Origin: a virus | Taxonomy: Duplodnaviria; Heunggongvirae; Uroviricota; Caudoviricetes | Reading direction: 5' to 3' (one strand) | IMG/VR virus record: IMGVR_UViG_2531839665_000023 | Length of the DNA stretch: 45,588 bases | Translations under genes and position numbers: made by a program | The notes under the pieces: model-generated | What the model was told of the DNA's origin: nothing | The model's database searches: none | The model's input: the letters and a program-made list of their open reading frames with translations, nothing else | Part shown: piece after piece, positions 1-45,588 of the stretch | Layout: each line of letters begins with the position of its first letter | How positions within the stretch are numbered: position 1 is the first letter of the stretch

Positions 1-90
1 TTGCCTCCCCCCCGTTGATGGGTAAAATAGCCGCAATTTTTCGTTTTCAACAAGCGCGGCGCGATGCCGCTTACTCAAGAAGAAAGAATT

Positions 91-165
91 ATGACGTTGT
101 CTCCTTATTTGCAAGAGGTGGCGAAGCGCCGCACTTTTGCCATTATTTCTCACCCCAATAATTAA
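91..165 (+). pseudogene. prfC: prfC 5' remnant: native start and first 21 codons of peptide chain release factor 3, then two foreign codons and TAA
   Basis: ATG at 91 translates [24 protein letters not shown]-stop; this is the RF3 N-terminus as recalled, cut just before the GTP-binding P-loop; divergence near 153-160 marks the junction with inserted DNA. Confidence 0.75.
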
Positions 166-318
166 GCCTAAGTTAAAGCTCTTTTACTTTTTCAAAGTCC
201 TTTCAGTTAATTGAGGTTTGGCTGTATAACTCATTTAAATACATTTAGTTATGTGGATTCTTTAATTGAAAATTCTTTCATGTAACTTTAAATCGATCAG
301 GTTGCTTTCATCAAAAAT

Positions 319-381
319 CTGTACATATGCTTGTACATAATGTACAAAGCGGCAGAGGTGTTTTGCGATTTGTACAAGGTG
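319..381 (+). promoter_or_regulatory. Four TGTACA-containing repeats directly upstream of int (candidate Int arm-type sites or int promoter operator)
   Basis: TGTACA at 320-325, 333-338, 341-346, 371-376; near-palindrome TTGTACATAATGTACAA at 332-348; int ATG at 386. Confidence 0.3.
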
Positions 382-385
382 AGTA

Positions 386-1609
386 ATGGCGCTGTCTGAT
401 GCGTGGTTGCGTTCAGTCGTTGGAAAGGAACGTGATAAGGTTTTGGTTAAATCCGATCGTGATGGTCTGTCTGTCAGAGTATCACCGAAAGGTCGCGTAG
501 TGTTCCAATATCGTTATCAATGGGCAGGGAAAGGTGAGCGTCTTGATATCGGAACTTACCCGGCAACTGGATTAAAAGAGGCCAGAGAAGAAGTTATCCG
601 TCTCCGTGGTGAACTCGAGTCAAACCGTAATCCACGATTGGTCAAGCAGGCTGAAAAACGAAAAGCTACTGAAGCCATGACGGTAGAGTCTGTGATCCGT
701 GCCTGGTATGAAGCATATTGTGTAAAAAATAAAAAGGGGTCTGAACAGATACTCCGCTCGTTTGAGCTGCACCTGTTCTCTAAAATCGGGAATATCCCTC
801 ACGATACAGCTACATTGCATGATTGGTTAGAAGTCCTGGAGCCTCTTAGCACTAAGACTCCAGCAATAGCAGACCGATTGCTAATTAACGCAAAGCAGGC
901 CCATGTCTGGGCGTATAAGAGAAAGCTCATTGAAACTCGCCCGCTGTCGGATATCACGGGTAAAGATATGGATATCCGTAAAGGTCAGAAGAAACGGTTT
1001 CTGACACATGATGAAATTAAAATCCTTTATGCTGCGATCGATGGTTCTCGAATGGTTCCTAAATACCGGGCCTTCATTAAACTATTGCTGCATTTTGGCT
1101 GCCGTAGTTCAGAGCTAATTACCGCCAGGGTGGACGATTTTGATTTCATTAATAAAGTATGGACTGTACCACCAGAACGACATAAGACTGGGGCGATAAC
1201 AGGCGAACCGCTAAAGCGGCCCATTATTGAACCGGTTGAAGAGCTTATAAAGTACGCTATCTCTATGAACAATGGTTCCGATATGCTTTTTACTAAGGAA
1301 GGAAGCAGGGAACCCGTTGGTCGGACATCATTGCAGTCGCTGCCTTACAATTTAATGCAGTACGCATGGCGGCGTTTGGGGTATCAATTCCCTCATTGGT
1401 CTCTTCATGATTTGAGGCGAACAGCACGAACAAACTTTTCTGATCTTACTGCGCCTCATATTGCAGAAATAATGCTCGGTCATAAACTGCCAGGGGTATG
1501 GCAGGTTTATGACAAGAGCGATTATTTAGAAGAACAGCGTAAAGCTTACCAGGCATGGTGGGAGAGAGTTGAATCGATCGTTACTCGTACCAGCTCAGAC
1601 TCCAACTGA
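386..1609 (+). CDS. int: Tyrosine site-specific integrase, P4-like family
   Basis: 407 aa; N-terminal arm-binding-type region (LSVRVSPKGRVVFQYRY), C-terminal catalytic motifs including HDLRRTARTN; sits next to the host/phage junction. Confidence 0.93.
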   Translation: MALSDAWLRSVVGKERDKVLVKSDRDGLSVRVSPKGRVVFQYRYQWAGKGERLDIGTYPATGLKEAREEVIRLRGELESNRNPRLVKQAEKRKATEAMTVESVIRAWYEAYCVKNKKGSEQILRSFELHLFSKIGNIPHDTATLHDWLEVLEPLSTKTPAIADRLLINAKQAHVWAYKRKLIETRPLSDITGKDMDIRKGQKKRFLTHDEIKILYAAIDGSRMVPKYRAFIKLLLHFGCRSSELITARVDDFDFINKVWTVPPERHKTGAITGEPLKRPIIEPVEELIKYAISMNNGSDMLFTKEGSREPVGRTSLQSLPYNLMQYAWRRLGYQFPHWSLHDLRRTARTNFSDLTAPHIAEIMLGHKLPGVWQVYDKSDYLEEQRKAYQAWWERVESIVTRTSSDSN

Positions 1610-1709
1610 CAGTTTGTGTTGAGCGAAGAGTGGAAGTTTGTAATGATTGATACAACTGATAAAGGTAATATTTAAATCGAGGTATGTTAATCAATGAGGA
1701 GCAGGTTAT

Positions 1710-2162
1710 ATGAGTCTTTCACGATTTTTATTGAAGATAATTCCATCCTCCTTCCTGAAGGAGGATGATGCTACTCAAAAAAAAAGTAATGAATTTATTG
1801 CTGAAGCCACATTCGGTTCTAACTTAGTCGATGGAGAGCCGACTTGGAAATGGGCTGAAGAACATAAAGATGACCTTGAGGTAATGAAACGATGCTGTGA
1901 TGCTGAACTAATAACAATGAAAAAATGTGGTTTAGTTCCTGCTCCTTATTATTTTGAGCGTGTTGCTATTCTTTCAAGAAAGAATAGTGATTATAGACAG
2001 GAAATATTTTATTGCGAGCAATACATTAAAATGGTTGAGGATTTTTATATTCAAAATGGAACACTAGGAATCGCTGATGTGAGAGAAAGTCCAAGGTTTA
2101 AGAGAATAGTAAAAAGATTGCAGCAAGCCAAAAAACTTTATGCAAAACAAATTTCTTTATAG
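1710..2162 (+). CDS. Hypothetical protein, first gene of AT-rich cargo cassette
   Basis: 150-aa ORF with GAGGAG Shine-Dalgarno about 10 nt upstream; visibly AT-rich versus flanking int; no recognised domain. Confidence 0.6.
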   Translation: MSLSRFLLKIIPSSFLKEDDATQKKSNEFIAEATFGSNLVDGEPTWKWAEEHKDDLEVMKRCCDAELITMKKCGLVPAPYYFERVAILSRKNSDYRQEIFYCEQYIKMVEDFYIQNGTLGIADVRESPRFKRIVKRLQQAKKLYAKQISL

Positions 2163-2203
2163 AAAAGCTCTTTGTCTTGAGAGCGTAAATTATAAGGGGT
2201 GAA

Positions 2204-2686
2204 ATGGGGTATTCATTTGAAATTACGTCTTCAATAGACCTTTTAAACGAACTATCTTGCAGAGTGGATGATTATAATAATAACAATTTATCATCTGGAA
2301 AAGCGGTAGTTTGCTCTATTTTTTGTTGGCACCTCGTTGAGTGGATTTATCATGAATATGATGATCAACTCTCAGAGTTCAAAAGATTAAGAGACTTTCA
2401 AGAATATGTAAAAAAAGCATGTGTTTCGCTATCTTTTATTCAAGCGGTGGCTAATGGGAGTAAGCATAGAGGAATCAATCGATATAAGCCAGCGGTGAGG
2501 TCAACTGAGCGAAAAAATGGAGCATTTTCATCAGGTTTTTCGAACGATTTTGATATCTCCCATTTAGTAATGGAAATAGAGGATGGAAAGTTTGTATACT
2601 TTCAAGAAGAAATAAATAAAGCATTATCCTTTTTGAAAAGTTATTTAAATGGATTAACAAATAATCCATTGATTAATAAAGAGTAA
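2204..2686 (+). CDS. Hypothetical protein, second gene of AT-rich cargo cassette
   Basis: 160-aa ORF with AGGGG Shine-Dalgarno; AT-rich; tandem with 1710-2162; no recognised domain. Confidence 0.6.
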   Translation: MGYSFEITSSIDLLNELSCRVDDYNNNNLSSGKAVVCSIFCWHLVEWIYHEYDDQLSEFKRLRDFQEYVKKACVSLSFIQAVANGSKHRGINRYKPAVRSTERKNGAFSSGFSNDFDISHLVMEIEDGKFVYFQEEINKALSFLKSYLNGLTNNPLINKE

Positions 2687-2707
2687 TTCTATCATCGTCA
2701 GATTTTG

Positions 2708-2746
2708 GGCACAGAGCAGACAGTTAGACTGGTTTGGCTCTGTGCC
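2708..2746. repeat. Perfect 10-bp inverted repeat (GGCACAGAGC / GCTCTGTGCC) with 19-nt loop between convergent transcription units
   Basis: Read directly; lies between cargo gene stop (2686) and the stop of the minus-strand AlpA-like gene (2782); no U-tract on either strand. Confidence 0.5.
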
Positions 2747-2781
2747 ATCTATGTGTCAGCTCATATCGGAGCTGGTTTATG

Positions 2782-2976
2782 TTACTCAATAACTCCCGCA
2801 AACCTGTAAATCTTGCGTGATGCCCATTTATTTGGGCAGGATTTAATATCAGGATCTGGAAAGTCTGGCCTGTATTTCTGGCCAGTTCTCCTGTTTACGC
2901 TGTTCCAGCGAAGAACTGTCGATACTGAAACTCCACAGAAGTTGGCGACTTGTTTAGTTGTCATTAAGTTGTTCAT
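2782..2976 (-). CDS. AlpA-family small HTH DNA-binding protein (putative excisionase/regulator)
   Basis: 64 aa; TTKQVANFCGVSVSTVLRW HTH followed by FPDP...W motif typical of AlpA/Xis-like proteins; last gene of leftward early operon. Confidence 0.65.
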   Translation of the reverse strand: MNNLMTTKQVANFCGVSVSTVLRWNSVNRRTGQKYRPDFPDPDIKSCPNKWASRKIYRFAGVIE

Positions 2977-3596
2977 TACTTTACCTCCTGCGGCGGCTCC
3001 GGTAGCGGCATCCAGTGGGTTACTTTCGATGCCGGTTCTTCCACATCGTCAGTAACTGCCCACCATTTGTTTCTCGACCAATCGTAATACCCTTCGAAGG
3101 TATCGCACTCAGTCCAGCCGTAAGACTTCCCCCAACACCAAACATACTGTTTATCGTCCGGCATTCGCTCACTACAGCTTATCCAACCATCCGGAGTTAC
3201 CGGAGAGTTGCCCGACAGCTCGTTCAACTTGTAAGTCTGGCTTACAGGTTCGGTACCATGAAGCATGGCGGCGCGGCAGGCGTTCCAGCCTTCATCAAAG
3301 CCGACTATGCCATTATTTAAAGACGGACGAACATCTGGCACCATCGGCACTGGCTTGGCTATATATAGCGGCTGAACATACCAGCCCTTTGATAACCAAC
3401 GGTCAGCAATGTTTTTACTCCGTGTTATTGCCGGAATACCTAAGCCATTGTCTGAATGCAGCCATGCCACCGGTTCTGCTTCCAGCGATACCAAAGCAAT
3501 TTCATAAGCACGGCGCTCAATATTGTCTCGCACATCCAGACTGCCTATGCGCTCTTTGATTTCTTTAATCAGTTCTTTGTCGGTAAATGTGGTCAT
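2976..3596 (-). CDS. Phage early protein with C-terminal DUF551-like domain
   Basis: 206 aa; Trp-rich C-terminus ending HWMPLPEPP; translationally coupled to neighbours. Confidence 0.7.
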   Translation of the reverse strand: MTTFTDKELIKEIKERIGSLDVRDNIERRAYEIALVSLEAEPVAWLHSDNGLGIPAITRSKNIADRWLSKGWYVQPLYIAKPVPMVPDVRPSLNNGIVGFDEGWNACRAAMLHGTEPVSQTYKLNELSGNSPVTPDGWISCSERMPDDKQYVWCWGKSYGWTECDTFEGYYDWSRNKWWAVTDDVEEPASKVTHWMPLPEPPQEVK

Positions 3597-3958
3597 TATG
3601 CCCCTGCCTCCGGTGCCTTTGGTATTACTGCCCAGTGAGTGATATTGACGTTTTCAAGATCCCCGACCTGAAATGTCCACTGCCATTCTCCGGTTTCTTT
3701 TTGTCCCCAGGTGTACCAGAGAGAACGCCAGCCAATTAGCCAGCCTTCTCCGTTAGCATCGAATAACAAAACACTTTCATTTGCTGGTGGCAGTTCAGTT
3801 GACACTGATATTACTTTGTTTTCCTGTGCTGCACATTTAGCTTCAAGCGCATCGAATTTACGCACCAGGTATTCAGCATCTGTTTCATTTACTTTCAGAT
3901 CTCGCGGTACACATCTCCCACGAAGAAACCCTTCCATTTCGAAAACATTCATGCGCAT
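3596..3958 (-). CDS. Phage early protein, DUF551-like (YfdS-like)
   Basis: 120 aa; Trp-rich C-terminus ending HWAVIPKAP; same operon. Confidence 0.65.
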   Translation of the reverse strand: MRMNVFEMEGFLRGRCVPRDLKVNETDAEYLVRKFDALEAKCAAQENKVISVSTELPPANESVLLFDANGEGWLIGWRSLWYTWGQKETGEWQWTFQVGDLENVNITHWAVIPKAPEAGA

Positions 3959-4485
3959 TTGCGTAACTCCGATAACTCGTTAAAGCGTTCCATAAACATC
4001 CCGTAGGCATGGCCCGGTGCCAGTGGAATCACGTTGAACATCTCTGTTGCCGGGATACCTTCCAGTACAGGCCAGAAAGAGCCATCATCAAGCCCGAGAT
4101 CGCGGCGTTCGGTTGCCAGCATGATGAGATCGGCATATTTCACGGGCGTACTCATAACTGGGGGTAATCCGTATTTCTCACGGATTACGGAGTCTATTTT
4201 TTCTTCCATTTGTTTATAGTCAGGAAGAAGGCGTTTCAGTGGTGCGGGAATGTCCTGGCAATACGCTTCTGTTGCATCATGCATTAACGCTTCAAAAGCA
4301 AATTCCTGCGGCACCAGCTGGCTGCAAAGAACCGCATGTTGGGCGACGCTGTAGAAGTGCGAAAGATGACCGGCAAAGCGACAGATATTTGAAAGGGAAA
4401 CCGCGATATCGTTAATATCGATGTCGTCTTTATTTATCCTGTCATAATAAAAATGCTTCCCGGAAAAAGTTTTAATAAATGACAT
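3949..4485 (-). CDS. HD-domain phosphohydrolase (YfdR-like)
   Basis: H...HD metal-binding motifs (SVAQHAVLCSQL, MHDATEAY); start trimmed to the ATG preceded by GGAGAA, giving 178 aa. Confidence 0.8.
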   Translation of the reverse strand: MSFIKTFSGKHFYYDRINKDDIDINDIAVSLSNICRFAGHLSHFYSVAQHAVLCSQLVPQEFAFEALMHDATEAYCQDIPAPLKRLLPDYKQMEEKIDSVIREKYGLPPVMSTPVKYADLIMLATERRDLGLDDGSFWPVLEGIPATEMFNVIPLAPGHAYGMFMERFNELSELRKCA

Positions 4486-4612
4486 TTTGTTCTCCACGTA
4501 TATGCGCTGCACCGCGCTGAGTTTGGGTAAAAGGAAGCCCTCACCATCCGGTGATTATTGAGTTAATTACGTTTCCATAAATGCCCCCGCAGGGGCATTT
4601 GCAGTAATGAAA

Positions 4613-5437
4613 TCAGGCGGTGAAAGTACCAATAAAGGTTTCTACTTTGCTGTCTTTGAATTTCTCAACAAGCAGATCACGAAATTCGTTAGCCATATCT
4701 TCCTGCACTGCTTCCAGCTGAATAATGCGCAGAACCAGTACAGGACGATCGCCAGTGATAATGCTGAGGCGTAATTTAAACGGACGTTCTTTCAGACCTT
4801 CAAACGGAACGCATTTAAATTCAAATGCCACTGGCATAATGTCTTTGGTCTTCGCTTCGACAGATTCCATCAGGGAGCGTTTGCCGCTGAAGTCATTATC
4901 TTCAAAATCAGCGGTCTGGTTTGCTTCAATCGTGATTTTACGGATTGCCGCAGCCGCTTTTGTTGCCTGAATGGCGTCACCATTAGCATCAAAGCCCACA
5001 AGGTAGTCGGCCCAGTCTTCAATCCATTCTGCCAGTGATTTCTGGGAGTTACGCTCGCCGTTAACAGACAACAGGGCAGAGAACGGTGCTGTCTTTTTCA
5101 GTTTGAGAGTGGCGGTGTTATCTGCGTGACCTGGTTCATCAATAGTACCCAGGTTAAGCACACTGACGGCACGCATATTATCAGCATCGATAAAGCAGCG
5201 GGTGCCTTCATCTGCAAGATCTTTAGAATAACGGGTAAAGTCATCGATGCTGGCAGTGGAAAGCGCGCCACGGAAACGGAAGCGATTTAAATTAAATTTT
5301 TCCAGATCATGAATGCGGAAATTCTCAGGCAATGCCACAGCATCGGCACCAATCTTACTGATAATTTCATTAACACCCTGAGCAGAAATAAGGGCATGGA
5401 TTTGATTAATTGCGGTTGCGTCTAAGTTCTGAGACAT
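4613..5437 (-). CDS. DUF2303-family phage early protein (YfdQ-like)
   Basis: 274 aa; size and sequence character match the CPS-53 YfdQ-type protein as recalled. Confidence 0.7.
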
Positions 5438-5502
5438 AATAAGTCCTCACTATATAAAGATATTCAGTGATGAGATAAATAATCAGTTAATTAAGAACGA
5501 TA

Positions 5503-5865
5503 TTAATGACCTGCTGCGCGTAGTTTTCCGTCAGGTTCACCGGCAAGAGTCAGTAATTGTCCCTGGTCTTCCTGCAGAATAGTCAGGCGACCACCGCGAT
5601 TGACATACATCGGCGTTTCGGTGGTGTCTTCTTCGGAAATTTTCCCGCGGTTAGTCGGGCGAACATATGAGAGTTTGTGTTTGATTTTCACACGGTTCTC
5701 ATCAAATGGTTCGATTTCCAGGTTGAGTGAGACCTTACCTTTGGTTTTCGTGTTCATCACACCGGAAGCGACTTCACTGAGAACTGCGCCGATTTTGGTT
5801 TCAAATACGCCGCCGTCCAGCTCCCCGATAAATGCCTGCACATCAGTACTGCGTTCGCTAGCCAT
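5503..5865 (-). CDS. Hypothetical early-left protein (first gene after PL leader)
   Basis: Track ORF trimmed to the ATG at 5865 preceded by GAGGAG; 120 aa. Confidence 0.65.
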   Translation of the reverse strand: MASERSTDVQAFIGELDGGVFETKIGAVLSEVASGVMNTKTKGKVSLNLEIEPFDENRVKIKHKLSYVRPTNRGKISEEDTTETPMYVNRGGRLTILQEDQGQLLTLAGEPDGKLRAAGH

Positions 5866-6000
5866 TTTGCTGCTCCTCATCATATCGACCCTGCAAGGTC
5901 GGTTGGTTTCTCCACAAAACAGAGAAGAACACCTGCGGTGGCAGCCGCCCGGATGGATTGGGTTATGAACCCGTCGTCCGGTGATGCTCTTCTCTGTTTT

Positions 6001-6048
6001 GTAAAAAGAGCGGTACCAGCCGGAAGCAAGTGTACAAACTGGTACCGC
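6001..6048 (-). terminator. Candidate intrinsic terminator in PL leader (tL-like)
   Basis: Minus strand: GCGGTACCAG - 19-nt loop - CTGGTACCGC followed by TCTTTTT. Confidence 0.5.
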
Positions 6049-6370
6049 CAAAGCAGTGGCTGTTGTGGTGGGGTTGTCACTCAGGCGTATGGTCAACCTG
6101 ACAATCCGGTGTCCTCAACGGGGAAAGAGTAACCCCGCCATACTTACCGCCGCGCCATTTCGCGGATTACCACAACGCTGAGAGCACTTAGCCAGTTACG
6201 GCACCACACTTTGTCGCGGCTCCATAAATGCCCTCATCGTTGCACCCTGGTCTCTTCCCAGGCGTCAAACCGGATCGCCACGCTGGTTAGGCGTCTTATC
6301 AGCATCATCATTGACTTGCACATTCCGGCTACCTGGTTTGTTTGCCCGAGCAAGAAGTGGATTGTCCCCT

Positions 6371-6451
6371 TTAACGTCCCCAGACCGCTAACGACGCATG
6401 TGCCATACGCCGTGTTACAACCAAATTTTGTTTGAATCTTGCCTGCCTCAT
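6371..6451 (-). CDS. Candidate 26-codon Arg-rich mini-ORF at the start of the PL transcript
   Basis: Minus-strand ATG at 6449-6451 about 10 nt downstream of the predicted PL start; encodes MRQARFKQNLVVTRRMAHASLAVWGR; weak ribosome-binding context. Confidence 0.2.
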   Translation of the reverse strand: MRQARFKQNLVVTRRMAHASLAVWGR

Positions 6452-6466
6452 GTTTCTTTTGGATAC

Positions 6467-6494
6467 ATTATGTACCTCATAGGTACATTGTCAA
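6467..6494 (-). promoter_or_regulatory. PL-like early-left promoter
   Basis: Minus strand TTGACA (6489-6494), 16-nt spacer, CATAAT (6467-6472); operator palindrome occupies the spacer. Confidence 0.55.
6471..6487. promoter_or_regulatory. OL operator, 17-bp palindrome TGTACCTCATAGGTACA
   Basis: Same half-sites as the two OR palindromes at 7226 and 7276. Confidence 0.55.
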
Positions 6495-6496
6495 GT

Positions 6497-6520
6497 ATAA
6501 AAAAACCTGCCGAAGCAGGT
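6497..6520 (-). terminator. Intrinsic terminator downstream of cI
   Basis: Minus strand hairpin CCTGC-TTCG-GCAGG followed by a U-run (A-run on plus strand) directly after the cI stop. Confidence 0.7.
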
Positions 6521-6533
6521 TCATAAATATTGA

Positions 6534-7208
6534 TTAGGCCTTTATTGTGTATCTTCTTGGTTTTCCCGAGAAAATCACTGTACCAATTATAGAGCAATTA
6601 CCGTTAATCTTAATGTAAGGCTCAGGCCAGTTTGGGTTTAATGCTTTGAGATAACGCTGTGTTCCATCTTCTATCAATCGCTTGAAGGTGGTTTCGCCTG
6701 TATCGTGCATCAATGCAATAACGTCGTCACCGTGGCAGGCAGGGACTTCGGGATCAACAAAAATCATGTCTCCAGGGCGGTACTCATCAATCATTGAATC
6801 ACCAATCACCCGCAAGATATAAGTCATTTCGCCACAGGGTACAGGGCAGGGATACGTTTCTGCTGTGCTCAAATCAACCTCAGAATAGCCAACTTCTTTC
6901 CATGCTCCGGCCTGTACCCATGATATGACAGGGACTAACGTTATTTGTTTGTTAGTGATTGAAACATCAGGTTTTTTTGTGATGTTCGTTGTCTGGTGTT
7001 CTTGATCAAGCCATCCGACAGGCAGGTCGAAACATTTTTCGATGTGCCGTGCCATGCTGTCACCGATATTTTTAGTAGCGCCATCCCCCATAAACCTGCT
7101 GGTTTGGGTTGGCTCGCGATCAATCATGGTGGCAAAGGATGAATTTCCGCCAACACCATCTCTCAGTTTTCTGGCGTTAGACCGCCGGATGTCATGGATT
7201 GTTTTCAT
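6534..7208 (-). CDS. cI: CI-type prophage repressor, HTH plus S24 LexA-like autopeptidase
   Basis: 224 aa; N-terminal HTH; QAGAW (Ala-Gly cleavage site), GDSM serine and downstream lysine (TFKRL). Confidence 0.9.
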   Translation of the reverse strand: MKTIHDIRRSNARKLRDGVGGNSSFATMIDREPTQTSRFMGDGATKNIGDSMARHIEKCFDLPVGWLDQEHQTTNITKKPDVSITNKQITLVPVISWVQAGAWKEVGYSEVDLSTAETYPCPVPCGEMTYILRVIGDSMIDEYRPGDMIFVDPEVPACHGDDVIALMHDTGETTFKRLIEDGTQRYLKALNPNWPEPYIKINGNCSIIGTVIFSGKPRRYTIKA

Positions 7209-7225
7209 AACGAAATTAAAACCTT

Positions 7226-7242
7226 TGTACCGATAAGGTACA
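7226..7242. promoter_or_regulatory. OR operator, 17-bp palindrome TGTACCGATAAGGTACA
   Basis: Between divergent cI and cro starts; overlaps predicted PRM -35. Confidence 0.55.
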
Positions 7243-7248
7243 AGTATC

Positions 7249-7276
7249 TTGAAGGTTCATTTCAATCATGTAATAT
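7249..7276 (+). promoter_or_regulatory. PR-like early-right promoter
   Basis: TTGAAG (7249-7254), 16-nt spacer, TAATAT (7271-7276), operator immediately downstream. Confidence 0.5.
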
Positions 7277-7292
7277 GTATACCGGAGGTACA
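7276..7292. promoter_or_regulatory. OR operator variant TGTATACCGGAGGTACA
   Basis: Shares GGTACA half-site; covers the predicted PR start site and the cro ribosome-binding site. Confidence 0.5.
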
Positions 7293-7298
7293 TATTGT

Positions 7299-7499
7299 AT
7301 GAAAGCGTATTGGGACTCTTTAACCAAAGAACAGCAGGGCGAGTTGGCCGGAAAAGTTGGCTCAACACCTGGCTACTTACGGCTGGTTTTCAATGGTTAT
7401 AAAAAAGCCAGTTTTGTGCTGGCGAAAAAACTTGAGCAATGCACGTCAGGTGCAATTACGAAATCTGACTTAAGACCGGATATCTATCCGAAAGATTAA
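7299..7499 (+). CDS. cro: Cro-like small HTH regulator
   Basis: 66 aa from the ATG preceded by GGAGGT; divergent from cI across the operator region. Confidence 0.75.
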   Translation: MKAYWDSLTKEQQGELAGKVGSTPGYLRLVFNGYKKASFVLAKKLEQCTSGAITKSDLRPDIYPKD

Positions 7500-7530
7500 C
7501 AGAACACCTTCAATTTTTAACCACAGAACG

Positions 7531-8094
7531 ATGAGGCTAACCGTGGGTAAGTATCACTGGAAAGTAGAAAAACAGCCTGAGTGGTACGTGAAAGCTGTCA
7601 GAAAAACTATCGCAGCGTTGCCGGGTGGTTACGCTGAAGCAGCTGACTGGCTGGATGTAACAGAGAACGCATTATTTAACCGCCTTCGTGCCGATGGCGA
7701 TCAGATTTTCCCGCTGGGATGGGCAATGGTTTTACAGCGTGCGGCTGGCACTCACTACATTGCGGATGCTGTCGCACAGTCTGCTGGTGGGGTGTTCGTA
7801 TCGCTTCCTGAAATTGAGGAAGTAGAGAACGCCGATATAAACCAGCGCCTGCTGGAAGTCATCGAACAGATCGGGAATTACTCAAAGCAGATTCGTTCGG
7901 CAATCGAAGATGGGGTCGTGGAGCCACACGAGCAGACAGCAATTAATGATGAGTTGTATCTGTCAATTTCGAAGCTCCAGGAGCATGCAGCACTGGTCTA
8001 CAAAATCTTTTGCGCTCCAGAAAAGAGTGACGCCCGCGAGTGTGCAGCTCCGGGCGTCGTGGCGTTTTGTGTCTGTGGAGAAACTAACGCATGA
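7531..8094 (+). CDS. Putative CII-like early regulatory protein
   Basis: 187 aa; position directly after cro; family assignment from memory only. Confidence 0.45.
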   Translation: MRLTVGKYHWKVEKQPEWYVKAVRKTIAALPGGYAEAADWLDVTENALFNRLRADGDQIFPLGWAMVLQRAAGTHYIADAVAQSAGGVFVSLPEIEEVENADINQRLLEVIEQIGNYSKQIRSAIEDGVVEPHEQTAINDELYLSISKLQEHAALVYKIFCAPEKSDARECAAPGVVAFCVCGETNA

Positions 8095-8927
8095 ACAGTT
8101 TAACGGCAAATAACCGTTTGTCGCAACAGCTGGTGGTCAGTGTCGCTGAACACCTGTTGTTACGGCATGAATGCAGATTACCAAATCACCTGGCTGTAAG
8201 TAACCACAGAGAACTTTACCTGACTGTGGGGGGCGAGTTGTGCGGGAACTTAACCGCTGGTTTCGTGACGGAAGAGGGCTTTATGTCCATGTTATTCGTT
8301 GGGAACCAGAAACACAGCGCGTTATCTATCTTCGCAAAGACTACCCGCATGAGTGCTTTAGTCCTTTGTGGAAATTCAGGCGTGATTTTGTTGAGTGTGA
8401 AGGACCACCAGCACATTGATTCTGCCATTCCGGGACGTTACACTGTTCAGGCACCTTATAAAGCGGGTGCCGGGATTGGCGTCCTGGAATTGATCAAGGC
8501 GATATATGACGCGCCAGCGTCTTTTTTATCGTCCGCATTTGCTCACATCAAAGTTATGGTGGGCTGGGCGGGGGCATCGAAAGATGCGCCGGTTTCCTTG
8601 ATCACCGGTTACGCCAACCCCGTTCAGTTCACCACCAGCGAAATTGGCGTTTCCGGTGGTGGAAGTATTTCACCGATCAAGGAGGCTGCCATCATGGCTA
8701 CTGTCCCAGCCCTCACTCGTCTGAATGATGAAGACTTACATAAACTCAGTTATGTAACAACTGCACTACGTGCTCTGCGCAAGGTAACTCTTTCGGATCC
8801 GCAGGCGCATCAGGTTCTGGTAGAAACCCTTCTTAACTTGCAGGCTGAACGTATCCGTTTGGTGGATAAGGCTAATTTTCATATTCACCGTCTCCTGAAT
8901 ATCAGCGGAGGGCATCGTCATGCTTAA
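8091..8927 (+). CDS. Hypothetical protein; ORF of doubtful extent
   Basis: Track ORF; N-terminal third is low-complexity and an alternative frame (8240-8419) reads more protein-like; C-terminal part more convincing. Confidence 0.35.
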   Translation: MNSLTANNRLSQQLVVSVAEHLLLRHECRLPNHLAVSNHRELYLTVGGELCGNLTAGFVTEEGFMSMLFVGNQKHSALSIFAKTTRMSALVLCGNSGVILLSVKDHQHIDSAIPGRYTVQAPYKAGAGIGVLELIKAIYDAPASFLSSAFAHIKVMVGWAGASKDAPVSLITGYANPVQFTTSEIGVSGGGSISPIKEAAIMATVPALTRLNDEDLHKLSYVTTALRALRKVTLSDPQAHQVLVETLLNLQAERIRLVDKANFHIHRLLNISGGHRHA

Positions 8928-9156
8928 TCCGTTGAGCCTCAATATTCGCCGTTTACTTCAGCGTAAAAAAACATCAATTCCTACAGTTGGGCAGTGGTAC
9001 ACCACGCCTGCAGGGCATGTTCTACGTGTTAGCCTGGTTGACCGTGAATGTCAGAAAGTGATTTGTGAACCGCTGGGCCGTAATTACCGCGTCAGTATGC
9101 CGCTTATAGCCTTTCGCTCCGGAAAAAACACGAAGCATCTCGGAGGTGCTGCATGA
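8920..9156 (+). CDS. Hypothetical small phage protein
   Basis: 78-aa ORF coupled to the downstream replication gene. Confidence 0.45.
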   Translation: MLNPLSLNIRRLLQRKKTSIPTVGQWYTTPAGHVLRVSLVDRECQKVICEPLGRNYRVSMPLIAFRSGKNTKHLGGAA

Positions 9157-9959
9157 GTATGGAGCTGATGGTTAAAGCGATGAAAATTCGAGTGGGAAAT
9201 CCATTGCGAAAACTGGTTCTGATTAAGCTGGCTGATAATGCCAGCGATCAGGGCGAGTGCTGGCCCAGCTATCAGCATATCGCTGATCAGTGCGAGATTA
9301 GCAAACGTTCTGTGATGAATCATATTGCGGCCCTCTGTGAGTCCGGGCTGGTAAAAAAAGTCACCAGGAAAGGTGAAAAAGGTAACTCAAGTAATATCTA
9401 TCTTCTTCATCTTGATGGTGCAGGAGATTCACTAGGGGGTAGTGCAAATAATTCACTATCTGGTGCAGCAAATTCACCAGGTAGTGCAGGAGTTGCACCA
9501 GGGGGTAGTGCAGGAGATTCACCCAGAACCAGTCACTCTTTTGAACCAGTCAATGAACCAATAGCTGTTGGTGCATCTGCTGATGAGTCTGTGCGAGTTC
9601 GTTCAAACCGACCGGAATACTCTCCGGAGTTTGAGCAGGCATGGCTGGCATATCCCAAACGTGCTGGTGGCAATTCAAAATCTGCAGCCTTCAAAGCCTG
9701 GAAAGCCCGTTTGAATGAGGGGGTAAAACCCGAAACCATGCTGGAAGGTGTGAAACGCTACGCGGGCTGGGTATCTGCGATGGGTAACAGCGGCACACAA
9801 TTTGTGAAACAGGCTGTCACGTTCTTTGGTCCGGATCGTCATTTCGAAGAATCCTGGGAAGTTCCTGCGGTATCTGCAGCCAGACGCGAGGACCCGTACT
9901 TCAAAGCCAGTTACGACAACGTGGACTACAGCCAGATCCCGGCAGGATTCAGGGGGTAA
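9153..9959 (+). CDS. Replication initiation protein, O-like, N-terminal winged HTH
   Basis: HTH segment (SYQHIADQCEISKRSVMNHIAAL), Gly/Ser-rich linker encoded by iteron-like repeats, C-terminal replication-protein-like region. Confidence 0.75.
   Translation: MSMELMVKAMKIRVGNPLRKLVLIKLADNASDQGECWPSYQHIADQCEISKRSVMNHIAALCESGLVKKVTRKGEKGNSSNIYLLHLDGAGDSLGGSANNSLSGAANSPGSAGVAPGGSAGDSPRTSHSFEPVNEPIAVGASADESVRVRSNRPEYSPEFEQAWLAYPKRAGGNSKSAAFKAWKARLNEGVKPETMLEGVKRYAGWVSAMGNSGTQFVKQAVTFFGPDRHFEESWEVPAVSAARREDPYFKASYDNVDYSQIPAGFRG
9418..9525 (+). repeat. Five imperfect ~21-bp direct repeats (iteron-like) inside the initiator gene; candidate origin
   Basis: GGTGCAGGAGATTCACTAGGG / GGTAGTGCAAATAATTCACT / GGTGCAGCAAATTCACCAGGT / AGTGCAGGAGTTGCACCAGGG / GGTAGTGCAGGAGATTCACCC, followed by GAACCAGTCA repeats. 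Confidence 0.6.
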
Positions 9960-9961
9960 TC

Positions 9962-10450
9962 ATGAGTCTTTTGAATGAAGTTCAGAAATTCATTGAAGCC
10001 CATCCGGGGTGTACTTCCGGAGACATTGCGGATGCTTTTGCTGGTTACTCACGGCAGCGCGTTCTGCAGTCAGCAAGCAAGTTACGTCAGAGTGGGCGTG
10101 TGGCTCACCGTTGTGAAGGGGATACACGCAGACATTTCCCGCGCCTGACTGAGAGAGCACAGGAGCCGGAACCACAACCAGTTCGTGAAACCAGACCTGT
10201 GCGCAATTTCTATGTCGGCACTAACGATCCCCGTGTGATTTTGTGCCTGACCCGCCAGGCTGAAGAACTAGAGTCCAGGGGCTTATACCGTCGTGCTGCA
10301 ACGGTGTGGATGGCGGCATTCCGTGAAAGCCACTCCCAGCCAGAACGAAACAATTTTCTGGCGCGTCGTGAGCAGTGTTTACGGAAAAGCAGCAAGCGCG
10401 CTGTATCGGGTGATGAGTGGTATCTGTCAGGGAATTACGTGGGGGGTTAA
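9962..10450 (+). CDS. Putative regulator with PerC-like C-terminal region
   Basis: 162 aa; C-terminal segment LESRGLYRRAATVWMAAFRE resembles the PerC/Pch family as recalled. Confidence 0.45.
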   Translation: MSLLNEVQKFIEAHPGCTSGDIADAFAGYSRQRVLQSASKLRQSGRVAHRCEGDTRRHFPRLTERAQEPEPQPVRETRPVRNFYVGTNDPRVILCLTRQAEELESRGLYRRAATVWMAAFRESHSQPERNNFLARREQCLRKSSKRAVSGDEWYLSGNYVGG

Positions 10451-10776
10451 TGACGACGTTAACTCAATGCCAGCAGCAGGTGCTGGATATGCTGATTTCT
10501 TATCAGAAAGAACGTGGTTTCCCGCCAACCAATCAGGAGGTGGCAGCCATGCTGGGATACCGTTCGGTGAATGCAGCGGTGGAGCATCTTCGCGCACTGG
10601 AGAAAAAAGGCGTCATCACGATAAAGCGTGGCGTGGCCCGGGGTATCACGCTTCATACCACAGTGAAGGACGACGACAGCGAGGCAGCCGGGATTATCCG
10701 CGCACTGCTTGCCGGTGAGGAAAACGCCAGGCTGCGTGCAACTCACTGGTTACATGAGAGGGGCCTGAAAGTATGA
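10450..10776 (+). CDS. LexA N-terminal DNA-binding-domain homologue lacking the S24 peptidase domain
   Basis: 108 aa from the ATG at 10450; LTQCQQQVLDMLISYQKERGFPPTNQEVAAMLGYRSVNAAVEHLRALEKKGVI aligns with the LexA winged-helix domain; no Ala-Gly/Ser/Lys cleavage module. Confidence 0.75.
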   Translation: MTTLTQCQQQVLDMLISYQKERGFPPTNQEVAAMLGYRSVNAAVEHLRALEKKGVITIKRGVARGITLHTTVKDDDSEAAGIIRALLAGEENARLRATHWLHERGLKV

Positions 10777-11162
10777 AGCTTATCCTGCCTTTCCCGCCCA
10801 GCGTGAACACTTACTGGCGACACCCTAACAAAGGGGCGTTTGCAGGTAAGAGCCTGATAAGCGCGGCGGGGCGAAAATTCCAGAGCGCGGCGTGCGCAGC
10901 AATAGTTGAGCAGTTACGTCGTCTGCCGAAACCAACGTCGGCACCTGCTTCAGTGGAGATCGTGTTGTTTCCTCCGGATAACAGGATCCGCGATCTGGAT
11001 AACTATAACAAGGCGCTGTTTGACGCCCTGACCCACGCAGGTGTGTGGGAAGACGACAGCCAGGTGAAAAGAATGCTGGTGGAGTGGGGACCGGTTATCC
11101 CGGAAGGGAAGGTCGAGATCACTATCAGTAAGTACGAGAAAACGGCGGGTGCAGCCGCCTGA
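10773..11162 (+). CDS. rusA: RusA Holliday-junction resolvase
   Basis: 129 aa; RDLDNYNKALFDALTHAGVWEDDSQV catalytic-region signature. Confidence 0.9.
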   Translation: MKLILPFPPSVNTYWRHPNKGAFAGKSLISAAGRKFQSAACAAIVEQLRRLPKPTSAPASVEIVLFPPDNRIRDLDNYNKALFDALTHAGVWEDDSQVKRMLVEWGPVIPEGKVEITISKYEKTAGAAA

Positions 11163-11181
11163 TTAAGAGGAGAAACGAAGT

Positions 11182-11868
11182 ATGAATAATCTGATGGTCA
11201 TTGATGGTATTGAAGTTCGTCGTGATGCTTATGGACGTTACAGCCTGAACGATCTGCATCGTGCCGCAGTAGCATCTGGTGCAAATGCCAGAACGAAGGA
11301 GCCGGGAAAGTTTCTTTCCAGCCAACAGACTGTTGAACTTGTTCGGGAATTGACCGATACCCAAAATTTGGGTGTCGGTCCGGTTAATACAGTTCGTGGT
11401 GGTCCTAAGCAGGGGAGTTATGTCTGCAAGGAACTGGTGTATGCCTATGCAATGTGGATCAGTCCGTCATTCCATCTGAAGGTGATCCGTACTTTCGATA
11501 TGGTAGTCAGTGCACCGGAAAAATTATCCGGGCAGGCTGCTGACAAGATGCAGGCAGGTGTGATTCTGCTGGACTTTATGCGTCGGGAGTTAAACCTGTC
11601 TAACTCATCTGTGCTTGGGGCCTGTCAGAAACTCCAGGAGGCTGTTGGCTTACCGAATCTGGCACCGCGCTATGCCATTGATGCTCCTGCTGATGCACAC
11701 GATGGCTCAAGTCGCCCCACGCTGTCGCTGAGTGCACTGCTGAGGCAGTATGGTATCCGCCTGACGGCTAATCAGGCATATCACCAGATGGTGAAGCTGG
11801 GGATCGTTGAACAACGCGAACGATACAGCCGTACCGCGATTAACAACATCAAAAATTCTGGTCGCTGA
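11182..11868 (+). CDS. KilA-N domain protein (antirepressor-like)
   Basis: N-terminal KilA-N-type sequence (YSLNDLHRA...VYAYAMWISPSFHLKVI). Confidence 0.75.
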   Translation: MNNLMVIDGIEVRRDAYGRYSLNDLHRAAVASGANARTKEPGKFLSSQQTVELVRELTDTQNLGVGPVNTVRGGPKQGSYVCKELVYAYAMWISPSFHLKVIRTFDMVVSAPEKLSGQAADKMQAGVILLDFMRRELNLSNSSVLGACQKLQEAVGLPNLAPRYAIDAPADAHDGSSRPTLSLSALLRQYGIRLTANQAYHQMVKLGIVEQRERYSRTAINNIKNSGR

Positions 11869-11991
11869 CGGCGAAAGGCTGCATGTTCGGCAAGAACATC
11901 ACCAGTCCTGCAAATCCGCGCGAGACGCAGCCGCATTTCTTCGAATCCCGATTCCCTGAGCTGTTAAAGCTGCTCGATACCGTTCATTGAG

Positions 11992-12987
11992 GTGACCGTG
12001 AGAGCACTACTGACCCCTGAAATTGCCCCGCGTATGGGGATCGTATTGTTCAGGCCAGGTTCAGAGCTGATGCCCCTGTTTATGCAGGGGCGTGTCCTGC
12101 TGGAGCCTGAGCCGGAACGTTATTCATCTTTCGCCAGTGGTGCCGTTCCGGCGGCATCACAACCGCTGGCGGATGATCCTGCCGTTCGGGCCGTGTTCCG
12201 CAATGAGGCAGTGATCCGTCGTGCTGGTGGCGTGGAATGCCTTGAAAGCTGGTTACTTCGTGAAAAGGGCTGTCAGTGGCCTCATTCCGACTGGCACAGC
12301 GAGAACATGACCACAATGCGACACGCGCCGGGCGCAATCCGTCTGTGCTGGCACTGCGATAACCAGCTGCGTGATCAGTTCACGGAACGGCTGGAGTCAA
12401 TGGCAACGGATAACTGTGCCCGCTGGGTGTTGTCTGTCGTGCGTCGGGATCTCGGTTTTGATGACAGTCACGTTGTGACAATGCCGGAACTGTGCTGGTG
12501 GCTGGTTCGTAATGATTTGGCGGATGCCTTACCGGAAAGTGCAGCCCGTAAGGCACTGAGATTACCGAAGCCTGTTGTGCCATCTGTCACCCGGGAAAGT
12601 GACCTTGTGCCTTCGGTTCCTGCCACCAGCATCATCCAGGATAAAGCGAAAAAGGTGCTGGTGCTGAAAGTGGATCCGGAGTCGCCGGAGTCTTTTATGT
12701 TACGCCCCAAACGTCGCCGCTGGGTTAATGAAAAGTACACGCGCTGGGTTAAGACGCAGCCGTGCGCATGTTGTGGAAAGCCAGCTGATGATCCCCACCA
12801 CCTGATAGGCCACGGTCAGGGTGGAATGGGTACAAAAGCGCATGATCTCTTTGTGTTGCCTTTGTGCAGAAAGCATCACGACGAGCTGCATGCGGATACC
12901 GTGACATTTGAAGAGAAGTATGGCTCCCAACTGGAGCTGATATTTCGTTTTATCGATCGTGCGCTGGCAATTGGCGTACTGGCGTAA
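11992..12987 (+). CDS. DUF968-family nin-region protein
   Basis: C-terminal Cys/His cluster (CACCGKPADDPHHL...CRKHHDELH); GTG start per track. Confidence 0.7.
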   Translation: MTVRALLTPEIAPRMGIVLFRPGSELMPLFMQGRVLLEPEPERYSSFASGAVPAASQPLADDPAVRAVFRNEAVIRRAGGVECLESWLLREKGCQWPHSDWHSENMTTMRHAPGAIRLCWHCDNQLRDQFTERLESMATDNCARWVLSVVRRDLGFDDSHVVTMPELCWWLVRNDLADALPESAARKALRLPKPVVPSVTRESDLVPSVPATSIIQDKAKKVLVLKVDPESPESFMLRPKRRRWVNEKYTRWVKTQPCACCGKPADDPHHLIGHGQGGMGTKAHDLFVLPLCRKHHDELHADTVTFEEKYGSQLELIFRFIDRALAIGVLA

Positions 12988-13000
12988 GTGGAGAACGAGC

Positions 13001-13753
13001 ATGAACCTTGAAGCCTTACCAAAATATTACTCCCCAAAATCTCCAAAATTGAGTGATGCCGCACCGGCGACAGGCTCAGGTGGTTTAACGATTACGGATG
13101 TGATGGCTGCGCAGGGGATGGTGCAGTCGAAAGCACCGCTTGGGTTTGCCTTATTCCTGGCAAAAGCTGGCGTTCAGGATCCTCAGTTTGCGATTGAAGG
13201 TCTGCTCAATTACGCGATGGCACTGGATAACCCGACATTGAACAAATTGAGTGAAGAAATCCGGTTACAGATCATCCCTTACCTTGTGAGTTTTGCCTTT
13301 GCTGATTATTCCAGGTCTGCGGCAAGTAAGGCTCGCTGTGAGCCTTGTGCTGGTACTGGATTTCATAATGTATTGCGCGAAGTGGTGAAATACTCCAGAA
13401 GCGGGGAGTCTGTTATCAAGGAAGAGTGGGTGAAGGAACTATGTCAGCATTGTCATGGTAAGGGAGAAGTCAGCACAGCGTGCAGAGGGTGTAAGGGTAA
13501 AGGTATTGTCCTGGATGAAAAAAGGACCCGGCTTCATGGCGCGCCTGTTTATAAGATTTGTGGGCGTTGCAATGGAAACCGGTTTAGTCGTTTACCAACG
13601 ACACTGGCGCGGTGTCATGTCCAGAAGCTGGTACCAGACCTGACTGATTATCAGTGGTACAAAGGATATGCAGATGTCATTGATAAACTGGTTACAAAGT
13701 GCTGGCAGGAAGAAGCATATGCTGAGGTGCAATTAAGAAAAGTGACGAGATAA
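13001..13753 (+). CDS. Q-like late-gene antiterminator
   Basis: Multiple CxxC pairs (CEPCAGTG, CQHCHGKG, CRGCKGKG, CGRCNGNR); last nin-region gene before the lysis region; start at ATG with GGAG upstream. Confidence 0.6.
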   Translation: MNLEALPKYYSPKSPKLSDAAPATGSGGLTITDVMAAQGMVQSKAPLGFALFLAKAGVQDPQFAIEGLLNYAMALDNPTLNKLSEEIRLQIIPYLVSFAFADYSRSAASKARCEPCAGTGFHNVLREVVKYSRSGESVIKEEWVKELCQHCHGKGEVSTACRGCKGKGIVLDEKRTRLHGAPVYKICGRCNGNRFSRLPTTLARCHVQKLVPDLTDYQWYKGYADVIDKLVTKCWQEEAYAEVQLRKVTR

Positions 13754-13784
13754 ATGATTTTCGCCGAAGATGGCGACGTAATGC

Positions 13785-13813
13785 TTGCATTTTTCAAAAA
13801 ATATGGATAAAAT
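13785..13813 (+). promoter_or_regulatory. Candidate late promoter PR' (-35 TTGCAT, 17-nt spacer, -10 TAAAAT)
   Basis: Read directly downstream of the Q stop; the -10 overlaps the IS903 target duplication. Confidence 0.4.
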
Positions 13814-13817
13814 TCTT
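13809..13817. repeat. IS903 target-site duplication, left copy (AAAATTCTT)
   Basis: Identical 9-mer at 14875-14883. Confidence 0.85.
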
Positions 13818-14874
13818 GGCTTTGTTGAATAAATCGAACTTTTGCTGAGTTGAAGGATCAGATCACGCATCTTCCCGACAACGCAGACCGTTCCGTGGCA
13901 AAGCAAAAGTTCAAAATCACCAACTGGCCCACCTACAATAAAGCCCTCATCAACCGTGGCTCCATAACTTTCTGGCTGGATGATGAAGCTATTCAGGCCT
14001 GGTATGAGTCAGCAACACCTTCTTCACGAGGCAGACCTCAGCGCTATTCTGACCTTGCCATCACGACTGTGCTGGTCATTAAACGCGTATTCAGGCTGAC
14101 CCTGCGCGCTGCGCAGGGCTTTATTGATTCCATTTTTTCTCTGATGAACGTTCCGCTACGCTGCCCGGATTACAGCTGTGTCAGCAGGCGGGCAAAGTCG
14201 GTTAATGTCAGTTTCAAAACGTCCACCCGGGGTGAAATCGCACACCTGGTAATTGATTCCACCGGGCTGAAGGTCTTCGGTGAAGGCGAGTGGAAAGTCA
14301 AAAAGCATGGCCAGGAACGCCGCCGTATCTGGCGTAAGCTGCATCTCGCCGTTGACAGTAAAACACATGAAATCATCTGCGCTGACCTGTCGCTGAACAA
14401 TGTTACGGACTCAGAGGCCTTCCCCGGGTTAATCCGGCAAACCCACCGGAAAATCAGGTCAGCCGCCGCCGATGGCGCTTACGATACCCGGCTATGTCAC
14501 GATGAACTGCGGCGTAAGAAAATCAGCGCGCTTATCCCTCCCCGAAAAGGTGCGGGTTACTGGCCCGGTGAATATGCAGACCGTAACCGTGCAGTGGCTA
14601 ATCAGCGAATGACCGGGAGTAATGCGCGGTGGAAATGGACAACAGATTACAACCGTCGCTCGATAGCGGAAACGGCGATGTACCGGGTAAAACAGCTGTT
14701 CGGGGGTTCACTGACGCTGCGTGACTACGATGGTCAGGTTGCGGAGGCTATGGCCCTGGTACGAGCGCTGAACAAAATGACGAAAGCAGGTATGCCTGAA
14801 AGCGTGCGTATTGCCTGAAAACACAACCCGCTACGGGGGAGACTTACCCGAAATCTGATTTATTCAACAAAGCC
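13818..14874 (+). mobile_element. IS903 (IS5 family) insertion sequence, intact
   Basis: 1057 bp; 18-bp terminal inverted repeats GGCTTTGTTGAATAAATC at both ends; single transposase ORF; flanked by 9-bp direct repeats. Confidence 0.93.
13850..14818 (+). CDS. IS903 transposase (DDE, IS5 family)
   Basis: 322-aa track ORF entirely within the IS; sequence character matches IS903 transposase as recalled. Confidence 0.9.
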   Translation: MKDQITHLPDNADRSVAKQKFKITNWPTYNKALINRGSITFWLDDEAIQAWYESATPSSRGRPQRYSDLAITTVLVIKRVFRLTLRAAQGFIDSIFSLMNVPLRCPDYSCVSRRAKSVNVSFKTSTRGEIAHLVIDSTGLKVFGEGEWKVKKHGQERRRIWRKLHLAVDSKTHEIICADLSLNNVTDSEAFPGLIRQTHRKIRSAAADGAYDTRLCHDELRRKKISALIPPRKGAGYWPGEYADRNRAVANQRMTGSNARWKWTTDYNRRSIAETAMYRVKQLFGGSLTLRDYDGQVAEAMALVRALNKMTKAGMPESVRIA

Positions 14875-14883
14875 AAAATTCTT
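14875..14883. repeat. IS903 target-site duplication, right copy (AAAATTCTT)
   Basis: Identical to 13809-13817. Confidence 0.85.
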
Positions 14884-14925
14884 TCAACGATGGGCTTTAT
14901 ATACCCGACGTTAAGAAAAAGTAGA

Positions 14926-14950
14926 AAACCCGCTGATGAGCGGGTTTTTG
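14926..14950 (+). terminator. Intrinsic terminator (tR'-like)
   Basis: CCCGC-TGATGA-GCGGG followed by TTTTT. Confidence 0.7.
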
Positions 14951-15234
14951 TGCTTTAAATAGGGTAATAGAGATGTTGAATCTCATTCCGGGATTCATGT
15001 TTGTTTACTTATTATTTATCGGGTGACTTTGCCTGATGTTTAAAATGTTTTCTTCCAGTACTATGTCCCTAGATACAATGAGTCTGCATATTACATTATT
15101 AGCAGAGCTATTACGGTCAAAGTACAGCATAAGCTTTTAAAGCCAATCAACCAGTCATCAAGACAGACGGGGTTATTCATGAAAACTCTCCATGTTTGAT
15201 TCGATGGGGCCTGAAATTAAAGCTTTAATATAGC

Positions 15235-15447
15235 TCATGAAAGGTAAACATTGGCAGCTGAAGGGCCACGCAGACCATTTATCCGGCAAAATTCCACGCG
15301 TAATCCGGTGGTAATTTCTTCTGCATCGCGGAGATTGAGCGCTGAAACATGAAGCTGGACATCGATACGACCATCGGATGGGGTGATAAGACCCTTGCCG
15401 CTTTTGCCGTCAAAGGTTTTGACAATTCCTGTCATTTTACGGGACAA
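15235..15447 (-). CDS. cspF: Cold-shock-domain protein, CspF/CspH-like
   Basis: 70 aa; CSD fold sequence [21 protein letters not shown]...[13 protein letters not shown]. Confidence 0.85.
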
Positions 15448-15747
15448 AAAAATTCCTTAATACTGATAACTGGGCGCACTATACACACGTTCCTGAAGAA
15501 AGCTATAGTTTTTTGATGGGGTTGAAGATGGCTGGATGTCTAAAATAAACATTGCTTCATATGTTCAACTATGCGTTAATGATTGCGTCGGTTTGAAGAA
15601 CAGACGATATACGAAGTAGTTTACTAAAGCAGTTCTCATTTCAGGTGTTATTCACTTATTCCTTCTTTGAGTCTCTCCAATTAAGTACGAAGTCGTTTCT
15701 GTTATACAAGCCATTTATGCCGAAAGGCTCAAGTTAAGGAATGTAGA

Positions 15748-15963
15748 ATGTCAAATAAAATGACTGGTTTAGTAAAATGGTTTAACGCTGATAAAGGTTT
15801 TGGCTTTATTTCTCCTGTTGATGGTAGTAAAGATGTGTTTGTGCATTTTTCTGCGATTCAGAATGATAATTTTCGAACCTTATTTGAAGGTCAAAAGGTT
15901 ACCTTCTCTGTAGAGAGTGGTGCTAAAGGTCCTGCAGCAGCAAATGTCATAATTACTGATTAA
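15748..15963 (+). CDS. cspB: Cold-shock protein, CspB-like
   Basis: 71 aa; [21 protein letters not shown] with RNP motifs; csp-type leader with GCCGAAAGGC box before the Shine-Dalgarno. Confidence 0.9.
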
Positions 15964-16245
15964 AATTCATAGTTTGTCTGTATACGATAACGAAGAAGGC
16001 TGATGCCTGAGTGGAGATACAGACTGAGTGGTGAATATTGGATCTCTTTAATAAATAGTAAGGAGGTCCAATACATGAAACAATGGCCAGCATATTTGGC
16101 AATAACTTAATCAGGAAAAGTATGCTAACCATTGTGGTGAAGTGCAGGTTTGCTGCATGAATAGTTTTACAGCAGAAGCTAACTGCTGGCATAGCAAAAC
16201 AAAGTGCGTAAGTGGATGACTCCCACAAAAAGTACCACAATATTA

Positions 16246-16268
16246 AACCCGCTCAGGCGGGTTTTTTA
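16246..16268 (+). terminator. Intrinsic terminator
   Basis: CCCGC-TCAG-GCGGG followed by TTTTTT. Confidence 0.7.
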
Positions 16269-16326
16269 TTATCTGCTTTAAATATGTTATTAAAATATAA
16301 AAAATACTTGTTACGAATAAAATCAA

Positions 16327-16497
16327 TCAAGCTACAGCTTTAAGATTTGTCTGGAATACTTTGTTGCAATGAGGGCAGATCAAAAGGGCACCTTTTTGTA
16401 CTCTTGAAAAACTGTGTTCTGACTCTTGGGTGCAGTTTGGGCAGGAACATTTAACGAGATAATTACGGCGTGATTTTGAGTCTTTACGTTCTGACAT
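16327..16497 (-). CDS. Small zinc-ribbon-like protein
   Basis: 56 aa from internal ATG (MSERKDSKSRRNYLVKCSCPNC...CPHCNK); AGGA upstream; palindrome CTGTATA-N8-TATACAG just 5' of it. Confidence 0.45.
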   Translation of the reverse strand: MSERKDSKSRRNYLVKCSCPNCTQESEHSFSRVQKGALLICPHCNKVFQTNLKAVA

Positions 16498-16715
16498 AGG
16501 CTTTTCCTGTATAAATGGCCGTATACAGTACACTAAATATGAAAACATATCTCGTATTATTATTTAATATATGATTTTCTTTTAAAATAATTACCCACAT
16601 TTTTAATGTGTCTGTTTTTTAGCGCCGTTGAGAACAACGTTTGCTATAAAAACTAACCCATAGACTCCGATCTTTTCAAACATATTGCACCATCTGTGTA
16701 CATCGGGGTGAGGAT

Positions 16716-16931
16716 ATGAAATCAATGGATAAGTTAACAACAGGTATCGCCTATGGCACATCGGCTGGTAATGCTGGTTTCTGGGCATTGCAGTTACTCG
16801 ATAAAGTAACTCCGTCACAGTGGGCTGCAATCGGTGTGCTGGGTAGTCTGGTTTTTGGCCTGCTGACGTATCTGACAAACCTTTATTTCAAGATTAAAGA
16901 AGACAAGCGTAAGGTTGCGAGAAGAGAGTAA
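16716..16931 (+). CDS. Class II pinholin, S21-like, with dual-start motif
   Basis: 71 aa; MKSMDKL dual start; two TM segments; strong resemblance to phage 21 S as recalled. Confidence 0.85.
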
Positions 16932-16935
16932 TCCA

Positions 16936-17487
16936 ATGACACAAGACTATGAACTGGTTGTGAAAGGAGTCCGCAATTTTGAGAATAAAGTGGCGGTAAC
17001 TGTAGCCTTACGGGACAAAAAACGCTTTGACGGTGAAATTTTTGACCTGGACATCTCGCTGGACCGTGTTGAAGGTGCCGCGCTGGAGTTTTATGAGGCA
17101 GCAGCCAGAATGAGAATCAGACAGGTATTCCTGGATGTTGCTGCCGGGTTATGTGTAGGGGATGAGCAGTCGCCGGAAAAGCGCCCCATAATTTTAGAGG
17201 CGCAGAATGTGTGGATAACCTACAAAGGAAAGCTACCGGGAAGAATTACTGGTTCTCTGAAGACGCCACCGACGGCATTGCGGTCAGAAAAAGATGATAT
17301 TGAATCGCCCATTGAAAAACTGGAGGGCAGCGTCGCTGATCTGAATAAAAAATTGTCGGTGCTGATCCCTTCTGAAGATGAAAAAAAACGCCGCGATGAG
17401 CAGTTTGCGGCGTTTTACGATTATTGCATTGAAGTTACTCGCAGGAATTTTGTGAAGATTTTTGAGGAGGGTAAATCTCTTCAGTAA
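16936..17487 (+). CDS. Hypothetical lysis-cassette protein (DUF1327/YdfR-like by position)
   Basis: ATG at 16936 directly after the holin stop; 183 aa; family assignment tentative. Confidence 0.55.
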   Translation: MTQDYELVVKGVRNFENKVAVTVALRDKKRFDGEIFDLDISLDRVEGAALEFYEAAARMRIRQVFLDVAAGLCVGDEQSPEKRPIILEAQNVWITYKGKLPGRITGSLKTPPTALRSEKDDIESPIEKLEGSVADLNKKLSVLIPSEDEKKRRDEQFAAFYDYCIEVTRRNFVKIFEEGKSLQ

Positions 17488-17695
17488 GCTTAATGGCGGA
17501 CGCTGCAATTAATTCAGGAAGGTCCGCAAGGTCATCTGTCAGTGGATATGATGAAAAATCGGCGGCAGTTCTGTTAAGAAGCGCTTTAACTAATTCCTTT
17601 TCCTTCTCCGGCAACAAGTTGATTAGAGCTACGACTGCTTGCCTGAGTGCGATTAAATCAGCAAAAGTTTGTTTTGGTAGATTTGTGTAATCCAT
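17435..17695 (-). CDS. Hypothetical acidic small protein, counter-oriented within lysis cassette
   Basis: 86 aa from the ATG at 17695 preceded by GAGGTG Shine-Dalgarno on the minus strand. Confidence 0.5.
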   Translation of the reverse strand: MDYTNLPKQTFADLIALRQAVVALINLLPEKEKELVKALLNRTAADFSSYPLTDDLADLPELIAASAIKLTEEIYPPQKSSQNSCE

Positions 17696-17808
17696 AGTCA
17701 CCTCTGTGTTTATCAGATTGACATCCTCCTCCCGCCAGTGCCCATCACTGGTGAGGTAAGATTTAACATATCCGGGGATTTGAAGCCGATAAATCCTGAT
17801 AAATATCC

Positions 17809-18836
<1,028 letters not shown>

Positions 18837-19199
18837 ATTAATATTAAATCGGATTATTTTTAGCGCTGAATGTGAAATTTAAATAAAAAGGACTCTTCCA
18901 TGAGTCAAAATCCTTGAAATCTTAAGGGTAAGATAAAAGGTCATTAGACAGAATGACACGTTTTATTAATAAATAAAGCTATTGTTTCATTCGTGTGTTT
19001 TTCTTTACAAAAGTAATCCTTGCTATGGTTGGTTAATCATGCGTTAATGGTGTTCTGGTTTGTTACAAAATTATCTGAAGCAGTCATTGTTATAATTTTA
19101 TTATTTGTACCTCTTGAGATCTCCTTGTTGGTTTTTCTCTCTGATATTTTTTTTCGGACCATTCTGCCCAAGGGCTAACTTCTTCAAAAGGTAATAATG

Positions 19200-19412
19200 A
19201 TGTCTAACAAAATGACTGGTTTAGTGAAATGGTTTAACCCTGAAAAAGGTTTTGGTTTCATCACGCCGAAAGATGGTAGCAAAGATGTGTTTGTCCATTT
19301 CTCAGTTATTCAGAGCAACGATTTCAAAACGTTAACTGAGAATCAGGAAGTCGAATTTGGTATTGAGAACGGACCTAAAGGCCCCGCGGCTGTTCATGTA
19401 GTGGCACTTTGA
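19200..19412 (+). CDS. cspI: Cold-shock protein, CspI-like
   Basis: 70 aa; [34 protein letters not shown]. Confidence 0.9.
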
Positions 19413-19616
19413 GGTAGAAAATATTACAAACCATATTCACTTTAGATGCCCGTGTTGCCATGGTTCTCAGTATAGAACATCATCTTTTGATGTTTCTGAC
19501 AGGAATCCTTTCGGGGCAAAATGTATCTTTTGTAAATCAATGATGATTACATTTGATAATATTTCACAATACTTAAATGTTAGCCGTCTGTCGTTAGATT
19601 TAAGAAAGTGAAAATG

Positions 19617-19641
19617 AAGGCTCCTTCGGGAGCTTTTTTGC
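19617..19641 (+). terminator. Intrinsic terminator
   Basis: GGCTCC-TTCG-GGAGC followed by TTTTTT. Confidence 0.75.
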
Positions 19642-19683
19642 TTAGTGTCTAGTCGATGGATACTCACATATTACGGTAACATT

Positions 19684-19914
19684 ATGAAAAAAATAATAGT
19701 TTTTTTTAACTCTGAACCAGCAATGGTAGTGCCAGTGATGACCGGAGTTAACACCATCATGCGTGAATATCCAAATGGCGAAACAACACACCTCACTGTA
19801 ATGGCTGCAGGGTTTCCATCTCTGACCGGAGATCATAAAGTCATTTATGTAGCAGCGGATCGACATGTAACTTCAGAAGAAATTCTGGAAGCAGCAATGA
19901 GACTCTTGAATTGA
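19684..19914 (+). CDS. Hypothetical small protein
   Basis: 76 aa from the ATG at 19684; AT-rich moron region. Confidence 0.45.
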   Translation: MKKIIVFFNSEPAMVVPVMTGVNTIMREYPNGETTHLTVMAAGFPSLTGDHKVIYVAADRHVTSEEILEAAMRLLN

Positions 19915-20086
19915 TTTGATTCTAATGCATTGATAATAAATGATAATCATCTTTATCTGTTTGTGTGAAATTTAGACCGTCGTATGTTGATTATTGCGAT
20001 GTTTCATCTTATCTTTTATACGTTTGCTCCATATAATTGACACTACTGTGTACTAGGAAAGTCATAACAGACTAAAAGAGGAAATG

Positions 20087-20260
20087 ATGAACATTGAAGA
20101 GTTAAAAACAAAAACAGAAGCAGATATTTCTGAATATATAACAAAAAAAATCATTGAGCTTAAGAAAAAGACCGGGAAAGAAGTTACCAGTATCCAGTTT
20201 ACTGCACGGGAAAAAATGACTGGTCTTGAAAGCTATGATATCAAGATTGATTTAATCTAG
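20087..20260 (+). CDS. gnsB: GnsA/GnsB-family protein
   Basis: 57 aa (below track cutoff); MNIEELKTKTEADISEYITKKIIELKKKTGKEVTSIQFTAREKMTGLESYDIKIDLI; AAGAGGAAA Shine-Dalgarno. Confidence 0.8.
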   Translation: MNIEELKTKTEADISEYITKKIIELKKKTGKEVTSIQFTAREKMTGLESYDIKIDLI

Positions 20261-20323
20261 TATGTTTATAGTATTAGCATCAATTTCTCATCAGATGCTA
20301 TTCAACAATACAAATTACCCATA

Positions 20324-20347
20324 AACCTCGTTTTTACGGGGTTTTGT
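20324..20347 (+). terminator. Possible intrinsic terminator
   Basis: CCUCG-UUUUUA-CGGGG followed by UUUUGUU. Confidence 0.4.
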
Positions 20348-20555
20348 TATATTTAAACATTACCGAATAGATATAAATCTCGATTGTCGATGGTATTGGT
20401 TGTGTGACAATACCTAGTCTTTCCGGTATGCCTGAAGAGAATACAAACGACAGATTATGTAAGGGAAACGCGCTGAAACTTTCACTCTTTCATGCTGAGT
20501 GATTTGACGTTATATTTTTAGCCGCAAGTGAAGAGCAAACGCATGGAGCGACAAA

Positions 20556-20762
20556 ATGCATAAAGATCAATACACTGATGCCCCCTCCCAGGAGCAGGTT
20601 CGTGTAAAAACTATGCTTAATAGCACCATTTCGATGGGTTACCCGGATGTTGTAATTGCATGTATAGAACATCAAGTATCTCTGGAAGCATTCAGGGCAA
20701 TTGAGGCCGCGTTAGTAAAGCACGATAAGAATACGAAGGATTATTCCCTGGTGGTTGACTGA
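20556..20762 (+). CDS. Hypothetical small protein
   Basis: 68-aa track ORF in moron region upstream of terminase. Confidence 0.4.
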
Positions 20763-21124
20763 TCACCATAACTGCTAACCATTCTGACCATTTCACAAGT
20801 GACAGAGTCAATATCGTATTCTGTCACTGTCAGGCTAATACAGTACTGCAATTCAACTACAGCAATGCCTCGTATTTAGGTGAATTTACAATATCGTCCA
20901 GTTCGGATGCCGGCTGCATTTCTGAAGATAAGGCATTTCGGTTCGCGTATTTTCCCCTCATGCTCGTCAGTCCTGCGCGTAGTAAGAAACAGGACACTCA
21001 CACTAATTTGTGTGGGCATGCTGTGATGTCCTTCTGAATTATCCCCACGCCATTATGTAAAGCTCTGTTTCAGATGCTCGTCACGGTTGTCAGGCTGTCG
21101 GGTCCTCCCTGTGGGGGGCCCTGC

Positions 21125-21150
21125 CACGGGGCGGGAGCGTCGCGGAAAAA
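21125..21150. other. Candidate cos site (cosN-like GC-rich element followed by T-rich tract)
   Basis: GGGGCGGGAGCGTCGCGG resembles the lambda cohesive-end region GGGCGGCGACCTCGCGG as recalled; lies about 170 bp upstream of the small terminase gene. Confidence 0.35.
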
Positions 21151-21314
21151 GGCTAGTTTTTGCATTTTTATCGGCCACCATCATCTTTGCATCTTATTGA
21201 TTATTAATGGTTGTTTGTTTTTTGTATGTCGAATTGAGTGTTTTTTGTTCGACATCGAACGCGTTTTCTTAAAGTTGTTCGCACGATGCATGTTTAAAGC
21301 TCTCCGGAGGAAAT

Positions 21315-21806
21315 ATGGATCATGAGTTGAAAAACCTGGTGCTGAATATTAATCAACTGGCGGCTTTATCTGGTCTGCACCGCCAGACTGTCGTGGCAAG
21401 ACTGAAAAACATTCGTCCCGCTGGTGGACATGACAAACTCAAGCTATACCGGTTGACCGATATTCTGACTGAATTTATGGGGTTACCACCGCCGGTTGCT
21501 GAGGGCGAAATGGATCCACATGAACGCAAAGCCTGGTATCAGTCTGAACGTGAGCGTCTTAAGTTCGAACAGGAAACGGCACAACTCATTCCGGCCAGTG
21601 ATGTCAGACGGGAGTTTGCCATCTGGGCAAAAGCGGTCGTGCAGGTGCTGGAGACATTACCGGATATTCTGGAACGTGACTGCGGCCTGCAGCCTGCCGC
21701 TGTGAGCCGTGTTCAGTCCATTATTGATGATCTGCGCGATCAGATAGCCCTGCGGGTGACCGAAGCAGGTGCGGATGATGAGGAGGAATTACAGCAGGAG
21801 GAGTAA
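21315..21806 (+). CDS. Terminase small subunit
   Basis: 163 aa; N-terminal HTH; acidic C-terminus; immediately upstream of and overlapping terL. Confidence 0.65.
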   Translation: MDHELKNLVLNINQLAALSGLHRQTVVARLKNIRPAGGHDKLKLYRLTDILTEFMGLPPPVAEGEMDPHERKAWYQSERERLKFEQETAQLIPASDVRREFAIWAKAVVQVLETLPDILERDCGLQPAAVSRVQSIIDDLRDQIALRVTEAGADDEEELQQEE

Positions 21807-23908
21807 TGCTGAATCAGGAAACCGCAAAGGCAGCACGAACCGATTCAGGTTATATCCTTCGCGCACCGAGACGAATGCGGGTTGCTGATGCCGTTGCTCA
21901 GTATATGCGGGTGCCCATGGGGGCCGGGAACTCAGTCCCGTGGGATCCGCTGGTGGCACCGTATGTTATTGAGCCGATGAACTGCCTGGCCTCGCGTGAA
22001 TACGATGCAGTGATATTTGTTGGCCCGGCACGAACTGGCAAGACTATCGGCCTGATTGACGGCTGGGTGATTTACAACGTGATTTGCGATCCTGCTGATA
22101 TGCTGATCATTCAGATGACGGAGGAAAAAGCCCGCGAACACTCCAAAAAACGACTTGCCAGAACGTTTCGCGTCAGCCCGGAAGTGGTCAGTCGCCTGAG
22201 TCCGAACAAAAATGACAACAACGTTTATGACAGAACATTCCTTGCTGGCAACTACCTGAAAATCGGCTGGCCGTCAGTCAATATCATGTCCTCATCAGAT
22301 TATAAATGCGTGGCGCTGACGGATTATGACCGTTTTCCGGAAGATATTGATGGCGAGGGGGATGCCTTCTCTCTTGCCTCAAAACGTACCACCACATTTA
22401 TGTCCAGTGGTATGACGCTGGTGGAGAGTTCCCCCGGCAGGGATGTGAAGGATGTGAAATGGCGACGGACTTCACCGCATGAGGCTCCACCAACCACGGG
22501 GATACTGTCGCTCTATAACCGTGGCGATCGCCGTCGCTGGTACTGGCCCTGTCCACACTGTGGTGAGTATTTTCAGCCCTGCGGCGATGCGGTTGCTGGT
22601 TTCCGTGATATTGCCGATCCCGTGCTGGCAAGTGAGGCGGCTTATATTCAGTGTCCTTCCTGTTCAGGACGGATTATGCCTGAACAAAAACGTGAGCTGA
22701 ACGGACGTGGGGTCTGGTTGCGGGATGGTGAATCCATCAATGCGGATGGCAGTCGTTATGGTGATCCCCGACGCTCACGTATTGCGTCATTCTGGATGGA
22801 GGGTCCGGCAGCTGCTTACCAGACACTCTCGCAACTCGTTTACAAACTGCTTGCTGCAGAACAGGAATACGAGACAACCGGAAGTGAAGAAACACTCAAG
22901 ACGGTTATCAATACCGACTGGGGATTACCTTATCTTCCCCGTGCCAGCATGGAGCAACGAAAAAGTGAACTGCTTGAGCAGCGGGCAGAGCCAGTTCCTT
23001 CCCGCAGTGTGCCGGATGGCGTTAATTTCCTGGTGGCGACAGTTGATGTGCAGGCGGGACGTCATCGCCGTTTTGTGGTTCAGGTAACGGGCTATGGCAG
23101 CCGTGGCGAACGCTGGATTATTGATCGTTACAACATCACGCAGTCATTGCGCGGTGACAGCGACGGGGAGAGCCAGCGAATTGATCCGGCCAGCTATCCG
23201 GAAGACTGGGATGTCCTGCTGACGGATGTTTTTCATAAAAGCTGGCCGCTGGCCTCCGATCCTTCTCAACAAATGCGACTGATGGCAATGGCGGTGGACT
23301 CCGGCGGTGAAGACGGAGTCACTGATAATGCCTATAAATTCTGGCGTCGTTGCCGTCGTGATGGCCTTGGTAAACGTATTTACCTGTTTAAGGGCGACAG
23401 CATCCGGCGCGCAAAACTGATCACCCGTACATTCCCTGATAACACCGGACGAACGGGCCGACGGGCGCAGGCCGCAGGTGATGTACCGCTCTGGCTTCTT
23501 CAGACGGATGCCCTGAAAGACCGGGTGAATAACGCGTTATGGCGTGACTCGCCAGGTCCCGGCTATGTGCATTTCCCTGACTGGCTGGGGAGCTGGTTTT
23601 ACGACGAACTGACGTATGAAGAGCGGAGCAGTGACGGGAAATGGAGTAAGCCGGGTCGCGGTGCCAACGAAGCTTTTGACCTGATGGTGTATGCCGAGGC
23701 TCTGGTCATTCTGCATGGATACGAAAAGATCCGCTGGCCGGATGCACCGGAGTGGGCGAGCCGGGAAACCTGGCTGGAGTGTGTCCCGGACAGTACCGAA
23801 CCGTCACCCACACCGGAACCGGTATCCACGCCTGTTAAAAAACAAAAACGGAAGAAAACAGTAACTGACGATGTTAACCCCTGGCTGACTTCCGGAGGAT
23901 GGTTATGA
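21806..23908 (+). CDS. Terminase large subunit, lambda GpA-like
   Basis: 700 aa; Walker A-like GPARTGKT; zinc-ribbon CPHCG...CPSC; GpA-type architecture. Confidence 0.9.
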   Translation: MLNQETAKAARTDSGYILRAPRRMRVADAVAQYMRVPMGAGNSVPWDPLVAPYVIEPMNCLASREYDAVIFVGPARTGKTIGLIDGWVIYNVICDPADMLIIQMTEEKAREHSKKRLARTFRVSPEVVSRLSPNKNDNNVYDRTFLAGNYLKIGWPSVNIMSSSDYKCVALTDYDRFPEDIDGEGDAFSLASKRTTTFMSSGMTLVESSPGRDVKDVKWRRTSPHEAPPTTGILSLYNRGDRRRWYWPCPHCGEYFQPCGDAVAGFRDIADPVLASEAAYIQCPSCSGRIMPEQKRELNGRGVWLRDGESINADGSRYGDPRRSRIASFWMEGPAAAYQTLSQLVYKLLAAEQEYETTGSEETLKTVINTDWGLPYLPRASMEQRKSELLEQRAEPVPSRSVPDGVNFLVATVDVQAGRHRRFVVQVTGYGSRGERWIIDRYNITQSLRGDSDGESQRIDPASYPEDWDVLLTDVFHKSWPLASDPSQQMRLMAMAVDSGGEDGVTDNAYKFWRRCRRDGLGKRIYLFKGDSIRRAKLITRTFPDNTGRTGRRAQAAGDVPLWLLQTDALKDRVNNALWRDSPGPGYVHFPDWLGSWFYDELTYEERSSDGKWSKPGRGANEAFDLMVYAEALVILHGYEKIRWPDAPEWASRETWLECVPDSTEPSPTPEPVSTPVKKQKRKKTVTDDVNPWLTSGGWL

Positions 23909-24117
23909 ACCAGAATGATATCGAAGCCATGATTCAGCGTTATACGGAAGCTGAAATGGCGGTGCTGGACGGAAAATCCGTCACCTTTAATGGTCAGCAG
24001 ATGACCATGGAAAACTTATCTGAGATCCGGCAGGGACGGCAGGAGTGGGAGCGCCGCCTTGCGGCTCTGATTACACGACGACGGGGGCATCCCGGGTACC
24101 GGCTTGCGAGGTTCTGA
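23905..24117 (+). CDS. Head-tail joining protein, gpW-like
   Basis: 70 aa; ATG overlaps terL stop; GGAGGA Shine-Dalgarno; position and size as lambda W. Confidence 0.6.
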   Translation: MNQNDIEAMIQRYTEAEMAVLDGKSVTFNGQQMTMENLSEIRQGRQEWERRLAALITRRRGHPGYRLARF

Positions 24118-25625
24118 TGGCAATTCTTGATGATGTGATTGGCGTTTTTTCACCAGGATGGAAAGCGGCAAGGCTGCGTTCCCGTGCGGTGATCCAGGCT
24201 TATGAGGCCGTAAAAACGACGCGGACACACAAAGCCCGGCGGGAAAACCGAACTGCCGACCAGTTAAGCCAGTACGGGGCCGTGTCGTTACGTGAGCAGG
24301 CCCGTTACCTTGATAACAACCACGATCTGGTCATTGGTGTATTTGACAAGCTGGAAGAACGGGTGGTGGGGAAAAACGGGATTATTGTCGAGCCACATCC
24401 GGTATTACGCAATGGGGCCATTGCCCGTGATCTGGCAGCGGAGATACGCACCCGATGGAGTGAATGGTCTGTCAGTCCGGAAGTCACCGGGCAGTTTACC
24501 CGTCCGATGCTGGAACGTCTGATGTTGCGTACCTGGCTGCGCGATGGTGAGGTGTTTGCCCAGATGGTTTCCGGGCGCATAAACAGCCTGACGCCTTCTG
24601 CCGGTGTTCATTTCTGGCTGGAGGCGCTCGAGCCGGACTTTATTCCCATGACCAGTGATGAGAGCAACAGGCTGAATCAGGGCGTGTTTGTTGATGACTG
24701 GGGGCGTCCCGAAAAATATCTGGTGTATAAAAGCCGTCCCGTATCCGGACGGCAGATGGAAACCAAAGAAGTGGATGCAGAGCGAATGCTGCATCTTAAA
24801 TTTGTTCGCCGTCTGCACCAGATGCGCGGGACGTCTTTGTTGTCCGGTGTGCTGATCCGCCTCAGTGCCCTGAAAGAGTATGAAGATTCTGAGCTGACTG
24901 CAGCAAGGATCGCCGCTGCTCTGGGGATGTACATCCGGAAAGGCGACGGGCAGAGCTATGAACCGGATGGTAATGGCAGCAAGGATAAGGAACGCGAGCT
25001 TACCATTCAGCCAGGCATTATTTACGACGATCTGAAACCCGGCGAAGAAATCGGAATGGTGAAGTCGGATCGCCCCAATCCTAATCTTGAAACTTTTCGT
25101 AATGGTCAGTTGCGTGCCGTGGCGGCGGGCAGTCGTCTGAGTTTTTCCAGTACAGCGCGCAACTATAACGGCACTTACAGCGCCCAGCGTCAGGAGCTGG
25201 TTGAATCCACTGATGGCTACCTGATCCTGCAGGACTGGTTTATTGGTGCCGTCACCCGCCCGATGTATCGTGCCTGGCTGAAACAGGCTGTGGCATCCGG
25301 TGTTATCAGGCTACCCCGCGATCTTGATCGTTCTTCACTGTATACCGCGGTGTATTCCGGACCGGTGATGCCGTGGATTGACCCTGTTAAGGAGGCTGAG
25401 GCCTGGAAAATTCAGATTCGTGGTGGAGCGGCGACAGAATCAGACTGGGTACGTGCAGGTGGTCGTAATCCGGATGATGTCAAACGTCGGCGCAAGGCCG
25501 AAATTGATGAAAACCGCAAGCTGGATCTGGTATTTGATACCGATCCGGCCAGTGATAAAGGAGGCAGCAGTGCCGCAACGAAACGACAGGAGCCGCAGCA
25601 CACCGACGACCAGTCCGAAGAATAA
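24117..25625 (+). CDS. Portal protein
   Basis: 502 aa from the ATG overlapping W stop; position between W and protease/capsid gene. Confidence 0.8.
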   Translation: MAILDDVIGVFSPGWKAARLRSRAVIQAYEAVKTTRTHKARRENRTADQLSQYGAVSLREQARYLDNNHDLVIGVFDKLEERVVGKNGIIVEPHPVLRNGAIARDLAAEIRTRWSEWSVSPEVTGQFTRPMLERLMLRTWLRDGEVFAQMVSGRINSLTPSAGVHFWLEALEPDFIPMTSDESNRLNQGVFVDDWGRPEKYLVYKSRPVSGRQMETKEVDAERMLHLKFVRRLHQMRGTSLLSGVLIRLSALKEYEDSELTAARIAAALGMYIRKGDGQSYEPDGNGSKDKERELTIQPGIIYDDLKPGEEIGMVKSDRPNPNLETFRNGQLRAVAAGSRLSFSSTARNYNGTYSAQRQELVESTDGYLILQDWFIGAVTRPMYRAWLKQAVASGVIRLPRDLDRSSLYTAVYSGPVMPWIDPVKEAEAWKIQIRGGAATESDWVRAGGRNPDDVKRRRKAEIDENRKLDLVFDTDPASDKGGSSAATKRQEPQHTDDQSEE

Positions 25626-25638
25626 TTCCTGGTTCAGG

Positions 25639-27597
25639 ATGCAGGCAGGTCACCAGAGTGACGCGGATATTTATATTTATGACGAGATTGGTTTCTGGGG
25701 TGTTACGGCGAAGCAGTTTATCAGTGATCTGAATGCACTGGGCGATATCACCCACATTAATCTCCATATTAATTCACCGGGTGGCGATGTCTTTGAAGGC
25801 ATCGCCATTTTTAATGCACTGAAAACACATGGTGCGTCCATTACCGTTTATGTCGACGGTGTGGCGGCGTCAATGGCGTCGGTCATTGCGATGGTGGGAA
25901 ACCCGGTCATTATGCCGGAAAACTCCTTCATGATGATTCATAAACCATTTGGCTTTACGGGCGGTGATGCGGAGGACATGCGCACCTATGCCGACCTGCT
26001 CGATAAAGTTGAGGCGGTTCTGTTACCCGCTTATGCACAGAAAACCGGGAAAACCACCGATGAAATTGCTGCCATGCTGGCGGATGAGACCTGGATGTCC
26101 GGTGCCGAATGTCTGGCACAGGGATTTGCTGATCAGGTGACACCAGCCGTTAAGGCAATGGCATGTATTCAGTCAAAACGTACAGAGGAATTTAAAAAGA
26201 TGCCGGAATCCATTCGAAATATGATTACTCCGCCACGCAACAGTGCTCCACGCGTACAGGATGATGGACCTGCAGCCTCCCGGACGCCAGTGCAGGCAGC
26301 AGCACCCGTGGTGGATGAAAACAGCATCCGTGCGCAGGTCCTGGCAGAGCAAAAAGCGCGTGTAAACGGTATTAATGATCTGTTTGCCATGTTTGGTGGG
26401 CGTTATCAGTCGCTGCAGGCTCAGTGTCTTGCCGATCCTGAATGTTCGCTGGAGCAGGCCCGCGAAAAGCTGTTGAACGAGATGGGGCGCGAGTCCACGC
26501 CATCCAATAAAAATACCCCGGCTCATATTTATGCCGGTAACGGTAATTTTGTGGGGGACGGGATCCGCCAGGCGCTGATGGCGCGCGCCGGGTTTGAAAA
26601 AACCGAACGTGATAATGTCTACAACGGGATGACCCTGCGTGAATATGCCCGTATGTCACTGACTGAACGTGGTATTGGTGTTTCCAGTTATAACCCGATG
26701 CAGATGGTCGGTGCGGCGTTCACACACAGTACGTCTGACTTCGGTAATATTCTGCTGGATGTTGCGAACAAAGCCATTCTGCAGGGCTGGGAAGATGCCC
26801 CTGAAACCTATGAACAGTGGACGCGGAAAGGTCAGTTGTCTGATTTTAAAATTGCCCATCGTGTGGGTATGGGGGGCTTCAGTGCTCTGCGTCAGGTGCG
26901 TGAAGGGGCAGAATATAAATACGTCACCACCGGAGATAAACAGGCCACTATTGCACTGGCGACCTATGGCGAGCTGTTCAGTATCACCCGTCAGGCCATT
27001 ATCAATGATGATCTGAATATGCTGACCGATGTCCCGATGAAGCTGGGCCGTGCGGCGAAATCCACTATTGCCGATCTGGTTTATGCCATTCTGACGTCTA
27101 ACCCGAAAATCTCCACAGATAATGTAAGTCTGTTCGATAAAGCGAAACATGCAAACGTACTGGAGAGCGCGGCAATGGACGTGGCATCGCTGGATAAAGC
27201 CCGCCAGTTGATGCGCGTTCAGAAAGAGGGTGAGCGTCATCTGAATATTCGTCCTGCGTTCGTACTGGTACCGACGGCGATGGAGTCTGTTGCTAACCAG
27301 GTCATTCGCTCCTCAAGTGTCAAGGGGGCTGACATTAACGCCGGTATTATTAACCCGGTGAAAGATTTTGCGACCGTTATTGCAGAGCCTCGTCTTGATG
27401 ATAACAGCCAGACCACCTTCTACCTGGCTGCGTCCAAAGGCTCCGATACGATTGAAGTGGCTTATCTCAACGGTGTGGATACGCCATATATTGATCAGAT
27501 GGAGGGCTTCAGTGTGGATGGCGTGACAACGAAAGTACGTATTGACGCTGGTGTTGCGCCAGTTGATCACCGCGGCCTGGTGAAATGTACGGCGTAA
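25639..27597 (+). CDS. ClpP/S49-like head maturation protease fused to major capsid protein
   Basis: 652 aa; N-terminal protease region (HINSPGGDVFEG...SMAS), coiled middle, C-terminal capsid-like region. Confidence 0.8.
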   Translation: MQAGHQSDADIYIYDEIGFWGVTAKQFISDLNALGDITHINLHINSPGGDVFEGIAIFNALKTHGASITVYVDGVAASMASVIAMVGNPVIMPENSFMMIHKPFGFTGGDAEDMRTYADLLDKVEAVLLPAYAQKTGKTTDEIAAMLADETWMSGAECLAQGFADQVTPAVKAMACIQSKRTEEFKKMPESIRNMITPPRNSAPRVQDDGPAASRTPVQAAAPVVDENSIRAQVLAEQKARVNGINDLFAMFGGRYQSLQAQCLADPECSLEQAREKLLNEMGRESTPSNKNTPAHIYAGNGNFVGDGIRQALMARAGFEKTERDNVYNGMTLREYARMSLTERGIGVSSYNPMQMVGAAFTHSTSDFGNILLDVANKAILQGWEDAPETYEQWTRKGQLSDFKIAHRVGMGGFSALRQVREGAEYKYVTTGDKQATIALATYGELFSITRQAIINDDLNMLTDVPMKLGRAAKSTIADLVYAILTSNPKISTDNVSLFDKAKHANVLESAAMDVASLDKARQLMRVQKEGERHLNIRPAFVLVPTAMESVANQVIRSSSVKGADINAGIINPVKDFATVIAEPRLDDNSQTTFYLAASKGSDTIEVAYLNGVDTPYIDQMEGFSVDGVTTKVRIDAGVAPVDHRGLVKCTA

Positions 27598-27620
27598 ACG
27601 TCGCAGACAACAACTCTGAT

Positions 27621-27641
27621 GGCCCGTAAGGGCTTTTTTTG
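27621..27641 (+). terminator. Possible weak terminator after capsid gene
   Basis: GCCC-GTAA-GGGC followed by TTTTTTT. Confidence 0.45.
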
Positions 27642-27683
27642 TACCTGAAATCAGCCCCTGAACGGGGCTGTGCGGAGACAGTT

Positions 27684-28007
27684 ATGGCAAAGAATTTTGT
27701 AGAAGAAGGAAAAACGGTGGCGATTGTTGCCAGTGCAGCCATCAGCAGCGGAGATCTGGTGCAGGTGGGTGATGTTTTTGCGGTGGCGCTGACCGATATT
27801 CCACAGGGAGAAACAGGCGACGGCATAACCGAAGGTGTGTTTATGCTGCCTAAGCTGAAAACGGATGACATGAAAACGGGTAAGAAGGTTTATATGAAGT
27901 CAGGAAAAGTTCAGCTGACTAACAGCGGCTCTGATCCGCTGGTCGGGGTTGTCTGGGCAGATGCCGGAACCAGTGCAGAAGAAGTGCCGGTAAAACTCAA
28001 TGTCTGA
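27684..28007 (+). CDS. DUF2190-like head protein (decoration/structural)
   Basis: 107 aa from ATG with GGAGAC Shine-Dalgarno; position after capsid gene. Confidence 0.55.
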   Translation: MAKNFVEEGKTVAIVASAAISSGDLVQVGDVFAVALTDIPQGETGDGITEGVFMLPKLKTDDMKTGKKVYMKSGKVQLTNSGSDPLVGVVWADAGTSAEEVPVKLNV

Positions 28008-28275
28008 TCCCTTTTCCCGGCTGGCAGCGCGTATGGATGCGATCACGGTCAGAAAGATGGGAAAGACAGCCTCGATTAATGATGTCGATATGACTGTGAT
28101 CCCGGGAGAAACACTGGCAGAGCTGAATGCTCTGTCCGGACCTGCGGTCTCTCTGGTGGTGTTTTCTTCGGGATACCGCCCACGGCGCGGGGATCGCGTT
28201 GTTTATGACGGACAACAATGGACGGTCACACGGCATGAACGCTTTAACGGTAAGCCAATGATCTTTATTGAGTAA
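28000..28275 (+). CDS. Head-tail adaptor-like protein
   Basis: 91 aa; position between head genes and Z. Confidence 0.5.
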   Translation: MSDPFSRLAARMDAITVRKMGKTASINDVDMTVIPGETLAELNALSGPAVSLVVFSSGYRPRRGDRVVYDGQQWTVTRHERFNGKPMIFIE

Positions 28276-28286
28276 AGAGGTGTGGG

Positions 28287-28865
28287 ATGAAGGGGCTTGA
28301 GAATGCCATCCGCAATCTGAACAGCCTTGATACCCGTATGGTGCCACAGGCCAGCGCATGGGCGATAAACCGTGTGGCACAGAAAGCGGTCTCGGTTGCC
28401 ACCCGGCAGGTTGCCGGGAATACCGTTGCGGGAGATAACCAGGTGAAAGGGATCCCCCTGAAACTGGTACGTCAGCGTGTCCGGGTGTTTAAAGCCAGTC
28501 CGTCAGGAAAAATGACGGCCAGGATCCGCGTTAACCGGGGCAATCTGCCCGCCATTAAGCTGGGGACAGCCCGGGTCAGACTGGCCCGGCGTGGTGGAAA
28601 ACTGCAGTACCGTGGCAGTGTGCTGAAGGTGGGTAAATATCTTTTCCGGGATGCGTTTATTCAGCAACTGGCGAATGGTCGCTGGCATGTGATGCGACGT
28701 ATTGATGGCAAAAATCGTTACCCCATTGATGTGGTGAAAATCCCGCTGTCCGGACCGCTGACACAGGCATTTGAAGATGCCCGCGACCACATCATTGCTG
28801 CGGAAATGCCGAAACAGCTGGGGTATGCACTGAAACAACAACTGAGGTTATGGCTGACCCGATGA
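28287..28865 (+). CDS. Z: Minor tail protein Z-like
   Basis: 192 aa, same length as lambda Z; position before U. Confidence 0.7.
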   Translation: MKGLENAIRNLNSLDTRMVPQASAWAINRVAQKAVSVATRQVAGNTVAGDNQVKGIPLKLVRQRVRVFKASPSGKMTARIRVNRGNLPAIKLGTARVRLARRGGKLQYRGSVLKVGKYLFRDAFIQQLANGRWHVMRRIDGKNRYPIDVVKIPLSGPLTQAFEDARDHIIAAEMPKQLGYALKQQLRLWLTR

Positions 28866-29263
28866 ACCGACATACACAAATCCGCCAGGCCGTACTGGCA
28901 CGCCTTCGGGAACAGTGTGGAGACAGCGCCACGTTTTTTGACGGGCTTCCGGCATTTATTGATGCGCAGGAACTGCCTGCCGTGGCGGTGTGGCTGAGTG
29001 ATGCTCAGTACACCGGAAAAATGACGGATGAAGATGACTGGCAGGCTGTTCTGCATATTGCCGTCTTCATCCGGGCACAGGCACCGGATTCAGAGCTGGA
29101 TATGTGGATGGAGAGCACCATTTTCCCTGCCCTGAATGATGTACCGGCACTTTCCGGACTCATCGACACCCTGATCCCACTCGGTTTTAACTATCAACGT
29201 GATAATGAGATGGCCACCTGGGCGATGGCGGAAATCACGTACCAGATCACGTACACGAATTAA
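28862..29263 (+). CDS. U: Tail terminator protein U
   Basis: 133 aa from ATG overlapping Z stop; aligns with lambda U as recalled (ATFFDG...PAVAV...DSELD.WMES). Confidence 0.8.
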   Translation: MNRHTQIRQAVLARLREQCGDSATFFDGLPAFIDAQELPAVAVWLSDAQYTGKMTDEDDWQAVLHIAVFIRAQAPDSELDMWMESTIFPALNDVPALSGLIDTLIPLGFNYQRDNEMATWAMAEITYQITYTN

Positions 29264-29273
29264 GGAGGTGGTA

Positions 29274-30017
29274 ATGACCACACCAAATCCACTGGCAAAG
29301 ACGAAAGGTGCGGGGACGACGTTCTGGATGTATACCGGCAACGGCGATGCGTTTGCGAACCCTTTGTCGGACACTGACTGGCTGCGTCTTGCGATGGTGA
29401 AGGATCTGCAACCTGGCGAAATGACCGCTGATGCAGAAGATGACACTTATCTCGATGATGAAGATGCAGACTGGAAAACGACAACCCAGGGGCAGAAATC
29501 CGTCGGTGATACTTCGGCGACGCTGGCCTGGCGTCCGGGTGACAGCGGGCAGAAAAAACTGGTTCAGTTGTTCGACTCCGGTGAAGTCTGCGCGTTTCGT
29601 ATCAAATATCCCAACGGTACTGTTGATGTTTTCCGTGGCTGGCTGAGTTCACTGGGTAAAACCATTGCCTCAAAAGACGTGATGACCCGCACAGTGAAAA
29701 TCAGCGGTGTGGGGCGTCCGTATCTGGCAGAAGAAGGCACTGAAACCGTGGGCGTTACCGGGCTGACGGTGGCACCGGCATCTGCCAGTGTAAAAGTGGG
29801 AGCAACCACCACGCTGACCTTTACAGTAAAACCTGACGGAGCCAGTGACAAAGCGATCAGTGTGCATTCGACAGATCCACAGACTGCCACGGTGACCCTG
29901 AACGGGCTTGTGGCCACGGTGAAAGGCGTGAAGCAGGGCAGTGTCAGCATTGTGGGCATGACTTCTGACGGCGATTTTGTGGCAGTGGCTACGGTGGCTG
30001 TCAGCGCCGCAGGTTAA
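29274..30017 (+). CDS. V: Major tail protein V with C-terminal Ig-like domain
   Basis: 247 aa; AAGGAGG Shine-Dalgarno; C-terminal Big_2-like segment (VTGLTVAPASASVKVGATTTLTFTV). Confidence 0.85.
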   Translation: MTTPNPLAKTKGAGTTFWMYTGNGDAFANPLSDTDWLRLAMVKDLQPGEMTADAEDDTYLDDEDADWKTTTQGQKSVGDTSATLAWRPGDSGQKKLVQLFDSGEVCAFRIKYPNGTVDVFRGWLSSLGKTIASKDVMTRTVKISGVGRPYLAEEGTETVGVTGLTVAPASASVKVGATTTLTFTVKPDGASDKAISVHSTDPQTATVTLNGLVATVKGVKQGSVSIVGMTSDGDFVAVATVAVSAAG

Positions 30018-30077
30018 CAGGACGATACTCATCATTTGCCCCGATTATCCGGGGCTTTTTTGCAGGTGGAGAACATG

Positions 30078-30464
30078 ATGTTTCTGAAACAGGGCACGTT
30101 TAATTATGAAAAGCAGTCCGTGGTGCTCAGTGAGCTGTCCGGGCTGCAGAGAATTGAATATCTGGCGTTTGTTCAGCAGCGAACGGCAAAGTTTGATGCC
30201 GAAGAGGGAGAACTGCCGGAGGCTGAACGACAGATTGCTTTTCTGCGGATGGGGATGGATATCAATGCCTGGCTGGTTTCCCGCTCACTGTGGAATGCGG
30301 ATCAGTCTAAGGATGTAGAGACGCTTTGCGCATCCGTTATTACAACATGGTCGTATGATGCCCTGGGTGCGGGGGCGGAGATGGTTCTGTCGCTGAGCGG
30401 TATGGGGACCATTGATAATGCCGGGGATGATGAGCATGAGGCGCTGACGCCGGAAAAGTCCTGA
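30078..30464 (+). CDS. G: Tail assembly chaperone G
   Basis: MFLKQ...VVLSELSGLQRIEYLAF matches lambda G as recalled. Confidence 0.85.
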   Translation: MFLKQGTFNYEKQSVVLSELSGLQRIEYLAFVQQRTAKFDAEEGELPEAERQIAFLRMGMDINAWLVSRSLWNADQSKDVETLCASVITTWSYDALGAGAEMVLSLSGMGTIDNAGDDEHEALTPEKS

Positions 30465-30802
30465 CGCGGGAAATGCAGTTTGTCATGCGGCTTGCCCGGG
30501 AGTTCCGACGGGCAGACTGGCGGCGGATGCTGTCGGAAATGTCGGCCACTGAGCTTGGTGAGTGGGGCGATTATTTCCGGATGCAGAGCTTCAGTGATGT
30601 GTGGATGGATGCGCAGTTTGCCTCGCTGAAGGCATTGATCGTGAGAATGGTGTCCGGTAGCAGTGATGCTGCGGTGGCTGATTTCAGCCTTTTACCGGAA
30701 GAGAACGGGATACCGGAGCGAACGGACGAAGAACTGATGCATCTTGGGGAAGGTATTTCCGGAGGTGTGCGTTATGGACCAGATAGCCAACCTGGTCATT
30801 GA
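30078..30802 (+). CDS. T: Tail assembly chaperone GT, predicted -1 frameshift fusion
   Basis: T frame is open from 30440 and is -1 relative to G; candidate slip site GGAAAAG at 30452-30458. Confidence 0.55.
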
Positions 30803-33800
30803 TTTGGGGATTGATGCGGCAGAGTTTAAAAATGAAATTCCCCGTATCAAAAACCTTCTGAATGGTGCAGCCAGCGATGCAGAACGGTCTTCTGCCCGTA
30901 TGCAGCGTTTTATGGAGCGTCAGACTCAGGCCGCCCGGCAGACAATGCAGGCGGCTTCTTCGGCTGCAACAGCCGCATCCGTCCATGCGCAGACGGTGGA
31001 GAAGAGCGCACAGGCTCATGAACGCATGGCCCGCGAGGTGGAGCAAACCCGCCAGCGTATGGAGGCACTGAGCCAGAAAATGCGCGAGGAACAGGCGCAG
31101 GCCATGGCTCTGGCGGAGGCTCAGGATAAAGCGGCTGCCGCGTTTTATCGTCAGATTGACAGTGTGAAACAGGCCAGTGCGGGGCTGCAGGAATTACAGC
31201 GTATTCAGCAGCAGATCCGACAGGCCAGAAACAGTGGCGGGATTGGTCAGCAGGATTATCTGGCGCTGATTTCTGAGGTTACGGCGAAAACCCGTGTTCT
31301 TACGCAGGCTGAGGCAGAGGCTACCCGACAGAAAGTGGCGTTTATCCGTCAGCTTAAAGAGCAGGCAACCCGCCAGAATCTTTCTTCTTCTGAGTTGCTT
31401 CGTGCTAAGGCTGCCCAGCTGGGGGTAAGCAGTGCTGCAGAAGTGTATATCCGCAAAATGGAGCAGGCAGGAAAAGCCACGCATTCGCTGGGTCTGAAAA
31501 GTGCAGCGGCCCGCCAGGAGATAGGCGTTCTGATAGGTGAACTGGTTCGCGGCAATTTAGGTGCGCTGAGGGGATCCGGGATAACGCTGGCTAACCGTGC
31601 CGGATGGATAGACACACTGATGTCACCGAAAGGCATGATGCTGGGCGGGGTTATTGGCGGTATTGCCGCGGCCGTCTATGGTCTGGGTAAAGCCTGGTAT
31701 GATGGTCAGAAGGAGGGGGAAGAATTTAACCGCCAGTTGTCGCTGACGGGGCATTATGCCGGAGTCACTGCCGGGCAGCTGTGGACGCTCAGTCGTGCTA
31801 TTTCCGGGAATGGTATCACGCAACATGCTGCAGCCGGTGCGCTGGCTCAGGTGGTGGGGAGTGGCGCATTTCGTGGAAACGATATCGGTATGGTGGCGAG
31901 AGCTGCCGCACAGATGGAGCGATCGGTTGGCCAGTCGGTCAGCGATACCATAAGTCAGTTTAAGCGGCTGAAGGATGATCCTGTAAATGCCGCGAAGGCT
32001 CTGGACAATGAGCTGCATTTTCTTACTGCCACTCAGCTTGAGCAGATACGTGTCCTTGGGGATCAGGGACGGTCCAGTGATGCTGCACGGATAGCCATGT
32101 CTGCACTGGCAGAGGAAACCGGTCGGCGTACTGCGGATATTGATAATAACCTCAATGCGCTTGGCAGTACGCTGAAGTATCTGTCTGATTTGTGGAGTCG
32201 TTTCTGGGATGCGGCCATGAATATTGGTCGTGAAGACTCGCTGGATGAACAGATTGCCGCTTTACAGGAGAAAGTGTCGCGGGCGAAAAGACTCCCCTGG
32301 ACGGCATCATCTTCTCAGGTTGAATACGATCAGCAGCGTCTTAACGATCTTCAGGAGAAAAAACGCCAGAAGGATTTGCAGGATGCAAAAGAGCAGGCAG
32401 AGCGGAATTATCAGGAGCAACAGAAACGACGTAATGCTGAAAATGCTGCACTGAACCGGATGAATGAATCGGAAGCAGCACGACATCAGCGTGAAATTGC
32501 GCGTATTAATTCCATGCAGTACGCCGATCAGGCTGTCAGGGATGCAGCGATACAACGTGAAAATGAACGTTACGAGAAAGCCCTGGCATCCGGTAAGAAA
32601 AAAACACGCGAAACCCGTAATGATGAGGCCACCCGGTTATTGCTGCAGTACAGTCAGCAACAGGCACAGGTGGAAGGACAGATTGCTGCTGCAAGACAGT
32701 CAGCAGGCATTGCCACTGAAAAGATGACAGAAGCGCATAAACAGCTTCTGGCTCTGCAGCAGCGCATCAGCGATCTGGACGGGAAAAAACTGACGACAGA
32801 TGAAAAGAGTGTGCTGGCCCGTAAAGATGAACTGATTCAGGCACTGATGCTGCTGGATGTAAAACAGCAGGAGCTTCAGAAACAGACGGCACTCAACGAT
32901 CTGAAGAAAAAAACAATTCAGCTGACCAGTCAACTGGCTGAAGAAGAGCGCGCTCAGCGTCAGCAACATGACCTGGATATCGCCACGGTGGGTATGGGTG
33001 ATCAGCAGCGGCAGCGATATCAGGTACAACTGAGTCTTCGCCAGAAAAACCAGCAACAGCTGGAGCAGTTGAGGCGGGATAGTGAGCAGAAAGGGACATA
33101 TAACACGGATGACTACAGAAAGGCCGAGCAGGCGCTGACGGAGAGCCTGAACCGACAACTGAATGAGAATCGCCGTTACTGGCAACAGCTTGAAGTTGTG
33201 CAGGGTAACTGGAAAAACGGAGTCCTGCGTGCATTTCAGGATTTTACCGTGGATGCAGACAATACGGCAGGAACAGCAGAACAGGTGTTCTCGTCAGCCT
33301 TCAGCAACATGGGAAATGGCCTGGCAACTTTTGTCACTACCGGCAAACTCAACTTCAAATCCTTCACCTCTTCGGTGCTGTCAGATATGGCGAAAATCCT
33401 GGCGCAGGCAACCATGATGAAATCGATAAAAGGGATTGGCAGTGTACTGGGATTTGATCTCAGCAGCCTTTCCCTGAATGCCAATGGGGGGATTTATCAG
33501 TCTGCTGATTTGAGTCGTTACAGTGGCACGGTGGTTAACCGTCCGACGTTTTTTGCTTTTGCAAAAGGCGCGGGTGTGATGGGGGAAGCTGGACCTGAAG
33601 CCATTCTGCCACTGCGTCGTGGTGCTGACGGTAAGCTGGGGGTTGTGGCGGATATTGGTGGTTCAGGTATGGCGATGTTTGCCCCGCAGTACAACATCGA
33701 GATCAATAACGATGGCACGAACGGGCAGATAGGTCCGGCTGCCCTGAAGGTGGTTTATGACCTTGGGAAAAAAGCGGCAGCGGATTTTATGCAACAGCAG

Positions 33801-33839
33801 GCCCGTGATGGTGGTCGGTTAAGTGGAGCATATCGGTAA
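30774..33839 (+). CDS. H: Tail tape measure protein H
   Basis: 1021 aa from ATG with GGAGGT Shine-Dalgarno; long coiled-coil-rich protein with Gly-rich C-terminal region. Confidence 0.9.
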   Translation: MDQIANLVIDLGIDAAEFKNEIPRIKNLLNGAASDAERSSARMQRFMERQTQAARQTMQAASSAATAASVHAQTVEKSAQAHERMAREVEQTRQRMEALSQKMREEQAQAMALAEAQDKAAAAFYRQIDSVKQASAGLQELQRIQQQIRQARNSGGIGQQDYLALISEVTAKTRVLTQAEAEATRQKVAFIRQLKEQATRQNLSSSELLRAKAAQLGVSSAAEVYIRKMEQAGKATHSLGLKSAAARQEIGVLIGELVRGNLGALRGSGITLANRAGWIDTLMSPKGMMLGGVIGGIAAAVYGLGKAWYDGQKEGEEFNRQLSLTGHYAGVTAGQLWTLSRAISGNGITQHAAAGALAQVVGSGAFRGNDIGMVARAAAQMERSVGQSVSDTISQFKRLKDDPVNAAKALDNELHFLTATQLEQIRVLGDQGRSSDAARIAMSALAEETGRRTADIDNNLNALGSTLKYLSDLWSRFWDAAMNIGREDSLDEQIAALQEKVSRAKRLPWTASSSQVEYDQQRLNDLQEKKRQKDLQDAKEQAERNYQEQQKRRNAENAALNRMNESEAARHQREIARINSMQYADQAVRDAAIQRENERYEKALASGKKKTRETRNDEATRLLLQYSQQQAQVEGQIAAARQSAGIATEKMTEAHKQLLALQQRISDLDGKKLTTDEKSVLARKDELIQALMLLDVKQQELQKQTALNDLKKKTIQLTSQLAEEERAQRQQHDLDIATVGMGDQQRQRYQVQLSLRQKNQQQLEQLRRDSEQKGTYNTDDYRKAEQALTESLNRQLNENRRYWQQLEVVQGNWKNGVLRAFQDFTVDADNTAGTAEQVFSSAFSNMGNGLATFVTTGKLNFKSFTSSVLSDMAKILAQATMMKSIKGIGSVLGFDLSSLSLNANGGIYQSADLSRYSGTVVNRPTFFAFAKGAGVMGEAGPEAILPLRRGADGKLGVVADIGGSGMAMFAPQYNIEINNDGTNGQIGPAALKVVYDLGKKAAADFMQQQARDGGRLSGAYR

Positions 33840-34168
33840 TGGAGACGTTTCACTGGAAAGTGCGCCCGGATATGAATGTGGTATCAGAGCCGAAAGTGGT
33901 GACAGTGAAGCTGGGCGATGGTTATGAACAGCGTCGTGCGGCGGGACTGAATAACCAGTTGTCGATTTACAGCGTGACGATACGTGTTCGTAAATGTGAA
34001 CACCCATCTTTAAAAGCCTTTCTGGAACGGCACGGTGGCGTCCGCGCATTTCAGTGGACGCCACCTTATGACTGGAAGCCGATCAGGGTGGTTTGTCGTA
34101 AATGGTCGGCAAGCGTGGGGGCGTTGTGGGTAACCATAACGGCAGATTTTGAACAGGTCGTGGCATAG
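33839..34168 (+). CDS. M: Minor tail protein M
   Basis: 109 aa, same size and position as lambda M. Confidence 0.9.
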   Translation: METFHWKVRPDMNVVSEPKVVTVKLGDGYEQRRAAGLNNQLSIYSVTIRVRKCEHPSLKAFLERHGGVRAFQWTPPYDWKPIRVVCRKWSASVGALWVTITADFEQVVA

Positions 34169-34177
34169 GAGTCTCTG

Positions 34178-34876
34178 ATGCAGGATATTCCACAGGAAAC
34201 ACATCATGAGACGACACGCCTCACTCAGTCAGCCCAGATGGTGCTCTGGGAAATCGATCTGACAGAGGTCGGTGGAGAACGTTATTTTTTCTGTAATGAG
34301 CAGAACGAAAAAAGTGAGCCGGTCACCTGGCAGGGGCGACAGTATCAGGCGTATCCCATTCAGGGGACGGGATTTGAACTGAACGGCAAGGGCAGTGCTG
34401 CCCGTCCGACACTGACGGTTTCTAACCTGCACGGCATGGTCACCGGGATGGCGGAAGATCTGCAGAGTCTGGTCGGCGGAACGGTGGTCCGGCGTAAGGT
34501 TTACGCCCGTTTTCTGGATGCGGTGAACTTCGTCAACGGAAACAGTGACGCCGACCCGGAGCAGGAGGTGATCAGCCGCTGGCGCATCGAGCAGTGCAGC
34601 GAACTGAGCGCGGTCAGTGCCTCTTTTGTACTGGCCACGCCGACGGAAACGGACGGCGCTGTTTTTCCGGGACGTATCATGCTGGCCAACACCTGCACCT
34701 GGACCTATCGCGGCGATGAGTGCGGTTATCACGGTCCGGCGGTCGCGGATGAATATGACCAGCCAACGTCCGATATCACGAAGGATAAATGCAGCAAATG
34801 CCTGAGCGGTTGTAAGTTCCGCAATAACGTCGGCAACTTTGGCGGCTTCCTTTCCATTAACAAACTTTCGCAGTAA
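34178..34876 (+). CDS. L: Minor tail protein L
   Basis: 232 aa; Cys cluster CSKCLSGCKF near C-terminus as in lambda L. Confidence 0.9.
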   Translation: MQDIPQETHHETTRLTQSAQMVLWEIDLTEVGGERYFFCNEQNEKSEPVTWQGRQYQAYPIQGTGFELNGKGSAARPTLTVSNLHGMVTGMAEDLQSLVGGTVVRRKVYARFLDAVNFVNGNSDADPEQEVISRWRIEQCSELSAVSASFVLATPTETDGAVFPGRIMLANTCTWTYRGDECGYHGPAVADEYDQPTSDITKDKCSKCLSGCKFRNNVGNFGGFLSINKLSQ

Positions 34877-34880
34877 ACCC

Positions 34881-35624
34881 ATGACACAGACAGAATCAGC
34901 GATTCTGGCGCACGCCCGGCGATGTGCGCCAGCGGAGTCGTGCGGCTTCGTGGTAAGCACGCCGGAGGGGGAAAGATATTTCCCCTGCGTGAATATCTCC
35001 GGTGAGCCGGAGGCGTATTTCCGTATGTCGCCGGAAGACTGGCTGCAGGCAGAAATGCAGGGTGAGGTGGTGGCGCTGGTCCACAGCCACCCCGGTGGTC
35101 TGCCCTGGCTGAGTGAGGCCGACCGGCGGCTGCAGGTGCAGAGTGATTTGCCGTGGTGGCTGGTCTGCCGGGGGACAATTCATAAGTTCCGCTGTGTGCC
35201 GCATCTCACCGGGCGGCGCTTTGAGCACGGGGTGACGGACTGTTACACGCTGTTCCGGGATGCTTATCATCTGGCGGGGATTGAGATGCCGGATTTTCAT
35301 CGCGAGGATGACTGGTGGCGTAACGGTCAGAATCTCTATCTGGATAATATGGAGGCCACAGGGCTGTATCAGGTGCCGTTGTCAGCGGCCCAGCCGGGCG
35401 ATGTGCTGCTGTGCTGTTTTGGTTCATCGGTGCCGAATCATGCCGCCATTTACTGCGGCGACGGCGAGCTGTTGCACCATATTCCTGAACAACTGAGCAA
35501 ACGAGAGAGGTATACCGACAAATGGCAGCGACGCACACACTCCCTCTGGCGTCACCGGGCATGGCACGCATCTGCCTTTACGGGGATTTACAACGATTTG
35601 GCCGCCGCATCGACCTTCGAGTGA
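34881..35624 (+). CDS. K: Tail assembly protein K (MPN/JAB plus NlpC/P60-like)
   Basis: 247 aa from the ATG at 34881; HSHPGG metalloprotease motif; conserved Cys/His. Confidence 0.9.
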   Translation: MTQTESAILAHARRCAPAESCGFVVSTPEGERYFPCVNISGEPEAYFRMSPEDWLQAEMQGEVVALVHSHPGGLPWLSEADRRLQVQSDLPWWLVCRGTIHKFRCVPHLTGRRFEHGVTDCYTLFRDAYHLAGIEMPDFHREDDWWRNGQNLYLDNMEATGLYQVPLSAAQPGDVLLCCFGSSVPNHAAIYCGDGELLHHIPEQLSKRERYTDKWQRRTHSLWRHRAWHASAFTGIYNDLAAASTFE

Positions 35625-36169
35625 AAACGGGGTCCGAAGCCATCCGGGCGCTGGCCATGCAGATCCCGGCGTTTCGTCAGAAACTGAGCGACGGCTGGTA
35701 TCAGGTACGCATTGCCGGGCGTGATGCTGGTGAAACCGAATTGTCTGCCCGTCTTAATGAGCCGCTGGCAAATGGTGCCGTGATCCACATCGTGCCGCGT
35801 CTGGTGGGAGCTAAAAGTGGTGGTGTGTTTCAGGTGGTGCTTGGGGCGGCGCTGATTGCGGTGGCATGGTGGAACCCTGTGGGCTGGCTGGGTGCCGCGG
35901 CTGTATCGGGCATGTATGCGGCAGGGGCCAGTATGGTCCTGGGCGGAGTGGCGCAGATGCTGGCACCGAAAGCCAGAACTCCCACAGCGACCAGCACGGA
36001 TAACGGCAAACAGAACACCTATTTTTCTTCGCTAGATAATATGGTTGCACAGGGTAATTCGCTGCCGGTGCTGTATGGCGAAATGCGCGTGGGGTCCCGG
36101 GTGGTATCTCAGGAGATCAGCACGGCAGATGAAGGTGATGGTGGTCAGGTTGTGGTGATTGGTCGCTGA
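35522..36169 (+). CDS. I: Tail assembly protein I
   Basis: 215 aa; near-identical stretches to lambda I as recalled (MAATHTLPLASPGMARICLYGDL...GDGGQVVVIGR). Confidence 0.9.
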   Translation: MAATHTLPLASPGMARICLYGDLQRFGRRIDLRVKTGSEAIRALAMQIPAFRQKLSDGWYQVRIAGRDAGETELSARLNEPLANGAVIHIVPRLVGAKSGGVFQVVLGAALIAVAWWNPVGWLGAAAVSGMYAAGASMVLGGVAQMLAPKARTPTATSTDNGKQNTYFSSLDNMVAQGNSLPVLYGEMRVGSRVVSQEISTADEGDGGQVVVIGR

Positions 36170-36226
36170 TGAAAAACGTTTTATGTGAAACCGCCTCCGG
36201 GCGGTTTTGTCGTTTATGGAGCGTGA

Positions 36227-39628
<3,402 letters not shown>

Positions 39629-39645
39629 ATTTTATAACCCATAAC

Positions 39646-39671
39646 GGGCGTCAGAAATGACGCCTTTTTTA
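39646..39671 (+). terminator. Intrinsic terminator after J
   Basis: GGCGTCA-GAAA-TGACGCC followed by TTTTTT. Confidence 0.75.
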
Positions 39672-39694
39672 TTGCAGAAAAGCGAGAGGTAATT

Positions 39695-40294
39695 ATGCGT
39701 AAACTTTATGCCGCCATTTTGTCCGCAGCCATTTGTCTGGCCGTATCCGGTGCGCCTGCATGGGCGTCTGAACATCAGTCCACGCTGAGCGCGGGGTATC
39801 TTCATGCCTCGACGAACGTTCCCGGCAGCGATGATCTGAACGGGATTAACGTGAAATACCGTTATGAGTTTACGGACACACTGGGGATGGTGACGTCATT
39901 CAGCTATGCAGGAGACAAGAATCGCCAGCTGACCCATTACAGCGATACCCGCTGGCATGAAGATTCCGTTCGTAACCGCTGGTTCAGCGTAATGGCGGGG
40001 CCGTCTGTGCGCGTGAATGAATGGTTCAGCGCGTATGCGATGGCGGGTGTGGCTTACAGCCGTGTGTCGACTTTCTCCGGGGATTATCTCCGCGTAATTG
40101 ACAACAAGGGGAAAACGCACGACGTGCTGACCGGAAGTGATGACGGTCGCCACAGCAACACGTCTCTGGCGTGGGGAGCTGGCGTGCAGTTTAACCCGAC
40201 CGAATCCGTGGCCATTGATATTGCTTATGAAGGCTCCGGCAGTGGTGACTGGCGCACTGACGGTTTCATCGTGGGTGTCGGTTATAAATTCTGA
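39695..40294 (+). CDS. lom: Lom/Ail-family outer membrane beta-barrel protein
   Basis: 199 aa; signal peptide ending AWA; beta-barrel C-terminal GYKF. Confidence 0.9.
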   Translation: MRKLYAAILSAAICLAVSGAPAWASEHQSTLSAGYLHASTNVPGSDDLNGINVKYRYEFTDTLGMVTSFSYAGDKNRQLTHYSDTRWHEDSVRNRWFSVMAGPSVRVNEWFSAYAMAGVAYSRVSTFSGDYLRVIDNKGKTHDVLTGSDDGRHSNTSLAWGAGVQFNPTESVAIDIAYEGSGSGDWRTDGFIVGVGYKF

Positions 40295-40320
40295 TTAGCC
40301 AGGTAACACAGTGTTATGAC

Positions 40321-40348
40321 AGCCCGCCGGTTCAGGCGGGCTTTTTTG
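40321..40348 (+). terminator. Intrinsic terminator after lom
   Basis: GCCCGCC-GGTTCAG-GCGGGC followed by TTTTTT. Confidence 0.75.
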
Positions 40349-40358
40349 TGGGGTGAAT

Positions 40359-43300
40359 ATGGCAGTAAAGATTTCAGGTGTACTGAAAGACGGCACAGGA
40401 AAACCGGTACAGAACTGCACAATCCAGCTGAAAGCAAAACGTAACAGTACCACTGTGGTGGTGAACACGCTGGCCTCAGAAAATCCGGATGAAGCCGGGC
40501 GTTACAGCATGGACGTTGAGTACGGTCAGTACAGCGTTATTCTGTTGGTGGAGGGATTCCCGCCGTCACATGCCGGGACCATCACCGTGTATGAAGATTC
40601 TCAACCCGGTACGCTGAATGATTTTCTCGGTGCCATGACGGAGGATGATGCCCGTCCGGAGGCACTGCGTCGTTTTGAACTGATGGTGGAAGAGGTGGCG
40701 CGTAACGCGTCCGTGGTGGCACAGAACACGGCAGCCGCAAAGAAGTCAGCCAGTGATGCCAGCACATCTGCCAGTGAGGCGGCAACCCGTGCGACTGATG
40801 CTGCAGATTCAGCACGTGCAGCCAGCACGTCAGCCGGACAGGCCGCGTCGTCGGCTCAGTCAGCGTCTTCCAGCGCAGGAACGGCATCAACAAAGGCCAC
40901 TGAAGCCTCAAAAAGTGCTGCCGCTGCAGAGTCCTCAAAAAGCGCGGCGGCTACCAGTGCCGGTGCGGCGAAAACGTCAGAAACGAATGCGGCAGCGTCA
41001 GAACAATCAGCCGCCACTTCTGCATCCACCGCGACCACGAAAGCGTCAGAAGCTGCCACCTCAGCCAGGGATGCGTCGGCTTCAAAAGAGGCGGCAAAAT
41101 CATCAGAAACGAACGCATCATCAAGCGCCAGTAGTGCAGCTTCCTCGGCAACGGCGGCAGGAAATTCCGCGAAGGCGGCAAAGACGTCTGAGACAAACGC
41201 CAAGTCCTCTGAAACGGCAGTAGCACAGAGTGCCTCAGCTGCGGCAGGCTCAAAAACAGCGGCTGCATCATCTGCCAGTGCCGCGTCAACAAGTGCCGGG
41301 CAGGCCTCAGCCAGTGCCACCGCCGCCGAAAAATCGGCAGAAAGCGCCGCATCATCCGCTTCAACAGCCACAACGAAGGCTGGCGAAGCCACTGAGCAGG
41401 CCACGGCAGCAGCGAGGTCAGCTTCCGCAGCGAAGACATCCGAAACGAACGCGAAAGCGTCGGAAACCCGTGCAGAATCCTCAAAAACGGCAGCGGCATC
41501 GTCCGCCAGTTCGGCGGCGTCATCGGCATCATCGGCGTCTGCTTCAAAAGATGAGGCGACCAGACAGGCGTCAGCAGCGAAGGGCAGCGCCACGACGGCA
41601 TCCACGAAGGCGACAGAGGCAGCTGGTAGTGCGACGGCAGCAGCTCAGAGCAAAAGTACGGCGGAATCTGCAGCAACACGCGCTGAGACAGCGGCAAAAC
41701 GGGCAGAGGATATTGCATCCGCCGTGGCGCTTGAGGATGCGAGCACGACGAAAAAGGGGATAGTACAGCTCAGCAGTGCGACCAACAGTACGTCTGAAAC
41801 GCTGGCGGCAACGCCAAAGGCAGTAAAATCAGCCTATGACAATGCAGAGAAACGTCTGCAGAAAGACCAGAACGGCGCTGATATACCCGATAAGGGACGC
41901 TTCCTGAACAACATTAACGCGGTCAGTAAAACAGACTTTGCTGATAAGCGTGGTATGCGTTATGTGCGGGTTAACGCTCCTGCAGGTGCAACATCTGGAA
42001 AATATTACCCTGTTGTTGTTATGCGTTCTGCTGGCTCAGTAAGCGAACTGGCATCAAGGGTCATTATCACCACGGCAACGCGAACCGCAGGCGATCCGAT
42101 GAATAACTGCGAGTTTAACGGATTTGTTATGCCTGGTGGCTGGACTGACAGGGGGCGTTATGCTTATGGAATGTTCTGGCAATATCAAAACAATGAACGA
42201 GCCATCCACTCAATAATGATGAGTAATAAGGGCGATGATTTGCGCTCTGTGTTCTATGTTGATGGCGCTGCTTTCCCTGTTTTTGCGTTTATCGAAGATG
42301 GCCTGTCAATATCCGCACCTGGTGCTGATCTCGTTGTTAATGATACGACCTATAAGTTTGGGGCAACAAATCCAGCGACTGAATGTATCGCGGCGGACGT
42401 TATCCTTGATTTTAAGAGTGGGCGTGGTTTTTATGAGTCTCATTCGTTAATCGTTAACGATAACTTGTCGTGCAAAAAACTTTTTGCCACAGACGAAATT
42501 GTAGCGCGTGGTGGTAATCAGATTCGAATGATAGGTGGGGAGTATGGTGCATTATGGCGTAATGATGGCGCTAAAACTTACCTGCTGCTTACCAATCAAG
42601 GTGATGTTTATGGTGGCTGGAATACATTAAGACCGTTTGCTATTGATAACGCAACCGGCGAGCTGGTTATTGGAACCAAACTGTCCGCAAGTCTGAACGG
42701 TAATGCATTAACAGCAACAAAGCTGCAAACGCCAAGACGGGTTTCTGGTGTTGAGTTTGATGGTTCCAAAGATATTACTTTAACCGCCGCGCATGTGGCT
42801 GCTTTTGCCAGAAGAGCAACGGATACGTATGCCGATGCGGATGGGGGCGTTCCATGGAATGCCGAATCAGGCGCTTACAATGTCACCCGCTCTGGCGACA
42901 GCTATATTCTGGTTAACTTCTATACCGGAGTCGGAAGTTGCCGGACCCTGCAGATGAAGGCGCATTACAGAAATGGAGGTCTGTTCTACCGTTCCTCAAG
43001 AGATGGCTATGGTTTTGAGGAAGACTGGGCAGAAGTTTATACCTCGAAAAATCTTCCACCAGAAAGCTACCCAGTCGGCGCACCAATCCCGTGGCCATCA
43101 GATACCGTTCCGTCTGGTTATGCCCTGATGCAGGGGCAGACTTTTGACAAATCTGCATACCCGAAACTTGCAGCCGCTTATCCGTCAGGCGTGATCCCTG
43201 ATATGCGTAGCTGGACGATTAAGGGCAAACCTGCCAGTGGTCGGGCCGTATTGTCTCAGGAACAGGACGGCATTAAATCGCACACCCACAGCGCCAGCGC

Positions 43301-43712
43301 ATCCAGTACGGATTTGGGGACGAAAACCACATCGTCGTTTGATTACGGCACTAAATCCACGAATAACACCGGGGCGCATACGCACAGTGTGAGCGGTACA
43401 GCCGCAAGTGCCGGAAACCATACTCATAGTGTCACAGGCGCATCAGCAGTCAGCCAGTGGTCACAAAATGGGTCAGTACATAAGGTAGTGTCTGCGGCCA
43501 GTGTGAATACAAGTGCTGCAGGAGCGCACACTCATAGTGTTAGCGGCACAGCCGCATCTGCAGGTGCTCACGCACATACTGTCGGTATTGGTGCTCATAC
43601 GCACTCTGTTGCGATTGGCTCACATGGACACACTATCACCGTTAACGCTGCTGGTAACGCGGAAAACACCGTCAAAAACATCGCATTTAACTACATTGTG
43701 AGGCTTGCATAA
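40359..43712 (+). CDS. stf: Side tail fibre protein Stf
   Basis: N-terminus [24 protein letters not shown] as lambda Stf; long Ala/Ser-rich repeat region; C-terminal His-rich HTHS repeats. Confidence 0.9.
40700..41720 (+). repeat. Degenerate tandem repeats inside stf encoding Ala/Ser-rich motifs (AAKTSETNA and similar)
   Basis: Repeated GCC/GCG/TCA-rich units; spawn many spurious ORFs in other frames on both strands. Confidence 0.6.
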
Positions 43713-44287
43713 TGGCATTCAGAATGAGTGAACAACCACGGACCATAAAAATTTATAATCTGCTGGCCGGAACTAATGAATTTATTGGTGAAGGTGACGC
43801 ATATATTCCGCCTCATACAGGTCTGCCAGCAAACAGTACCGATATTGCACCGCCAGATATTCCGGCAGGCTTCGTGGCTGTTTTCAACAGTGATGAGGCA
43901 TCGTGGCATCTCGTTGAAGACCATCGGGGTAAAACGGTTTATGACGTAGCGTCAGGGGACGCGTTATTTATTTCTGAACTCGGTCCGTTACCGGAAAATG
44001 TTACCTGGTTATCGCCGGAAGGGGAGTTTCAGAAGTGGAACGGCACAGCCTGGGTGAAAGATGCAGAAGCAGAAAAACTGTTCCGGATCCGGGAGGCGGA
44101 AGAAACAAAAAACAGCCTGATGCAGGTAGCCAGTGAGCATATTGCGCCGCTTCAGGATGCTGCAGATCTGGAAATTGCAACGGAGGAAGAAATCTCGTTG
44201 CTGGAAGCATGGAAAAAGTATCGGGTATTGCTGAACCGTGTTGATACGTCAACTGCACAGGATATTGAATGGCCAGCACTGCCGTAG
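43712..44287 (+). CDS. tfa: Tail fibre assembly protein Tfa
   Basis: 191 aa; near-identical to lambda Tfa as recalled ([24 protein letters not shown]); TAATG overlap with stf stop. Confidence 0.9.
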
Positions 44288-44384
44288 GGTAAAACATATA
44301 AATTCTATAATTAGATGTATCTTTCCATTTACGGCAAGGAAGGGGGCTTGGAAGACGTAAAGCATCTCACACCAAGATTATTTT

Positions 44385-44975
44385 TTATATGTCAGGTGTC
44401 TGAAGTTTTGCTTTGGCTCTTAAAATGGTTTGCCGCGAGGTTTTGAATTCCCGGGCAATGGCACTTATACTTACACCTGACTTAATCCGTTCGAATACCA
44501 CCTGTTTCTGTTCTTCATTTAACACAGGTGGTCGACCAAAACGTTTCCCTGCGCCCCGGGCTCTTACTATCCCGGAATGAGTGCGTTCAAGTAAAAGGTC
44601 TCGTTCAAATTCAGCGACTGCTGAAATTACTTGCATCATCATTTTTCCTGTTGGACTGGTCAGGTCAATGCCCCCCAATGCTAAGCAATGCACTCTGATA
44701 CCTGTTTCGGTCAGTTGTTCCACTGTTTTCCTGATATCCATTGCATTACAACCAAGGCGATCCAGTTTTGTCACAATCAATTGATCACCACATTTCAGGC
44801 GAGCAAGCAACCGGTTAAAACCAGGACGCTCACTGGTTGCTGCTGAGCCGCTAATGTGTTCTTCGATTATTTGCTGAGGTTTGATTTTAAAACCTGCACT
44901 TTCGATTTCCCGGCGTTGATTTTCGGTGGTCTGATCCAGCGTTGATATCCGACAGTAAGCAAAAATTCGAGACAT
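44385..44975 (-). CDS. pin: Serine recombinase, DNA invertase Pin/Hin/Gin family
   Basis: 196 aa; N-terminal catalytic Ser region ([12 protein letters not shown]) and C-terminal HTH. Confidence 0.93.
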
Positions 44976-45354
44976 AGTGAGACTCTATACGAAATTGGTG
45001 TACATATCATAATGCATATCCAAAAATTATTTCGCTTATTATTGTACATATTTGTATGTATACGTTCGAAAATAAACGAATTCGGATGCAGTCCCGTAAT
45101 TTTGGTGTAACCAAAAATCGATTTTTTGAAAAATGGCTTTAACTCGGTTTGTTTTTCGAACTCCGGGCGGACTCGAGGAAGACGAATAATAGTGTTGTAT
45201 GTTATTTCAACCAGATTTTAAGTTGTTTGGTCGTGGAAAAGTGGAGCAAAATGTTGTTAAAGTGGAAAAATGGTAAAAAAAGTAGGTTGTTGCGGAATAA
45301 CGTAGTTGTTGATATTTTTTTAATGCATTGAAAAATTATTTTTCAGGGGGGGTA

Positions 45355-45588
45355 TTACACTTTACCATTTAAATTTTGGTTGTCTTTAAGAACTGATATC
45401 GCTGTTTGTAATAATTCTTTGTTATCCAGCCATGACTTTTTCTTTATGTTTCCTTCAATGTAATCAAGCAATGTTCTGGTATTGATAGGTCTTCCCTGTT
45501 TTGCTACTTCCACGACAGCATCTCCCAGGATAATTCTGACTTCAGGAAGCTGCGCAGGGAACCACTTTAGGGTGTCTTTTGATTTCAT
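45355..45588 (-). CDS. YdfK/YnaE-like small prophage protein
   Basis: 77 aa, complete (start codon at window edge); MKSKDTLKWFPAQLPEV matches Rac/Qin YnaE/YdfK as recalled. Confidence 0.6.
   Translation of the reverse strand: MKSKDTLKWFPAQLPEVRIILGDAVVEVAKQGRPINTRTLLDYIEGNIKKKSWLDNKELLQTAISVLKDNQNLNGKV

Follow-up and report, generated by a model that had tools for sequence, protein, structure and literature searches.

The window analysed here, i.e., the whole stretch of 45,588 nucleotides of the viral record IMGVR_UViG_2531839665_000023 (Caudoviricetes), represents an mEp460/2H10-like lambdoid element, with 97.9% identity across 73% of its first 25 kb. Its early-right region runs from an S24 repressor to a Q antiterminator, and the gene under study lies between a replication initiator and a small LexA-like gene (Table 1). 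Reading of the window sequence matched the exact coordinates 9962-10450 on the plus strand to an ATG-initiated ORF of 162 codons, and this ORF is real. The TAA of the upstream initiator (9957-9959) leaves a gap of 2 nt before the ATG, and the Arg-Gly codons of the C-terminal GFRG of the initiator double as the Shine-Dalgarno sequence AGGGGG of the yfdN-like gene, as is the case at 7 other loci. At the opposite end, the TAA (10448-10450) and the ATG of the next gene have 1 base in common. Full-length homologues with 66-99% identity were found in Escherichia, Salmonella, Citrobacter and Hafnia, and the protein is clearly under purifying selection.

No sigma-70-like promoter sites were detected on the plus strand from the immunity region to position 11163. 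This result, together with the tight gene junctions, places yfdN on the repressor-controlled early-right transcript. The early-right location given in the preliminary description was correct, as judged by the order of genes from the S24 repressor to the Q antiterminator. From its membership of this operon, YfdN would be synthesised when the phage infects or a prophage is induced, and it is not expected in a quiescent, stable lysogen.

Table 1. Genes and sequence features of the early-right region surrounding the yfdN-like gene
Feature	Position	Strand	Remarks
S24 repressor	6534-7208	-	
cro-like gene	between S24 repressor and CII/CP76-like gene		
CII/CP76-like protein	7531-8094		
Ash-like protein	8091-8927		
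Small ORF	between Ash-like gene and replication initiator		78 aa
Replication initiator	9153..9959	+	HTH_36 and DnaD_N-like; PHROG 270 'replication initiation protein'; ends IPAGFRG
Five 15-bp iterons GTGCARNARNTKCAC	9418..9522	+	spacing 21-24 bp; inside initiator gene
Shine-Dalgarno-like AGGGGG	9951..9956	+	5 nt ahead of the yfdN-like ATG; read from sequence
yfdN-like CDS	9962..10450	+	162 aa; PerC family transcriptional regulator / PHROG 1324
Predicted winged helix-turn-helix domain	9968..10141	+	aa 3-60; AlphaFold2 model, Foldseek
Variable Pro/Glu-rich linker	10142..10228	+	aa 61-89; predicted disordered; AlphaFold2, alignments
PerC/ANR-type three-helix core	10229..10402	+	aa 90-147; Pfam, AlphaFold2, alignment
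Conserved C-terminal tail motif WYLSGNYVG	10418..10444	+	alignments; predicted disordered
LexA-like protein	10450..10776	+	108 aa; LexA DNA-binding domain, no S24 peptidase domain; ATG overlaps yfdN stop
RusA, KilA-N protein, DUF968/HNH	in that order between LexA-like gene and Q		
Q antiterminator	12959-13753		

The gene encodes YfdN, a protein of lambdoid phages that belongs to the PerC superfamily and is built of two domains. It shows 96% identity to YfdN of E. coli K-12 (b2357), which is encoded within the cryptic prophage CPS-53/KpLE1, and PHROG 1324 ('transcriptional activator') matches it along aa 1-162 (E = 3e-78). The RefSeq entry WP_000055028.1 corresponds to the YfdN subfamily; proteins 100% identical to that of the window are named PerC family transcriptional regulator, as are, overwhelmingly, the homologues present in the databases, and the RefSeq label for b2357 in K-12 is 'uncharacterized protein YfdN'. 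Nine complete E. coli genomes carry annotated genes with 100% DNA identity, with five of these nine copies named 'yfdN: PerC family transcriptional regulator' and the other four carrying the same product name and no gene name. Of 5426 complete E. coli genomes, 2668 (~49%) contain similar DNA, mostly at 95-99% identity, and the carriers include K-12 and commensal isolates. Phages with copies at 95-99% identity include mEp460 (gp44), SfV (orf40), SfII, SfIV, 2H10, Ayreon and many Stx2c-converting phages, and the Sb43 protein of Salmonella phage ST64B has 68% identity to the window protein.

The assignment of this gene to the PerC family is already known from public annotation and from the literature, in which yfdN has been termed 'the K12 unique PerC homologue' (PMC5931665). 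Uhlich et al. deleted yfdN as a precaution ahead of testing Pch proteins on ler::lacZ in K-12 (PMC5931665), and no direct functional test of YfdN was found in the literature. Other mentions of yfdN come from a cell-division screen, an ASKA over-expression glycogen screen and a predicted interactome, all of them without a mechanism. Since the gene is the well-known and already annotated yfdN of about half of E. coli genomes, its occurrence in the window is an ordinary finding; the architecture, the ANR link, the initiator linkage and the natural deletion described below are modest refinements and hypotheses.

To describe the architecture, we relied on an AlphaFold2 model of the whole protein that was based on 18 homologues (mean pLDDT 75.7). 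The N-terminal domain was modeled with helices at residues 3-13, 19-25 and 31-44, followed by a β-hairpin at 47-52/55-60, with pLDDT values of ~79-91; this predicted α1-α2-α3-β-β fold of aa 3-60 would be superposable on known winged-helix regulators. Foldseek comparison of the domain with the PDB matched SmtB/ArsR, MarR, SlyA, MepR, BlaI/MecI, SqrR and DsrD at rmsd values of ~1.5-3 Å over ~60 residues and with probability 1.00, the whole-chain E-values being weak. At the level of sequence, the N-domain had weak matches to a MarR-type PHROG (8e-5) and to BilQ (0.003-0.001), a Pfam search with the N-domain alone gave no match, and a PDB sequence search with the window protein gave no match at E ≤ 10. 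Scattered YfdN-like relatives match MarR_2, HTH_24, Penicillinase_R, PaaX and DsrD, and one of the relatives (P0184), with 214 aa, contains two winged helices in addition to PerC, with MarR_2 above its cut-off. The linker that follows, with a predicted disordered stretch of ~25 residues, falls below pLDDT 50 at aa 63-84, and in the alignments of both close and distant homologues no other part is as poorly conserved or as rich in indels.

The C-terminal half of the protein had been likened in the preliminary description to PerC/Pch-type activators, with a profile search proposed as a check, and this resemblance was borne out. The Pfam profile PF06069 (PerC) matches aa 98-151 (nt 10253-10414) with 38.9 bits and E = 1e-9, its gathering cut-off being 22.6 bits, and the PerC profile is also matched by 23 of 23 diverse two-domain YfdN-like relatives. 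BLASTP comparison revealed 32% identity over 56 aa to PerC of EPEC E2348/69 pMAR2 (E = 2e-7) and 40% identity over 52 aa to PchE of O157 Sakai (E = 2e-10), which served as reference sequences. In a joint alignment of YfdN-like proteins, short PerC-like proteins, PerC and PchE, the residues A100, L103, G107, R111, A112 and C139 are invariant, and A113, R129 and R136 are nearly invariant in the alignment that includes EPEC PerC and Sakai PchE. AlphaFold2 placed the core helices at 90-105, 109-122 and 126-147 with pLDDT of ~90. A separate model of the C-domain, for which PerC and PchE were left out of the alignment, again predicted a three-helix unit (pLDDT 81, pTM 0.62). Foldseek with the C-domain alone returned TPR/MIT-like three-helix matches only, of which none was significant (best E = 0.4), so this comparison gave no functional lead beyond that of a helical protein-interaction-type module.

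The label PerC/Pch-type held for the core and not for the protein as a whole, as YfdN is not a plain PerC. The window protein covers only positions 5-58 of the 90 positions of PF06069, with the C-terminal third missing, while EPEC PerC and PchE cover positions 1-89/90 at 143-153 bits. A winged helix and a linker precede the core, and a tail of its own, specific to the family, replaces the last third of PerC. The family consensus of this tail is W/C-x-L-[AS]-G-x-[YF]-x-G, which is absent from PerC and PchE, and aa 147-162 have pLDDT <50. When 1.84 billion representative proteins were searched exhaustively, 104 relatives were recovered. The layout of winged helix, variable linker, PerC core and tail is kept down to 25% identity, as seen in an alignment of 22 distant relatives. 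A candidate relative that appeared to contain six PerC-like stretches (P0198) was discarded as a low-complexity protein with many spurious matches.

The core was also compared with the ANR (AraC negative regulator) family, represented by the NCBIfam model NF033650, which has a length of 54 positions and a curated cut-off of 32 bits. The whole window protein scored 22.5 bits and the C-domain alone 24.3 bits (E = 2e-5); EPEC PerC and PchE, likewise sub-threshold, scored 18.2 and 17.9 bits, respectively. Sub-threshold matches were obtained for 14 of 23 diverse YfdN-like proteins (best E = 6e-9), and these matches span the whole model. The ANR signature residues A10, E14, A22, W26 and A29 (PMC4983702) would, in our own reading of the sequences, align by their spacing with A100, E104, A112, W116 and A119 of the window protein. 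Members of the ANR family have three helices and a mass of less than 10 kDa, are encoded with AraC/XylS partners (PMC4983702), and bind AraC-type activators as well as the H-NS-family proteins H-NS and Ler (PMC4983702, PMC10148876). YfdN falls outside the ANR family proper by score, by size (162 aa) and by genomic partner; no AraC-family gene is located among the neighbours of the yfdN-like gene. Taken together with the published work on PchA (see below), the comparison suggests that the PerC core works as a compact helical module whose targets are nucleoid-associated or regulator complexes.

Comparison of gene order, which covered the window and 8 further loci or phages, revealed a YfdN-like gene directly 3' of an O-like/DnaD-like initiator at every locus examined. 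The loci compared for synteny were E. coli A3, SfV, ST64B, mEp460 and five metagenomic or genomic loci with 25-47% YfdN identity. The junctions between initiator and yfdN consist of ATGA overlaps or 2-nt gaps, and in the window the two genes are translationally coupled. The gene located 3' of yfdN varies, and encodes Dam, MT-A70, MethyltransfD12 or a LexA-like protein. Initiators with unrelated bodies have the same last 24-31 residues, ending in IPxGFRG, ahead of yfdN. We considered this ending as a docking peptide specific to YfdN; EIPPGFRG was also found on Rac-type O proteins before DnaC (PhiR5_2) and before LygF (813R8), and the idea was dropped for this reason and because the Arg-Gly codons simply constitute the Shine-Dalgarno sequence of whatever gene follows. 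The iterons inside the initiator gene amount to 5 matches against 0.53 expected, all of them in this one cluster, ~450 bp upstream of yfdN, and the cluster is likely to be the origin, arranged as in lambda.

In lambda, the slot 3' of the O-like initiator is occupied by P, a helicase loader. No helicase or loader was detectable in the early regions of the window, and the complete genome of the isolated phage mEp460 has none annotated. Sister modules fill the position behind a related initiator with a DnaC-like loader (PhiR5_2) or with DnaC together with DnaB (phiP27). YfdN has no similarity to loader families in Pfam, PHROG, NCBIfam or Foldseek. Phage cdtI contains the same module and initiator with an in-frame deletion of yfdN, by which aa 27-158 were lost, and its YfdN remnant of 30 aa consists of MSLLNEVQKFIEAHPGCTSGDIADAF joined directly to YVGD. 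The title of the publication on this phage refers to 'an inducible lambdoid prophage' (Asakura et al. 2007, PMC1964815). Furthermore, the yfdN copy of an Stx2a phage is interrupted by an IS. Based on the natural deletion in phage cdtI, inducible according to that title, yfdN is dispensable in at least one natural phage and is probably accessory. The idea that YfdN is the missing helicase loader was down-weighted on account of this deletion and of the IS-interrupted Stx2a copy.

Several explanations of the function of YfdN have to be weighed against a role in early gene regulation. The suggestion, made in the preliminary description, of a prophage protein controlling host virulence loci would mean that YfdN cross-activates chromosomal loci such as LEE in the manner of PchA/B/C, for which we found no support, and we regard it as very improbable. 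The PerC core is common to YfdN, PchA/B/C and PerC, and Uhlich et al. judged the deletion of yfdN prudent before ler::lacZ was measured. However, among the characterised paralogues ler is appreciably activated only by the group 1 proteins PchA/B/C, the effects of PchD and PchE being minimal (PMC5931665, PMC6265319), with less than 2-fold activation by PchE and none by PchD (PMC5931665). PerC and PchA/B/C are the only proteins for which ler activation has been demonstrated. YfdN is devoid of the C-terminal third of the PerC profile, its gene is inside a repressed early-right operon, and no LEE or other YfdN target is known. Since roughly one in two complete E. coli genomes carries yfdN, K-12 and commensals included, the distribution of the gene does not follow a single pathotype. 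It is unlikely, although less remote, that YfdN acts as an ANR-type anti-activator, which would inactivate an AraC-family or H-NS-family factor of the host or phage through its three-helix core. Such a role would fit the ANR profile, on which the window C-domain outscores both PerC and PchE and 14 of 23 relatives match, the A-E-A-W-A residues that we align with the published signature, and a predicted TPR/MIT-like fold of a type typical of peptide-binding modules. In addition, PchE, a PerC paralogue outside group 1, acts mainly as a repressor of csgD/curli (PMC6265319), and it stimulates flagella when over-expressed. Nevertheless, every ANR score is below the cut-off, whereas the PerC score is above its own, and ANR proteins are small (<10 kDa), single-domain and accompanied by AraC-family partners, while YfdN has 162 aa with a DNA-binding-type domain and no AraC-family gene nearby.

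The conserved location of yfdN leads to a further explanation, in which YfdN is not a gene regulator and instead forms an accessory part of the replication module, placed in the loader slot and working with the initiator at the iteron origin, for example through recruitment of host DnaB-DnaC or through an opening or de-silencing of the origin region. The location directly after the initiator in 8 independent loci (25-97% YfdN identity) with a varying 3' gene argues for this explanation, as do the last 24-31 residues shared by otherwise unrelated initiators and the five iterons ~450 bp upstream. It is also consistent with the DnaC-like loader that follows a related EIPPGFRG-ending initiator in PhiR5_2, with DnaC and DnaB in phiP27, and with the failure to detect a helicase or loader in the early regions of the window or in the mEp460 genome. 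Against it, phage cdtI, inducible according to its title, keeps the initiator and yet has lost aa 27-158 of YfdN, an IS interrupts the gene in an Stx2a phage, and the IPxGFRG ending also occurs on initiators that are not partners of YfdN; for these reasons the replication role was kept as a minority explanation, and we consider it quite unlikely. Moreover, YfdN resembles lambda P, DnaC and DnaD-type loaders neither in sequence nor in fold, and mosaic lambdoid phages can conserve gene order without functional coupling. A broader form of the same explanation, to which we give an equally small chance, is that YfdN-type proteins are origin-proximal partners of a widespread phage initiator family and not virulence-style activators. 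The winged helix may then tether a PerC/ANR-type module near the iterons, where it may clear H-NS-type nucleoprotein or help to recruit the host helicase, and clearance of H-NS may represent a protein-based form of 'transcriptional activation of ori'. If this were true, PerC and ANR would constitute one superfamily of small three-helix modules targeting nucleoid-associated proteins.

On balance, we lean somewhat towards YfdN as an accessory early regulator that modulates how phage DNA, and possibly host DNA silenced by H-NS, is transcribed, and not as an essential lytic function. For such a regulator, the winged helix, with its predicted binding, would tether YfdN to specific DNA, and the PerC core would then remodel a nucleoprotein or regulator complex at the tethered site. 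The core step may be modeled on PchA and its relief of H-NS/StpA/Hha silencing at LEE1; activation by PchA is wholly dependent on this silencing, H-NS binding at LEE1 is reduced, and H-NS was not co-precipitated with PchA by Fukui et al. (PMC4764244). Alternatively, the core may act in the way that ANR proteins bind H-NS-family and AraC-family regulators. It is possible that the conserved disordered tail serves as a short docking motif. A purely transcriptional role leaves the strictly conserved place beside the replication initiator unexplained. YfdN is among the commonest prophage genes of E. coli (~49% of complete genomes); if it acts on H-NS-silenced DNA at induction, it could link SOS induction to the expression of silenced host or phage genes in many strains.

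With respect to known systems, the window protein belongs to the same full-length family as K-12 YfdN, SfV orf40, mEp460 gp44 and ST64B Sb43, all of which occupy the same slot after the replication initiator; its identity to the SfV and mEp460 proteins is 96-99%, and it does not differ from these orthologues in any material way. In SfV and mEp460 a Dam methylase gene lies 3' of yfdN, whereas it is absent from the window, and the LexA-like gene therefore adjoins yfdN directly. With lambda P and the DnaC-like loaders of PhiR5_2 and phiP27, YfdN has only its position in common. The ANR proteins Aar, Rnr and Cnr are comparable to the YfdN core in their predicted three-helix module, similar length and several signature residues; in contrast to YfdN, they are without a DNA-binding domain, are tied to AraC-family regulators and function as anti-activators. 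PerC and PchE are single-domain proteins of ~90 aa, in line with the ~90-105 aa taken as typical of the family, while YfdN, with 162 aa, contains an additional winged helix and linker as well as a different tail. Their genes are also located differently, with PerC encoded in the perABC plasmid operon (EPEC EAF plasmid) and PchE encoded by Sp7, an untypable prophage with genes for primase and SSB and with P4-like features. Nevertheless, PerC, the Pch proteins and YfdN are all encoded on mobile elements, and they share the core A-x2-L-E-x2-G-x-[YFW]-R-R-A-A-x2-W...R...R-x2-C, with 32-40% identity over ~55 residues.

The C-terminal domain of YfdN, the 162-aa PerC-family protein, was compared with the NCBIfam profile for the AraC negative regulators (ANR). 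PerC, PchE and the YfdN C-domain each gave sub-threshold matches along the full length of this profile, and 14 of 23 YfdN-like proteins matched it likewise sub-threshold, with a best E-value of 6e-9. These matches suggest that PerC and ANR constitute one superfamily; no statement to this effect was found in the PerC and ANR literature examined.

The N-domain of YfdN (aa 3-67) has a weak match (E=0.01) to PHROG 142, 'Ren-like exclusion protein'. The lambda ren gene occupies a comparable location, just after the replication genes. A distant YfdN relative of 214 aa, P0184, carries two winged helices, HTH_24 and MarR_2, preceding a PerC core, an independent variation on the joining of a winged helix to PerC.

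The replication initiator directly upstream of yfdN ends in IPxGFRG, a C-terminus common to O-like/DnaD-like initiators with otherwise unrelated bodies, found in the window and in eight of the compared loci. The mosaic junction falls within the initiator gene, at its 3' end; the Arg-Gly codons of the IPxGFRG end serve as the Shine-Dalgarno sequence for the gene that follows, whose product may be YfdN, DnaC or LygF. In phage cdtI, a natural in-frame deletion has reduced yfdN to a 30-codon remnant, and the annotated dam CDS begins within this remnant in a different frame. In many phages of this kind, the gene encoding only a LexA DNA-binding domain is conserved, with yfdN or dam on one side and rusA on the other. 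Further downstream, an IS element inserted after the Q gene could disturb late-gene expression.

Coordinates of the features discussed (window unless another record is named)
Feature	Coordinates	Details
Iterons GTGCARNARNTKCAC	9418-9522	five, 15 bp; spacing 21-24 bp; within replication-initiator gene
IPxGFRG terminus	9936-9959	also L005, L008, L009, L011, L013, L014, L015, L016
YfdN N-domain	9962-10162	
ANR-profile matches	10214-10447; L004:18487-18753; L003:7188-7457	profile search; YfdN aa 85-162; the other two records are the PerC and PchE references
LexA DNA-binding domain only	10450-10776	108 aa; no S24 peptidase domain; PHROG 362 'transcriptional repressor'
ORF with DDE_Tnp_1_5 + DDE_Tnp_1 (DDE transposase domains)	13850-14818	~100 bp past Q antiterminator gene (12959-13753)
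yfdN remnant, phage cdtI	L020 3501-3593	= NC_009514 38370-38462

Across the whole window, five iterons were observed versus 0.53 expected by chance, and their cluster is probably the phage origin of replication, laid out like lambda ori. An initiator is present in the replication modules of both the window and mEp460; however, no recognisable helicase or helicase loader was detected in the early regions of the window (6534-13753) or in the whole mEp460 genome, even though mEp460 is an isolated phage. In the sister modules of PhiR5_2 and phiP27, the initiator is followed by DnaC, with or without DnaB.

Follow-up and report, generated by a model that had tools for sequence, protein, structure and literature searches.

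An intact IS903B lies in the putative late promoter PR' of a lambdoid Escherichia coli prophage and is predicted to silence its lysis and virion genes

Analyzing a 45,588-nt stretch of viral DNA (IMG/VR record IMGVR_UViG_2531839665_000023; hereafter "the window"), we found an intact copy of the insertion sequence IS903B (1057 bp; positions 13818–14874, + strand) lying within a sequence homologous to the late promoter PR' of phage lambda and oriented in the same direction as late transcription. With the element at this site, Q-dependent late transcription is very probably lost and the lysis and virion genes would hence stay off, a mechanism that we infer from the homology of the interrupted cassette to that of lambda. 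Below, we describe the prophage, the element and the uninterrupted allele, and then evaluate the identity of the interrupted site, the expected consequences of the insertion and the alternatives to them.

The prophage in the window is lambdoid and belongs to E. coli: the opening few hundred bases have a match in virtually all E. coli genomes. Its left part runs from the integrase through early genes, repressor and cro, replication genes, a nin-like region, a DUF968 gene and Q to IS903B, and the element is followed by a terminator, cspF (minus strand), cspB, ynfU (minus strand), holin, a ydfR-like gene, lysozyme and spanin, with cspI, gnsB and then the terminase, portal, capsid and tail genes making up the right part. 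The first late genes, which would depend on read-through of this terminator (16716–18836, + strand), are, from their Pfam matches, the holin gene essQ, the ydfR-like gene, the lysozyme gene rrrQ and the spanin gene rzpQ, and the terminase and virion genes (21315–44287) come after these lysis genes. The stretch between the right IS end and the probable cos site is 99.6% identical to phage 2H10. For gene integrity, the annotated genes of a related prophage (L001) and of 2H10 were translated and compared with the window, revealing that the integrase, excisionase, repressor, cro, replication genes, Q and lysis genes, as well as the terminase, portal, protease-capsid, tail fibres and all tail genes, are full length and free of stop codons. 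The one exception is a KilA-N gene between the replication genes and Q, in which the loss of 1 bp from an A-run shifts the frame (228 aa, as compared with 269 aa for the relative); the prophage may thus have a lesion besides the IS. For the KilA-N homolog in 2H10, the annotation says no more than transcriptional regulator. Lambda can dispense with its genes between replication and Q (PMC10695390).

The element itself is complete. An earlier note, made from the sequence alone, had described an intact IS of 1057 bp with 18-bp inverted repeats and a 9-bp duplication, and every one of these figures proved exact at 13818–14874. The terminal inverted repeats GGCTTTGTTGAATAAATC (IRL at 13818–13835, IRR at 14857–14874) pair at 18 of 18 positions, and this 18-mer has only two copies in the window, both at the IS ends, even when two mismatches are allowed (0.01 expected from shuffled sequences). 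Flanking the repeats is the 9-bp target-site duplication AAAATTCTT, with the left copy at 13809–13817, that is at promoter positions -11 to -3, and the right copy at 14875–14883, abutting the right end of the IS. The sole long ORF of the element is open throughout and encodes an intact transposase of the DDE type on the + strand, read either from a TTG (13850–14818, 322 aa) or from a GTG (13895–14818, 307 aa). Its product matches PF13737, PF01609 and the IS5-family NCBIfam model NF033579, the last with a score of 358 bits against a cut-off of 140.

Over all 1057 bp the element is 100% identical to many copies on enterobacterial plasmids, which carry the RefSeq label "IS5-like element IS903B family". 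Because of this match to annotated IS903B copies we name it IS903B, not the Tn903 copy of IS903; the plain "IS903" of the earlier note was right for the element group but not for the precise name. In structure it shows no difference from IS903/IS903B (IS5 family, IS903 group), sharing the 1057-bp length, the perfect 18-bp inverted repeats, the 9-bp duplication and the single DDE transposase, and only the insertion site is new. The perfect target duplication, together with the complete identity of the element to circulating copies, points to a recent transposition event.

An allele lacking the insertion had been suggested as something to seek in related strains, and it exists. Having removed the IS and one copy of the repeat in silico, we searched 5,426 complete E. 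coli genomes for the resulting 1034-bp IS-free sequence and recovered it at 100% identity in six of them and at 99.9% identity in CFT073 and many other E. coli. All matches are annotated as ydfT (antitermination protein) – cspF, and the same sequence is 99.7% identical to phage 2H10. In these empty-site alleles AAAATTCTT is present as a single copy. The MFDS1006657 prophage, which occupies the same chromosomal site adjoining yjjG, is colinear with the window at 98–99% identity, and the two blocks of this alignment have precisely the 9 duplicated bases in common, at the position of the IS. We rejected an assembly artefact as the origin of the insertion, given that the 9-bp duplication is perfect and the empty site exact.

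The interrupted allele was seen only in the window across the collections searched. None of the 5,426 complete E. coli genomes carries the IS at the same position, and PR' of this type is uninterrupted in 1,925 of the approximately 1,960 E. coli genomes that carry it. The exact left-junction sequence is absent from GTDB representative genomes, and a gapped pattern that accepted any IS903 end up to 30 bp past the promoter spacer returned no match in GTDB representatives or JGI metagenome contigs. Several candidates for further disruptions were rejected. Two partial matches to the PR' core proved to be one frameshift-ridden assembly and one mosaic junction, with no IS in either, and two E. coli genomes that apparently shared the insertion instead carry IS903B elsewhere between Q and the holin gene, downstream of the terminator. 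In the literature we found no direct report of promoter mapping for quuQ/ydfT or of IS903 in a late promoter.

The gene immediately upstream of the interrupted site (13001–13753, + strand, 250 aa) encodes a Q antiterminator of the ydfT/quuQ type that belongs to the Q-lambda family. Its product matches Pfam PF03589 at 176 bits, the family assigned to Q-lambda in the structural paper (PMC9388147), and retrieves the solved Q-lambda structure chain 7UBM_Q with an E value of 1.9e-36. It is 34% identical to lambda Q from end to end, and it is 100% identical to the ydfT product of the related prophage (L001). A 48-aa insertion in the window protein contains two extra CxxCxGxG motifs. The zinc-finger motifs had raised the suspicion of a phage-82-type Q, which was rejected because both the Pfam and the solved-structure searches give the Q-lambda family.

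To evaluate the interrupted site we aligned the IS-free sequence with lambda PR'. From -35 to +9 the two align without gaps and are identical at 32 of 44 positions, the lambda row reading TTGACT-TATTGAATAAAATTGGG-TAAATT-TGACTC-AACGATGGG and the window row TTGCAT-TTTTCAAAAAATATGGA-TAAAAT-TCTTTC-AACGATGGG. The putative -35 hexamer TTGCAT (13785–13790, + strand) thus aligns to lambda TTGACT, and the putative -10 hexamer TAAAAT (13808–13813, + strand) to lambda TAAATT, with the same 17-bp spacer between them and the same 6-bp gap after the -10. The spacer TTTTCAAAAAATATGGA (13791–13807, + strand) is the presumed Q-binding element (QBE), placed there by the rule for the Q-lambda family. At the displaced start (A 14886 = +1), AACGATGGG is identical to lambda PR' from +1 to +9 and occurs once in the window, at 14886–14894 (+ strand); by homology to lambda, its first six bases, AACGAT, would be a sigma70-dependent pause element, with GGG next to it. 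The lambda AACGAT, which occupies +1 to +6, serves as the -10-like element of a sigma70-dependent pause and the next GGG is discriminator-like (PMC4005639).

Conservation among relatives agrees with this assignment. The comparison covered 2H10, SfV, Ayreon, PhiR42_1, Tritos, HannyBb, an Stx2c phage, a Salmonella phage, K-12 Qin and two further E. coli prophages, and the -35 hexamer is invariant in all 11. Also kept are the spacer (nearly invariant), A-11 and T-7 of the -10 and AACGATGGGCTTT, and the pause element is invariant throughout. The -10 takes the forms TAAAAT, TAAGAT or TAGGAT, always with A-11 and T-7, and the 6 bp leading from there to +1 are freely variable. As a consensus promoter, TTGCAT-17-TAAAAT matches at 3 of 6 positions in the -35 and 8 of 12 overall, even as it is aligned with lambda PR' and conserved; neither in the window nor in the IS-free allele did a consensus promoter scan pick out the PR' hexamers, so the promoter assignment rests on homology. 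The ungapped alignment to lambda PR', the invariant spacing of the pause element and the Q-lambda-family Q directly upstream support the earlier guess that TAAAAT is the -10 of PR', and with it the reading that the interrupted sequence is the late promoter.

Downstream of the start lies the intrinsic terminator tR' (14918–14956, + strand), with a core stem AAAACCCGCT/AGCGGGTTTT at 14925–14948, a GATG loop and then a T-run. The stem is a perfect 10-bp inverted repeat, the hairpin follows about 40 nt further downstream, and the terminator lies about 65 nt from the start. A 75-nt RNA over tR' folds at -27.8 kcal/mol (z = -5.1), and the hairpin is kept in relatives; in phages SfV and Ayreon it bears a terminator annotation. 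The terminator alignment is conserved but holds no double compensatory changes, so covariation contributes no support. An Rfam search with the short PR'–tR' RNA assigned no family, the only match being Leu_leader at 20.8 bits, well under threshold. Since the terminator is symmetrical, it probably also ends the convergent cspF/ynfS transcripts. The IS was said to lie between the Q-like gene and a tR'-like terminator, and this placement stands, with Q upstream and the hairpin and T-run downstream. Phage-to-phage homology stops just past tR', and the DNA beyond is mosaic; because Q, PR', the pause site and tR' are all kept in relatives and similarity ends after the terminator, we take the four to form one conserved unit, as expected of a late control cassette.

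Within this cassette, with A 14886 as +1, the IS falls between -3 and -2. The -35, the spacer with its presumed QBE and the -10 remain complete to the left of the element, and the start site, pause element and tR' are shifted 1066 bp rightward (the IS plus the 9-bp duplicate), such that the -10 and spacer are no longer contiguous with the start and pause element. The duplication was claimed to overlap the -10, and indeed AAAATTCTT covers the last five bases of TAAAAT. The further claim, that the promoter is parted from its start and from the Q-utilisation site (qut), needs amending in its second half: the start is displaced by 1066 bp, but qut is split rather than removed whole, because the QBE of the Q-lambda family lies between -35 and -10 (PMC4914094) and would therefore remain on the promoter side. 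The right junction reads CAAAAT-TCTTTC-A and thereby retains A-11, T-7, the discriminator and the start, along with the pause element and tR'. It has no -35, as the hexamers at 16–18 bp (AATCTG, AAATCT and GAAATC) match the consensus at 0–1 of 6 positions, and it has no TG extension. The consensus scan called no new promoter at either junction.

Taken together, these features suggest that an intact IS903B transposed into the late control region of a complete lambdoid prophage adjoining yjjG and that it would disable the Q switch. Lambdoid Q proteins have their QBE within the -35 to -10 interval and engage polymerase only while sigma70 holds it at the pause element, so that both elements are required (PMC4914094; PMC9388147). 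In Q-lambda-type systems, Q has to sit on its DNA site within the promoter while the polymerase is halted at the pause element some 16 nt further on; with the binding half and the pause half 1 kb apart, Q would be unable to load, and since loading requires the two to be adjacent, Q-dependent late transcription would fail in cis. Transcripts from the left half of PR' would read into the IS with the same polarity as the transposase gene, and any transcript arriving at tR' would end there. On induction the lysis and virion genes would then be expected to remain off, with immunity, early genes, Q, and the cold-shock and other accessory genes predicted to be unaffected. In lambda, all late genes require Q, and its knockdown costs 4–5 logs of plating efficiency (PMC10695390).

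Against this reading we weighed three others. The most probable of them, though very unlikely in our estimate, is that late transcription survives, through a hybrid promoter at the right junction or through transposase read-through and escape from tR', giving a productive but weaker lytic cycle. The transposase gene does point toward tR', intrinsic terminators leak so that some Q-independent late expression is possible, and the right junction keeps A-11, T-7, the discriminator and the start; yet the same junction has neither a -35 at the proper distance nor a TG extension and was not called, the presumed QBE is missing on that side, which argues against Q loading (PMC4914094), and a polymerase arriving from 1 kb upstream is usually free of sigma70 by then. 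Less probable again is that the true late promoter and qut lie elsewhere, for example nearer the holin gene and downstream of cspF/cspB, in which case the IS would be near-neutral and would hit an accessory promoter/terminator region. Such a location could account for the silence of the consensus scan at TTGCAT-17-TAAAAT and for the roughly 1.8 kb, including two convergent genes, between the PR' site and the holin gene. However, every functional element of the site has its base-for-base homolog in lambda PR', the site directly follows a Q-lambda-family gene, the Q–PR'–tR' block is a conserved unit whereas the DNA after tR' is mosaic, and the scan offers no better candidate between 14960 and 16715; Q-modified polymerase, moreover, traverses kilobases and terminators (PMC9388147).

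The least probable of the three, which we regard as highly improbable, holds that the prophage was already non-functional and that the IS is one neutral hit in decaying DNA. Its evidence is the 1-bp deletion that frameshifts the KilA-N gene, but the genes from integrase through tail are full length against both the related prophage and 2H10, the near-identity to 2H10 runs from the IS to the probable cos site, and the frameshifted gene has a 2H10 homolog annotated as no more than a transcriptional regulator and corresponds to a region that lambda can spare (PMC10695390). We therefore retain the reading in which IS903B separates the two halves of the Q switch.

Two further consequences of that split may be considered. 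Lambda PR' is constitutively active in lysogens (PMC7547250), and the intact left half of PR' faces the IS in such a way that transcription from it would read the transposase in sense, with a predicted new start no more than a few bases to either side of the IS end, such that the promoter could be captured as a transposase source. We consider it unlikely, if somewhat less so than the alternatives above, that this capture makes the copy an over-expressed source of transposase that raises IS903B activity and that the approximately 65-nt PR'–tR' RNA, which corresponds to lambda 6S RNA and to StxS, is lost. As for its persistence, the allele might have been selected for locking in a non-lethal prophage that keeps its immunity and cold-shock genes.

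Comparison with known systems places the finding. The Q – PR' – qut – 6S RNA – tR' cassette of lambda shares with the window a Q-lambda-family Q, the promoter geometry, AACGATGGG at +1 to +9 and a terminator before the late genes, and from this likeness a constitutive short transcript is expected here (PMC4005639, PMC7547250). It differs in that the window's Q carries the 48-aa insertion with two extra zinc-knuckle motifs, the spacer (presumed QBE) differs at 6 of 17 bases, lambda's TTGACT at -7 to -2 is unconserved, tR' lies about 65 nt from the start as against 194 nt in lambda, some 1.8 kb of accessory genes (cspF, cspB, ynfU) stand between tR' and the holin gene, and the cassette is physically split by the IS. 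K-12 Qin (ydfT/quuQ – cspF – cspB – essQ) has the same Q–PR'–tR'–cspF–cspB–holin module, with the same promoter, pause element and terminator and a predicted start at NC_000913.3 position 1,642,422 (minus strand), but there PR' is uninterrupted and the prophage is defective through large deletions elsewhere. Phage 2H10 likewise carries the module, at 99.6–99.7% identity in the region and with PR' uninterrupted. The cassette type is thus common to Qin and to several phages that are viable.

A host-resident IS can disable a lambdoid prophage while its accessory genes stay, as in DLP12 and the O157 Sp prophages, and in most described IS-inactivated prophages coding genes are interrupted. In the window, by contrast, the element hit a 12-bp regulatory interval and no phage gene is broken. 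The IS element, the cassette type and the disabling of prophages by IS elements are all already known, such that the site is new and the mechanism is not, and IS903B in PR' is in this respect an ordinary example of prophage disabling. If the reading is true, this is a natural single-lesion "late-off" prophage that has all its genes, its Q switch cut between the DNA-binding half and the pause half, and it would explain in advance how prophage-finder software could score such a prophage as "intact" despite no phage release. It would also give a naturally occurring system in which to ask if a protein of the Q-lambda type can act when its binding and pause sites are 1 kb apart. More generally, an IS in a short non-coding control region may domesticate a prophage without leaving a pseudogene, and gene-based integrity scoring would miss such cases.

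The ends of the linear genome of 2H10, a sequenced related phage, map to 20661/20662 of the window, which is probably the cos site. The window prophage is a mosaic, since its head and proximal tail module (terminase to gpM, 20979-34175) shows no relationship to the 2H10 module and instead shares 98-99% identity with the prophage in E. coli strain MFDS1006657. In the window prophage, the zinc-ribbon 'arm' of the antiterminator Q contains an insertion of 48 aa relative to lambda Q (13343-13486; Q residues ~115-162), which brings two extra, DnaJ-like CxxCxGxG motifs and a PF00684 match just under threshold, and which is common to the ydfT/quuQ-type Q proteins of viable phages.

Upstream of Q, the KilA-N domain gene (11182-11868) carries a frameshift relative to the related E. 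coli prophage L001, such that one A is missing from an A-run (A6 to A5, near 11854-11858) and the product is 228 rather than 269 aa long. Either the prophage has a genuine second lesion here, or the missing A reflects a sequencing error in the homopolymer.

Within the terminal repeats of IS903B, the 9-mer TTGAATAAA occurs at 13825-13833 (in the left repeat, IRL) and, as its reverse complement, at 14859-14867 (in the right repeat, IRR), and the same 9-mer is present in the spacer of lambda PR' (positions -27 to -19), the location of the lambda Q-binding element. We interpret this match as probably due to chance in AT-rich sequence. Inside the transposase gene of the element, a terminator-like, GC-rich hairpin followed by CTTTATT (14100-14118, sense strand) might attenuate transcripts entering IS903B from PR'. 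Beyond the element, the tR' hairpin (14925-14948) has an A-run on one side and a T-run on the other and can therefore be read as a terminator on both strands, so that tR' probably also terminates the convergent cspF/ynfS transcripts, with cspF (15235-15447) lying convergent to late transcription; a second, weaker candidate terminator is found at 14977-14997. Further into this cold-shock region, the Rfam cspA thermoregulator (RF01766) matches 15587-16026 with 157 bits (cut-off 78), spanning the long 5' UTR and the beginning of the prophage cspB.

Similar insertions of IS903B were found in two further E. coli genomes, OW848980 and Ecol_732 (4301-5269 of the stretch L002 and 4306-5274 of the stretch L003), where the element has the same orientation as in the window and likewise sits between Q and holin, at positions downstream of tR' that are other than the one seen here. 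The AT-rich accessory-gene region between Q and holin seems to be a repeated target of IS903B.

What the first reader, a model, noticed from the sequence alone, without database searches (positions are those of the whole stretch)
17435..17695. Counter-oriented acidic small gene inside the lysis cassette
An 86-aa acidic protein with a strong GAGGTG ribosome-binding site is encoded on the opposite strand between the holin-adjacent gene and the endolysin, overlapping the 3' end of the upstream plus-strand ORF. An antisense gene here could influence lysis timing or be an independent moron.
Basis: seen in the sequence. Interest (0 to 1): 0.35.

Follow-up and report, generated by a model that had tools for sequence, protein, structure and literature searches.

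The report
Small backwards accessory gene in lysis cassette
The 86-codon backwards gene between the holin-side gene and the endolysin of this E. coli prophage is real and already annotated as a hypothetical protein; it looks like an ordinary self-contained accessory ("moron") gene of unknown function in a swap-prone slot, not a part of the lysis machinery.

Summary
An 86-aa ORF lies on the minus strand at 17435-17695 (ATG, GAGGTG Shine-Dalgarno, pI 4.6). It sits between a YdfR/DUF1327-like gene and the SAR endolysin and overlaps the former's 3' end by 53 nt. RefSeq already annotates it (WP_001306174.1, hypothetical protein) and it matches PHROG 2572, function unknown.

It is probably a real protein gene. 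Homologues of 86-93 aa at 41-49% identity occur in other Escherichia and Salmonella prophages, always counter-oriented in the late operon. They share a Shine-Dalgarno site, three predicted helices, an upstream block TATTTATCAGGnTTTATC-N17-TATKKT and a downstream hairpin (plus U8 here).

K-12 Qin has ydfR and rrrQ adjacent with no insert. The same upstream block precedes at least six unrelated counter-oriented ORF families, or nothing, at this slot in other phages. The gene has lower GC and atypical codon usage.

Best reading: an autonomous moron encoding a small cytoplasmic helical protein. Its function is unknown and the promoter is unproven. Nothing supports a lysis-timing role. One unexplained point is that the family always overlaps the tail of one conserved late-strand protein module.

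The parts
17435..17695 (-). CDS of the 86-aa protein (called B here); ATG 17695-17693, stop TAA 17437-17435. Predicted helices at residues 8-27, 30-48 and 56-74, with a disordered C-terminal tail of about 12 residues.
   Evidence: RefSeq CDS WP_001306174.1. PHROG 2572 at E=1.2e-53. AlphaFold2 pLDDT 72 and 71. Family alignments A2 and A5.
17699..17704 (-). Shine-Dalgarno GAGGTG, 3 nt before the ATG. Homologues have AAGGA about 8 nt before their start.
17765..17805 (-). Conserved promoter-like block TATTTATCAGGATTTATC-N17-TATGTT. Proposed -35 is TTTATC at 17793-17788 and proposed -10 is TATGTT at 17770-17765. The block abuts the endolysin ATG (17809) on the other strand. The promoter function is inferred, not shown.
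   Evidence: Single exact match in the window, 0 expected in shuffles. The block is invariant while the 17-nt spacer varies across 8 divergent loci. It precedes unrelated counter-oriented ORFs in other phages. The generic promoter scan did not flag it (7 of 12 consensus matches).
17725..17760 (-). Predicted 5' leader stem-loop, core CCAGTG-ATGGG-CACTGG at 17751-17735. A related stem occurs in the leaders of several other cargo types.
   Evidence: MFE -22.3 kcal/mol for the 71-nt leader, z=-2.45. Searches show GCCAGTGGTGGGCACTGGC in the leaders of the 233-aa, m104 and 91-aa types.
17381..17416 (-). Intrinsic-terminator-like hairpin AAAACGCCGC/GCGGCGTTTT with a 12-nt loop, then a T8 run. It starts about 19 nt after the B stop codon and lies inside codons EKKRRDEQFAAF of the plus-strand gene.
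   Evidence: -14.6 kcal/mol, z=-2.3; 94% of cells paired in 8 divergent sequences, with one G-C to A-U compensatory pair in one clade. The T-run is strong only in the E. coli subfamily. The scan tool missed it because its loop limit is 8 nt.
17435..17487 (.). 53-nt convergent 3'-3' overlap of B with the YdfR-like gene. Homologues overlap by 59 nt.
   Evidence: This segment is 100% identical between the window and L005/L088, whose holin is about 76% identical.
16936..17487 (+). YdfR-like late gene, 183 aa from ATG 16936. It consists of a DUF1327 domain plus a C-terminal module of about 70 aa (called module A here, 17272-17487). Module A exists as a free-standing 73-aa gene in Salmonella prophages.
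   Evidence: PF07041. (PHROG 2091, full length 1-183).. PGAP marks it as a partial pseudogene, but the frame is intact and the codon score of the extension is 0.41 per codon.
17273..17764 (.). Variable cassette relative to prophage L006, which carries a different 90-aa cargo. Relative to K-12 Qin the non-homologous stretch is 17142-17798.
17493..17690 (+). 65-codon mirror ORF on the late strand, third codon positions in register with B. Judged a shadow ORF, not a gene.
   Evidence: No Shine-Dalgarno site. Codon score -0.22 per codon against 0.00 for B. The equivalent frame has an internal stop in Salmonella loci and no conserved start. Lower identity and BLOSUM score than B in all 6 cross-subfamily comparisons.

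Best explanation
The 86-aa ORF is a genuine protein-coding accessory gene (a moron) inserted between the ydfR-like gene and the SAR endolysin gene of a Qin/phage-21-type lysis cassette.

Proposed working, step by step:
1. (Inferred) It is transcribed leftward, against the late operon. The promoter would lie in the conserved block TATTTATCAGGATTTATC-N17-TATGTT (17805-17765), which abuts the endolysin start codon.
2. (Inferred) The transcript has a structured leader of about 63 nt.
3. (Shown in sequence) It is translated from a strong Shine-Dalgarno site and ATG.
4. (Shown in sequence, function inferred) The transcript ends at a hairpin plus U8 (17416-17381) embedded in the coding sequence of the ydfR-like gene.
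5. (Predicted) The product is a soluble, mildly acidic protein of three alpha-helices with a disordered tail. It has no enzymatic, DNA-binding or membrane signature, so it most likely acts by binding another protein of the host or of a phage.
6. (Inferred) Q-antiterminated late transcription runs head-on across the promoter and gene. Expression is therefore expected in the lysogen or early in infection, and to be suppressed late.

The slot is a recombination hot-spot where unrelated small cargo genes are exchanged behind the same upstream block. The gene's biological role is unknown. It is not a core lysis function.
For: Real coding gene:
- A family of 86-93-aa homologues at 41-49% identity occurs in Escherichia and Salmonella.
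- The frame is intact in all 9 representative loci, while the mirror frame has an internal stop in the Salmonella loci and no conserved start in the three-frame translations.
- Substitutions are more conservative in this frame than in the mirror frame in 6 of 6 cross-subfamily comparisons.
- A Shine-Dalgarno site is conserved.
- dN/dS is 0.28-0.59.
- It has the best codon score of the six frames.
- Three helices are predicted, with pLDDT of 80-85 in the first two and 74-79 in the third.
- PGAP and other pipelines call this gene.

Insert and moron character:
- K-12 Qin has ydfR-rrrQ adjacent. The window differs over 17142-17798.
- GC is about 42% against about 51% for the endolysin.
- The codon score is about 2 SD below the prophage's long genes.
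- The gene segment is 93-100% identical between prophages whose holin and endolysin are 72-87% identical, which points to recent horizontal spread.

Own signals:
- The upstream block is conserved in all subfamilies with a variable spacer. This includes Salmonella loci where it is not next to an endolysin.
- The terminator-like hairpin is conserved, with one compensatory change.

Slot behaviour:
- The same block precedes unrelated ORFs of 90 aa (PHROG 2411), 104 aa (PHROG 1853), about 233 aa, 98 aa, 95 aa and 91 aa.
- In an unbiased scan of IMG/VR for the block there were 114 usable sites. Counts were 39 m90, 27 m86, 9 m104, 4 of the 233-aa type, 2 each of the 98-aa and 95-aa types, about 6 of the 91-aa type and about 25 empty.

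Carried by deposited coliphage genomes (2H10, PhiR12_x, PhiR5_1, PhiR63_1; host fields E. coli K-12, C or ECOR13), not only by chromosomal prophages.

Precedent: genes antisense to prophage lytic genes and transcribed from their own promoters are typical accessory loci (Owen et al. 2020, PMC7067206).
Against: - No expression data were available.
- The proposed promoter matches only 7 of 12 consensus positions and the generic scan did not flag it.
- The same block is also present at about 25 empty sites directly upstream of the endolysin. Its conservation could therefore partly serve the endolysin, for example its translation start region, rather than a leftward promoter.
- The U-run after the hairpin is strong only in the E. 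coli subfamily.
- Purifying selection is modest and cannot be distinguished from the mirror frame by dN/dS.
- Disrupted copies exist: truncated or frameshifted products in the protein collection, an IS3 element about 40 nt from a copy lacking its 3' end and deletions.
- The family is always tied to the tail of module A, which a plain moron model explains only through the embedded terminator.
- No function could be assigned by any library.
Confidence: 0.6

Rival explanations
1. B and module A are a functional pair. Module A is the late-strand module of about 70 aa, fused here to DUF1327 and free-standing as 73 aa in Salmonella. B would bind or neutralise module A. Alternatively, the two convergent transcripts would regulate each other through their 53-59-nt 3' overlap.
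For: In every context found, B overlaps the last 17-19 codons of a gene ending in the same module. This holds whether that gene is a DUF1327 fusion of 183, 116 or 243 aa, a 144-aa protein, or the 73-aa stand-alone gene after Rz. The overlap is the most conserved stretch. Both partners are predicted or likely helical. The N-terminal 72 residues of K-12 YdfR bind the RNase E catalytic domain (PMC13232886), so the neighbouring gene is not inert.
Against: Module A occurs without B in Stx phages, continuing into other C-terminal domains. Natural deletions of about 230 nt remove B's upstream block and first 14 codons while the 73-aa gene stays intact. B's overlapping tail is predicted disordered, so the overlap can be explained by B's terminator hairpin being embedded in module A. 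The convergent arrangement is not that of protein toxin-antitoxin operons.
Confidence: 0.13
2. B is a lysis-timing or lysis-expression regulator. Either the protein or its antisense transcription across the holin-endolysin interval modulates endolysin or YdfR-like expression.
For: It is located inside the lysis cassette. Its proposed promoter overlaps the endolysin translation start region, and its transcript would be fully complementary to the late mRNA between the ydfR-like gene and the endolysin.
Against: Cassettes of the same type lack it (K-12 Qin; about 25 empty sites) or carry unrelated cargo at the same slot. Salmonella homologues lie after Rz, next to the terminase gene. There is no membrane segment and no similarity to holins, antiholins or spanins. 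From general knowledge, lysis timing in lambdoid phages is set by the holin, not by the endolysin level.
Confidence: 0.1
3. The ORF is not a functional gene. It would be either a decaying remnant or a fortuitous open frame over a conserved nucleic-acid element. Alternatively the real gene would be the 65-codon plus-strand mirror ORF at 17493-17690.
For: dN/dS and third-position excess are equally good in the mirror frame. The codon score is only 0.00 per codon against 0.29 +/- 0.13 for the prophage's long genes. Several disrupted copies exist. The family is narrow and has no known domain.
Against: The frame and length are kept at 41-49% protein identity in two genera. A Shine-Dalgarno site and start codon are conserved. 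The mirror frame is broken in the Salmonella loci and shows no conserved start codon; in the window it also has no Shine-Dalgarno site. B scores better in all 6 BLOSUM comparisons. A helical fold is predicted with moderate confidence from a single sequence.
Confidence: 0.08

Closest known systems
Morons of lambdoid phages (as defined for HK97/HK022 by Juhala, Hendrix and colleagues; lambda bor and lom are classic examples) - named from general knowledge
   Same: It is an extra gene between two genes that are adjacent in related phages. It has its own putative promoter and terminator and a different base composition. It is oriented against the late operon next to the lysis genes, as lambda bor is after Rz.
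   Different: Bor and Lom are envelope proteins with known lysogen phenotypes. This product is a small soluble helical protein with no known function. Its terminator lies inside, and its 3' end overlaps, a late gene. Expression in the lysogen has not been shown.
STMMW_20121 of Salmonella prophage ST64B (Owen et al. 2020, PMC7067206)
   Same: It is a gene of unknown function encoded antisense to prophage lytic genes. It is transcribed independently from its own promoter in lysogens and was interpreted as an accessory or regulatory locus.
   Different: No sequence relationship was tested or implied. For the present gene there is no transcriptome evidence.
PHROG 2572 / RefSeq WP_001306174.1 (hypothetical protein)
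   Same: This is the same protein: full-length match at E=1.2e-53 and identical CDS in CFT073, S88 and APEC O1.
   Different: Neither entry carries any functional information.
Convergent, 3'-overlapping type I toxin-antitoxin pairs of Bacillus prophage regions (txpA/RatA, bsrG/SR4) - named from general knowledge
   Same: Two convergent transcription units in a prophage overlap at their 3' ends by tens of nucleotides, which would allow RNA-RNA pairing.
   Different: In those systems one partner is a non-coding RNA and the other a small membrane toxin. Here both strands encode soluble proteins. No toxicity is known, and natural deletions of B leave the partner intact.

Membership tests
Moron (autonomous accessory gene of a temperate phage) | Inserted between two genes that are adjacent in related phages | tested here: met
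   K-12 Qin has essQ-ydfR-rrrQ with the ydfR stop overlapping the rrrQ start. The window carries 657 nt (17142-17798) in place of 92 nt.
Moron (autonomous accessory gene of a temperate phage) | Own promoter upstream | tested here: inconclusive
   The block TATTTATCAGGnTTTATC-N17-TATKKT is conserved in all subfamilies with a variable spacer. However, it matches only 7 of 12 consensus positions, was not flagged, and also occurs at empty sites.
Moron (autonomous accessory gene of a temperate phage) | Own factor-independent terminator downstream | tested here: met
   A 10-bp hairpin plus U8 at 17416-17381. The hairpin is conserved with one compensatory pair. This is sequence evidence only.
Moron (autonomous accessory gene of a temperate phage) | Base composition differs from neighbours | tested here: met
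   GC is about 0.42 over the gene against about 0.51 in the endolysin. The codon score is about 2 SD below the prophage's long genes.
Moron (autonomous accessory gene of a temperate phage) | Expressed from the repressed prophage | not testable with these tools
   No transcriptome or proteome data were accessible. The literature search by accession found nothing.
PHROG 2572 | Significant full-length match to the family profile | tested here: met
   E=1.2e-53, residues 1-86 on profile positions 1-86 of 86. The remote homologue P0019 also matches at E=3.5e-27.
Pfam DUF1823 (the label given to this gene in the PhiR12 phage records) | Score at or above the Pfam gathering threshold (25 bits) | tested here: not met
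   13.2 bits, E=0.11, covering only residues 12-50. The label in PV340550 is not supported.
Holin, antiholin or spanin lysis proteins | Transmembrane or lipoprotein signal, or a match to lysis-protein families | tested here: not met
   No Pfam or PHROG lysis-family match. GRAVY is -0.11 and the helices are amphipathic, not hydrophobic.
Type II toxin-antitoxin antitoxin | Co-directional operon with a toxin gene, a recognisable antitoxin or DNA-binding domain, and loss that is not tolerated while the toxin is intact | tested here: not met
   The arrangement is convergent. There is no domain match in Pfam, NCBIfam or PADLOC. Natural deletions of B occur with the partner intact.
DNA-mimic anti-restriction proteins (Ocr/ArdA type) | Very high negative charge density and a matching fold | tested here: not met
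   Net charge is only -5.5 and 15% of residues are acidic. There is no significant Foldseek match in PDB or BFVD.
Known anti-phage defence systems (PADLOC) | Match to a defence-system protein model | tested here: not met
   0 families at E<=0.1 for B, its neighbour and three other cargo proteins.

The most novel reading that the evidence does not exclude
The conserved block at the endolysin boundary would be a portable leftward expression platform. It would drive a rotating set of at least seven unrelated small cargo proteins in 21/Qin-type lysis cassettes, forming a dedicated accessory-gene slot analogous to defence hot-spots in other prophages. Within that slot the m86 family would be special: it travels as a convergent two-gene unit with a conserved late-strand module, possibly a new kind of lysogen-versus-late-phase switch or inhibitor pair.
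Probability: 0.15. Interest if true: 0.55.

Novelty: new member of a known kind. Interest (0 to 1): 0.3.

Why it matters
If expressed in lysogens, this would be one more small prophage protein acting on host or phage physiology. It occurs in about 6% of complete E. coli genomes, including the uropathogen CFT073, S88 and APEC O1, and in some STEC strains. More useful than the single gene is the slot. A short conserved block next to the endolysin start marks a place where unrelated small genes are exchanged. That gives a simple sequence handle for collecting uncharacterised accessory genes of lambdoid prophages for functional screens. The work also corrects two annotations: the sub-threshold "DUF1823" label, and the "pseudogene" call on the intact 183-aa YdfR-like gene.

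Tried and rejected
- **Function by sequence.** Pfam, NCBIfam and PADLOC gave no match, PHROGs matched only an unknown-function family (PHROG 2572), and a profile search of PDB sequences gave nothing. ABATE and DUF1823 appear only at E of about 0.1.
- **Function by fold.** AlphaFold2 was run with and without an 8-sequence alignment and gave the same three helices (pLDDT 72 and 71, pTM 0.43). Foldseek against PDB (best E=9.5) and BFVD (best E=0.85) was uninformative.
- **Hidden plus-strand gene.** I tested whether the plus-strand 65-codon ORF is the C-terminal part of a longer YdfR-like protein (PHROG 1085 is 296 aa). It is not. The long Stx-phage versions stop matching the window at about 17464 and do not match that frame.
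- **Strand decision by dN/dS or third-position excess.** This failed because the mirror frame shares wobble positions. Stops, start signals and substitution quality decided it instead.
- **One diverged cargo superfamily.** Several cargo proteins show an 'LP' turn after the first helix, so I tested whether they are related. hhalign probabilities are all below 3% and BLASTP finds nothing. Rejected.
- **Long repeat proteins P0021 and P0024** from the exhaustive search were judged spurious repeat or compositional matches.
- **Known RNA families.** Rfam has no match at gathering thresholds in the region. The two sub-threshold hits (E of 0.1-0.2) were dismissed.
- **Literature.** Searches by protein accession or PHROG id found no papers. 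The Stx-phage lysis-cassette survey PMC8136144 does not discuss this gene.

Full report
**Setting.** The window is a Qin-like lambdoid prophage of E. coli. The 381 nt around the finding are 100% identical to CFT073, S88, APEC O1 and many other strains. The local gene order on the plus (late) strand is as follows:
- cspB
- an S21-type class II holin, 16716-16931 (PF04971)
- a DUF1327/YdfR-like ORF, 16936-17487
- a lysozyme with an N-terminal SAR-like hydrophobic stretch, 17809-18342 (PF00959)
- an Rz-like DUF2514 gene, 18339-18836
- cspI

The ynfU gene lies on the minus strand.

**The observation.** It has ATG at 17695 and TAA at 17437-17435, giving 86 aa. GAGGTG lies at 17704-17699. The protein has pI 4.57 and net charge -5.5, so it is mildly rather than strikingly acidic. 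It overlaps the last 53 nt of the YdfR-like ORF. Open frames of this size are common here, so the ORF alone proves nothing. However, the same CDS is annotated by PGAP as hypothetical protein WP_001306174.1. It matches PHROG 2572 over its full length at E=1.2e-53, function unknown. The DNA occurs in 314 of 5426 complete E. coli genomes. It also occurs in eight deposited coliphage genome records whose host fields name E. coli K-12, C or ECOR13.

**Is it a gene, and on which strand?** Within E. coli the gene varies by at most about 6-7% at the DNA level.
- Fourteen alleles show 33 variable sites, 15 of them at third codon positions.
- The synonymous to non-synonymous count is 14:21, against 23% synonymous expected.
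- Pairwise dN/dS is 0.28-0.59.

These figures are no better than for the plus-strand frame whose wobble positions coincide with it, the 65-codon ORF at 17493-17690. They therefore do not decide the strand. An exhaustive HMMER search then found remote homologues of 89-93 aa (P0019, P0020). A profile search added Salmonella members (P0025-P0028). These are 41-49% identical to the window protein. Across these subfamilies:
- The minus-strand frame is intact in all nine representative loci.
- The mirror frame has an internal stop in the Salmonella loci and no conserved start.
- Identity and BLOSUM62 scores are higher in the minus frame in all six cross-subfamily comparisons.
- A Shine-Dalgarno site precedes every start.

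The window ORF has the best codon-usage score of the six frames. At 0.00 per codon it is about 2 SD below the prophage's long genes, which score 0.29 +/- 0.13. AlphaFold2 predicts three helices (residues 8-27, 30-48 and 56-74) and a disordered tail, with pLDDT of about 72 with or without an alignment. I conclude it is a real protein gene on the minus strand, under modest constraint.

**It is an insert.** K-12 Qin has essQ-ydfR-rrrQ with the ydfR stop overlapping the rrrQ start. Homology with the window breaks at 17141 and resumes at 17799. Another prophage (L006) is homologous up to 17272 and again from 17765. In between it carries a different counter-oriented 90-aa ORF with no similarity to ours. 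GC is about 42% over the gene against about 51% in the endolysin. Between prophages whose holin and endolysin are only 72-87% identical, the gene segment is 93-100% identical. Given the modest dN/dS, this looks like recent horizontal spread of a cassette.

**Signals of its own.**
- *Upstream.* In all subfamilies there is an invariant block, ATGnATATTTATCAGGnTTTATC. After a 17-nt spacer of variable sequence comes TAT(G/T)(T/G)T. In the window the block is at 17805-17765, a unique match with none expected by chance. I read TTTATC at 17793-17788 and TATGTT at 17770-17765 as the -35 and -10 hexamers of a leftward promoter.
- *Caveat on the promoter.* This is an inference from conservation. The consensus match is weak (7 of 12 positions) and the generic scan did not report it.
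- *Leader.* The predicted leader of about 63 nt folds into a 5' stem-loop.
- *Downstream.* Starting about 19 nt after the stop codon there is a 10-bp hairpin followed by T8, at 17416-17381. The hairpin is kept in eight divergent sequences: 94% of cells are paired, with one G-C to A-U compensatory pair. The U-run is strong only in the E. coli subfamily. The hairpin lies inside the plus-strand codons EKKRRDEQFAAF.

**The slot.** The same upstream block precedes unrelated counter-oriented ORFs in other phages:
- 90 aa (PHROG 2411)
- 104 aa (PHROG 1853)
- about 233 aa
- 98 aa (PHROG 25324)
- 95 aa (PHROG 10490)
- 91 aa (PHROG 18136)

All are of unknown function, and all are unrelated by hhalign, with probabilities below 3%. 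A scan of IMG/VR for the block, which is unbiased with respect to cargo and was capped at 120 stretches, gave 114 usable sites:

| Cargo behind the block | Sites |
|---|---|
| m90 (90 aa) | 39 |
| m86 (this family) | 27 |
| m104 (104 aa) | 9 |
| 233-aa type | 4 |
| 91-aa type | about 6 |
| 98-aa type | 2 |
| 95-aa type | 2 |
| empty (YdfR end abuts the block) | about 25 |

The block is absent from K-12 Qin and from Stx2_95, which have no counter-oriented gene. The empty sites are a caveat. The block may also serve the endolysin on the other strand. In Salmonella-type loci, however, the block accompanies the m86-family gene to a position after Rz, away from any endolysin start.

**The unexplained linkage.** In every context the m86-family gene overlaps, by 53-59 nt, the last codons of a late-strand gene ending in one conserved module. 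That module reads ...E(K/Q)KRRDE..AA.Y...V.RNF.K...Q in the window and its Salmonella counterpart, and in a diverged form (...RHHEN..AF...F..L...Q) in the third clade. The module appears in four forms:
- fused to DUF1327, as here (183 aa; also 116 and 243 aa)
- within a 144-aa protein
- as a free-standing 73-aa gene after Rz in Salmonella prophages
- without the counter-oriented gene in Stx phages, where it continues into other C-terminal domains

Natural deletions of about 230 nt remove the upstream block and the first 14 codons of the counter-oriented gene while leaving the 73-aa gene intact. The simplest account is that the cargo's terminator hairpin and its disordered C-terminal tail are embedded in this module, so the two travel together. 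A functional pairing cannot be excluded. [quoted passage not shown]

**Function.** No library gave a function:
- Pfam, NCBIfam and PADLOC gave no match, and PHROGs matched only unknown-function family 2572
- PDB sequences
- Foldseek against PDB and BFVD
- Rfam
- literature searched by accession

The 'DUF1823' label used in the PhiR12 phage records rests on a sub-threshold hit of 13.2 bits against a cut-off of 25. I commit to the following as most likely. The gene is an autonomous moron, expressed from its own leftward promoter when late transcription is off. It encodes a soluble three-helix protein that acts by binding a protein partner. It is not part of the lysis mechanism. This matches the pattern described for prophage accessory loci encoded antisense to lytic genes (PMC7067206).

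**Verdict.** The gene is already annotated as a hypothetical protein, so the finding is a new member of a known kind. It has a modest extra point of interest in the shared upstream block and the cargo-swapping slot.

Noticed in passing
window 16936-17487 (+): PGAP marks the YdfR-like gene as an incomplete pseudogene (missing C-terminus). However, the 183-aa frame is intact, matches PHROG 2091 end to end and has a good codon score. It is a mosaic of DUF1327 plus a module of about 70 aa. Relatives carry C-terminal extensions giving total lengths of 103, 114, 183, 243, 263 and 329 aa; in Stx2_12E129 the module instead starts a 213-aa protein that lacks the DUF1327 N-terminus.
   Followed up: partly
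window 17765-17805 (-) and loci L006, L091, L093, L094, L098, L107-L226: The short conserved block TATTTATCAGGnTTTATC-N17-TATKKT next to the endolysin start marks a slot. The slot holds at least seven unrelated counter-oriented small ORF families, all of unknown function. About a fifth of sites are empty.
   Followed up: yes
L094 1558-1779, L227 2501-2722 and similar Salmonella loci: A free-standing 73-aa gene directly after Rz (DUF2514) in Salmonella lambdoid prophages is homologous to the C-terminal module of the window's YdfR-like protein. It has no family assignment in Pfam or PHROGs.
   Followed up: partly
L091 1747-2448 (-), Stx1a-converting phage Stx1_499: An unannotated 233-aa counter-oriented ORF follows the same upstream block and overlaps the 3' third of the annotated 263-aa plus-strand 'hypothetical protein'. 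The deposited annotation may have the wrong strand for that stretch.
   Followed up: no
window 17594-17608 (codons EKEKE of the minus-strand gene): Alleles differ by in-frame gain or loss of a 6-nt EK unit (P0001 has +EK, P0004 has -EK). This looks like slippage in a short GAA/AAG repeat.
   Followed up: no
L090 (E. coli 2013C-3277) 245-1693: An IS3-family transposase gene ends about 40 nt from a copy of the gene that lacks its 3' 68 nt (query positions 69-261 remain), so an IS3 insertion probably truncated it. The product lists also show other frameshifted or truncated copies.
   Followed up: partly
window 8451-8527 and 8552-8639 (+): Rfam matches above gathering score to isrK (Hfq-binding RNA) and C4 antisense RNA, side by side in the early region of the prophage.
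   Followed up: no
window 44055-44253 (+): Full-length Rfam match to the IS009 sRNA (221 bits) near the tail-fibre end of the prophage.
   Followed up: no
window 15587-16026 and 19053-19458 (+): Two cspA-type thermoregulator matches covering the cspB and cspI leaders and most or all of their coding sequences bracket the lysis cassette. The cassette is therefore flanked by cold-shock morons (cspB/cspF upstream; cspI and ynfQ downstream).
   Followed up: no
window 16936-17150 (+) / literature: A 2026 paper (PMC13232886) reports that the first 72 residues of K-12 YdfR bind the RNase E catalytic domain and that YdfR co-purifies with RNA. The window protein is 82% identical to K-12 YdfR over those residues.
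   Followed up: no

Follow-up and report, generated by a model that had tools for sequence, protein, structure and literature searches.

The window analysed here, the whole stretch of 45,588 nucleotides of IMG/VR virus record IMGVR_UViG_2531839665_000023 (Caudoviricetes), carries on its plus strand a single long gene situated between a portal protein gene of the lambda family and a gene for a head decoration (cement) protein. The head module reads, in order, terminase large subunit, small head protein, lambda-type portal protein, the long gene, cement/decoration protein, a head-tail protein of the Gifsy-2 family, and Z, U and V. No further capsid, scaffold or protease gene was found in this module from the terminase to the tail genes. 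The same gene order is common to mEp460, Stx2a phage(s), Gifsy-2, a Pseudomonas phage and a Vibrio phage. The coordinates of the gene, of its predicted parts and of its neighbours are summarized in Table 1; residue numbers refer to the 675-aa form of the protein except where the 652-aa numbering is indicated.

Table 1. Features at the fusion gene and its borders (window positions).
Feature	Position	Strand	Basis or remark
Lambda-family portal protein gene, directly upstream	24117..25625	+	Pfam Phage_portal_2 E = 5.7e-82; TIGR01539 456 bits
Full gene, most likely extent: fusion of ClpP-like prohead protease, scaffold-like module and major capsid protein	25570..27597	+	675 aa, 73.4 kDa, GTG start
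ORF as delimited in mEp460 GenBank records and in the initial annotation	25639..27597	+	652 aa
ClpP-fold serine protease domain, aa ~21-199	25630..26166	+	Pfam, PDB alignment, Foldseek
Predicted catalytic Ser101	25870-25872	+	invariant, 91/91 homologues
Predicted catalytic His124	25939-25941	+	invariant, 91/91 homologues
Acidic residue Glu173	26086-26088	+	Asp172 immediately before; aligns to ClpP Asp position
Pro/Ala-rich variable linker, aa 222-247, predicted disordered	26233..26310	+	pLDDT <50
Three-helix module, predicted scaffold-like, aa 248-311	26311..26502	+	AlphaFold2 model
Disordered junction, aa 312-324, STPSNKNTPAHIY	26503..26541	+	pLDDT <50 between two ordered modules; low conservation
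Major capsid protein domain, HK97-like fold, aa 325-675	26542..27594	+	Pfam, Foldseek
Terminator-like hairpin GGCCC-GTAA-GGGCT and T tract (T7)	27621..27640	+	terminator scan; 24 nt past the stop codon
Second hairpin CAGCCCC-TGAAC-GGGGCTG, 7-bp, GC-rich	27652..27670	+	immediately 5' of the decoration gene Shine-Dalgarno sequence
Head decoration (cement) protein gene, directly downstream	27684..28007	+	Pfam Phage_cement_2 E = 1.8e-20; PHROG 122 'head decoration' E = 9e-47

The initial annotation described one fused frame of 652 aa, and the plus-strand frame is uninterrupted from ATG 25639 to the TAA at 27595-27597, as claimed. The frame is also open further upstream, where GTG 25570 is the sole other in-frame start ahead of ATG 25639. 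A perfect AGGAGG lies 5 nt ahead of this GTG; a Shine-Dalgarno sequence was looked for in front of ATG 25639 and none was found. The 675-aa form overlaps the last 56 nt of the portal gene. PGAP picks the GTG start in a near-identical E. coli prophage, and its product, WP_001136588.1, is 100% identical to the 675-aa translation. The Shine-Dalgarno sequence and start are kept in a Stx2a phage, in which they read AAAGGAGG-N6-GTG, and in the Pseudomonas phage, in which they read GGAGG-N5-ATG. In the alignment with 83 distant representatives, aa 21-26 correspond to a W-[YF]-x-I-x-A motif. W21 and F22 of this conserved motif are encoded upstream of the Met at 25639, which itself sits at the Ile position of the motif; the matching residue is Ile in 42 of these representatives and Met in only 9. 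Taken together, the Shine-Dalgarno sequence, its conservation, the PGAP call and the upstream motif indicate that the gene therefore most likely extends over 25570-27597, so that, on sequence evidence, its true start is most likely GTG 25570, 69 bases upstream of ATG 25639. Of the limits given in the initial annotation, the stop at 27597 thus stands, while the start is more probably the upstream GTG. Many phage records likewise start the gene 69 nt too late.

The protein belongs to a well-populated family. NCBIfam NF045540 (ClpP-like prohead protease/major capsid protein fusion protein) matches it end to end, aa 9-651 (652-aa numbering) on model positions 2-651 of 652, with 984 bits against a cut-off of 475, and the match to PHROG 133 is also full length. 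Identity is 100% both with the mEp460_ev081 head protein and with RefSeq WP_001136588.1. The genes of mEp460 (gp05, NC_019716), mEp460_ev081, cdtI, Ayreon and phi458, together with WP_001136588.1, are essentially the same gene; in the mEp460 group the DNA identity is 99.3-99.8% (99.8% for mEp460_ev081, 99.3% for mEp460 gp05), and the genes also agree in their neighbours and annotated terminator. The group differs in the choice of start, the phage records beginning at the ATG (652 aa) and PGAP at the upstream GTG (675 aa). Farther afield, a library clustered at 50% identity was searched, and the majority of its 150 best representatives are colinear, full-length proteins of 640-740 aa with 35-60% identity (E <1e-97), and the full-length architecture is common to well over 100 clusters at 50% identity. 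The full-length form is present in 80 phage genome records, while in about 1500 others a ClpP-like protease occurs only on its own.

This distribution bears on whether the fusion could be a frameshift artefact of sequencing or assembly that joins two adjacent genes. At least 3663 scored proteins share this frame without interruption, and some of their clusters contain thousands of members. Because the fusion recurs in thousands of independent genomes, an artefact is excluded as its origin, and the chance of that reading is negligible. Separate genes emerging after sequence correction, an outcome that the initial annotation had held open against itself, were accordingly not encountered. The fusion is already known and routinely annotated, and the gene is an ordinary, catalogued head gene: NCBI devotes a family model to it, RefSeq contains an identical protein and experiments exist on a relative, so that it holds little discovery value. 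Literature searches returned no experiments on the fusion protein or on mEp460, nothing relevant on a fusion of ClpP and prohead protease, and no published map of the cleavage sites in this common family of capsid proteins. What is new here is confined to the corrected start codon and the conserved intergenic region with two hairpins.

The N-terminal domain is assigned to the ClpP fold by independent searches. Pfam CLP_protease matches aa 23-168 (652-aa numbering) with E = 4.6e-36, and the alignment with PDB ClpP chains (E = 8e-16) matches up the serine of AASM and the histidine of MIHxP. In the AlphaFold2 model, the domain superimposes on ClpP crystal structures with a Foldseek target TM-score of about 0.8. 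A protease fold, whose absence the initial annotation had named as the finding that would weigh against it, is thus present. At the position of the ClpP aspartate, 79 of the 91 homologues have Glu and 8 have Asp, so that 87 carry one or the other; the Glu at this acidic triad position, in place of the Asp of ClpP, counts against the main reading. The initial annotation had called the protease "ClpP/S49-type". The SppA/S49 model TIGR00706 has a cut-off of 155 bits and reaches 21.8, and no Peptidase_S49 match was obtained in the Pfam search. As the SppA/S49 models remain far under their cut-offs, membership in S49 (SppA/lambda gpC) is rejected and the protease is therefore ClpP/S14-like; the ClpP half of the earlier designation is retained and the S49 half is dropped.

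Cellular ClpP (MEROPS S14) shares the fold and the motifs that contain Ser and His. It differs in having Asp at the third triad position, where Glu is present here, and in that the domain described here is tethered to a capsid protein. The double-heptamer chamber that ClpP forms with a Clp ATPase would not be expected for a domain tethered inside a procapsid.

The region between the protease and the capsid domain was examined with an AlphaFold2 model built from a 91-sequence alignment that includes representatives at 35-60% identity, which gave a mean pLDDT of 84.9; a model built with 18 close homologues gave a mean pLDDT of 35.3 and was discarded. The retained model is ordered at aa ~21-200 and 325-675 and disordered at aa 222-247 and 312-324. 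A central region, composed of a disordered linker and a three-helix module, is present at aa 222-311. The linker varies in length from 5 to 54 residues across homologues, and its indels are visible in the alignment. The helices of the module, which has about 60 residues, are predicted at aa 250-273, 280-288 and 294-308 with pLDDT of 80-95. It bears a conserved E-x-x-R-x-x-x-I-x-x-x-F motif, in which R264 is nearly invariant, and the model suggests that it is scaffold-like. The "coiled middle" of the initial annotation is therefore, in the AlphaFold2 model, a short helical module flanked by disordered segments. The disordered junction that follows is most likely the region of maturation cleavage, which would free a capsid protein of ~38-40 kDa. 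Domain searches and a structure prediction had been proposed in the initial annotation as the way to check the three-part arrangement, and the profile searches and the confident model recover all three parts.

For the C-terminal domain, Pfam Phage_capsid_4 matches aa 354-649 (652-aa numbering) with E = 6e-55, and Mu-like_gpT gives a weaker match (E = 3.7e-8). Comparison with PDB sequences yields weak matches to the Mu GpT-type entries 8rkx and 8rkc (E = 2e-4) and to 9jod (E = 9e-3); no close homologue of the domain was found in the sequence search of PDB chains. The PDB matches listed by Foldseek are ClpP chains, and the capsid fold was compared against a viral library, in which the domain matches viral major capsid proteins, those of HK97 type included, with target TM-scores up to 0.82. 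The capsid-like C-terminal region of the initial annotation is borne out by the profile match and by this fold comparison.

GenBank labels for the gene vary and could be taken to mean that it encodes a protease or scaffold only, with the capsid protein encoded elsewhere: "protease/scaffold protein", "head maturation protease" and "head-tail preconnector protein Nu3" all favour that reading. Other records call the same gene "Major head protein", however, the C-terminal 350 aa carry the capsid profile match and the capsid fold of the model, and there is no other capsid gene between the terminase and the tail genes. We regard a protease/scaffold-only gene as extremely unlikely, and many phage records thus mislabel the gene in this sense.

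Just past the protease domain lies an in-frame ATG at 26200 (Met188 of the 652-aa form), an example of an internal start from which nested expression would add a protease-less scaffold-capsid protein to the full-length product. The nesting of C and Nu3 in lambda is a precedent for such an arrangement. The shell would comprise roughly 415 subunits, each with its own tethered protease if only the full-length polyprotein is made; under nested expression only a minority of the subunits would carry the protease. A GAGG is located 11 nt upstream of this ATG, the surrounding KKMPESIRNM is invariant among enterobacterial homologues, and in representatives of 443 and 468 aa the match is confined to aa ~223/258-674, so that they have the helical module and the capsid protein but lack the protease. 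These short representatives may, however, be truncated gene calls, and ATG 26200 has a weak Shine-Dalgarno sequence at a long distance. Of the 91 diverse family members only 10 have this Met but 85 have the Pro beside it, and the local conservation is therefore more likely a structural or cleavage signal. Met188 as an internal start throughout the family is rejected on the same count; internal initiation at ATG 26200 in the enterobacterial subgroup is possible but unsupported, and nested expression as a whole appears unlikely. A single full-length polyprotein remains the preferred reading.

The initial annotation reported a terminator-like hairpin after the gene, and on this point the terminator scan, the record NC_019716 of mEp460, in which the hairpin at 27621-27640 is annotated as a rho-independent terminator, and the conserved position agree. 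The hairpin is present in the minimum-free-energy structure. A hairpin with a different loop occupies the same place in the Stx2a phage and in Gifsy-2, and a comparable GC hairpin with a U-rich tail is found in the Pseudomonas phage. The hairpin and T tract thus have the appearance of a conserved intrinsic-terminator-like element inside the late operon. The second hairpin precedes the Shine-Dalgarno sequence of the decoration gene, GGAG at 27674-27677. At its place Gifsy-2 has CCGGCAC-GGC-GTGCCGG, in which the pairing is preserved by compensatory changes on both sides. No sigma-70-like promoter was found in 25300-28100 by the promoter scan, as expected within a late operon. There is a small chance that the hairpin pair regulates the ratio of capsid to cement protein or the timing of the two or, alternatively, that the polyprotein gene is also read from an internal start.

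The most informative relative is the tripartite capsid gene of Gifsy-2 (STM1034.3n, NC_010393), which is 70% identical over aa 18-674 with the same three-part order and is annotated as "Clp protease involved in capsid processing". The domain and gene-order features of the Gifsy-2 type are present in the window, namely a ClpP-like protease with Ser and His, a central region that may act in scaffolding and an HK97-fold capsid protein, encoded between lambda-type portal and decoration genes without a separate capsid, scaffold or protease gene. Gifsy-2 also shares the synteny of portal, fusion and decoration genes and the two intergenic hairpins, and its decoration protein is 61% identical. At 696 aa against 675 aa, the Gifsy-2 protein differs chiefly in its N-terminal extension and in the variable linker. 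The comparison with Gifsy-like prophages made in the initial annotation is well founded in view of the identities of the protein and of the product of the next gene. Effantin et al. reportedly described the fused protease and coat genes of Gifsy-2 in 2010 (Virology 402:355). According to PMC12315714 the protease and coat genes of Gifsy-2 are fused; PMC8814770 gives its capsid as T=7, and PMC8538268 describes its cement protein as trimeric and located at the 3-fold axes.

Two classical systems share single features with the gene. In HK97, the capsid protein gp5 carries a scaffold-like N-terminal module, the delta domain, which is removed by the phage protease inside the procapsid. The fusion of a scaffold-like N-terminal module to an HK97-fold capsid protein is thus common to both. 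In contrast, the gp4 protease of HK97 is encoded by a separate gene and is an S78 protease resembling herpesvirus assemblin, while the protease here is ClpP-like and part of the same chain; HK97 also uses covalent cross-links rather than a cement protein. Lambda (C/Nu3/E/D) resembles the prophage in the type of its terminase, portal and tail genes and in adding a decoration protein after expansion. Its protease C, however, is an S49 (SppA-like) enzyme, nested with the scaffold Nu3 and separate from the capsid gene E, whereas the capsid protein is fused here.

The gene is very probably the single head-shell gene of a lambdoid prophage of E. coli of the mEp460/Gifsy-2 type, encoding one three-part polyprotein. 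The predicted order of its parts is a ClpP-fold protease (Ser101/His124/Glu173), a disordered linker, a three-helix module, a junction and an HK97-fold capsid protein. The steps of maturation are drawn from the homology to Gifsy-2 and from the general maturation pathways of HK97 and lambda. On the lambda-type portal, the capsid domains would jointly build a T=7 procapsid whose interior holds the protease and helical modules; these would play the roles of the separate protease and of the delta domain or scaffold of other phages. Assembly would activate the protease, which would then cut within or near the disordered segments, and the ~310-325 N-terminal residues would be removed and degraded. 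The remaining shell protein of ~38-40 kDa (computed masses) would expand upon DNA packaging, after which the cement protein would bind the expanded shell. Autoproteolytic maturation, which the initial annotation had taken to be implied by the fusion, is thus suggested by homology, and the 70% identity to Gifsy-2 points to a proteolytic removal of the two N-terminal parts.

Positions 20000-44000 of the window are collinear with mEp460-type phages at ~97% identity, and positions 1-22000 match prophages in E. coli chromosomes at 99.9%. Towards the left of the window there are genes whose names are Qin/e14-like, and some pseudogenes occur in the neighbouring prophage copy; both observations speak for a decaying, non-functional remnant in a cryptic prophage. 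Against this, neither the frame nor the catalytic residues are disrupted, the head and tail module is complete, and the protein is 100% identical to that of mEp460_ev081, a propagating phage; a remnant is very unlikely, and the reading as a head-shell gene is preferred.

Several further features were observed in the window. Its start coincides with a prophage end, where a tyrosine integrase is encoded at 386-1609, and the same prophage adjoins yjjG in E. coli isolate 538. The small head-tail gene at 28000-28275 matches Pfam "Gifsy-2" (PF13856), which bears the description "ATP-binding sugar transporter from pro-phage", and has a weak Phage_attach (gpFII-like) match; PGAP names it "DNA breaking-rejoining protein". 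The Pfam description and the PGAP name look like legacy misnomers for a head-tail joining protein. In the early region, an isrK Hfq-binding RNA and a C4 antisense RNA are adjacent at 8451-8527 and 8552-8639 (Rfam, above the gathering score). Two cspA-type thermoregulator 5' leaders (Rfam RF01766) are located at 15587-16026 and 19053-19458 and correspond to cspB- and cspI-like cold-shock protein genes in the late/lysis region of the prophage. We also note an Rfam IS009 RNA match of 221 bits at 44055-44253, near the right end and inside or beside the tail-fibre assembly region.

Follow-up and report, generated by a model that had tools for sequence, protein, structure and literature searches.

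A probable programmed -1 frameshift at a GGAAAAG heptamer in the G-T tail chaperone cassette of a lambda-like Escherichia coli prophage

Background

The tail assembly chaperone genes G and T of phage lambda are linked by a proven frameshift, and Levin and colleagues are said to have assigned this G/GT frameshift in 1993 to the heptamer G_GGA_AAG. The efficiency of the frameshift at this heptamer is about 4%, and the tRNA-thiolation pathway tunes the lambda ratio of G to GT (PMC3296357). A different heptamer is on record for phage N15, where a misc_feature at 10027..10033 in genes 14/15 (NC_001901) marks GGAAAAG as "slippery sequence for -1 translational frameshift". In the records of Gifsy-1 and Gifsy-2 (NC_010392, NC_010393), T is described as belonging to a frameshift hybrid and the slip site is left unmarked. 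Among annotated tail chaperones of phages, the slip sites include a "twofour" motif (PRFect, PMC10885494).

The heptamers of such junctions can be set against assays in E. coli, in which A_AAG shifts most readily of all tetramers and G_GGA_AAG ranks in the top three of the heptamers (PMC4066793). The bare tetramer A_AAG rises barely above background when it is not accompanied by a stimulator, and only heptamers of the form X_XXZ_ZZN were assayed, a set outside which G_GAA_AAG falls (Sharma et al., PMC4066793). The -1 signals of E. coli dnaX and IS911 combine X_XXA_AAG with a Shine-Dalgarno-like (SD-like) element on its 5' side and a hairpin on its 3' side. For dnaX, Larsen and colleagues reportedly gave in 1994 a stimulatory SD spacing of about 10-14 nt. 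A full-text literature search for GGAAAAG or GAA AAG together with frameshift and tail terms found no paper discussing the site treated here.

Here we compare with these systems the G-T junction in a stretch of 45,588 nucleotides (IMGVR_UViG_2531839665_000023), referred to in its entirety as the window and giving all coordinates below.

Results and Discussion

Gene content and order

The G gene (30078..30464, plus strand) encodes a tail assembly chaperone of 128 aa, residues 2-122 of which match Pfam PF06894 (Phage_TAC_2, 6e-40). A GGAG at 30068-71 lies 6 nt 5' of its ATG at 30078, with an alternative ATG at 30075, and PGAP places gpG at identical coordinates in the prophage of E. coli O145 RM9872, to which the region is 100% identical. 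The T segment is found in the -1 frame (30458..30802, plus strand), reads VLTREMQFVMRLAREF...GVRYGPDSQPGH* and matches PF06223 (Phage_tail_T, 5.1e-15).

The pair is flanked 5' by the major tail tube gene (29274..30017, plus strand), which is lambda V-like with a C-terminal Big_2 domain (Phage_TTP_12 1.2e-66, Big_2 1.7e-11) and the mEp460 counterpart of which is annotated as "major tail protein", and 3' by the lambda H-like tape measure gene (30774..33839, plus strand; TMP_2 1.2e-48, Tape_meas_lam_C 3.2e-22), the start of which overlaps the end of T. Homologues of Z and U are located further upstream of the tube gene. By Pfam assignment the order is the canonical V-G-T-H, with G and T between the tube and tape measure genes, and to judge from their sequences G and T are true homologues of lambda G and T.

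Between V and G, an intrinsic-terminator-like hairpin (GCCCCG-ATTATC-CGGGGC followed by T6; 30038..30061, plus strand) corresponds in position to rho-independent terminators annotated in mEp460, Ayreon and N15. The hairpin is a strong one and could keep the output of G, T and the tape measure gene below that of the tube protein. Elsewhere in the window, a single long open reading frame at 25378-27597 unites a ClpP-type protease domain (residues 95-255) and a phage major capsid domain (residues 441-736) and looks like a protease-capsid fusion gene.

Reading frames and the slippery heptamer

Codons of the G frame begin at positions divisible by 3, and the last of them read GCG CTG ACG CCG GAA AAG TCC TGA, with the stop on the plus strand at 30462..30464. 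The T frame is open from 30440 up to the TGA at 30800-02, which amounts to 120 codons. The two frames overlap over 22 nt (30440-30461), equal to 7 sense codons of G. Since the T frame is shut on its 5' side by a TGA (30437..30439, plus strand) and G ends at 30462-64, a productive shift is confined to 30440-30461. An earlier note on this DNA had described T as open only from 30440 and as -1 relative to G, which direct reading and translation bear out. It had also singled out GGAAAAG at 30452-30458 as the sole slippery candidate, in agreement with a hand check of the overlap: at no other pair of adjacent codons there could both tRNAs, or just the one in the A site, re-pair at -1 even in a near-cognate manner.

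As read in the G frame, this heptamer is G_GAA_AAG (30452..30458, plus strand), the same word that is annotated as slippery in N15, and the G stop follows one codon past it. The word as such is not rare: the two strands of the window together hold 13 copies, where 7.4 would be expected. Its chance occurrence within the overlap is about 1 in 800, based on 9 plus-strand copies in 45.6 kb and 6 in-frame placements, and such a coincidence is ruled out because the heptamer is conserved in relatives. Its first three bases are GGA rather than a one-base triplet, so that it does not match the canonical X_XXY_YYZ. The fit to X_XXY_YYZ, however, defines the classical motif and not the chaperone family, of which N15 is an accepted member with the same heptamer.

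Comparison with lambda, N15 and the Gifsy phages

The N15 junction has the heptamer in the same frame (GCG GAA AAG, here CCG GAA AAG) and shares with our locus the G and T families, the V-G-T-H order and a terminator-like hairpin after the tube gene. It differs in that N15 G runs 5 codons past the heptamer, as does that of lambda, whereas G stops here after one codon, and in that N15 is without an SD-like element 8-13 nt upstream. In phi80 and mEp043, which are relatives of N15, T is just about 42-46% identical to T here.

Gifsy-1 and Gifsy-2 have the same CCG GAA AAG TCC TGA, but their G and T have diverged; the DNA of Gifsy-1 is 69.6% identical to our region and the T of Gifsy-2 53% identical to T here. 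Phages cdtI, mEp460, Tritos and Ayreon match the region at 98-99% identity. Among 5426 complete E. coli genomes, 1834 (about one third) hold the junction region at no less than 90% identity.

Lambda itself, the T of which is about 39% identical to T here (tblastn), has its slip site at the homologous position, the same flanking gene families, the step from AAG to AAA by tRNA-Lys and a Gly-Lys-Val junction. Lambda G, however, is longer, at 140 aa against 128 aa here, where it stops one codon past the site, and base 3 of the heptamer is G in lambda and A here. It follows from the latter difference that the P-site tRNA would be tRNA-Glu with a central G·U pair at our locus, in place of the wobble re-pairing of tRNA-Gly in lambda.

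Conservation of the junction

Relatives were fetched via the G protein and not via the heptamer. Among the G proteins down to about 56% identity Pro-Glu-Lys is invariant, unlike the last ~20 residues of the G tail, which are hypervariable. At the DNA level, GGAAAAG occurs in the same register in all ten diverse loci, and in each of the 14 loci compared 56 nt separate the heptamer from GACTGGCG, which encodes the conserved Asp-Trp-Arg of T. Lambda, Serratia and two of three Symbiopectobacterium loci have GGGAAAG at the homologous position. The two words are separated by one transition, which changes Gly to Glu in the G frame and is silent in the T frame (GGG to GGA), and both yield a Gly-Lys-Val junction in the -1 frame. 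The conservation of the T-frame protein (GKVL, GKVF, GKAL) begins exactly at the heptamer. On this comparative reading, the heptamer is the positional homologue of the lambda slip site.

We also scanned IMG/VR with the first three bases of the heptamer left free (NNNAAAG plus T-domain anchors), and all 42 unique junctions had GGAAAAG. Two further scans contributed less: peptide patterns in genome contigs were too specific and gave just 11 loci, and the pattern GGRAAAG-N56-GACTGGCG in metagenomes returned mostly chance matches besides 12 real junctions.

The codons around the heptamer are constrained likewise. GAA is preceded by CCG, GCG, CTG, TTG or GTG, and thus always by a G-ending codon (25 of 25 non-redundant GGAAAAG junctions), and the Lys codon at the junctions is always AAG, the usage of which is only 26% in the window. 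In 20 of these 25 non-redundant junctions the 0-frame stop comes one codon past the heptamer. The position of the G stop itself seems conserved, and not merely an effect of the overlapping Val-Leu codons of T, because TGA, TAA and TAG are all used there. A stop one codon after the heptamer was likewise noted in most of the non-lambda relatives (L092, L093, L178, L207 and others).

Frequency of the heptamer variants

The frequency of the variants was approached through the G family, sampled with one representative per 50%-identity cluster (49 full-length proteins). At the protein level, which is a proxy for the heptamer, 38 of the 49 have EK at or near the C-terminus and four have the lambda-like GK; in five another residue precedes Lys within the last three residues (e.g., AK or KK), and the remaining two have no such motif.

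Among named phages, G_GAA_AAG stands at this position in cdtI, mEp460, Gifsy-1, Gifsy-2, phi80, mEp043, N15, a Klebsiella phage and a Providencia phage, and G_GGA_AAG in lambda, HK630 and an Stx2a phage. VT1-Sakai (L546) has A_AAA_AAG and a Vibrio phage (HY01, L552) C_CCA_AAA. In the lambda G relatives sampled, GGGAAAG thus appears to be the minority form and G_GAA_AAG the usual one.

The description of our site as non-canonical in the earlier note is therefore correct in the formal sense, as the heptamer departs from X_XXY_YYZ, and misleading if an oddity was meant, since the heptamer is annotated in N15 and is the commonest variant among the sampled relatives.

Some relatives deviate further. 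Two IMG/VR loci (L141, L143) have GCA_AAA at the homologous position with TAG directly after it. Among relatives in public assemblies (P0027, P0044 and P0001), deletions around the junction have fused G and T in frame to proteins of 215 and 212 aa, and one G is lengthened to 182 aa by an internal duplication; these cases may stem from defective prophages or assembly errors.

Mechanism of the shift and alternative explanations

Taken together, the Pfam families, the gene order, the positional homology and the conservation of the junction support the proposal of the earlier note that G and T are linked by a programmed -1 frameshift. We put the probability that the cassette is an ordinary programmed -1 frameshift for the G-T chaperone of a lambda-like E. 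coli prophage at roughly 90%.

In the proposed mechanism, most ribosomes translating G would stop at the TGA at 30462-64 and release the 128-aa chaperone, and a small fraction would shift back by one base while the P site holds tRNA-Glu paired with GAA (30453-55) and the A site holds tRNA-Lys paired with AAG (30456-58). The tRNA-Lys would re-pair from AAG to AAA (30455-57), and tRNA-Glu (anticodon UUC) from GAA to GGA (30452-54) with a G:C, a central G·U and an A:U pair. The shifted ribosomes would then read GTC CTG ACG... up to 30802. The predicted GT fusion joins 30078..30458 to 30458..30802 and would be 242 aa long, with ...HEALTPEK directly followed by VLTREMQ... at the junction. By homology to lambda, the fusion would bind the tape measure protein through its G part and recruit the tail tube protein through its T part.

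In E. coli, the classical example of highly efficient slippage in the A site is the move of tRNA-Lys from AAG to AAA. A tRNA reading GAA can re-pair with GGA if G·U is allowed (PRFect, PMC10885494). We consider the tandem slippage of tRNA-Glu and tRNA-Lys the likely mechanism.

The same product would result if tRNA-Lys alone slipped on A_AAG, either while in the A site or, once that site is empty, from the P site, which would render base 1 of the heptamer and tRNA-Glu irrelevant. Such a single-tRNA shift is in keeping with the rank of A_AAG as the best tetramer in E. coli (PMC4066793) and with the fact that the re-pairing from GAA to GGA is not cognate. It leaves unexplained, however, why each of the 25 non-redundant GGAAAAG junctions has G at base 1, whichever of five different codons comes before GAA, although G-ending codons make up just 28-75% of the usage for those preceding amino acids in the window. 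The invariably G-ending codon before GAA indicates that base 1 of the heptamer matters, which favours slippage of two tRNAs over that of tRNA-Lys alone. Moreover, GGGAAAG, AAAAAAG and CCCAAAA, that is, every other variant found at this position, are full two-tRNA heptamers. We therefore regard slippage of tRNA-Lys alone as unlikely.

Independent translation of T from the ATG at 30473 would make a frameshift unnecessary altogether. This ATG is the one chosen by gene callers, and PGAP and the mEp460 record annotate T accordingly. Five of ten diverse relatives, however, have CTG, ATC, CGG, CAA or CGT in place of the ATG, the sole purine-rich stretch (GGGAA) ends right against it, and the conservation of the T frame (GKVL) continues 5' of it up to the heptamer. 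Lambda T, too, is reportedly made only as the GT fusion, according to the work ascribed to Levin and colleagues in 1993. A free-standing T is thus very improbable. The T start picked by gene callers differs between relatives.

Slippage of RNA polymerase on the A run, which would produce a frame-shifted mRNA, can be dismissed with near certainty, as there is an A4 inside the heptamer but the run has only these 4 bases, the GGGAAAG homologues have just A3 at the same site, and the transcriptional slippage known so far depends on far longer homopolymers, of roughly 8-9 bases or more.

Possible stimulators

A stimulator for the tandem shift on G_GAA_AAG is plausible, because the bare A_AAG tetramer is barely above background without one. 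The candidate 5' stimulator is an SD-like GAGG (30438..30441, plus strand) 10 nt 5' of the heptamer. When 20 non-redundant GGAAAAG junctions were compared, 14 had an SD-like hexamer in the bin 8-13 nt upstream, and the other 6-nt bins hold 0-5. Synonymous recoding of the G tail leads to an expectation of 9.05 +/- 1.9 against the 14 seen, a modest enrichment (P = 0.007, a value not corrected for shared ancestry). SD-like forms such as GAGG, GGAGG and AAGGAGG were observed at the same offset in several relatives (L177, L178, L092, L200, L224 and others). No such element is present in the lambda, N15 and phi80 types, and about 30% of the relatives lack it. The upstream GAGG may stimulate the shift, and we treat this as a lead rather than a finding.

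On the 3' side, no stimulatory structure, be it a hairpin or a pseudoknot, was found 5-9 nt past the heptamer: the 82 nt that follow it have a folding z of -1.09, and single-sequence folds of 14 homologues share no common downstream helix. The RNAalifold consensus of 10 diverse loci reached -9.1 kcal/mol, to which covariation added next to nothing (-0.27), and revealed no conserved structure, and an Rfam scan of 30000-31000 returned nothing relevant. A UCCUG/CGGGA hairpin that directly abuts the heptamer was considered as a stimulator and rejected, being too close and not universal. Our locus resembles the signals of dnaX and IS911 in its A-site AAG and may do so in the SD-like element 10 nt 5'; it differs from them in that the search for a conserved structure on the 3' side was negative.

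For the large subclade in which G ends in PEKS and a stop, we tentatively suggest, at rather less than even odds, a three-part signal of an SD-like element about 10 nt 5', the weaker heptamer G_GAA_AAG and a 0-frame stop exactly one codon 3', unlike the stand-alone G_GGA_AAG of lambda. The G:GT ratio of these prophages, which are very common in E. coli, could then depend on tRNA thiolation even more than that of lambda. Both tRNA-Lys and tRNA-Glu belong to the Lys/Glu/Gln set, in which U34 is thiolated by the Tus/MnmA pathway. As both slipping tRNAs share 2-thiouridine-34, the G:GT ratio could lean more on host tRNA thiolation than it does in lambda; a dependence stronger than in lambda is nevertheless speculation.

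Implications for annotation and for the lambda-like tail chaperones

The G-T cassette with the N15-type heptamer is already known and, in spite of its formal position outside X_XXY_YYZ, recognised, as the N15 annotation, the Gifsy records and the PRFect motif attest. PGAP and several phage records, mEp460 among them, nevertheless list G and T as separate genes with T starting from the ATG at 30473. In the annotation, T should instead be joined to G at 30458 and not stand as a free gene from that ATG. A motif-based frameshift finder limited to X_XXY_YYZ would overlook most cassettes of this type. For the family as a whole, our comparison suggests a small correction to the textbook picture, in that GGGAAAG, the heptamer known from lambda, appears to be a minority form among the sampled relatives of lambda G.

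Follow-up and report, generated by a model that had tools for sequence, protein, structure and literature searches.

The pin gene downstream of the tail fibre genes stf and tfa in the analyzed prophage DNA (45,588 nucleotides in its entire length, hereafter the window) very probably represents tnpR, the gene for the resolvase of a relic Tn3-family transposon, rather than a Din-type invertase gene deprived of its invertible segment. It is part of an 834-bp element (44342-45175) with the order terminal repeat, tnpR, res (subsites III, II, I), tnpA remnant, terminal repeat. Formation of this locus would have involved transposition of the relic into a lambdoid phage at a target located between tfa and ydfK, with duplication of the 5-bp sequence AGGAA; tnpA has been deleted almost entirely.

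This is a re-reading of a known and very common E. coli prophage gene, i.e., an annotation correction and not a new system. PinR and PinQ are genes of E. coli K-12, and the element occurs in over half of the complete E. coli genomes. The labels "putative DNA invertase" and "serine recombinase PinR" are universal and also spread onto transposon resolvases of resistance plasmids; a literature search yielded no description of PinR/PinQ as relics of the Tn3 family. The value of the reassignment lies in the corrected ancestry, in an explanation for the missing segment and in the substitution of a catalytic residue. For the window, the result is otherwise ordinary, namely insertion of a mobile element, now decayed, into the accessory region of a prophage of the lambdoid type. 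The first-pass annotation of this locus is partly supported: its observation was real and its interpretation partly right, while the kind of element is corrected here.

Genomic context of pin

The window represents an E. coli lambdoid prophage with the integrase at its left end. The following genes define the right part, with lom being located between J and stf on the + strand:

36230-39628, + strand: J
40353-43712, + strand: stf
43712-44287, + strand: tfa, tail fibre assembly (Pfam Caudo_TAP, 2.1e-43); flanking phage gene, outside the element
44385-44975, - strand: pin, 196-aa small serine recombinase ORF, tnpR homologue
45355-45588, - strand: ydfK/ynaE-type cold-shock gene, as annotated in identical genomes; flanking phage gene, outside the element

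A recombinase gene directly behind stf-tfa at a distance of about 100 bp from tfa had already been recognized in the first-pass annotation and was found as described, with pin being convergent to tfa and separated from it by 97 bp. The predicted protein is composed of an N-terminal catalytic domain (Pfam Resolvase, 2.5e-36) and a C-terminal helix-turn-helix domain (HTH_7, 3.8e-11). Several E. coli chromosomes are 100 % identical to the window over the 1.9 kb tested; in these, the end of the prophage is formed by ydfK, ynaM/ynfT and a dinI-like gene, followed by the host gene prfC. Here, pin resides in an apparently full-length prophage adjoining prfC.

Affiliation of Pin with TnpR resolvases

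The Pin protein is identical to PinR of E. coli K-12 (196/196 aa). The supposed membership in the Pin family does not hold, since Pin shares 35-38 % sequence identity with the bona fide invertases PinE, Gin and Cin (77-82 % among themselves) and none of the NCBIfam models reaches its cutoff for Pin (invertase model, 85 bits versus a cutoff of 272). Identities to the TnpR resolvases of Tn3-family transposons and plasmids range from 59 to 83 %, with the highest value for the resolvase of the E. coli plasmid pS84-1 (83 %) and 77 % for TnpR of a complete transposon of Shewanella glacialipiscicola (L013); identity to TnpR of Tn3 itself amounts to 32 %. In a neighbour-joining tree, Pin is nested among the TnpR proteins beside the pS84-1 copy and apart from the PinE/Gin/Cin clade. 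The best sequence match of Pin in the PDB is Gin (105 bits), with gamma-delta resolvase scoring 83 bits.

The relatives were collected in a single scan covering species-representative genomes and, in addition, from plasmids; homologues are present in about 1858 plasmid records. In L013, the tnpR homologue is oriented divergently from the gene for a 1033-aa transposase (Pfam DDE_Tnp_Tn3, 1.4e-148, and DUF4158). This element has a size of 9.4 kb, is bounded by 38-bp terminal repeats (GGGGTCCGCTTGGAAAACGGAAAATATCCTACGCTAAG) and is flanked by a 5-bp target duplication (TAGAT). A homologue on a Klebsiella plasmid (L031) adjoins a transposase fragment which is 92 % identical to the L013 transposase.

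Ends of the element and tnpA remnant

The boundaries of the element are marked by the following features:

44337-44341, + strand: left target-site duplication AGGAA, abutting the outer end of the element
44342-44376, + strand: decayed tnpR-side terminal inverted repeat, 27/35 match to GGGGTCCGCTTGGAAAACGGAAAATATCCTACGCTAAG with a 3-bp deletion
45089-45142, + strand: junction spacer plus tnpA 3' remnant (...VTKNRFFEKWL*), containing a near-palindrome
45138-45175, - strand: decayed tnpA-side terminal inverted repeat (IR'), 26/38 ungapped match to IR' of pS84-1 (GGGGTCAGTTTGGAATTCGGAAAATAAACCATGTTAAG)
45176-45180, + strand: right target-site duplication AGGAA, abutting the other outer end

Both repeats are the top-scoring matches to their respective queries in the whole 45.6-kb window, with position 44342 (+) for GGGGTCCGCTTGGAAAACGGAAAATATCCTACGCTAAG (both strands searched) and position 45175 (-) for IR', and both are found in the expected orientation: the outer GGGG of the tnpR-side repeat points towards tfa and the outer end of IR' towards ydfK. 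Homology between the prophage and pS84-1 starts and stops at the outer ends of the two repeats, and the distance of 8 nt between the pin stop codon and the repeat is exactly that of pS84-1. In each of the three diverged prophage lineages compared, AGGAA flanks the element on both sides; in the sense of pin it reads TTCCT and is conserved in the K-12-type and O103 lineages. A repeat-like match at the left end of the window (about 40-83, score 14) was attributed to chance upon inspection. The terminal repeats match their counterparts at only 68-77 %, and their mutual divergence exceeds that usually seen between the ends of a single transposon.

The tnpA remnant comprises about 16 codons, and its frame stops (TAA) within the terminal repeat, at the inner end of the latter; likewise, the frame of the L013 transposase stops inside the repeat (...KKQA*, TAG). 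A tblastn search of the window with the L013 transposase gave no match (E<=1e-3); of tnpA, only this 3' remnant is discernible. Since the transposase is all but gone, the element represents a non-autonomous relic.

The corresponding empty site, i.e., tfa linked to ydfK without the element (tfa 3' end ...CGGCAAGGAAGACGAATAATAG... ydfK side), was found in none of 5426 E. coli genomes and 50,697 phage records, while each half of the reconstructed query aligned through the shared AGGAA. Hence, the insertion is deduced from its structure rather than observed as a polymorphism. It is old, and fixed wherever the tfa and ydfK-side flanks co-occur.

The res site upstream of pin

Tn3-type res sites consist of three dimer-binding subsites upstream of tnpR and double as its operator. 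The 128 bp upstream of pin are colinear with the corresponding regions of eight relatives, and 2 nt beside the ATG are the only internal gap in the alignment. In the relatives, six half-sites of the type TGTMCGAAA are arranged within about 103 bp: site I, presumably the crossover site, is a 26-bp palindrome (12-2-12), followed by a 14-bp spacer, site II as a 32-bp inverted pair and site III as a direct pair abutting a TATAAT-like -10 hexamer. The colinear alignment places the predicted subsites of the window as follows:

44986-45007, - strand: predicted res subsite III, direct half-sites TATACGAAA and TGTACATAT
45017-45048, - strand: predicted res subsite II (32 bp), inverted half-sites TGTACAATA / TATCCAAAA, each matching at 7/9 positions
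45063-45088, - strand: predicted res subsite I (26 bp, 12-2-12), homologue of the crossover site, half-sites CATCCGAAT (6/9) and CGTTCGAAA (7/9)

Functional relatives display TGTCCGAAACCG-NN-CGGTTTCGTACA at the position of subsite I. Subsite III overlaps by 2 bp with a putative -10 hexamer (TATGAT, 45006-45011), and its half-site III-b is the only one in the window that lies within 1 mismatch of TGTMCGAAA. The TATGAT promoter is proposed by homology and was not picked up by a simple sigma-70 scan.

The near-palindrome CCAAAAATCGATTTTTTG (45111-45128), which had been singled out as the only site-like element upstream of pin, is present and self-complementary at 16 of its 18 positions, but it is not the only such element: the res-like array (44986-45088), the remnants of two Tn3-type repeats and the 5-bp duplication accompany it. 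The near-palindrome is unique in the window (0.09 occurrences expected by chance) and lies inside the tnpA 3' remnant, 22 bp outside res site I. It resembles hix/gix sites and site I of Mycoavidus, but its identification as res site I was rejected, since the alignment places the latter at 45063-45088. A function as RNA hairpin or terminator was likewise discarded (z-scores of -0.3 to -0.8, no terminator found). At one pair of symmetric positions, alleles differ (A:T to C:G) such that the palindrome is retained, which is suggestive only.

Absence of an invertible segment

In agreement with the first-pass annotation, neither an inverted copy of a crossover site nor an alternative fibre cassette could be found. 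Between 40000 and 45588, no convincing inverted repeats were detected, the longest pair comprising 28 nt at 71 % and the pairs around stf, tfa and pin being weak and at chance level. The search of the window for gix/hix/pix-like sites, as proposed at the outset, yielded no match above chance with any of the patterns applied (AAACCNNGGTTT, the e14 repeat and a 26-bp degenerate consensus). The gap of 97 bp between tfa and pin harbours no inverted tfa'/stf' cassette, and a second cluster of TGTMCGAAA half-sites is absent from the window.

A resolvase acts on a molecule containing two res sites in direct repetition and not on an invertible cassette, which explains why nothing invertible is found beside pin. 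If pin is a Tn3-family resolvase relic, the long-standing question of why this invertase should lack an invertible segment no longer arises. In line with the first-pass annotation, the recombinase has no partner site in cis, but the underlying premise of a Din/Pin-type invertase minus its segment is wrong.

Decay of the recombination system and retention of the protein

The res site of the window has decayed unevenly. Scored over all six half-sites, the window reaches 41/54, the K-12-type allele 38/54 and the transposon and plasmid copies 48-52/54; 5/6 window half-sites differ from the consensus at >=2 of 9 positions, i.e., at least two. Identity to pS84-1 drops with distance from pin, from about 83 % in the coding region (dS 0.61) and 20/22 in site III to 22/32 in site II and 15/26 in site I, which is the most decayed. 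Sites I and II appear to drift roughly neutrally. The ORF and its helix-turn-helix domain have been conserved, as have subsite III and the putative promoter next to it.

Pin has kept 14 of the 15 conserved polar residues studied in Tn3 resolvase, with Y7, R9, S11, E39 and R73 being present (Tn3 set: Y6, R8, S10, D36, R68 and R71). At the position equivalent to R71, the window, K-12 PinR and the O103 prophage lineage (85 % identical) all have a cysteine (Cys76; CGT to TGT), whereas all 15 comparison sequences (transposon, plasmid, Din invertases and Tn3) carry arginine at this position. The designation of the recombinase as intact requires qualification, since the ORF is open but the R71 equivalent is replaced. 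R71 is one of six residues essential for catalysis by Tn3 resolvase; its exchange (R71A, R71K) abolished recombination and slowed cleavage about 1000-fold but did not prevent DNA binding (PMC2794168). Since the R71 mutants were described as "not inert" (PMC2794168), Cys76 may impair catalysis without eliminating it.

Of the 5426 complete E. coli genomes, 2872 contain the element, and it also occurs in 11 records of isolated temperate phages, among them HannyBb, Turner, 2H10, mEp460 and Tritos. Between two prophage lineages, dS amounts to 0.21, with neither a stop codon nor a frameshift in pin. They differ by 25 synonymous and 33 nonsynonymous changes, versus about 14 and 44 expected under neutrality, corresponding to a dN/dS of 0.37 (0.15 relative to the plasmid copy). 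Purifying selection on the ORF is also compatible with a retained enzymatic role.

Recombination would have been lost or strongly weakened because sites I and II appear to drift, the catalytic arginine is gone and the prophage contains no partner res, while retention of the protein, its helix-turn-helix domain and the operator-like site III at the promoter points to a self-regulated DNA-binding protein. Judged from the sequence, chances are about even that Pin is such a self-regulated, catalytically weakened DNA-binding protein without partner site in cis. The recombination machinery has decayed within the prophage lineage by drift of sites I/II and loss of the R71 equivalent. In this scenario, Pin would now mainly bind DNA and regulate itself, and natively expressed Pin would have hardly any recombinase activity, or none.

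Alternative functions and the report of inversion in trans

Somewhat unlikely is a functionless relic, which hitch-hikes as junk in a successful phage module and retains an open ORF merely for lack of time. Decay of the repeats and of res, loss of tnpA and of the catalytic arginine, the frameshifted pseudogenes in two of the copies (L023 and L024) and selection relaxed relative to the plasmid copies (dN/dS 0.37 versus 0.15) agree with such a fate. However, divergence to a dS of 0.21 without stop or frameshift and the deviation of the substitution counts from neutrality (25 versus 33 instead of about 14 versus 44) do not, nor does the much better conservation of subsite III and the putative promoter (20/22) as compared to sites I and II or the reported phenotypes of a pinQ deletion (PMC12529663). 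A working phage resolvase, with Pin and res resolving dimers of the circular phage genome or tandem prophages, is very improbable. While the open ORF under purifying selection, the complete colinear res upstream, the common occurrence of res-tnpR modules without transposase on plasmids and the presence of the element in viable phages would be in accord with this function, 5/6 half-sites are off consensus, site I matches pS84-1 at only 15/26 positions (the K-12-type allele being even worse) and Cys76 replaces the catalytic arginine. Moreover, an integrating lambdoid phage is not known to require dimer resolution.

Action of Pin in trans, as considered by the first-pass annotation, matches a published report; Cys76 speaks against efficient catalysis. 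According to Kirigo et al. (NAR 2025, PMC12529663), the 1797-bp P segment of e14 is inverted in trans by PinQ (PinR being regarded as its equivalent), and the inversion creates StfE2, by which adsorption of phage T2 is blocked. Overproduced PinQ led to 88 % inversion of the P segment (49 % in case of PinE), deletion of pinQ resulted in less inversion and lower T2 survival, and the effects of PinQ required stfP, stfE and e14; a pinE mutant was locked in one orientation despite the presence of pinQ and pinR (PMC12529663). The overproduction and deletion data imply some recombinase-related activity despite Cys76.

That Pin of the window is an orphan but working invertase, which flips stfP/stfE of an e14-like P segment in trans and thereby generates a chimeric fibre that blocks T2 adsorption, is unlikely. 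The PinQ experiments on the e14 P segment and the identity of the window protein with K-12 PinR argue for it. So does the half-site TGTCCGAAACC of the family's site I, which resembles the half-sites of pix (TCTCCCAAACC / TCTCGAAAACC) and gix (TATCCAAAACC) both in sequence and in its 12-2-12 arrangement, rendering cross-binding of Pin to pix plausible. On the other hand, Cys76 occupies the position of a residue essential for Tn3 resolvase catalysis, the locked pinE mutant indicates that PinE rather than PinQ/PinR appears to be the invertase at native level, and the bias of 88 % is unlike that of a simple invertase (PinE, 49 %). In addition, resolvase-type enzymes such as those of Tn3 and gamma-delta normally require accessory subsites and directly repeated sites. 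Modulation of PinE-driven inversion by a DNA-binding protein of weak catalytic activity fits the locked pinE mutant and the 88 % bias at least as well as direct catalysis. Cys76 bears directly on the 2025 claim of an anti-phage defence in which PinQ is the enzyme inverting the e14 P segment, and renders this claim directly testable.

As a further, quite improbable option, PinR/PinQ may be resolvases domesticated by lambdoid phages that have retained sequence-specific DNA binding but little catalysis, and act as modulators rather than enzymes. Such proteins could bind to pix/gix-like half-sites (T-TCC-AAACC) and bias the orientation set by a true invertase such as PinE, which would account for the 88 % bias upon overproduction as well as for the locked pinE mutants. 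Alternatively, they could control neighbouring phage genes from the decayed res.

Comparison with known systems

The closest counterparts of the window element are those of E. coli K-12, where pinR (b1374, Rac) and pinQ (b1545, Qin) share the neighbourhood stf-tfa-pin-ynaE/ydfK-ynaM. Including the AGGAA duplication, the K-12 element is 96.9 % identical to that of the window. The window has a distinct allele of the pin-ydfK intergenic region (about 88 % identical), although its ORF shows 100 % identity to other copies from prophages and phages (HannyBb, E. ruysiae); its res is slightly less decayed than the K-12 type (41/54 versus 38/54). Furthermore, the window gene belongs to an apparently full-length prophage, whereas K-12 pinR and pinQ are located in cryptic ones.

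With the Din invertases Hin, Gin, Cin and PinE (Mu G, P1 C and e14 P segments), Pin has in common a similar length and the proximity to phage tail fibre genes, and there is similarity in the 26-bp 12-2-12 geometry of the crossover site and in the half-site T-TCC-AAACC. However, e14 and D108 carry the full stf-tfa-tfa'-stf'-pin/gin layout, while the window has neither inverted sites nor a cassette. Conversely, accessory subsites II and III are present in the window as in resolvases, unlike in Din invertases.

The modules of Tn3/gamma-delta and L013 likewise combine a serine recombinase carrying HTH_7 with a three-subsite res upstream of tnpR beside a putative promoter. The 38-bp GGGG...TAAG repeats and the 5-bp duplication are shared with L013-type transposons, in which tnpA is divergent. 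Pin belongs to a TnpR subgroup different from that of Tn3 (32 % identity to Tn3 TnpR), and the half-sites of subsite III are direct and not inverted as in Tn3 res. In contrast to Tn3-family modules in general, only about 16 codons of tnpA are left in the window, its repeats and subsites I/II have decayed and a cysteine occupies the position of R71. The resolvase beside Tn5403 was named "pinR" by automated annotation (PMC13253593), which provides a lead.

TIMEs and related non-autonomous Tn3-family derivatives (Szuplewska et al. 2014, PMC4133298) resemble the window element in being short and in possessing Tn3-type repeats and a 5-bp duplication but no transposase; like these, the window element would have to be mobilized in trans. 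TIMEs are gene-free, whereas the window element carries res and tnpR. The same res-tnpR architecture is found, in intact form, on the E. coli plasmid pS84-1.

Exchange and copies of the pin element

The pin ORF of the window shares 100 % nucleotide identity with its counterparts in a prophage of E. ruysiae and in phage HannyBb. The adjoining pin–ydfK intergenic region (window 44989–45350 compared with L002/L004) is only ~88 % identical to these two loci and differs in addition by an indel of ~60 bp, and beyond this divergent stretch ydfK is again 98–100 % identical. The region is a sharp mosaic, in which the intergenic region represents two old alleles flanked by recently shared genes. In HannyBb (6600–8200), the last ~100 bp of tfa are retained beside the pin element, and the tail-fibre gene set upstream of this tfa remnant is different and shorter. 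Since HannyBb keeps the tfa end but has other fibre genes, the pin element and its flanks move as a block, recombining with different fibre modules.

Second copies of the element occur in Shigella flexneri (L023) and E. coli ECGI0523 (L024). Here, the protein was matched in segments only (best-segment identity 73 and 57 %, respectively) and the res region contains indels; from their sequences, both copies look like frameshifted pseudogenes.

The DNA directly outside the terminal repeat of E. coli plasmid pS84-1 (6638–6646; AAGGAAGAC) and that flanking the tnpA-side terminal repeat IR' in the window (45176–45183; AGGAAGAC) agree over 8 bp, yet adjoin different ends of the element. This agreement could reflect target preference or chance.

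Mirrored res array in Erwinia oleae

In Erwinia oleae (L017, 1268–2652), two divergently oriented genes encode PinR-family recombinases with 72 and 78 % identity to the window protein. The array between both genes forms a perfect mirror, in the order site III', II', a single site I, II and III. Such an arrangement is the expected outcome when two res sites in inverse orientation cross over at site I, and suggests that the PinR family mediated at least one inversion, unless the array arose as a product of intramolecular transposition.

Near-palindrome in the tnpA remnant

The near-palindrome at 45111–45128, considered the only site-like element upstream of pin in the first-pass annotation, exists as two alleles (CAAAAAATCGATTTTTGG versus CACAAAATCGATTTTGGG; window and homologous K-12-type sequence). 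Their two differences, A:T to C:G, lie at mirror-image positions, such that the symmetry is kept. Folding predicted no stable hairpin at this palindrome, and no function was found for it or for the CCAAAAWT-like motifs occurring four times within ~110 bp around it.

Database matches of PinR

Three contigs from metagenome-assembled genomes of unrelated phyla, labelled Alistipes, Draconibacterium and Caldithrix (L005, L008 and L009; ~2.3, 2.5 and 31 kb), encode proteins 99–100 % identical to E. coli PinR. These genes almost certainly represent contamination of the bins with E. coli prophage DNA, and such contamination probably also accounts for the "trematode" PinQ match cited in PMC12529663. 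Some database proteins (P0004–P0008) are chimeric, combining an N-terminal third of the plasmid type (Arg76) with a prophage-type remainder. Either plasmid and prophage copies have genuinely recombined, or these chimeras are artefacts of assembly. P0004–P0008 originate mostly from single short metagenome contigs, whereas the database entry for P0008 places it on an NCBI E. coli contig of 5.4 Mb.
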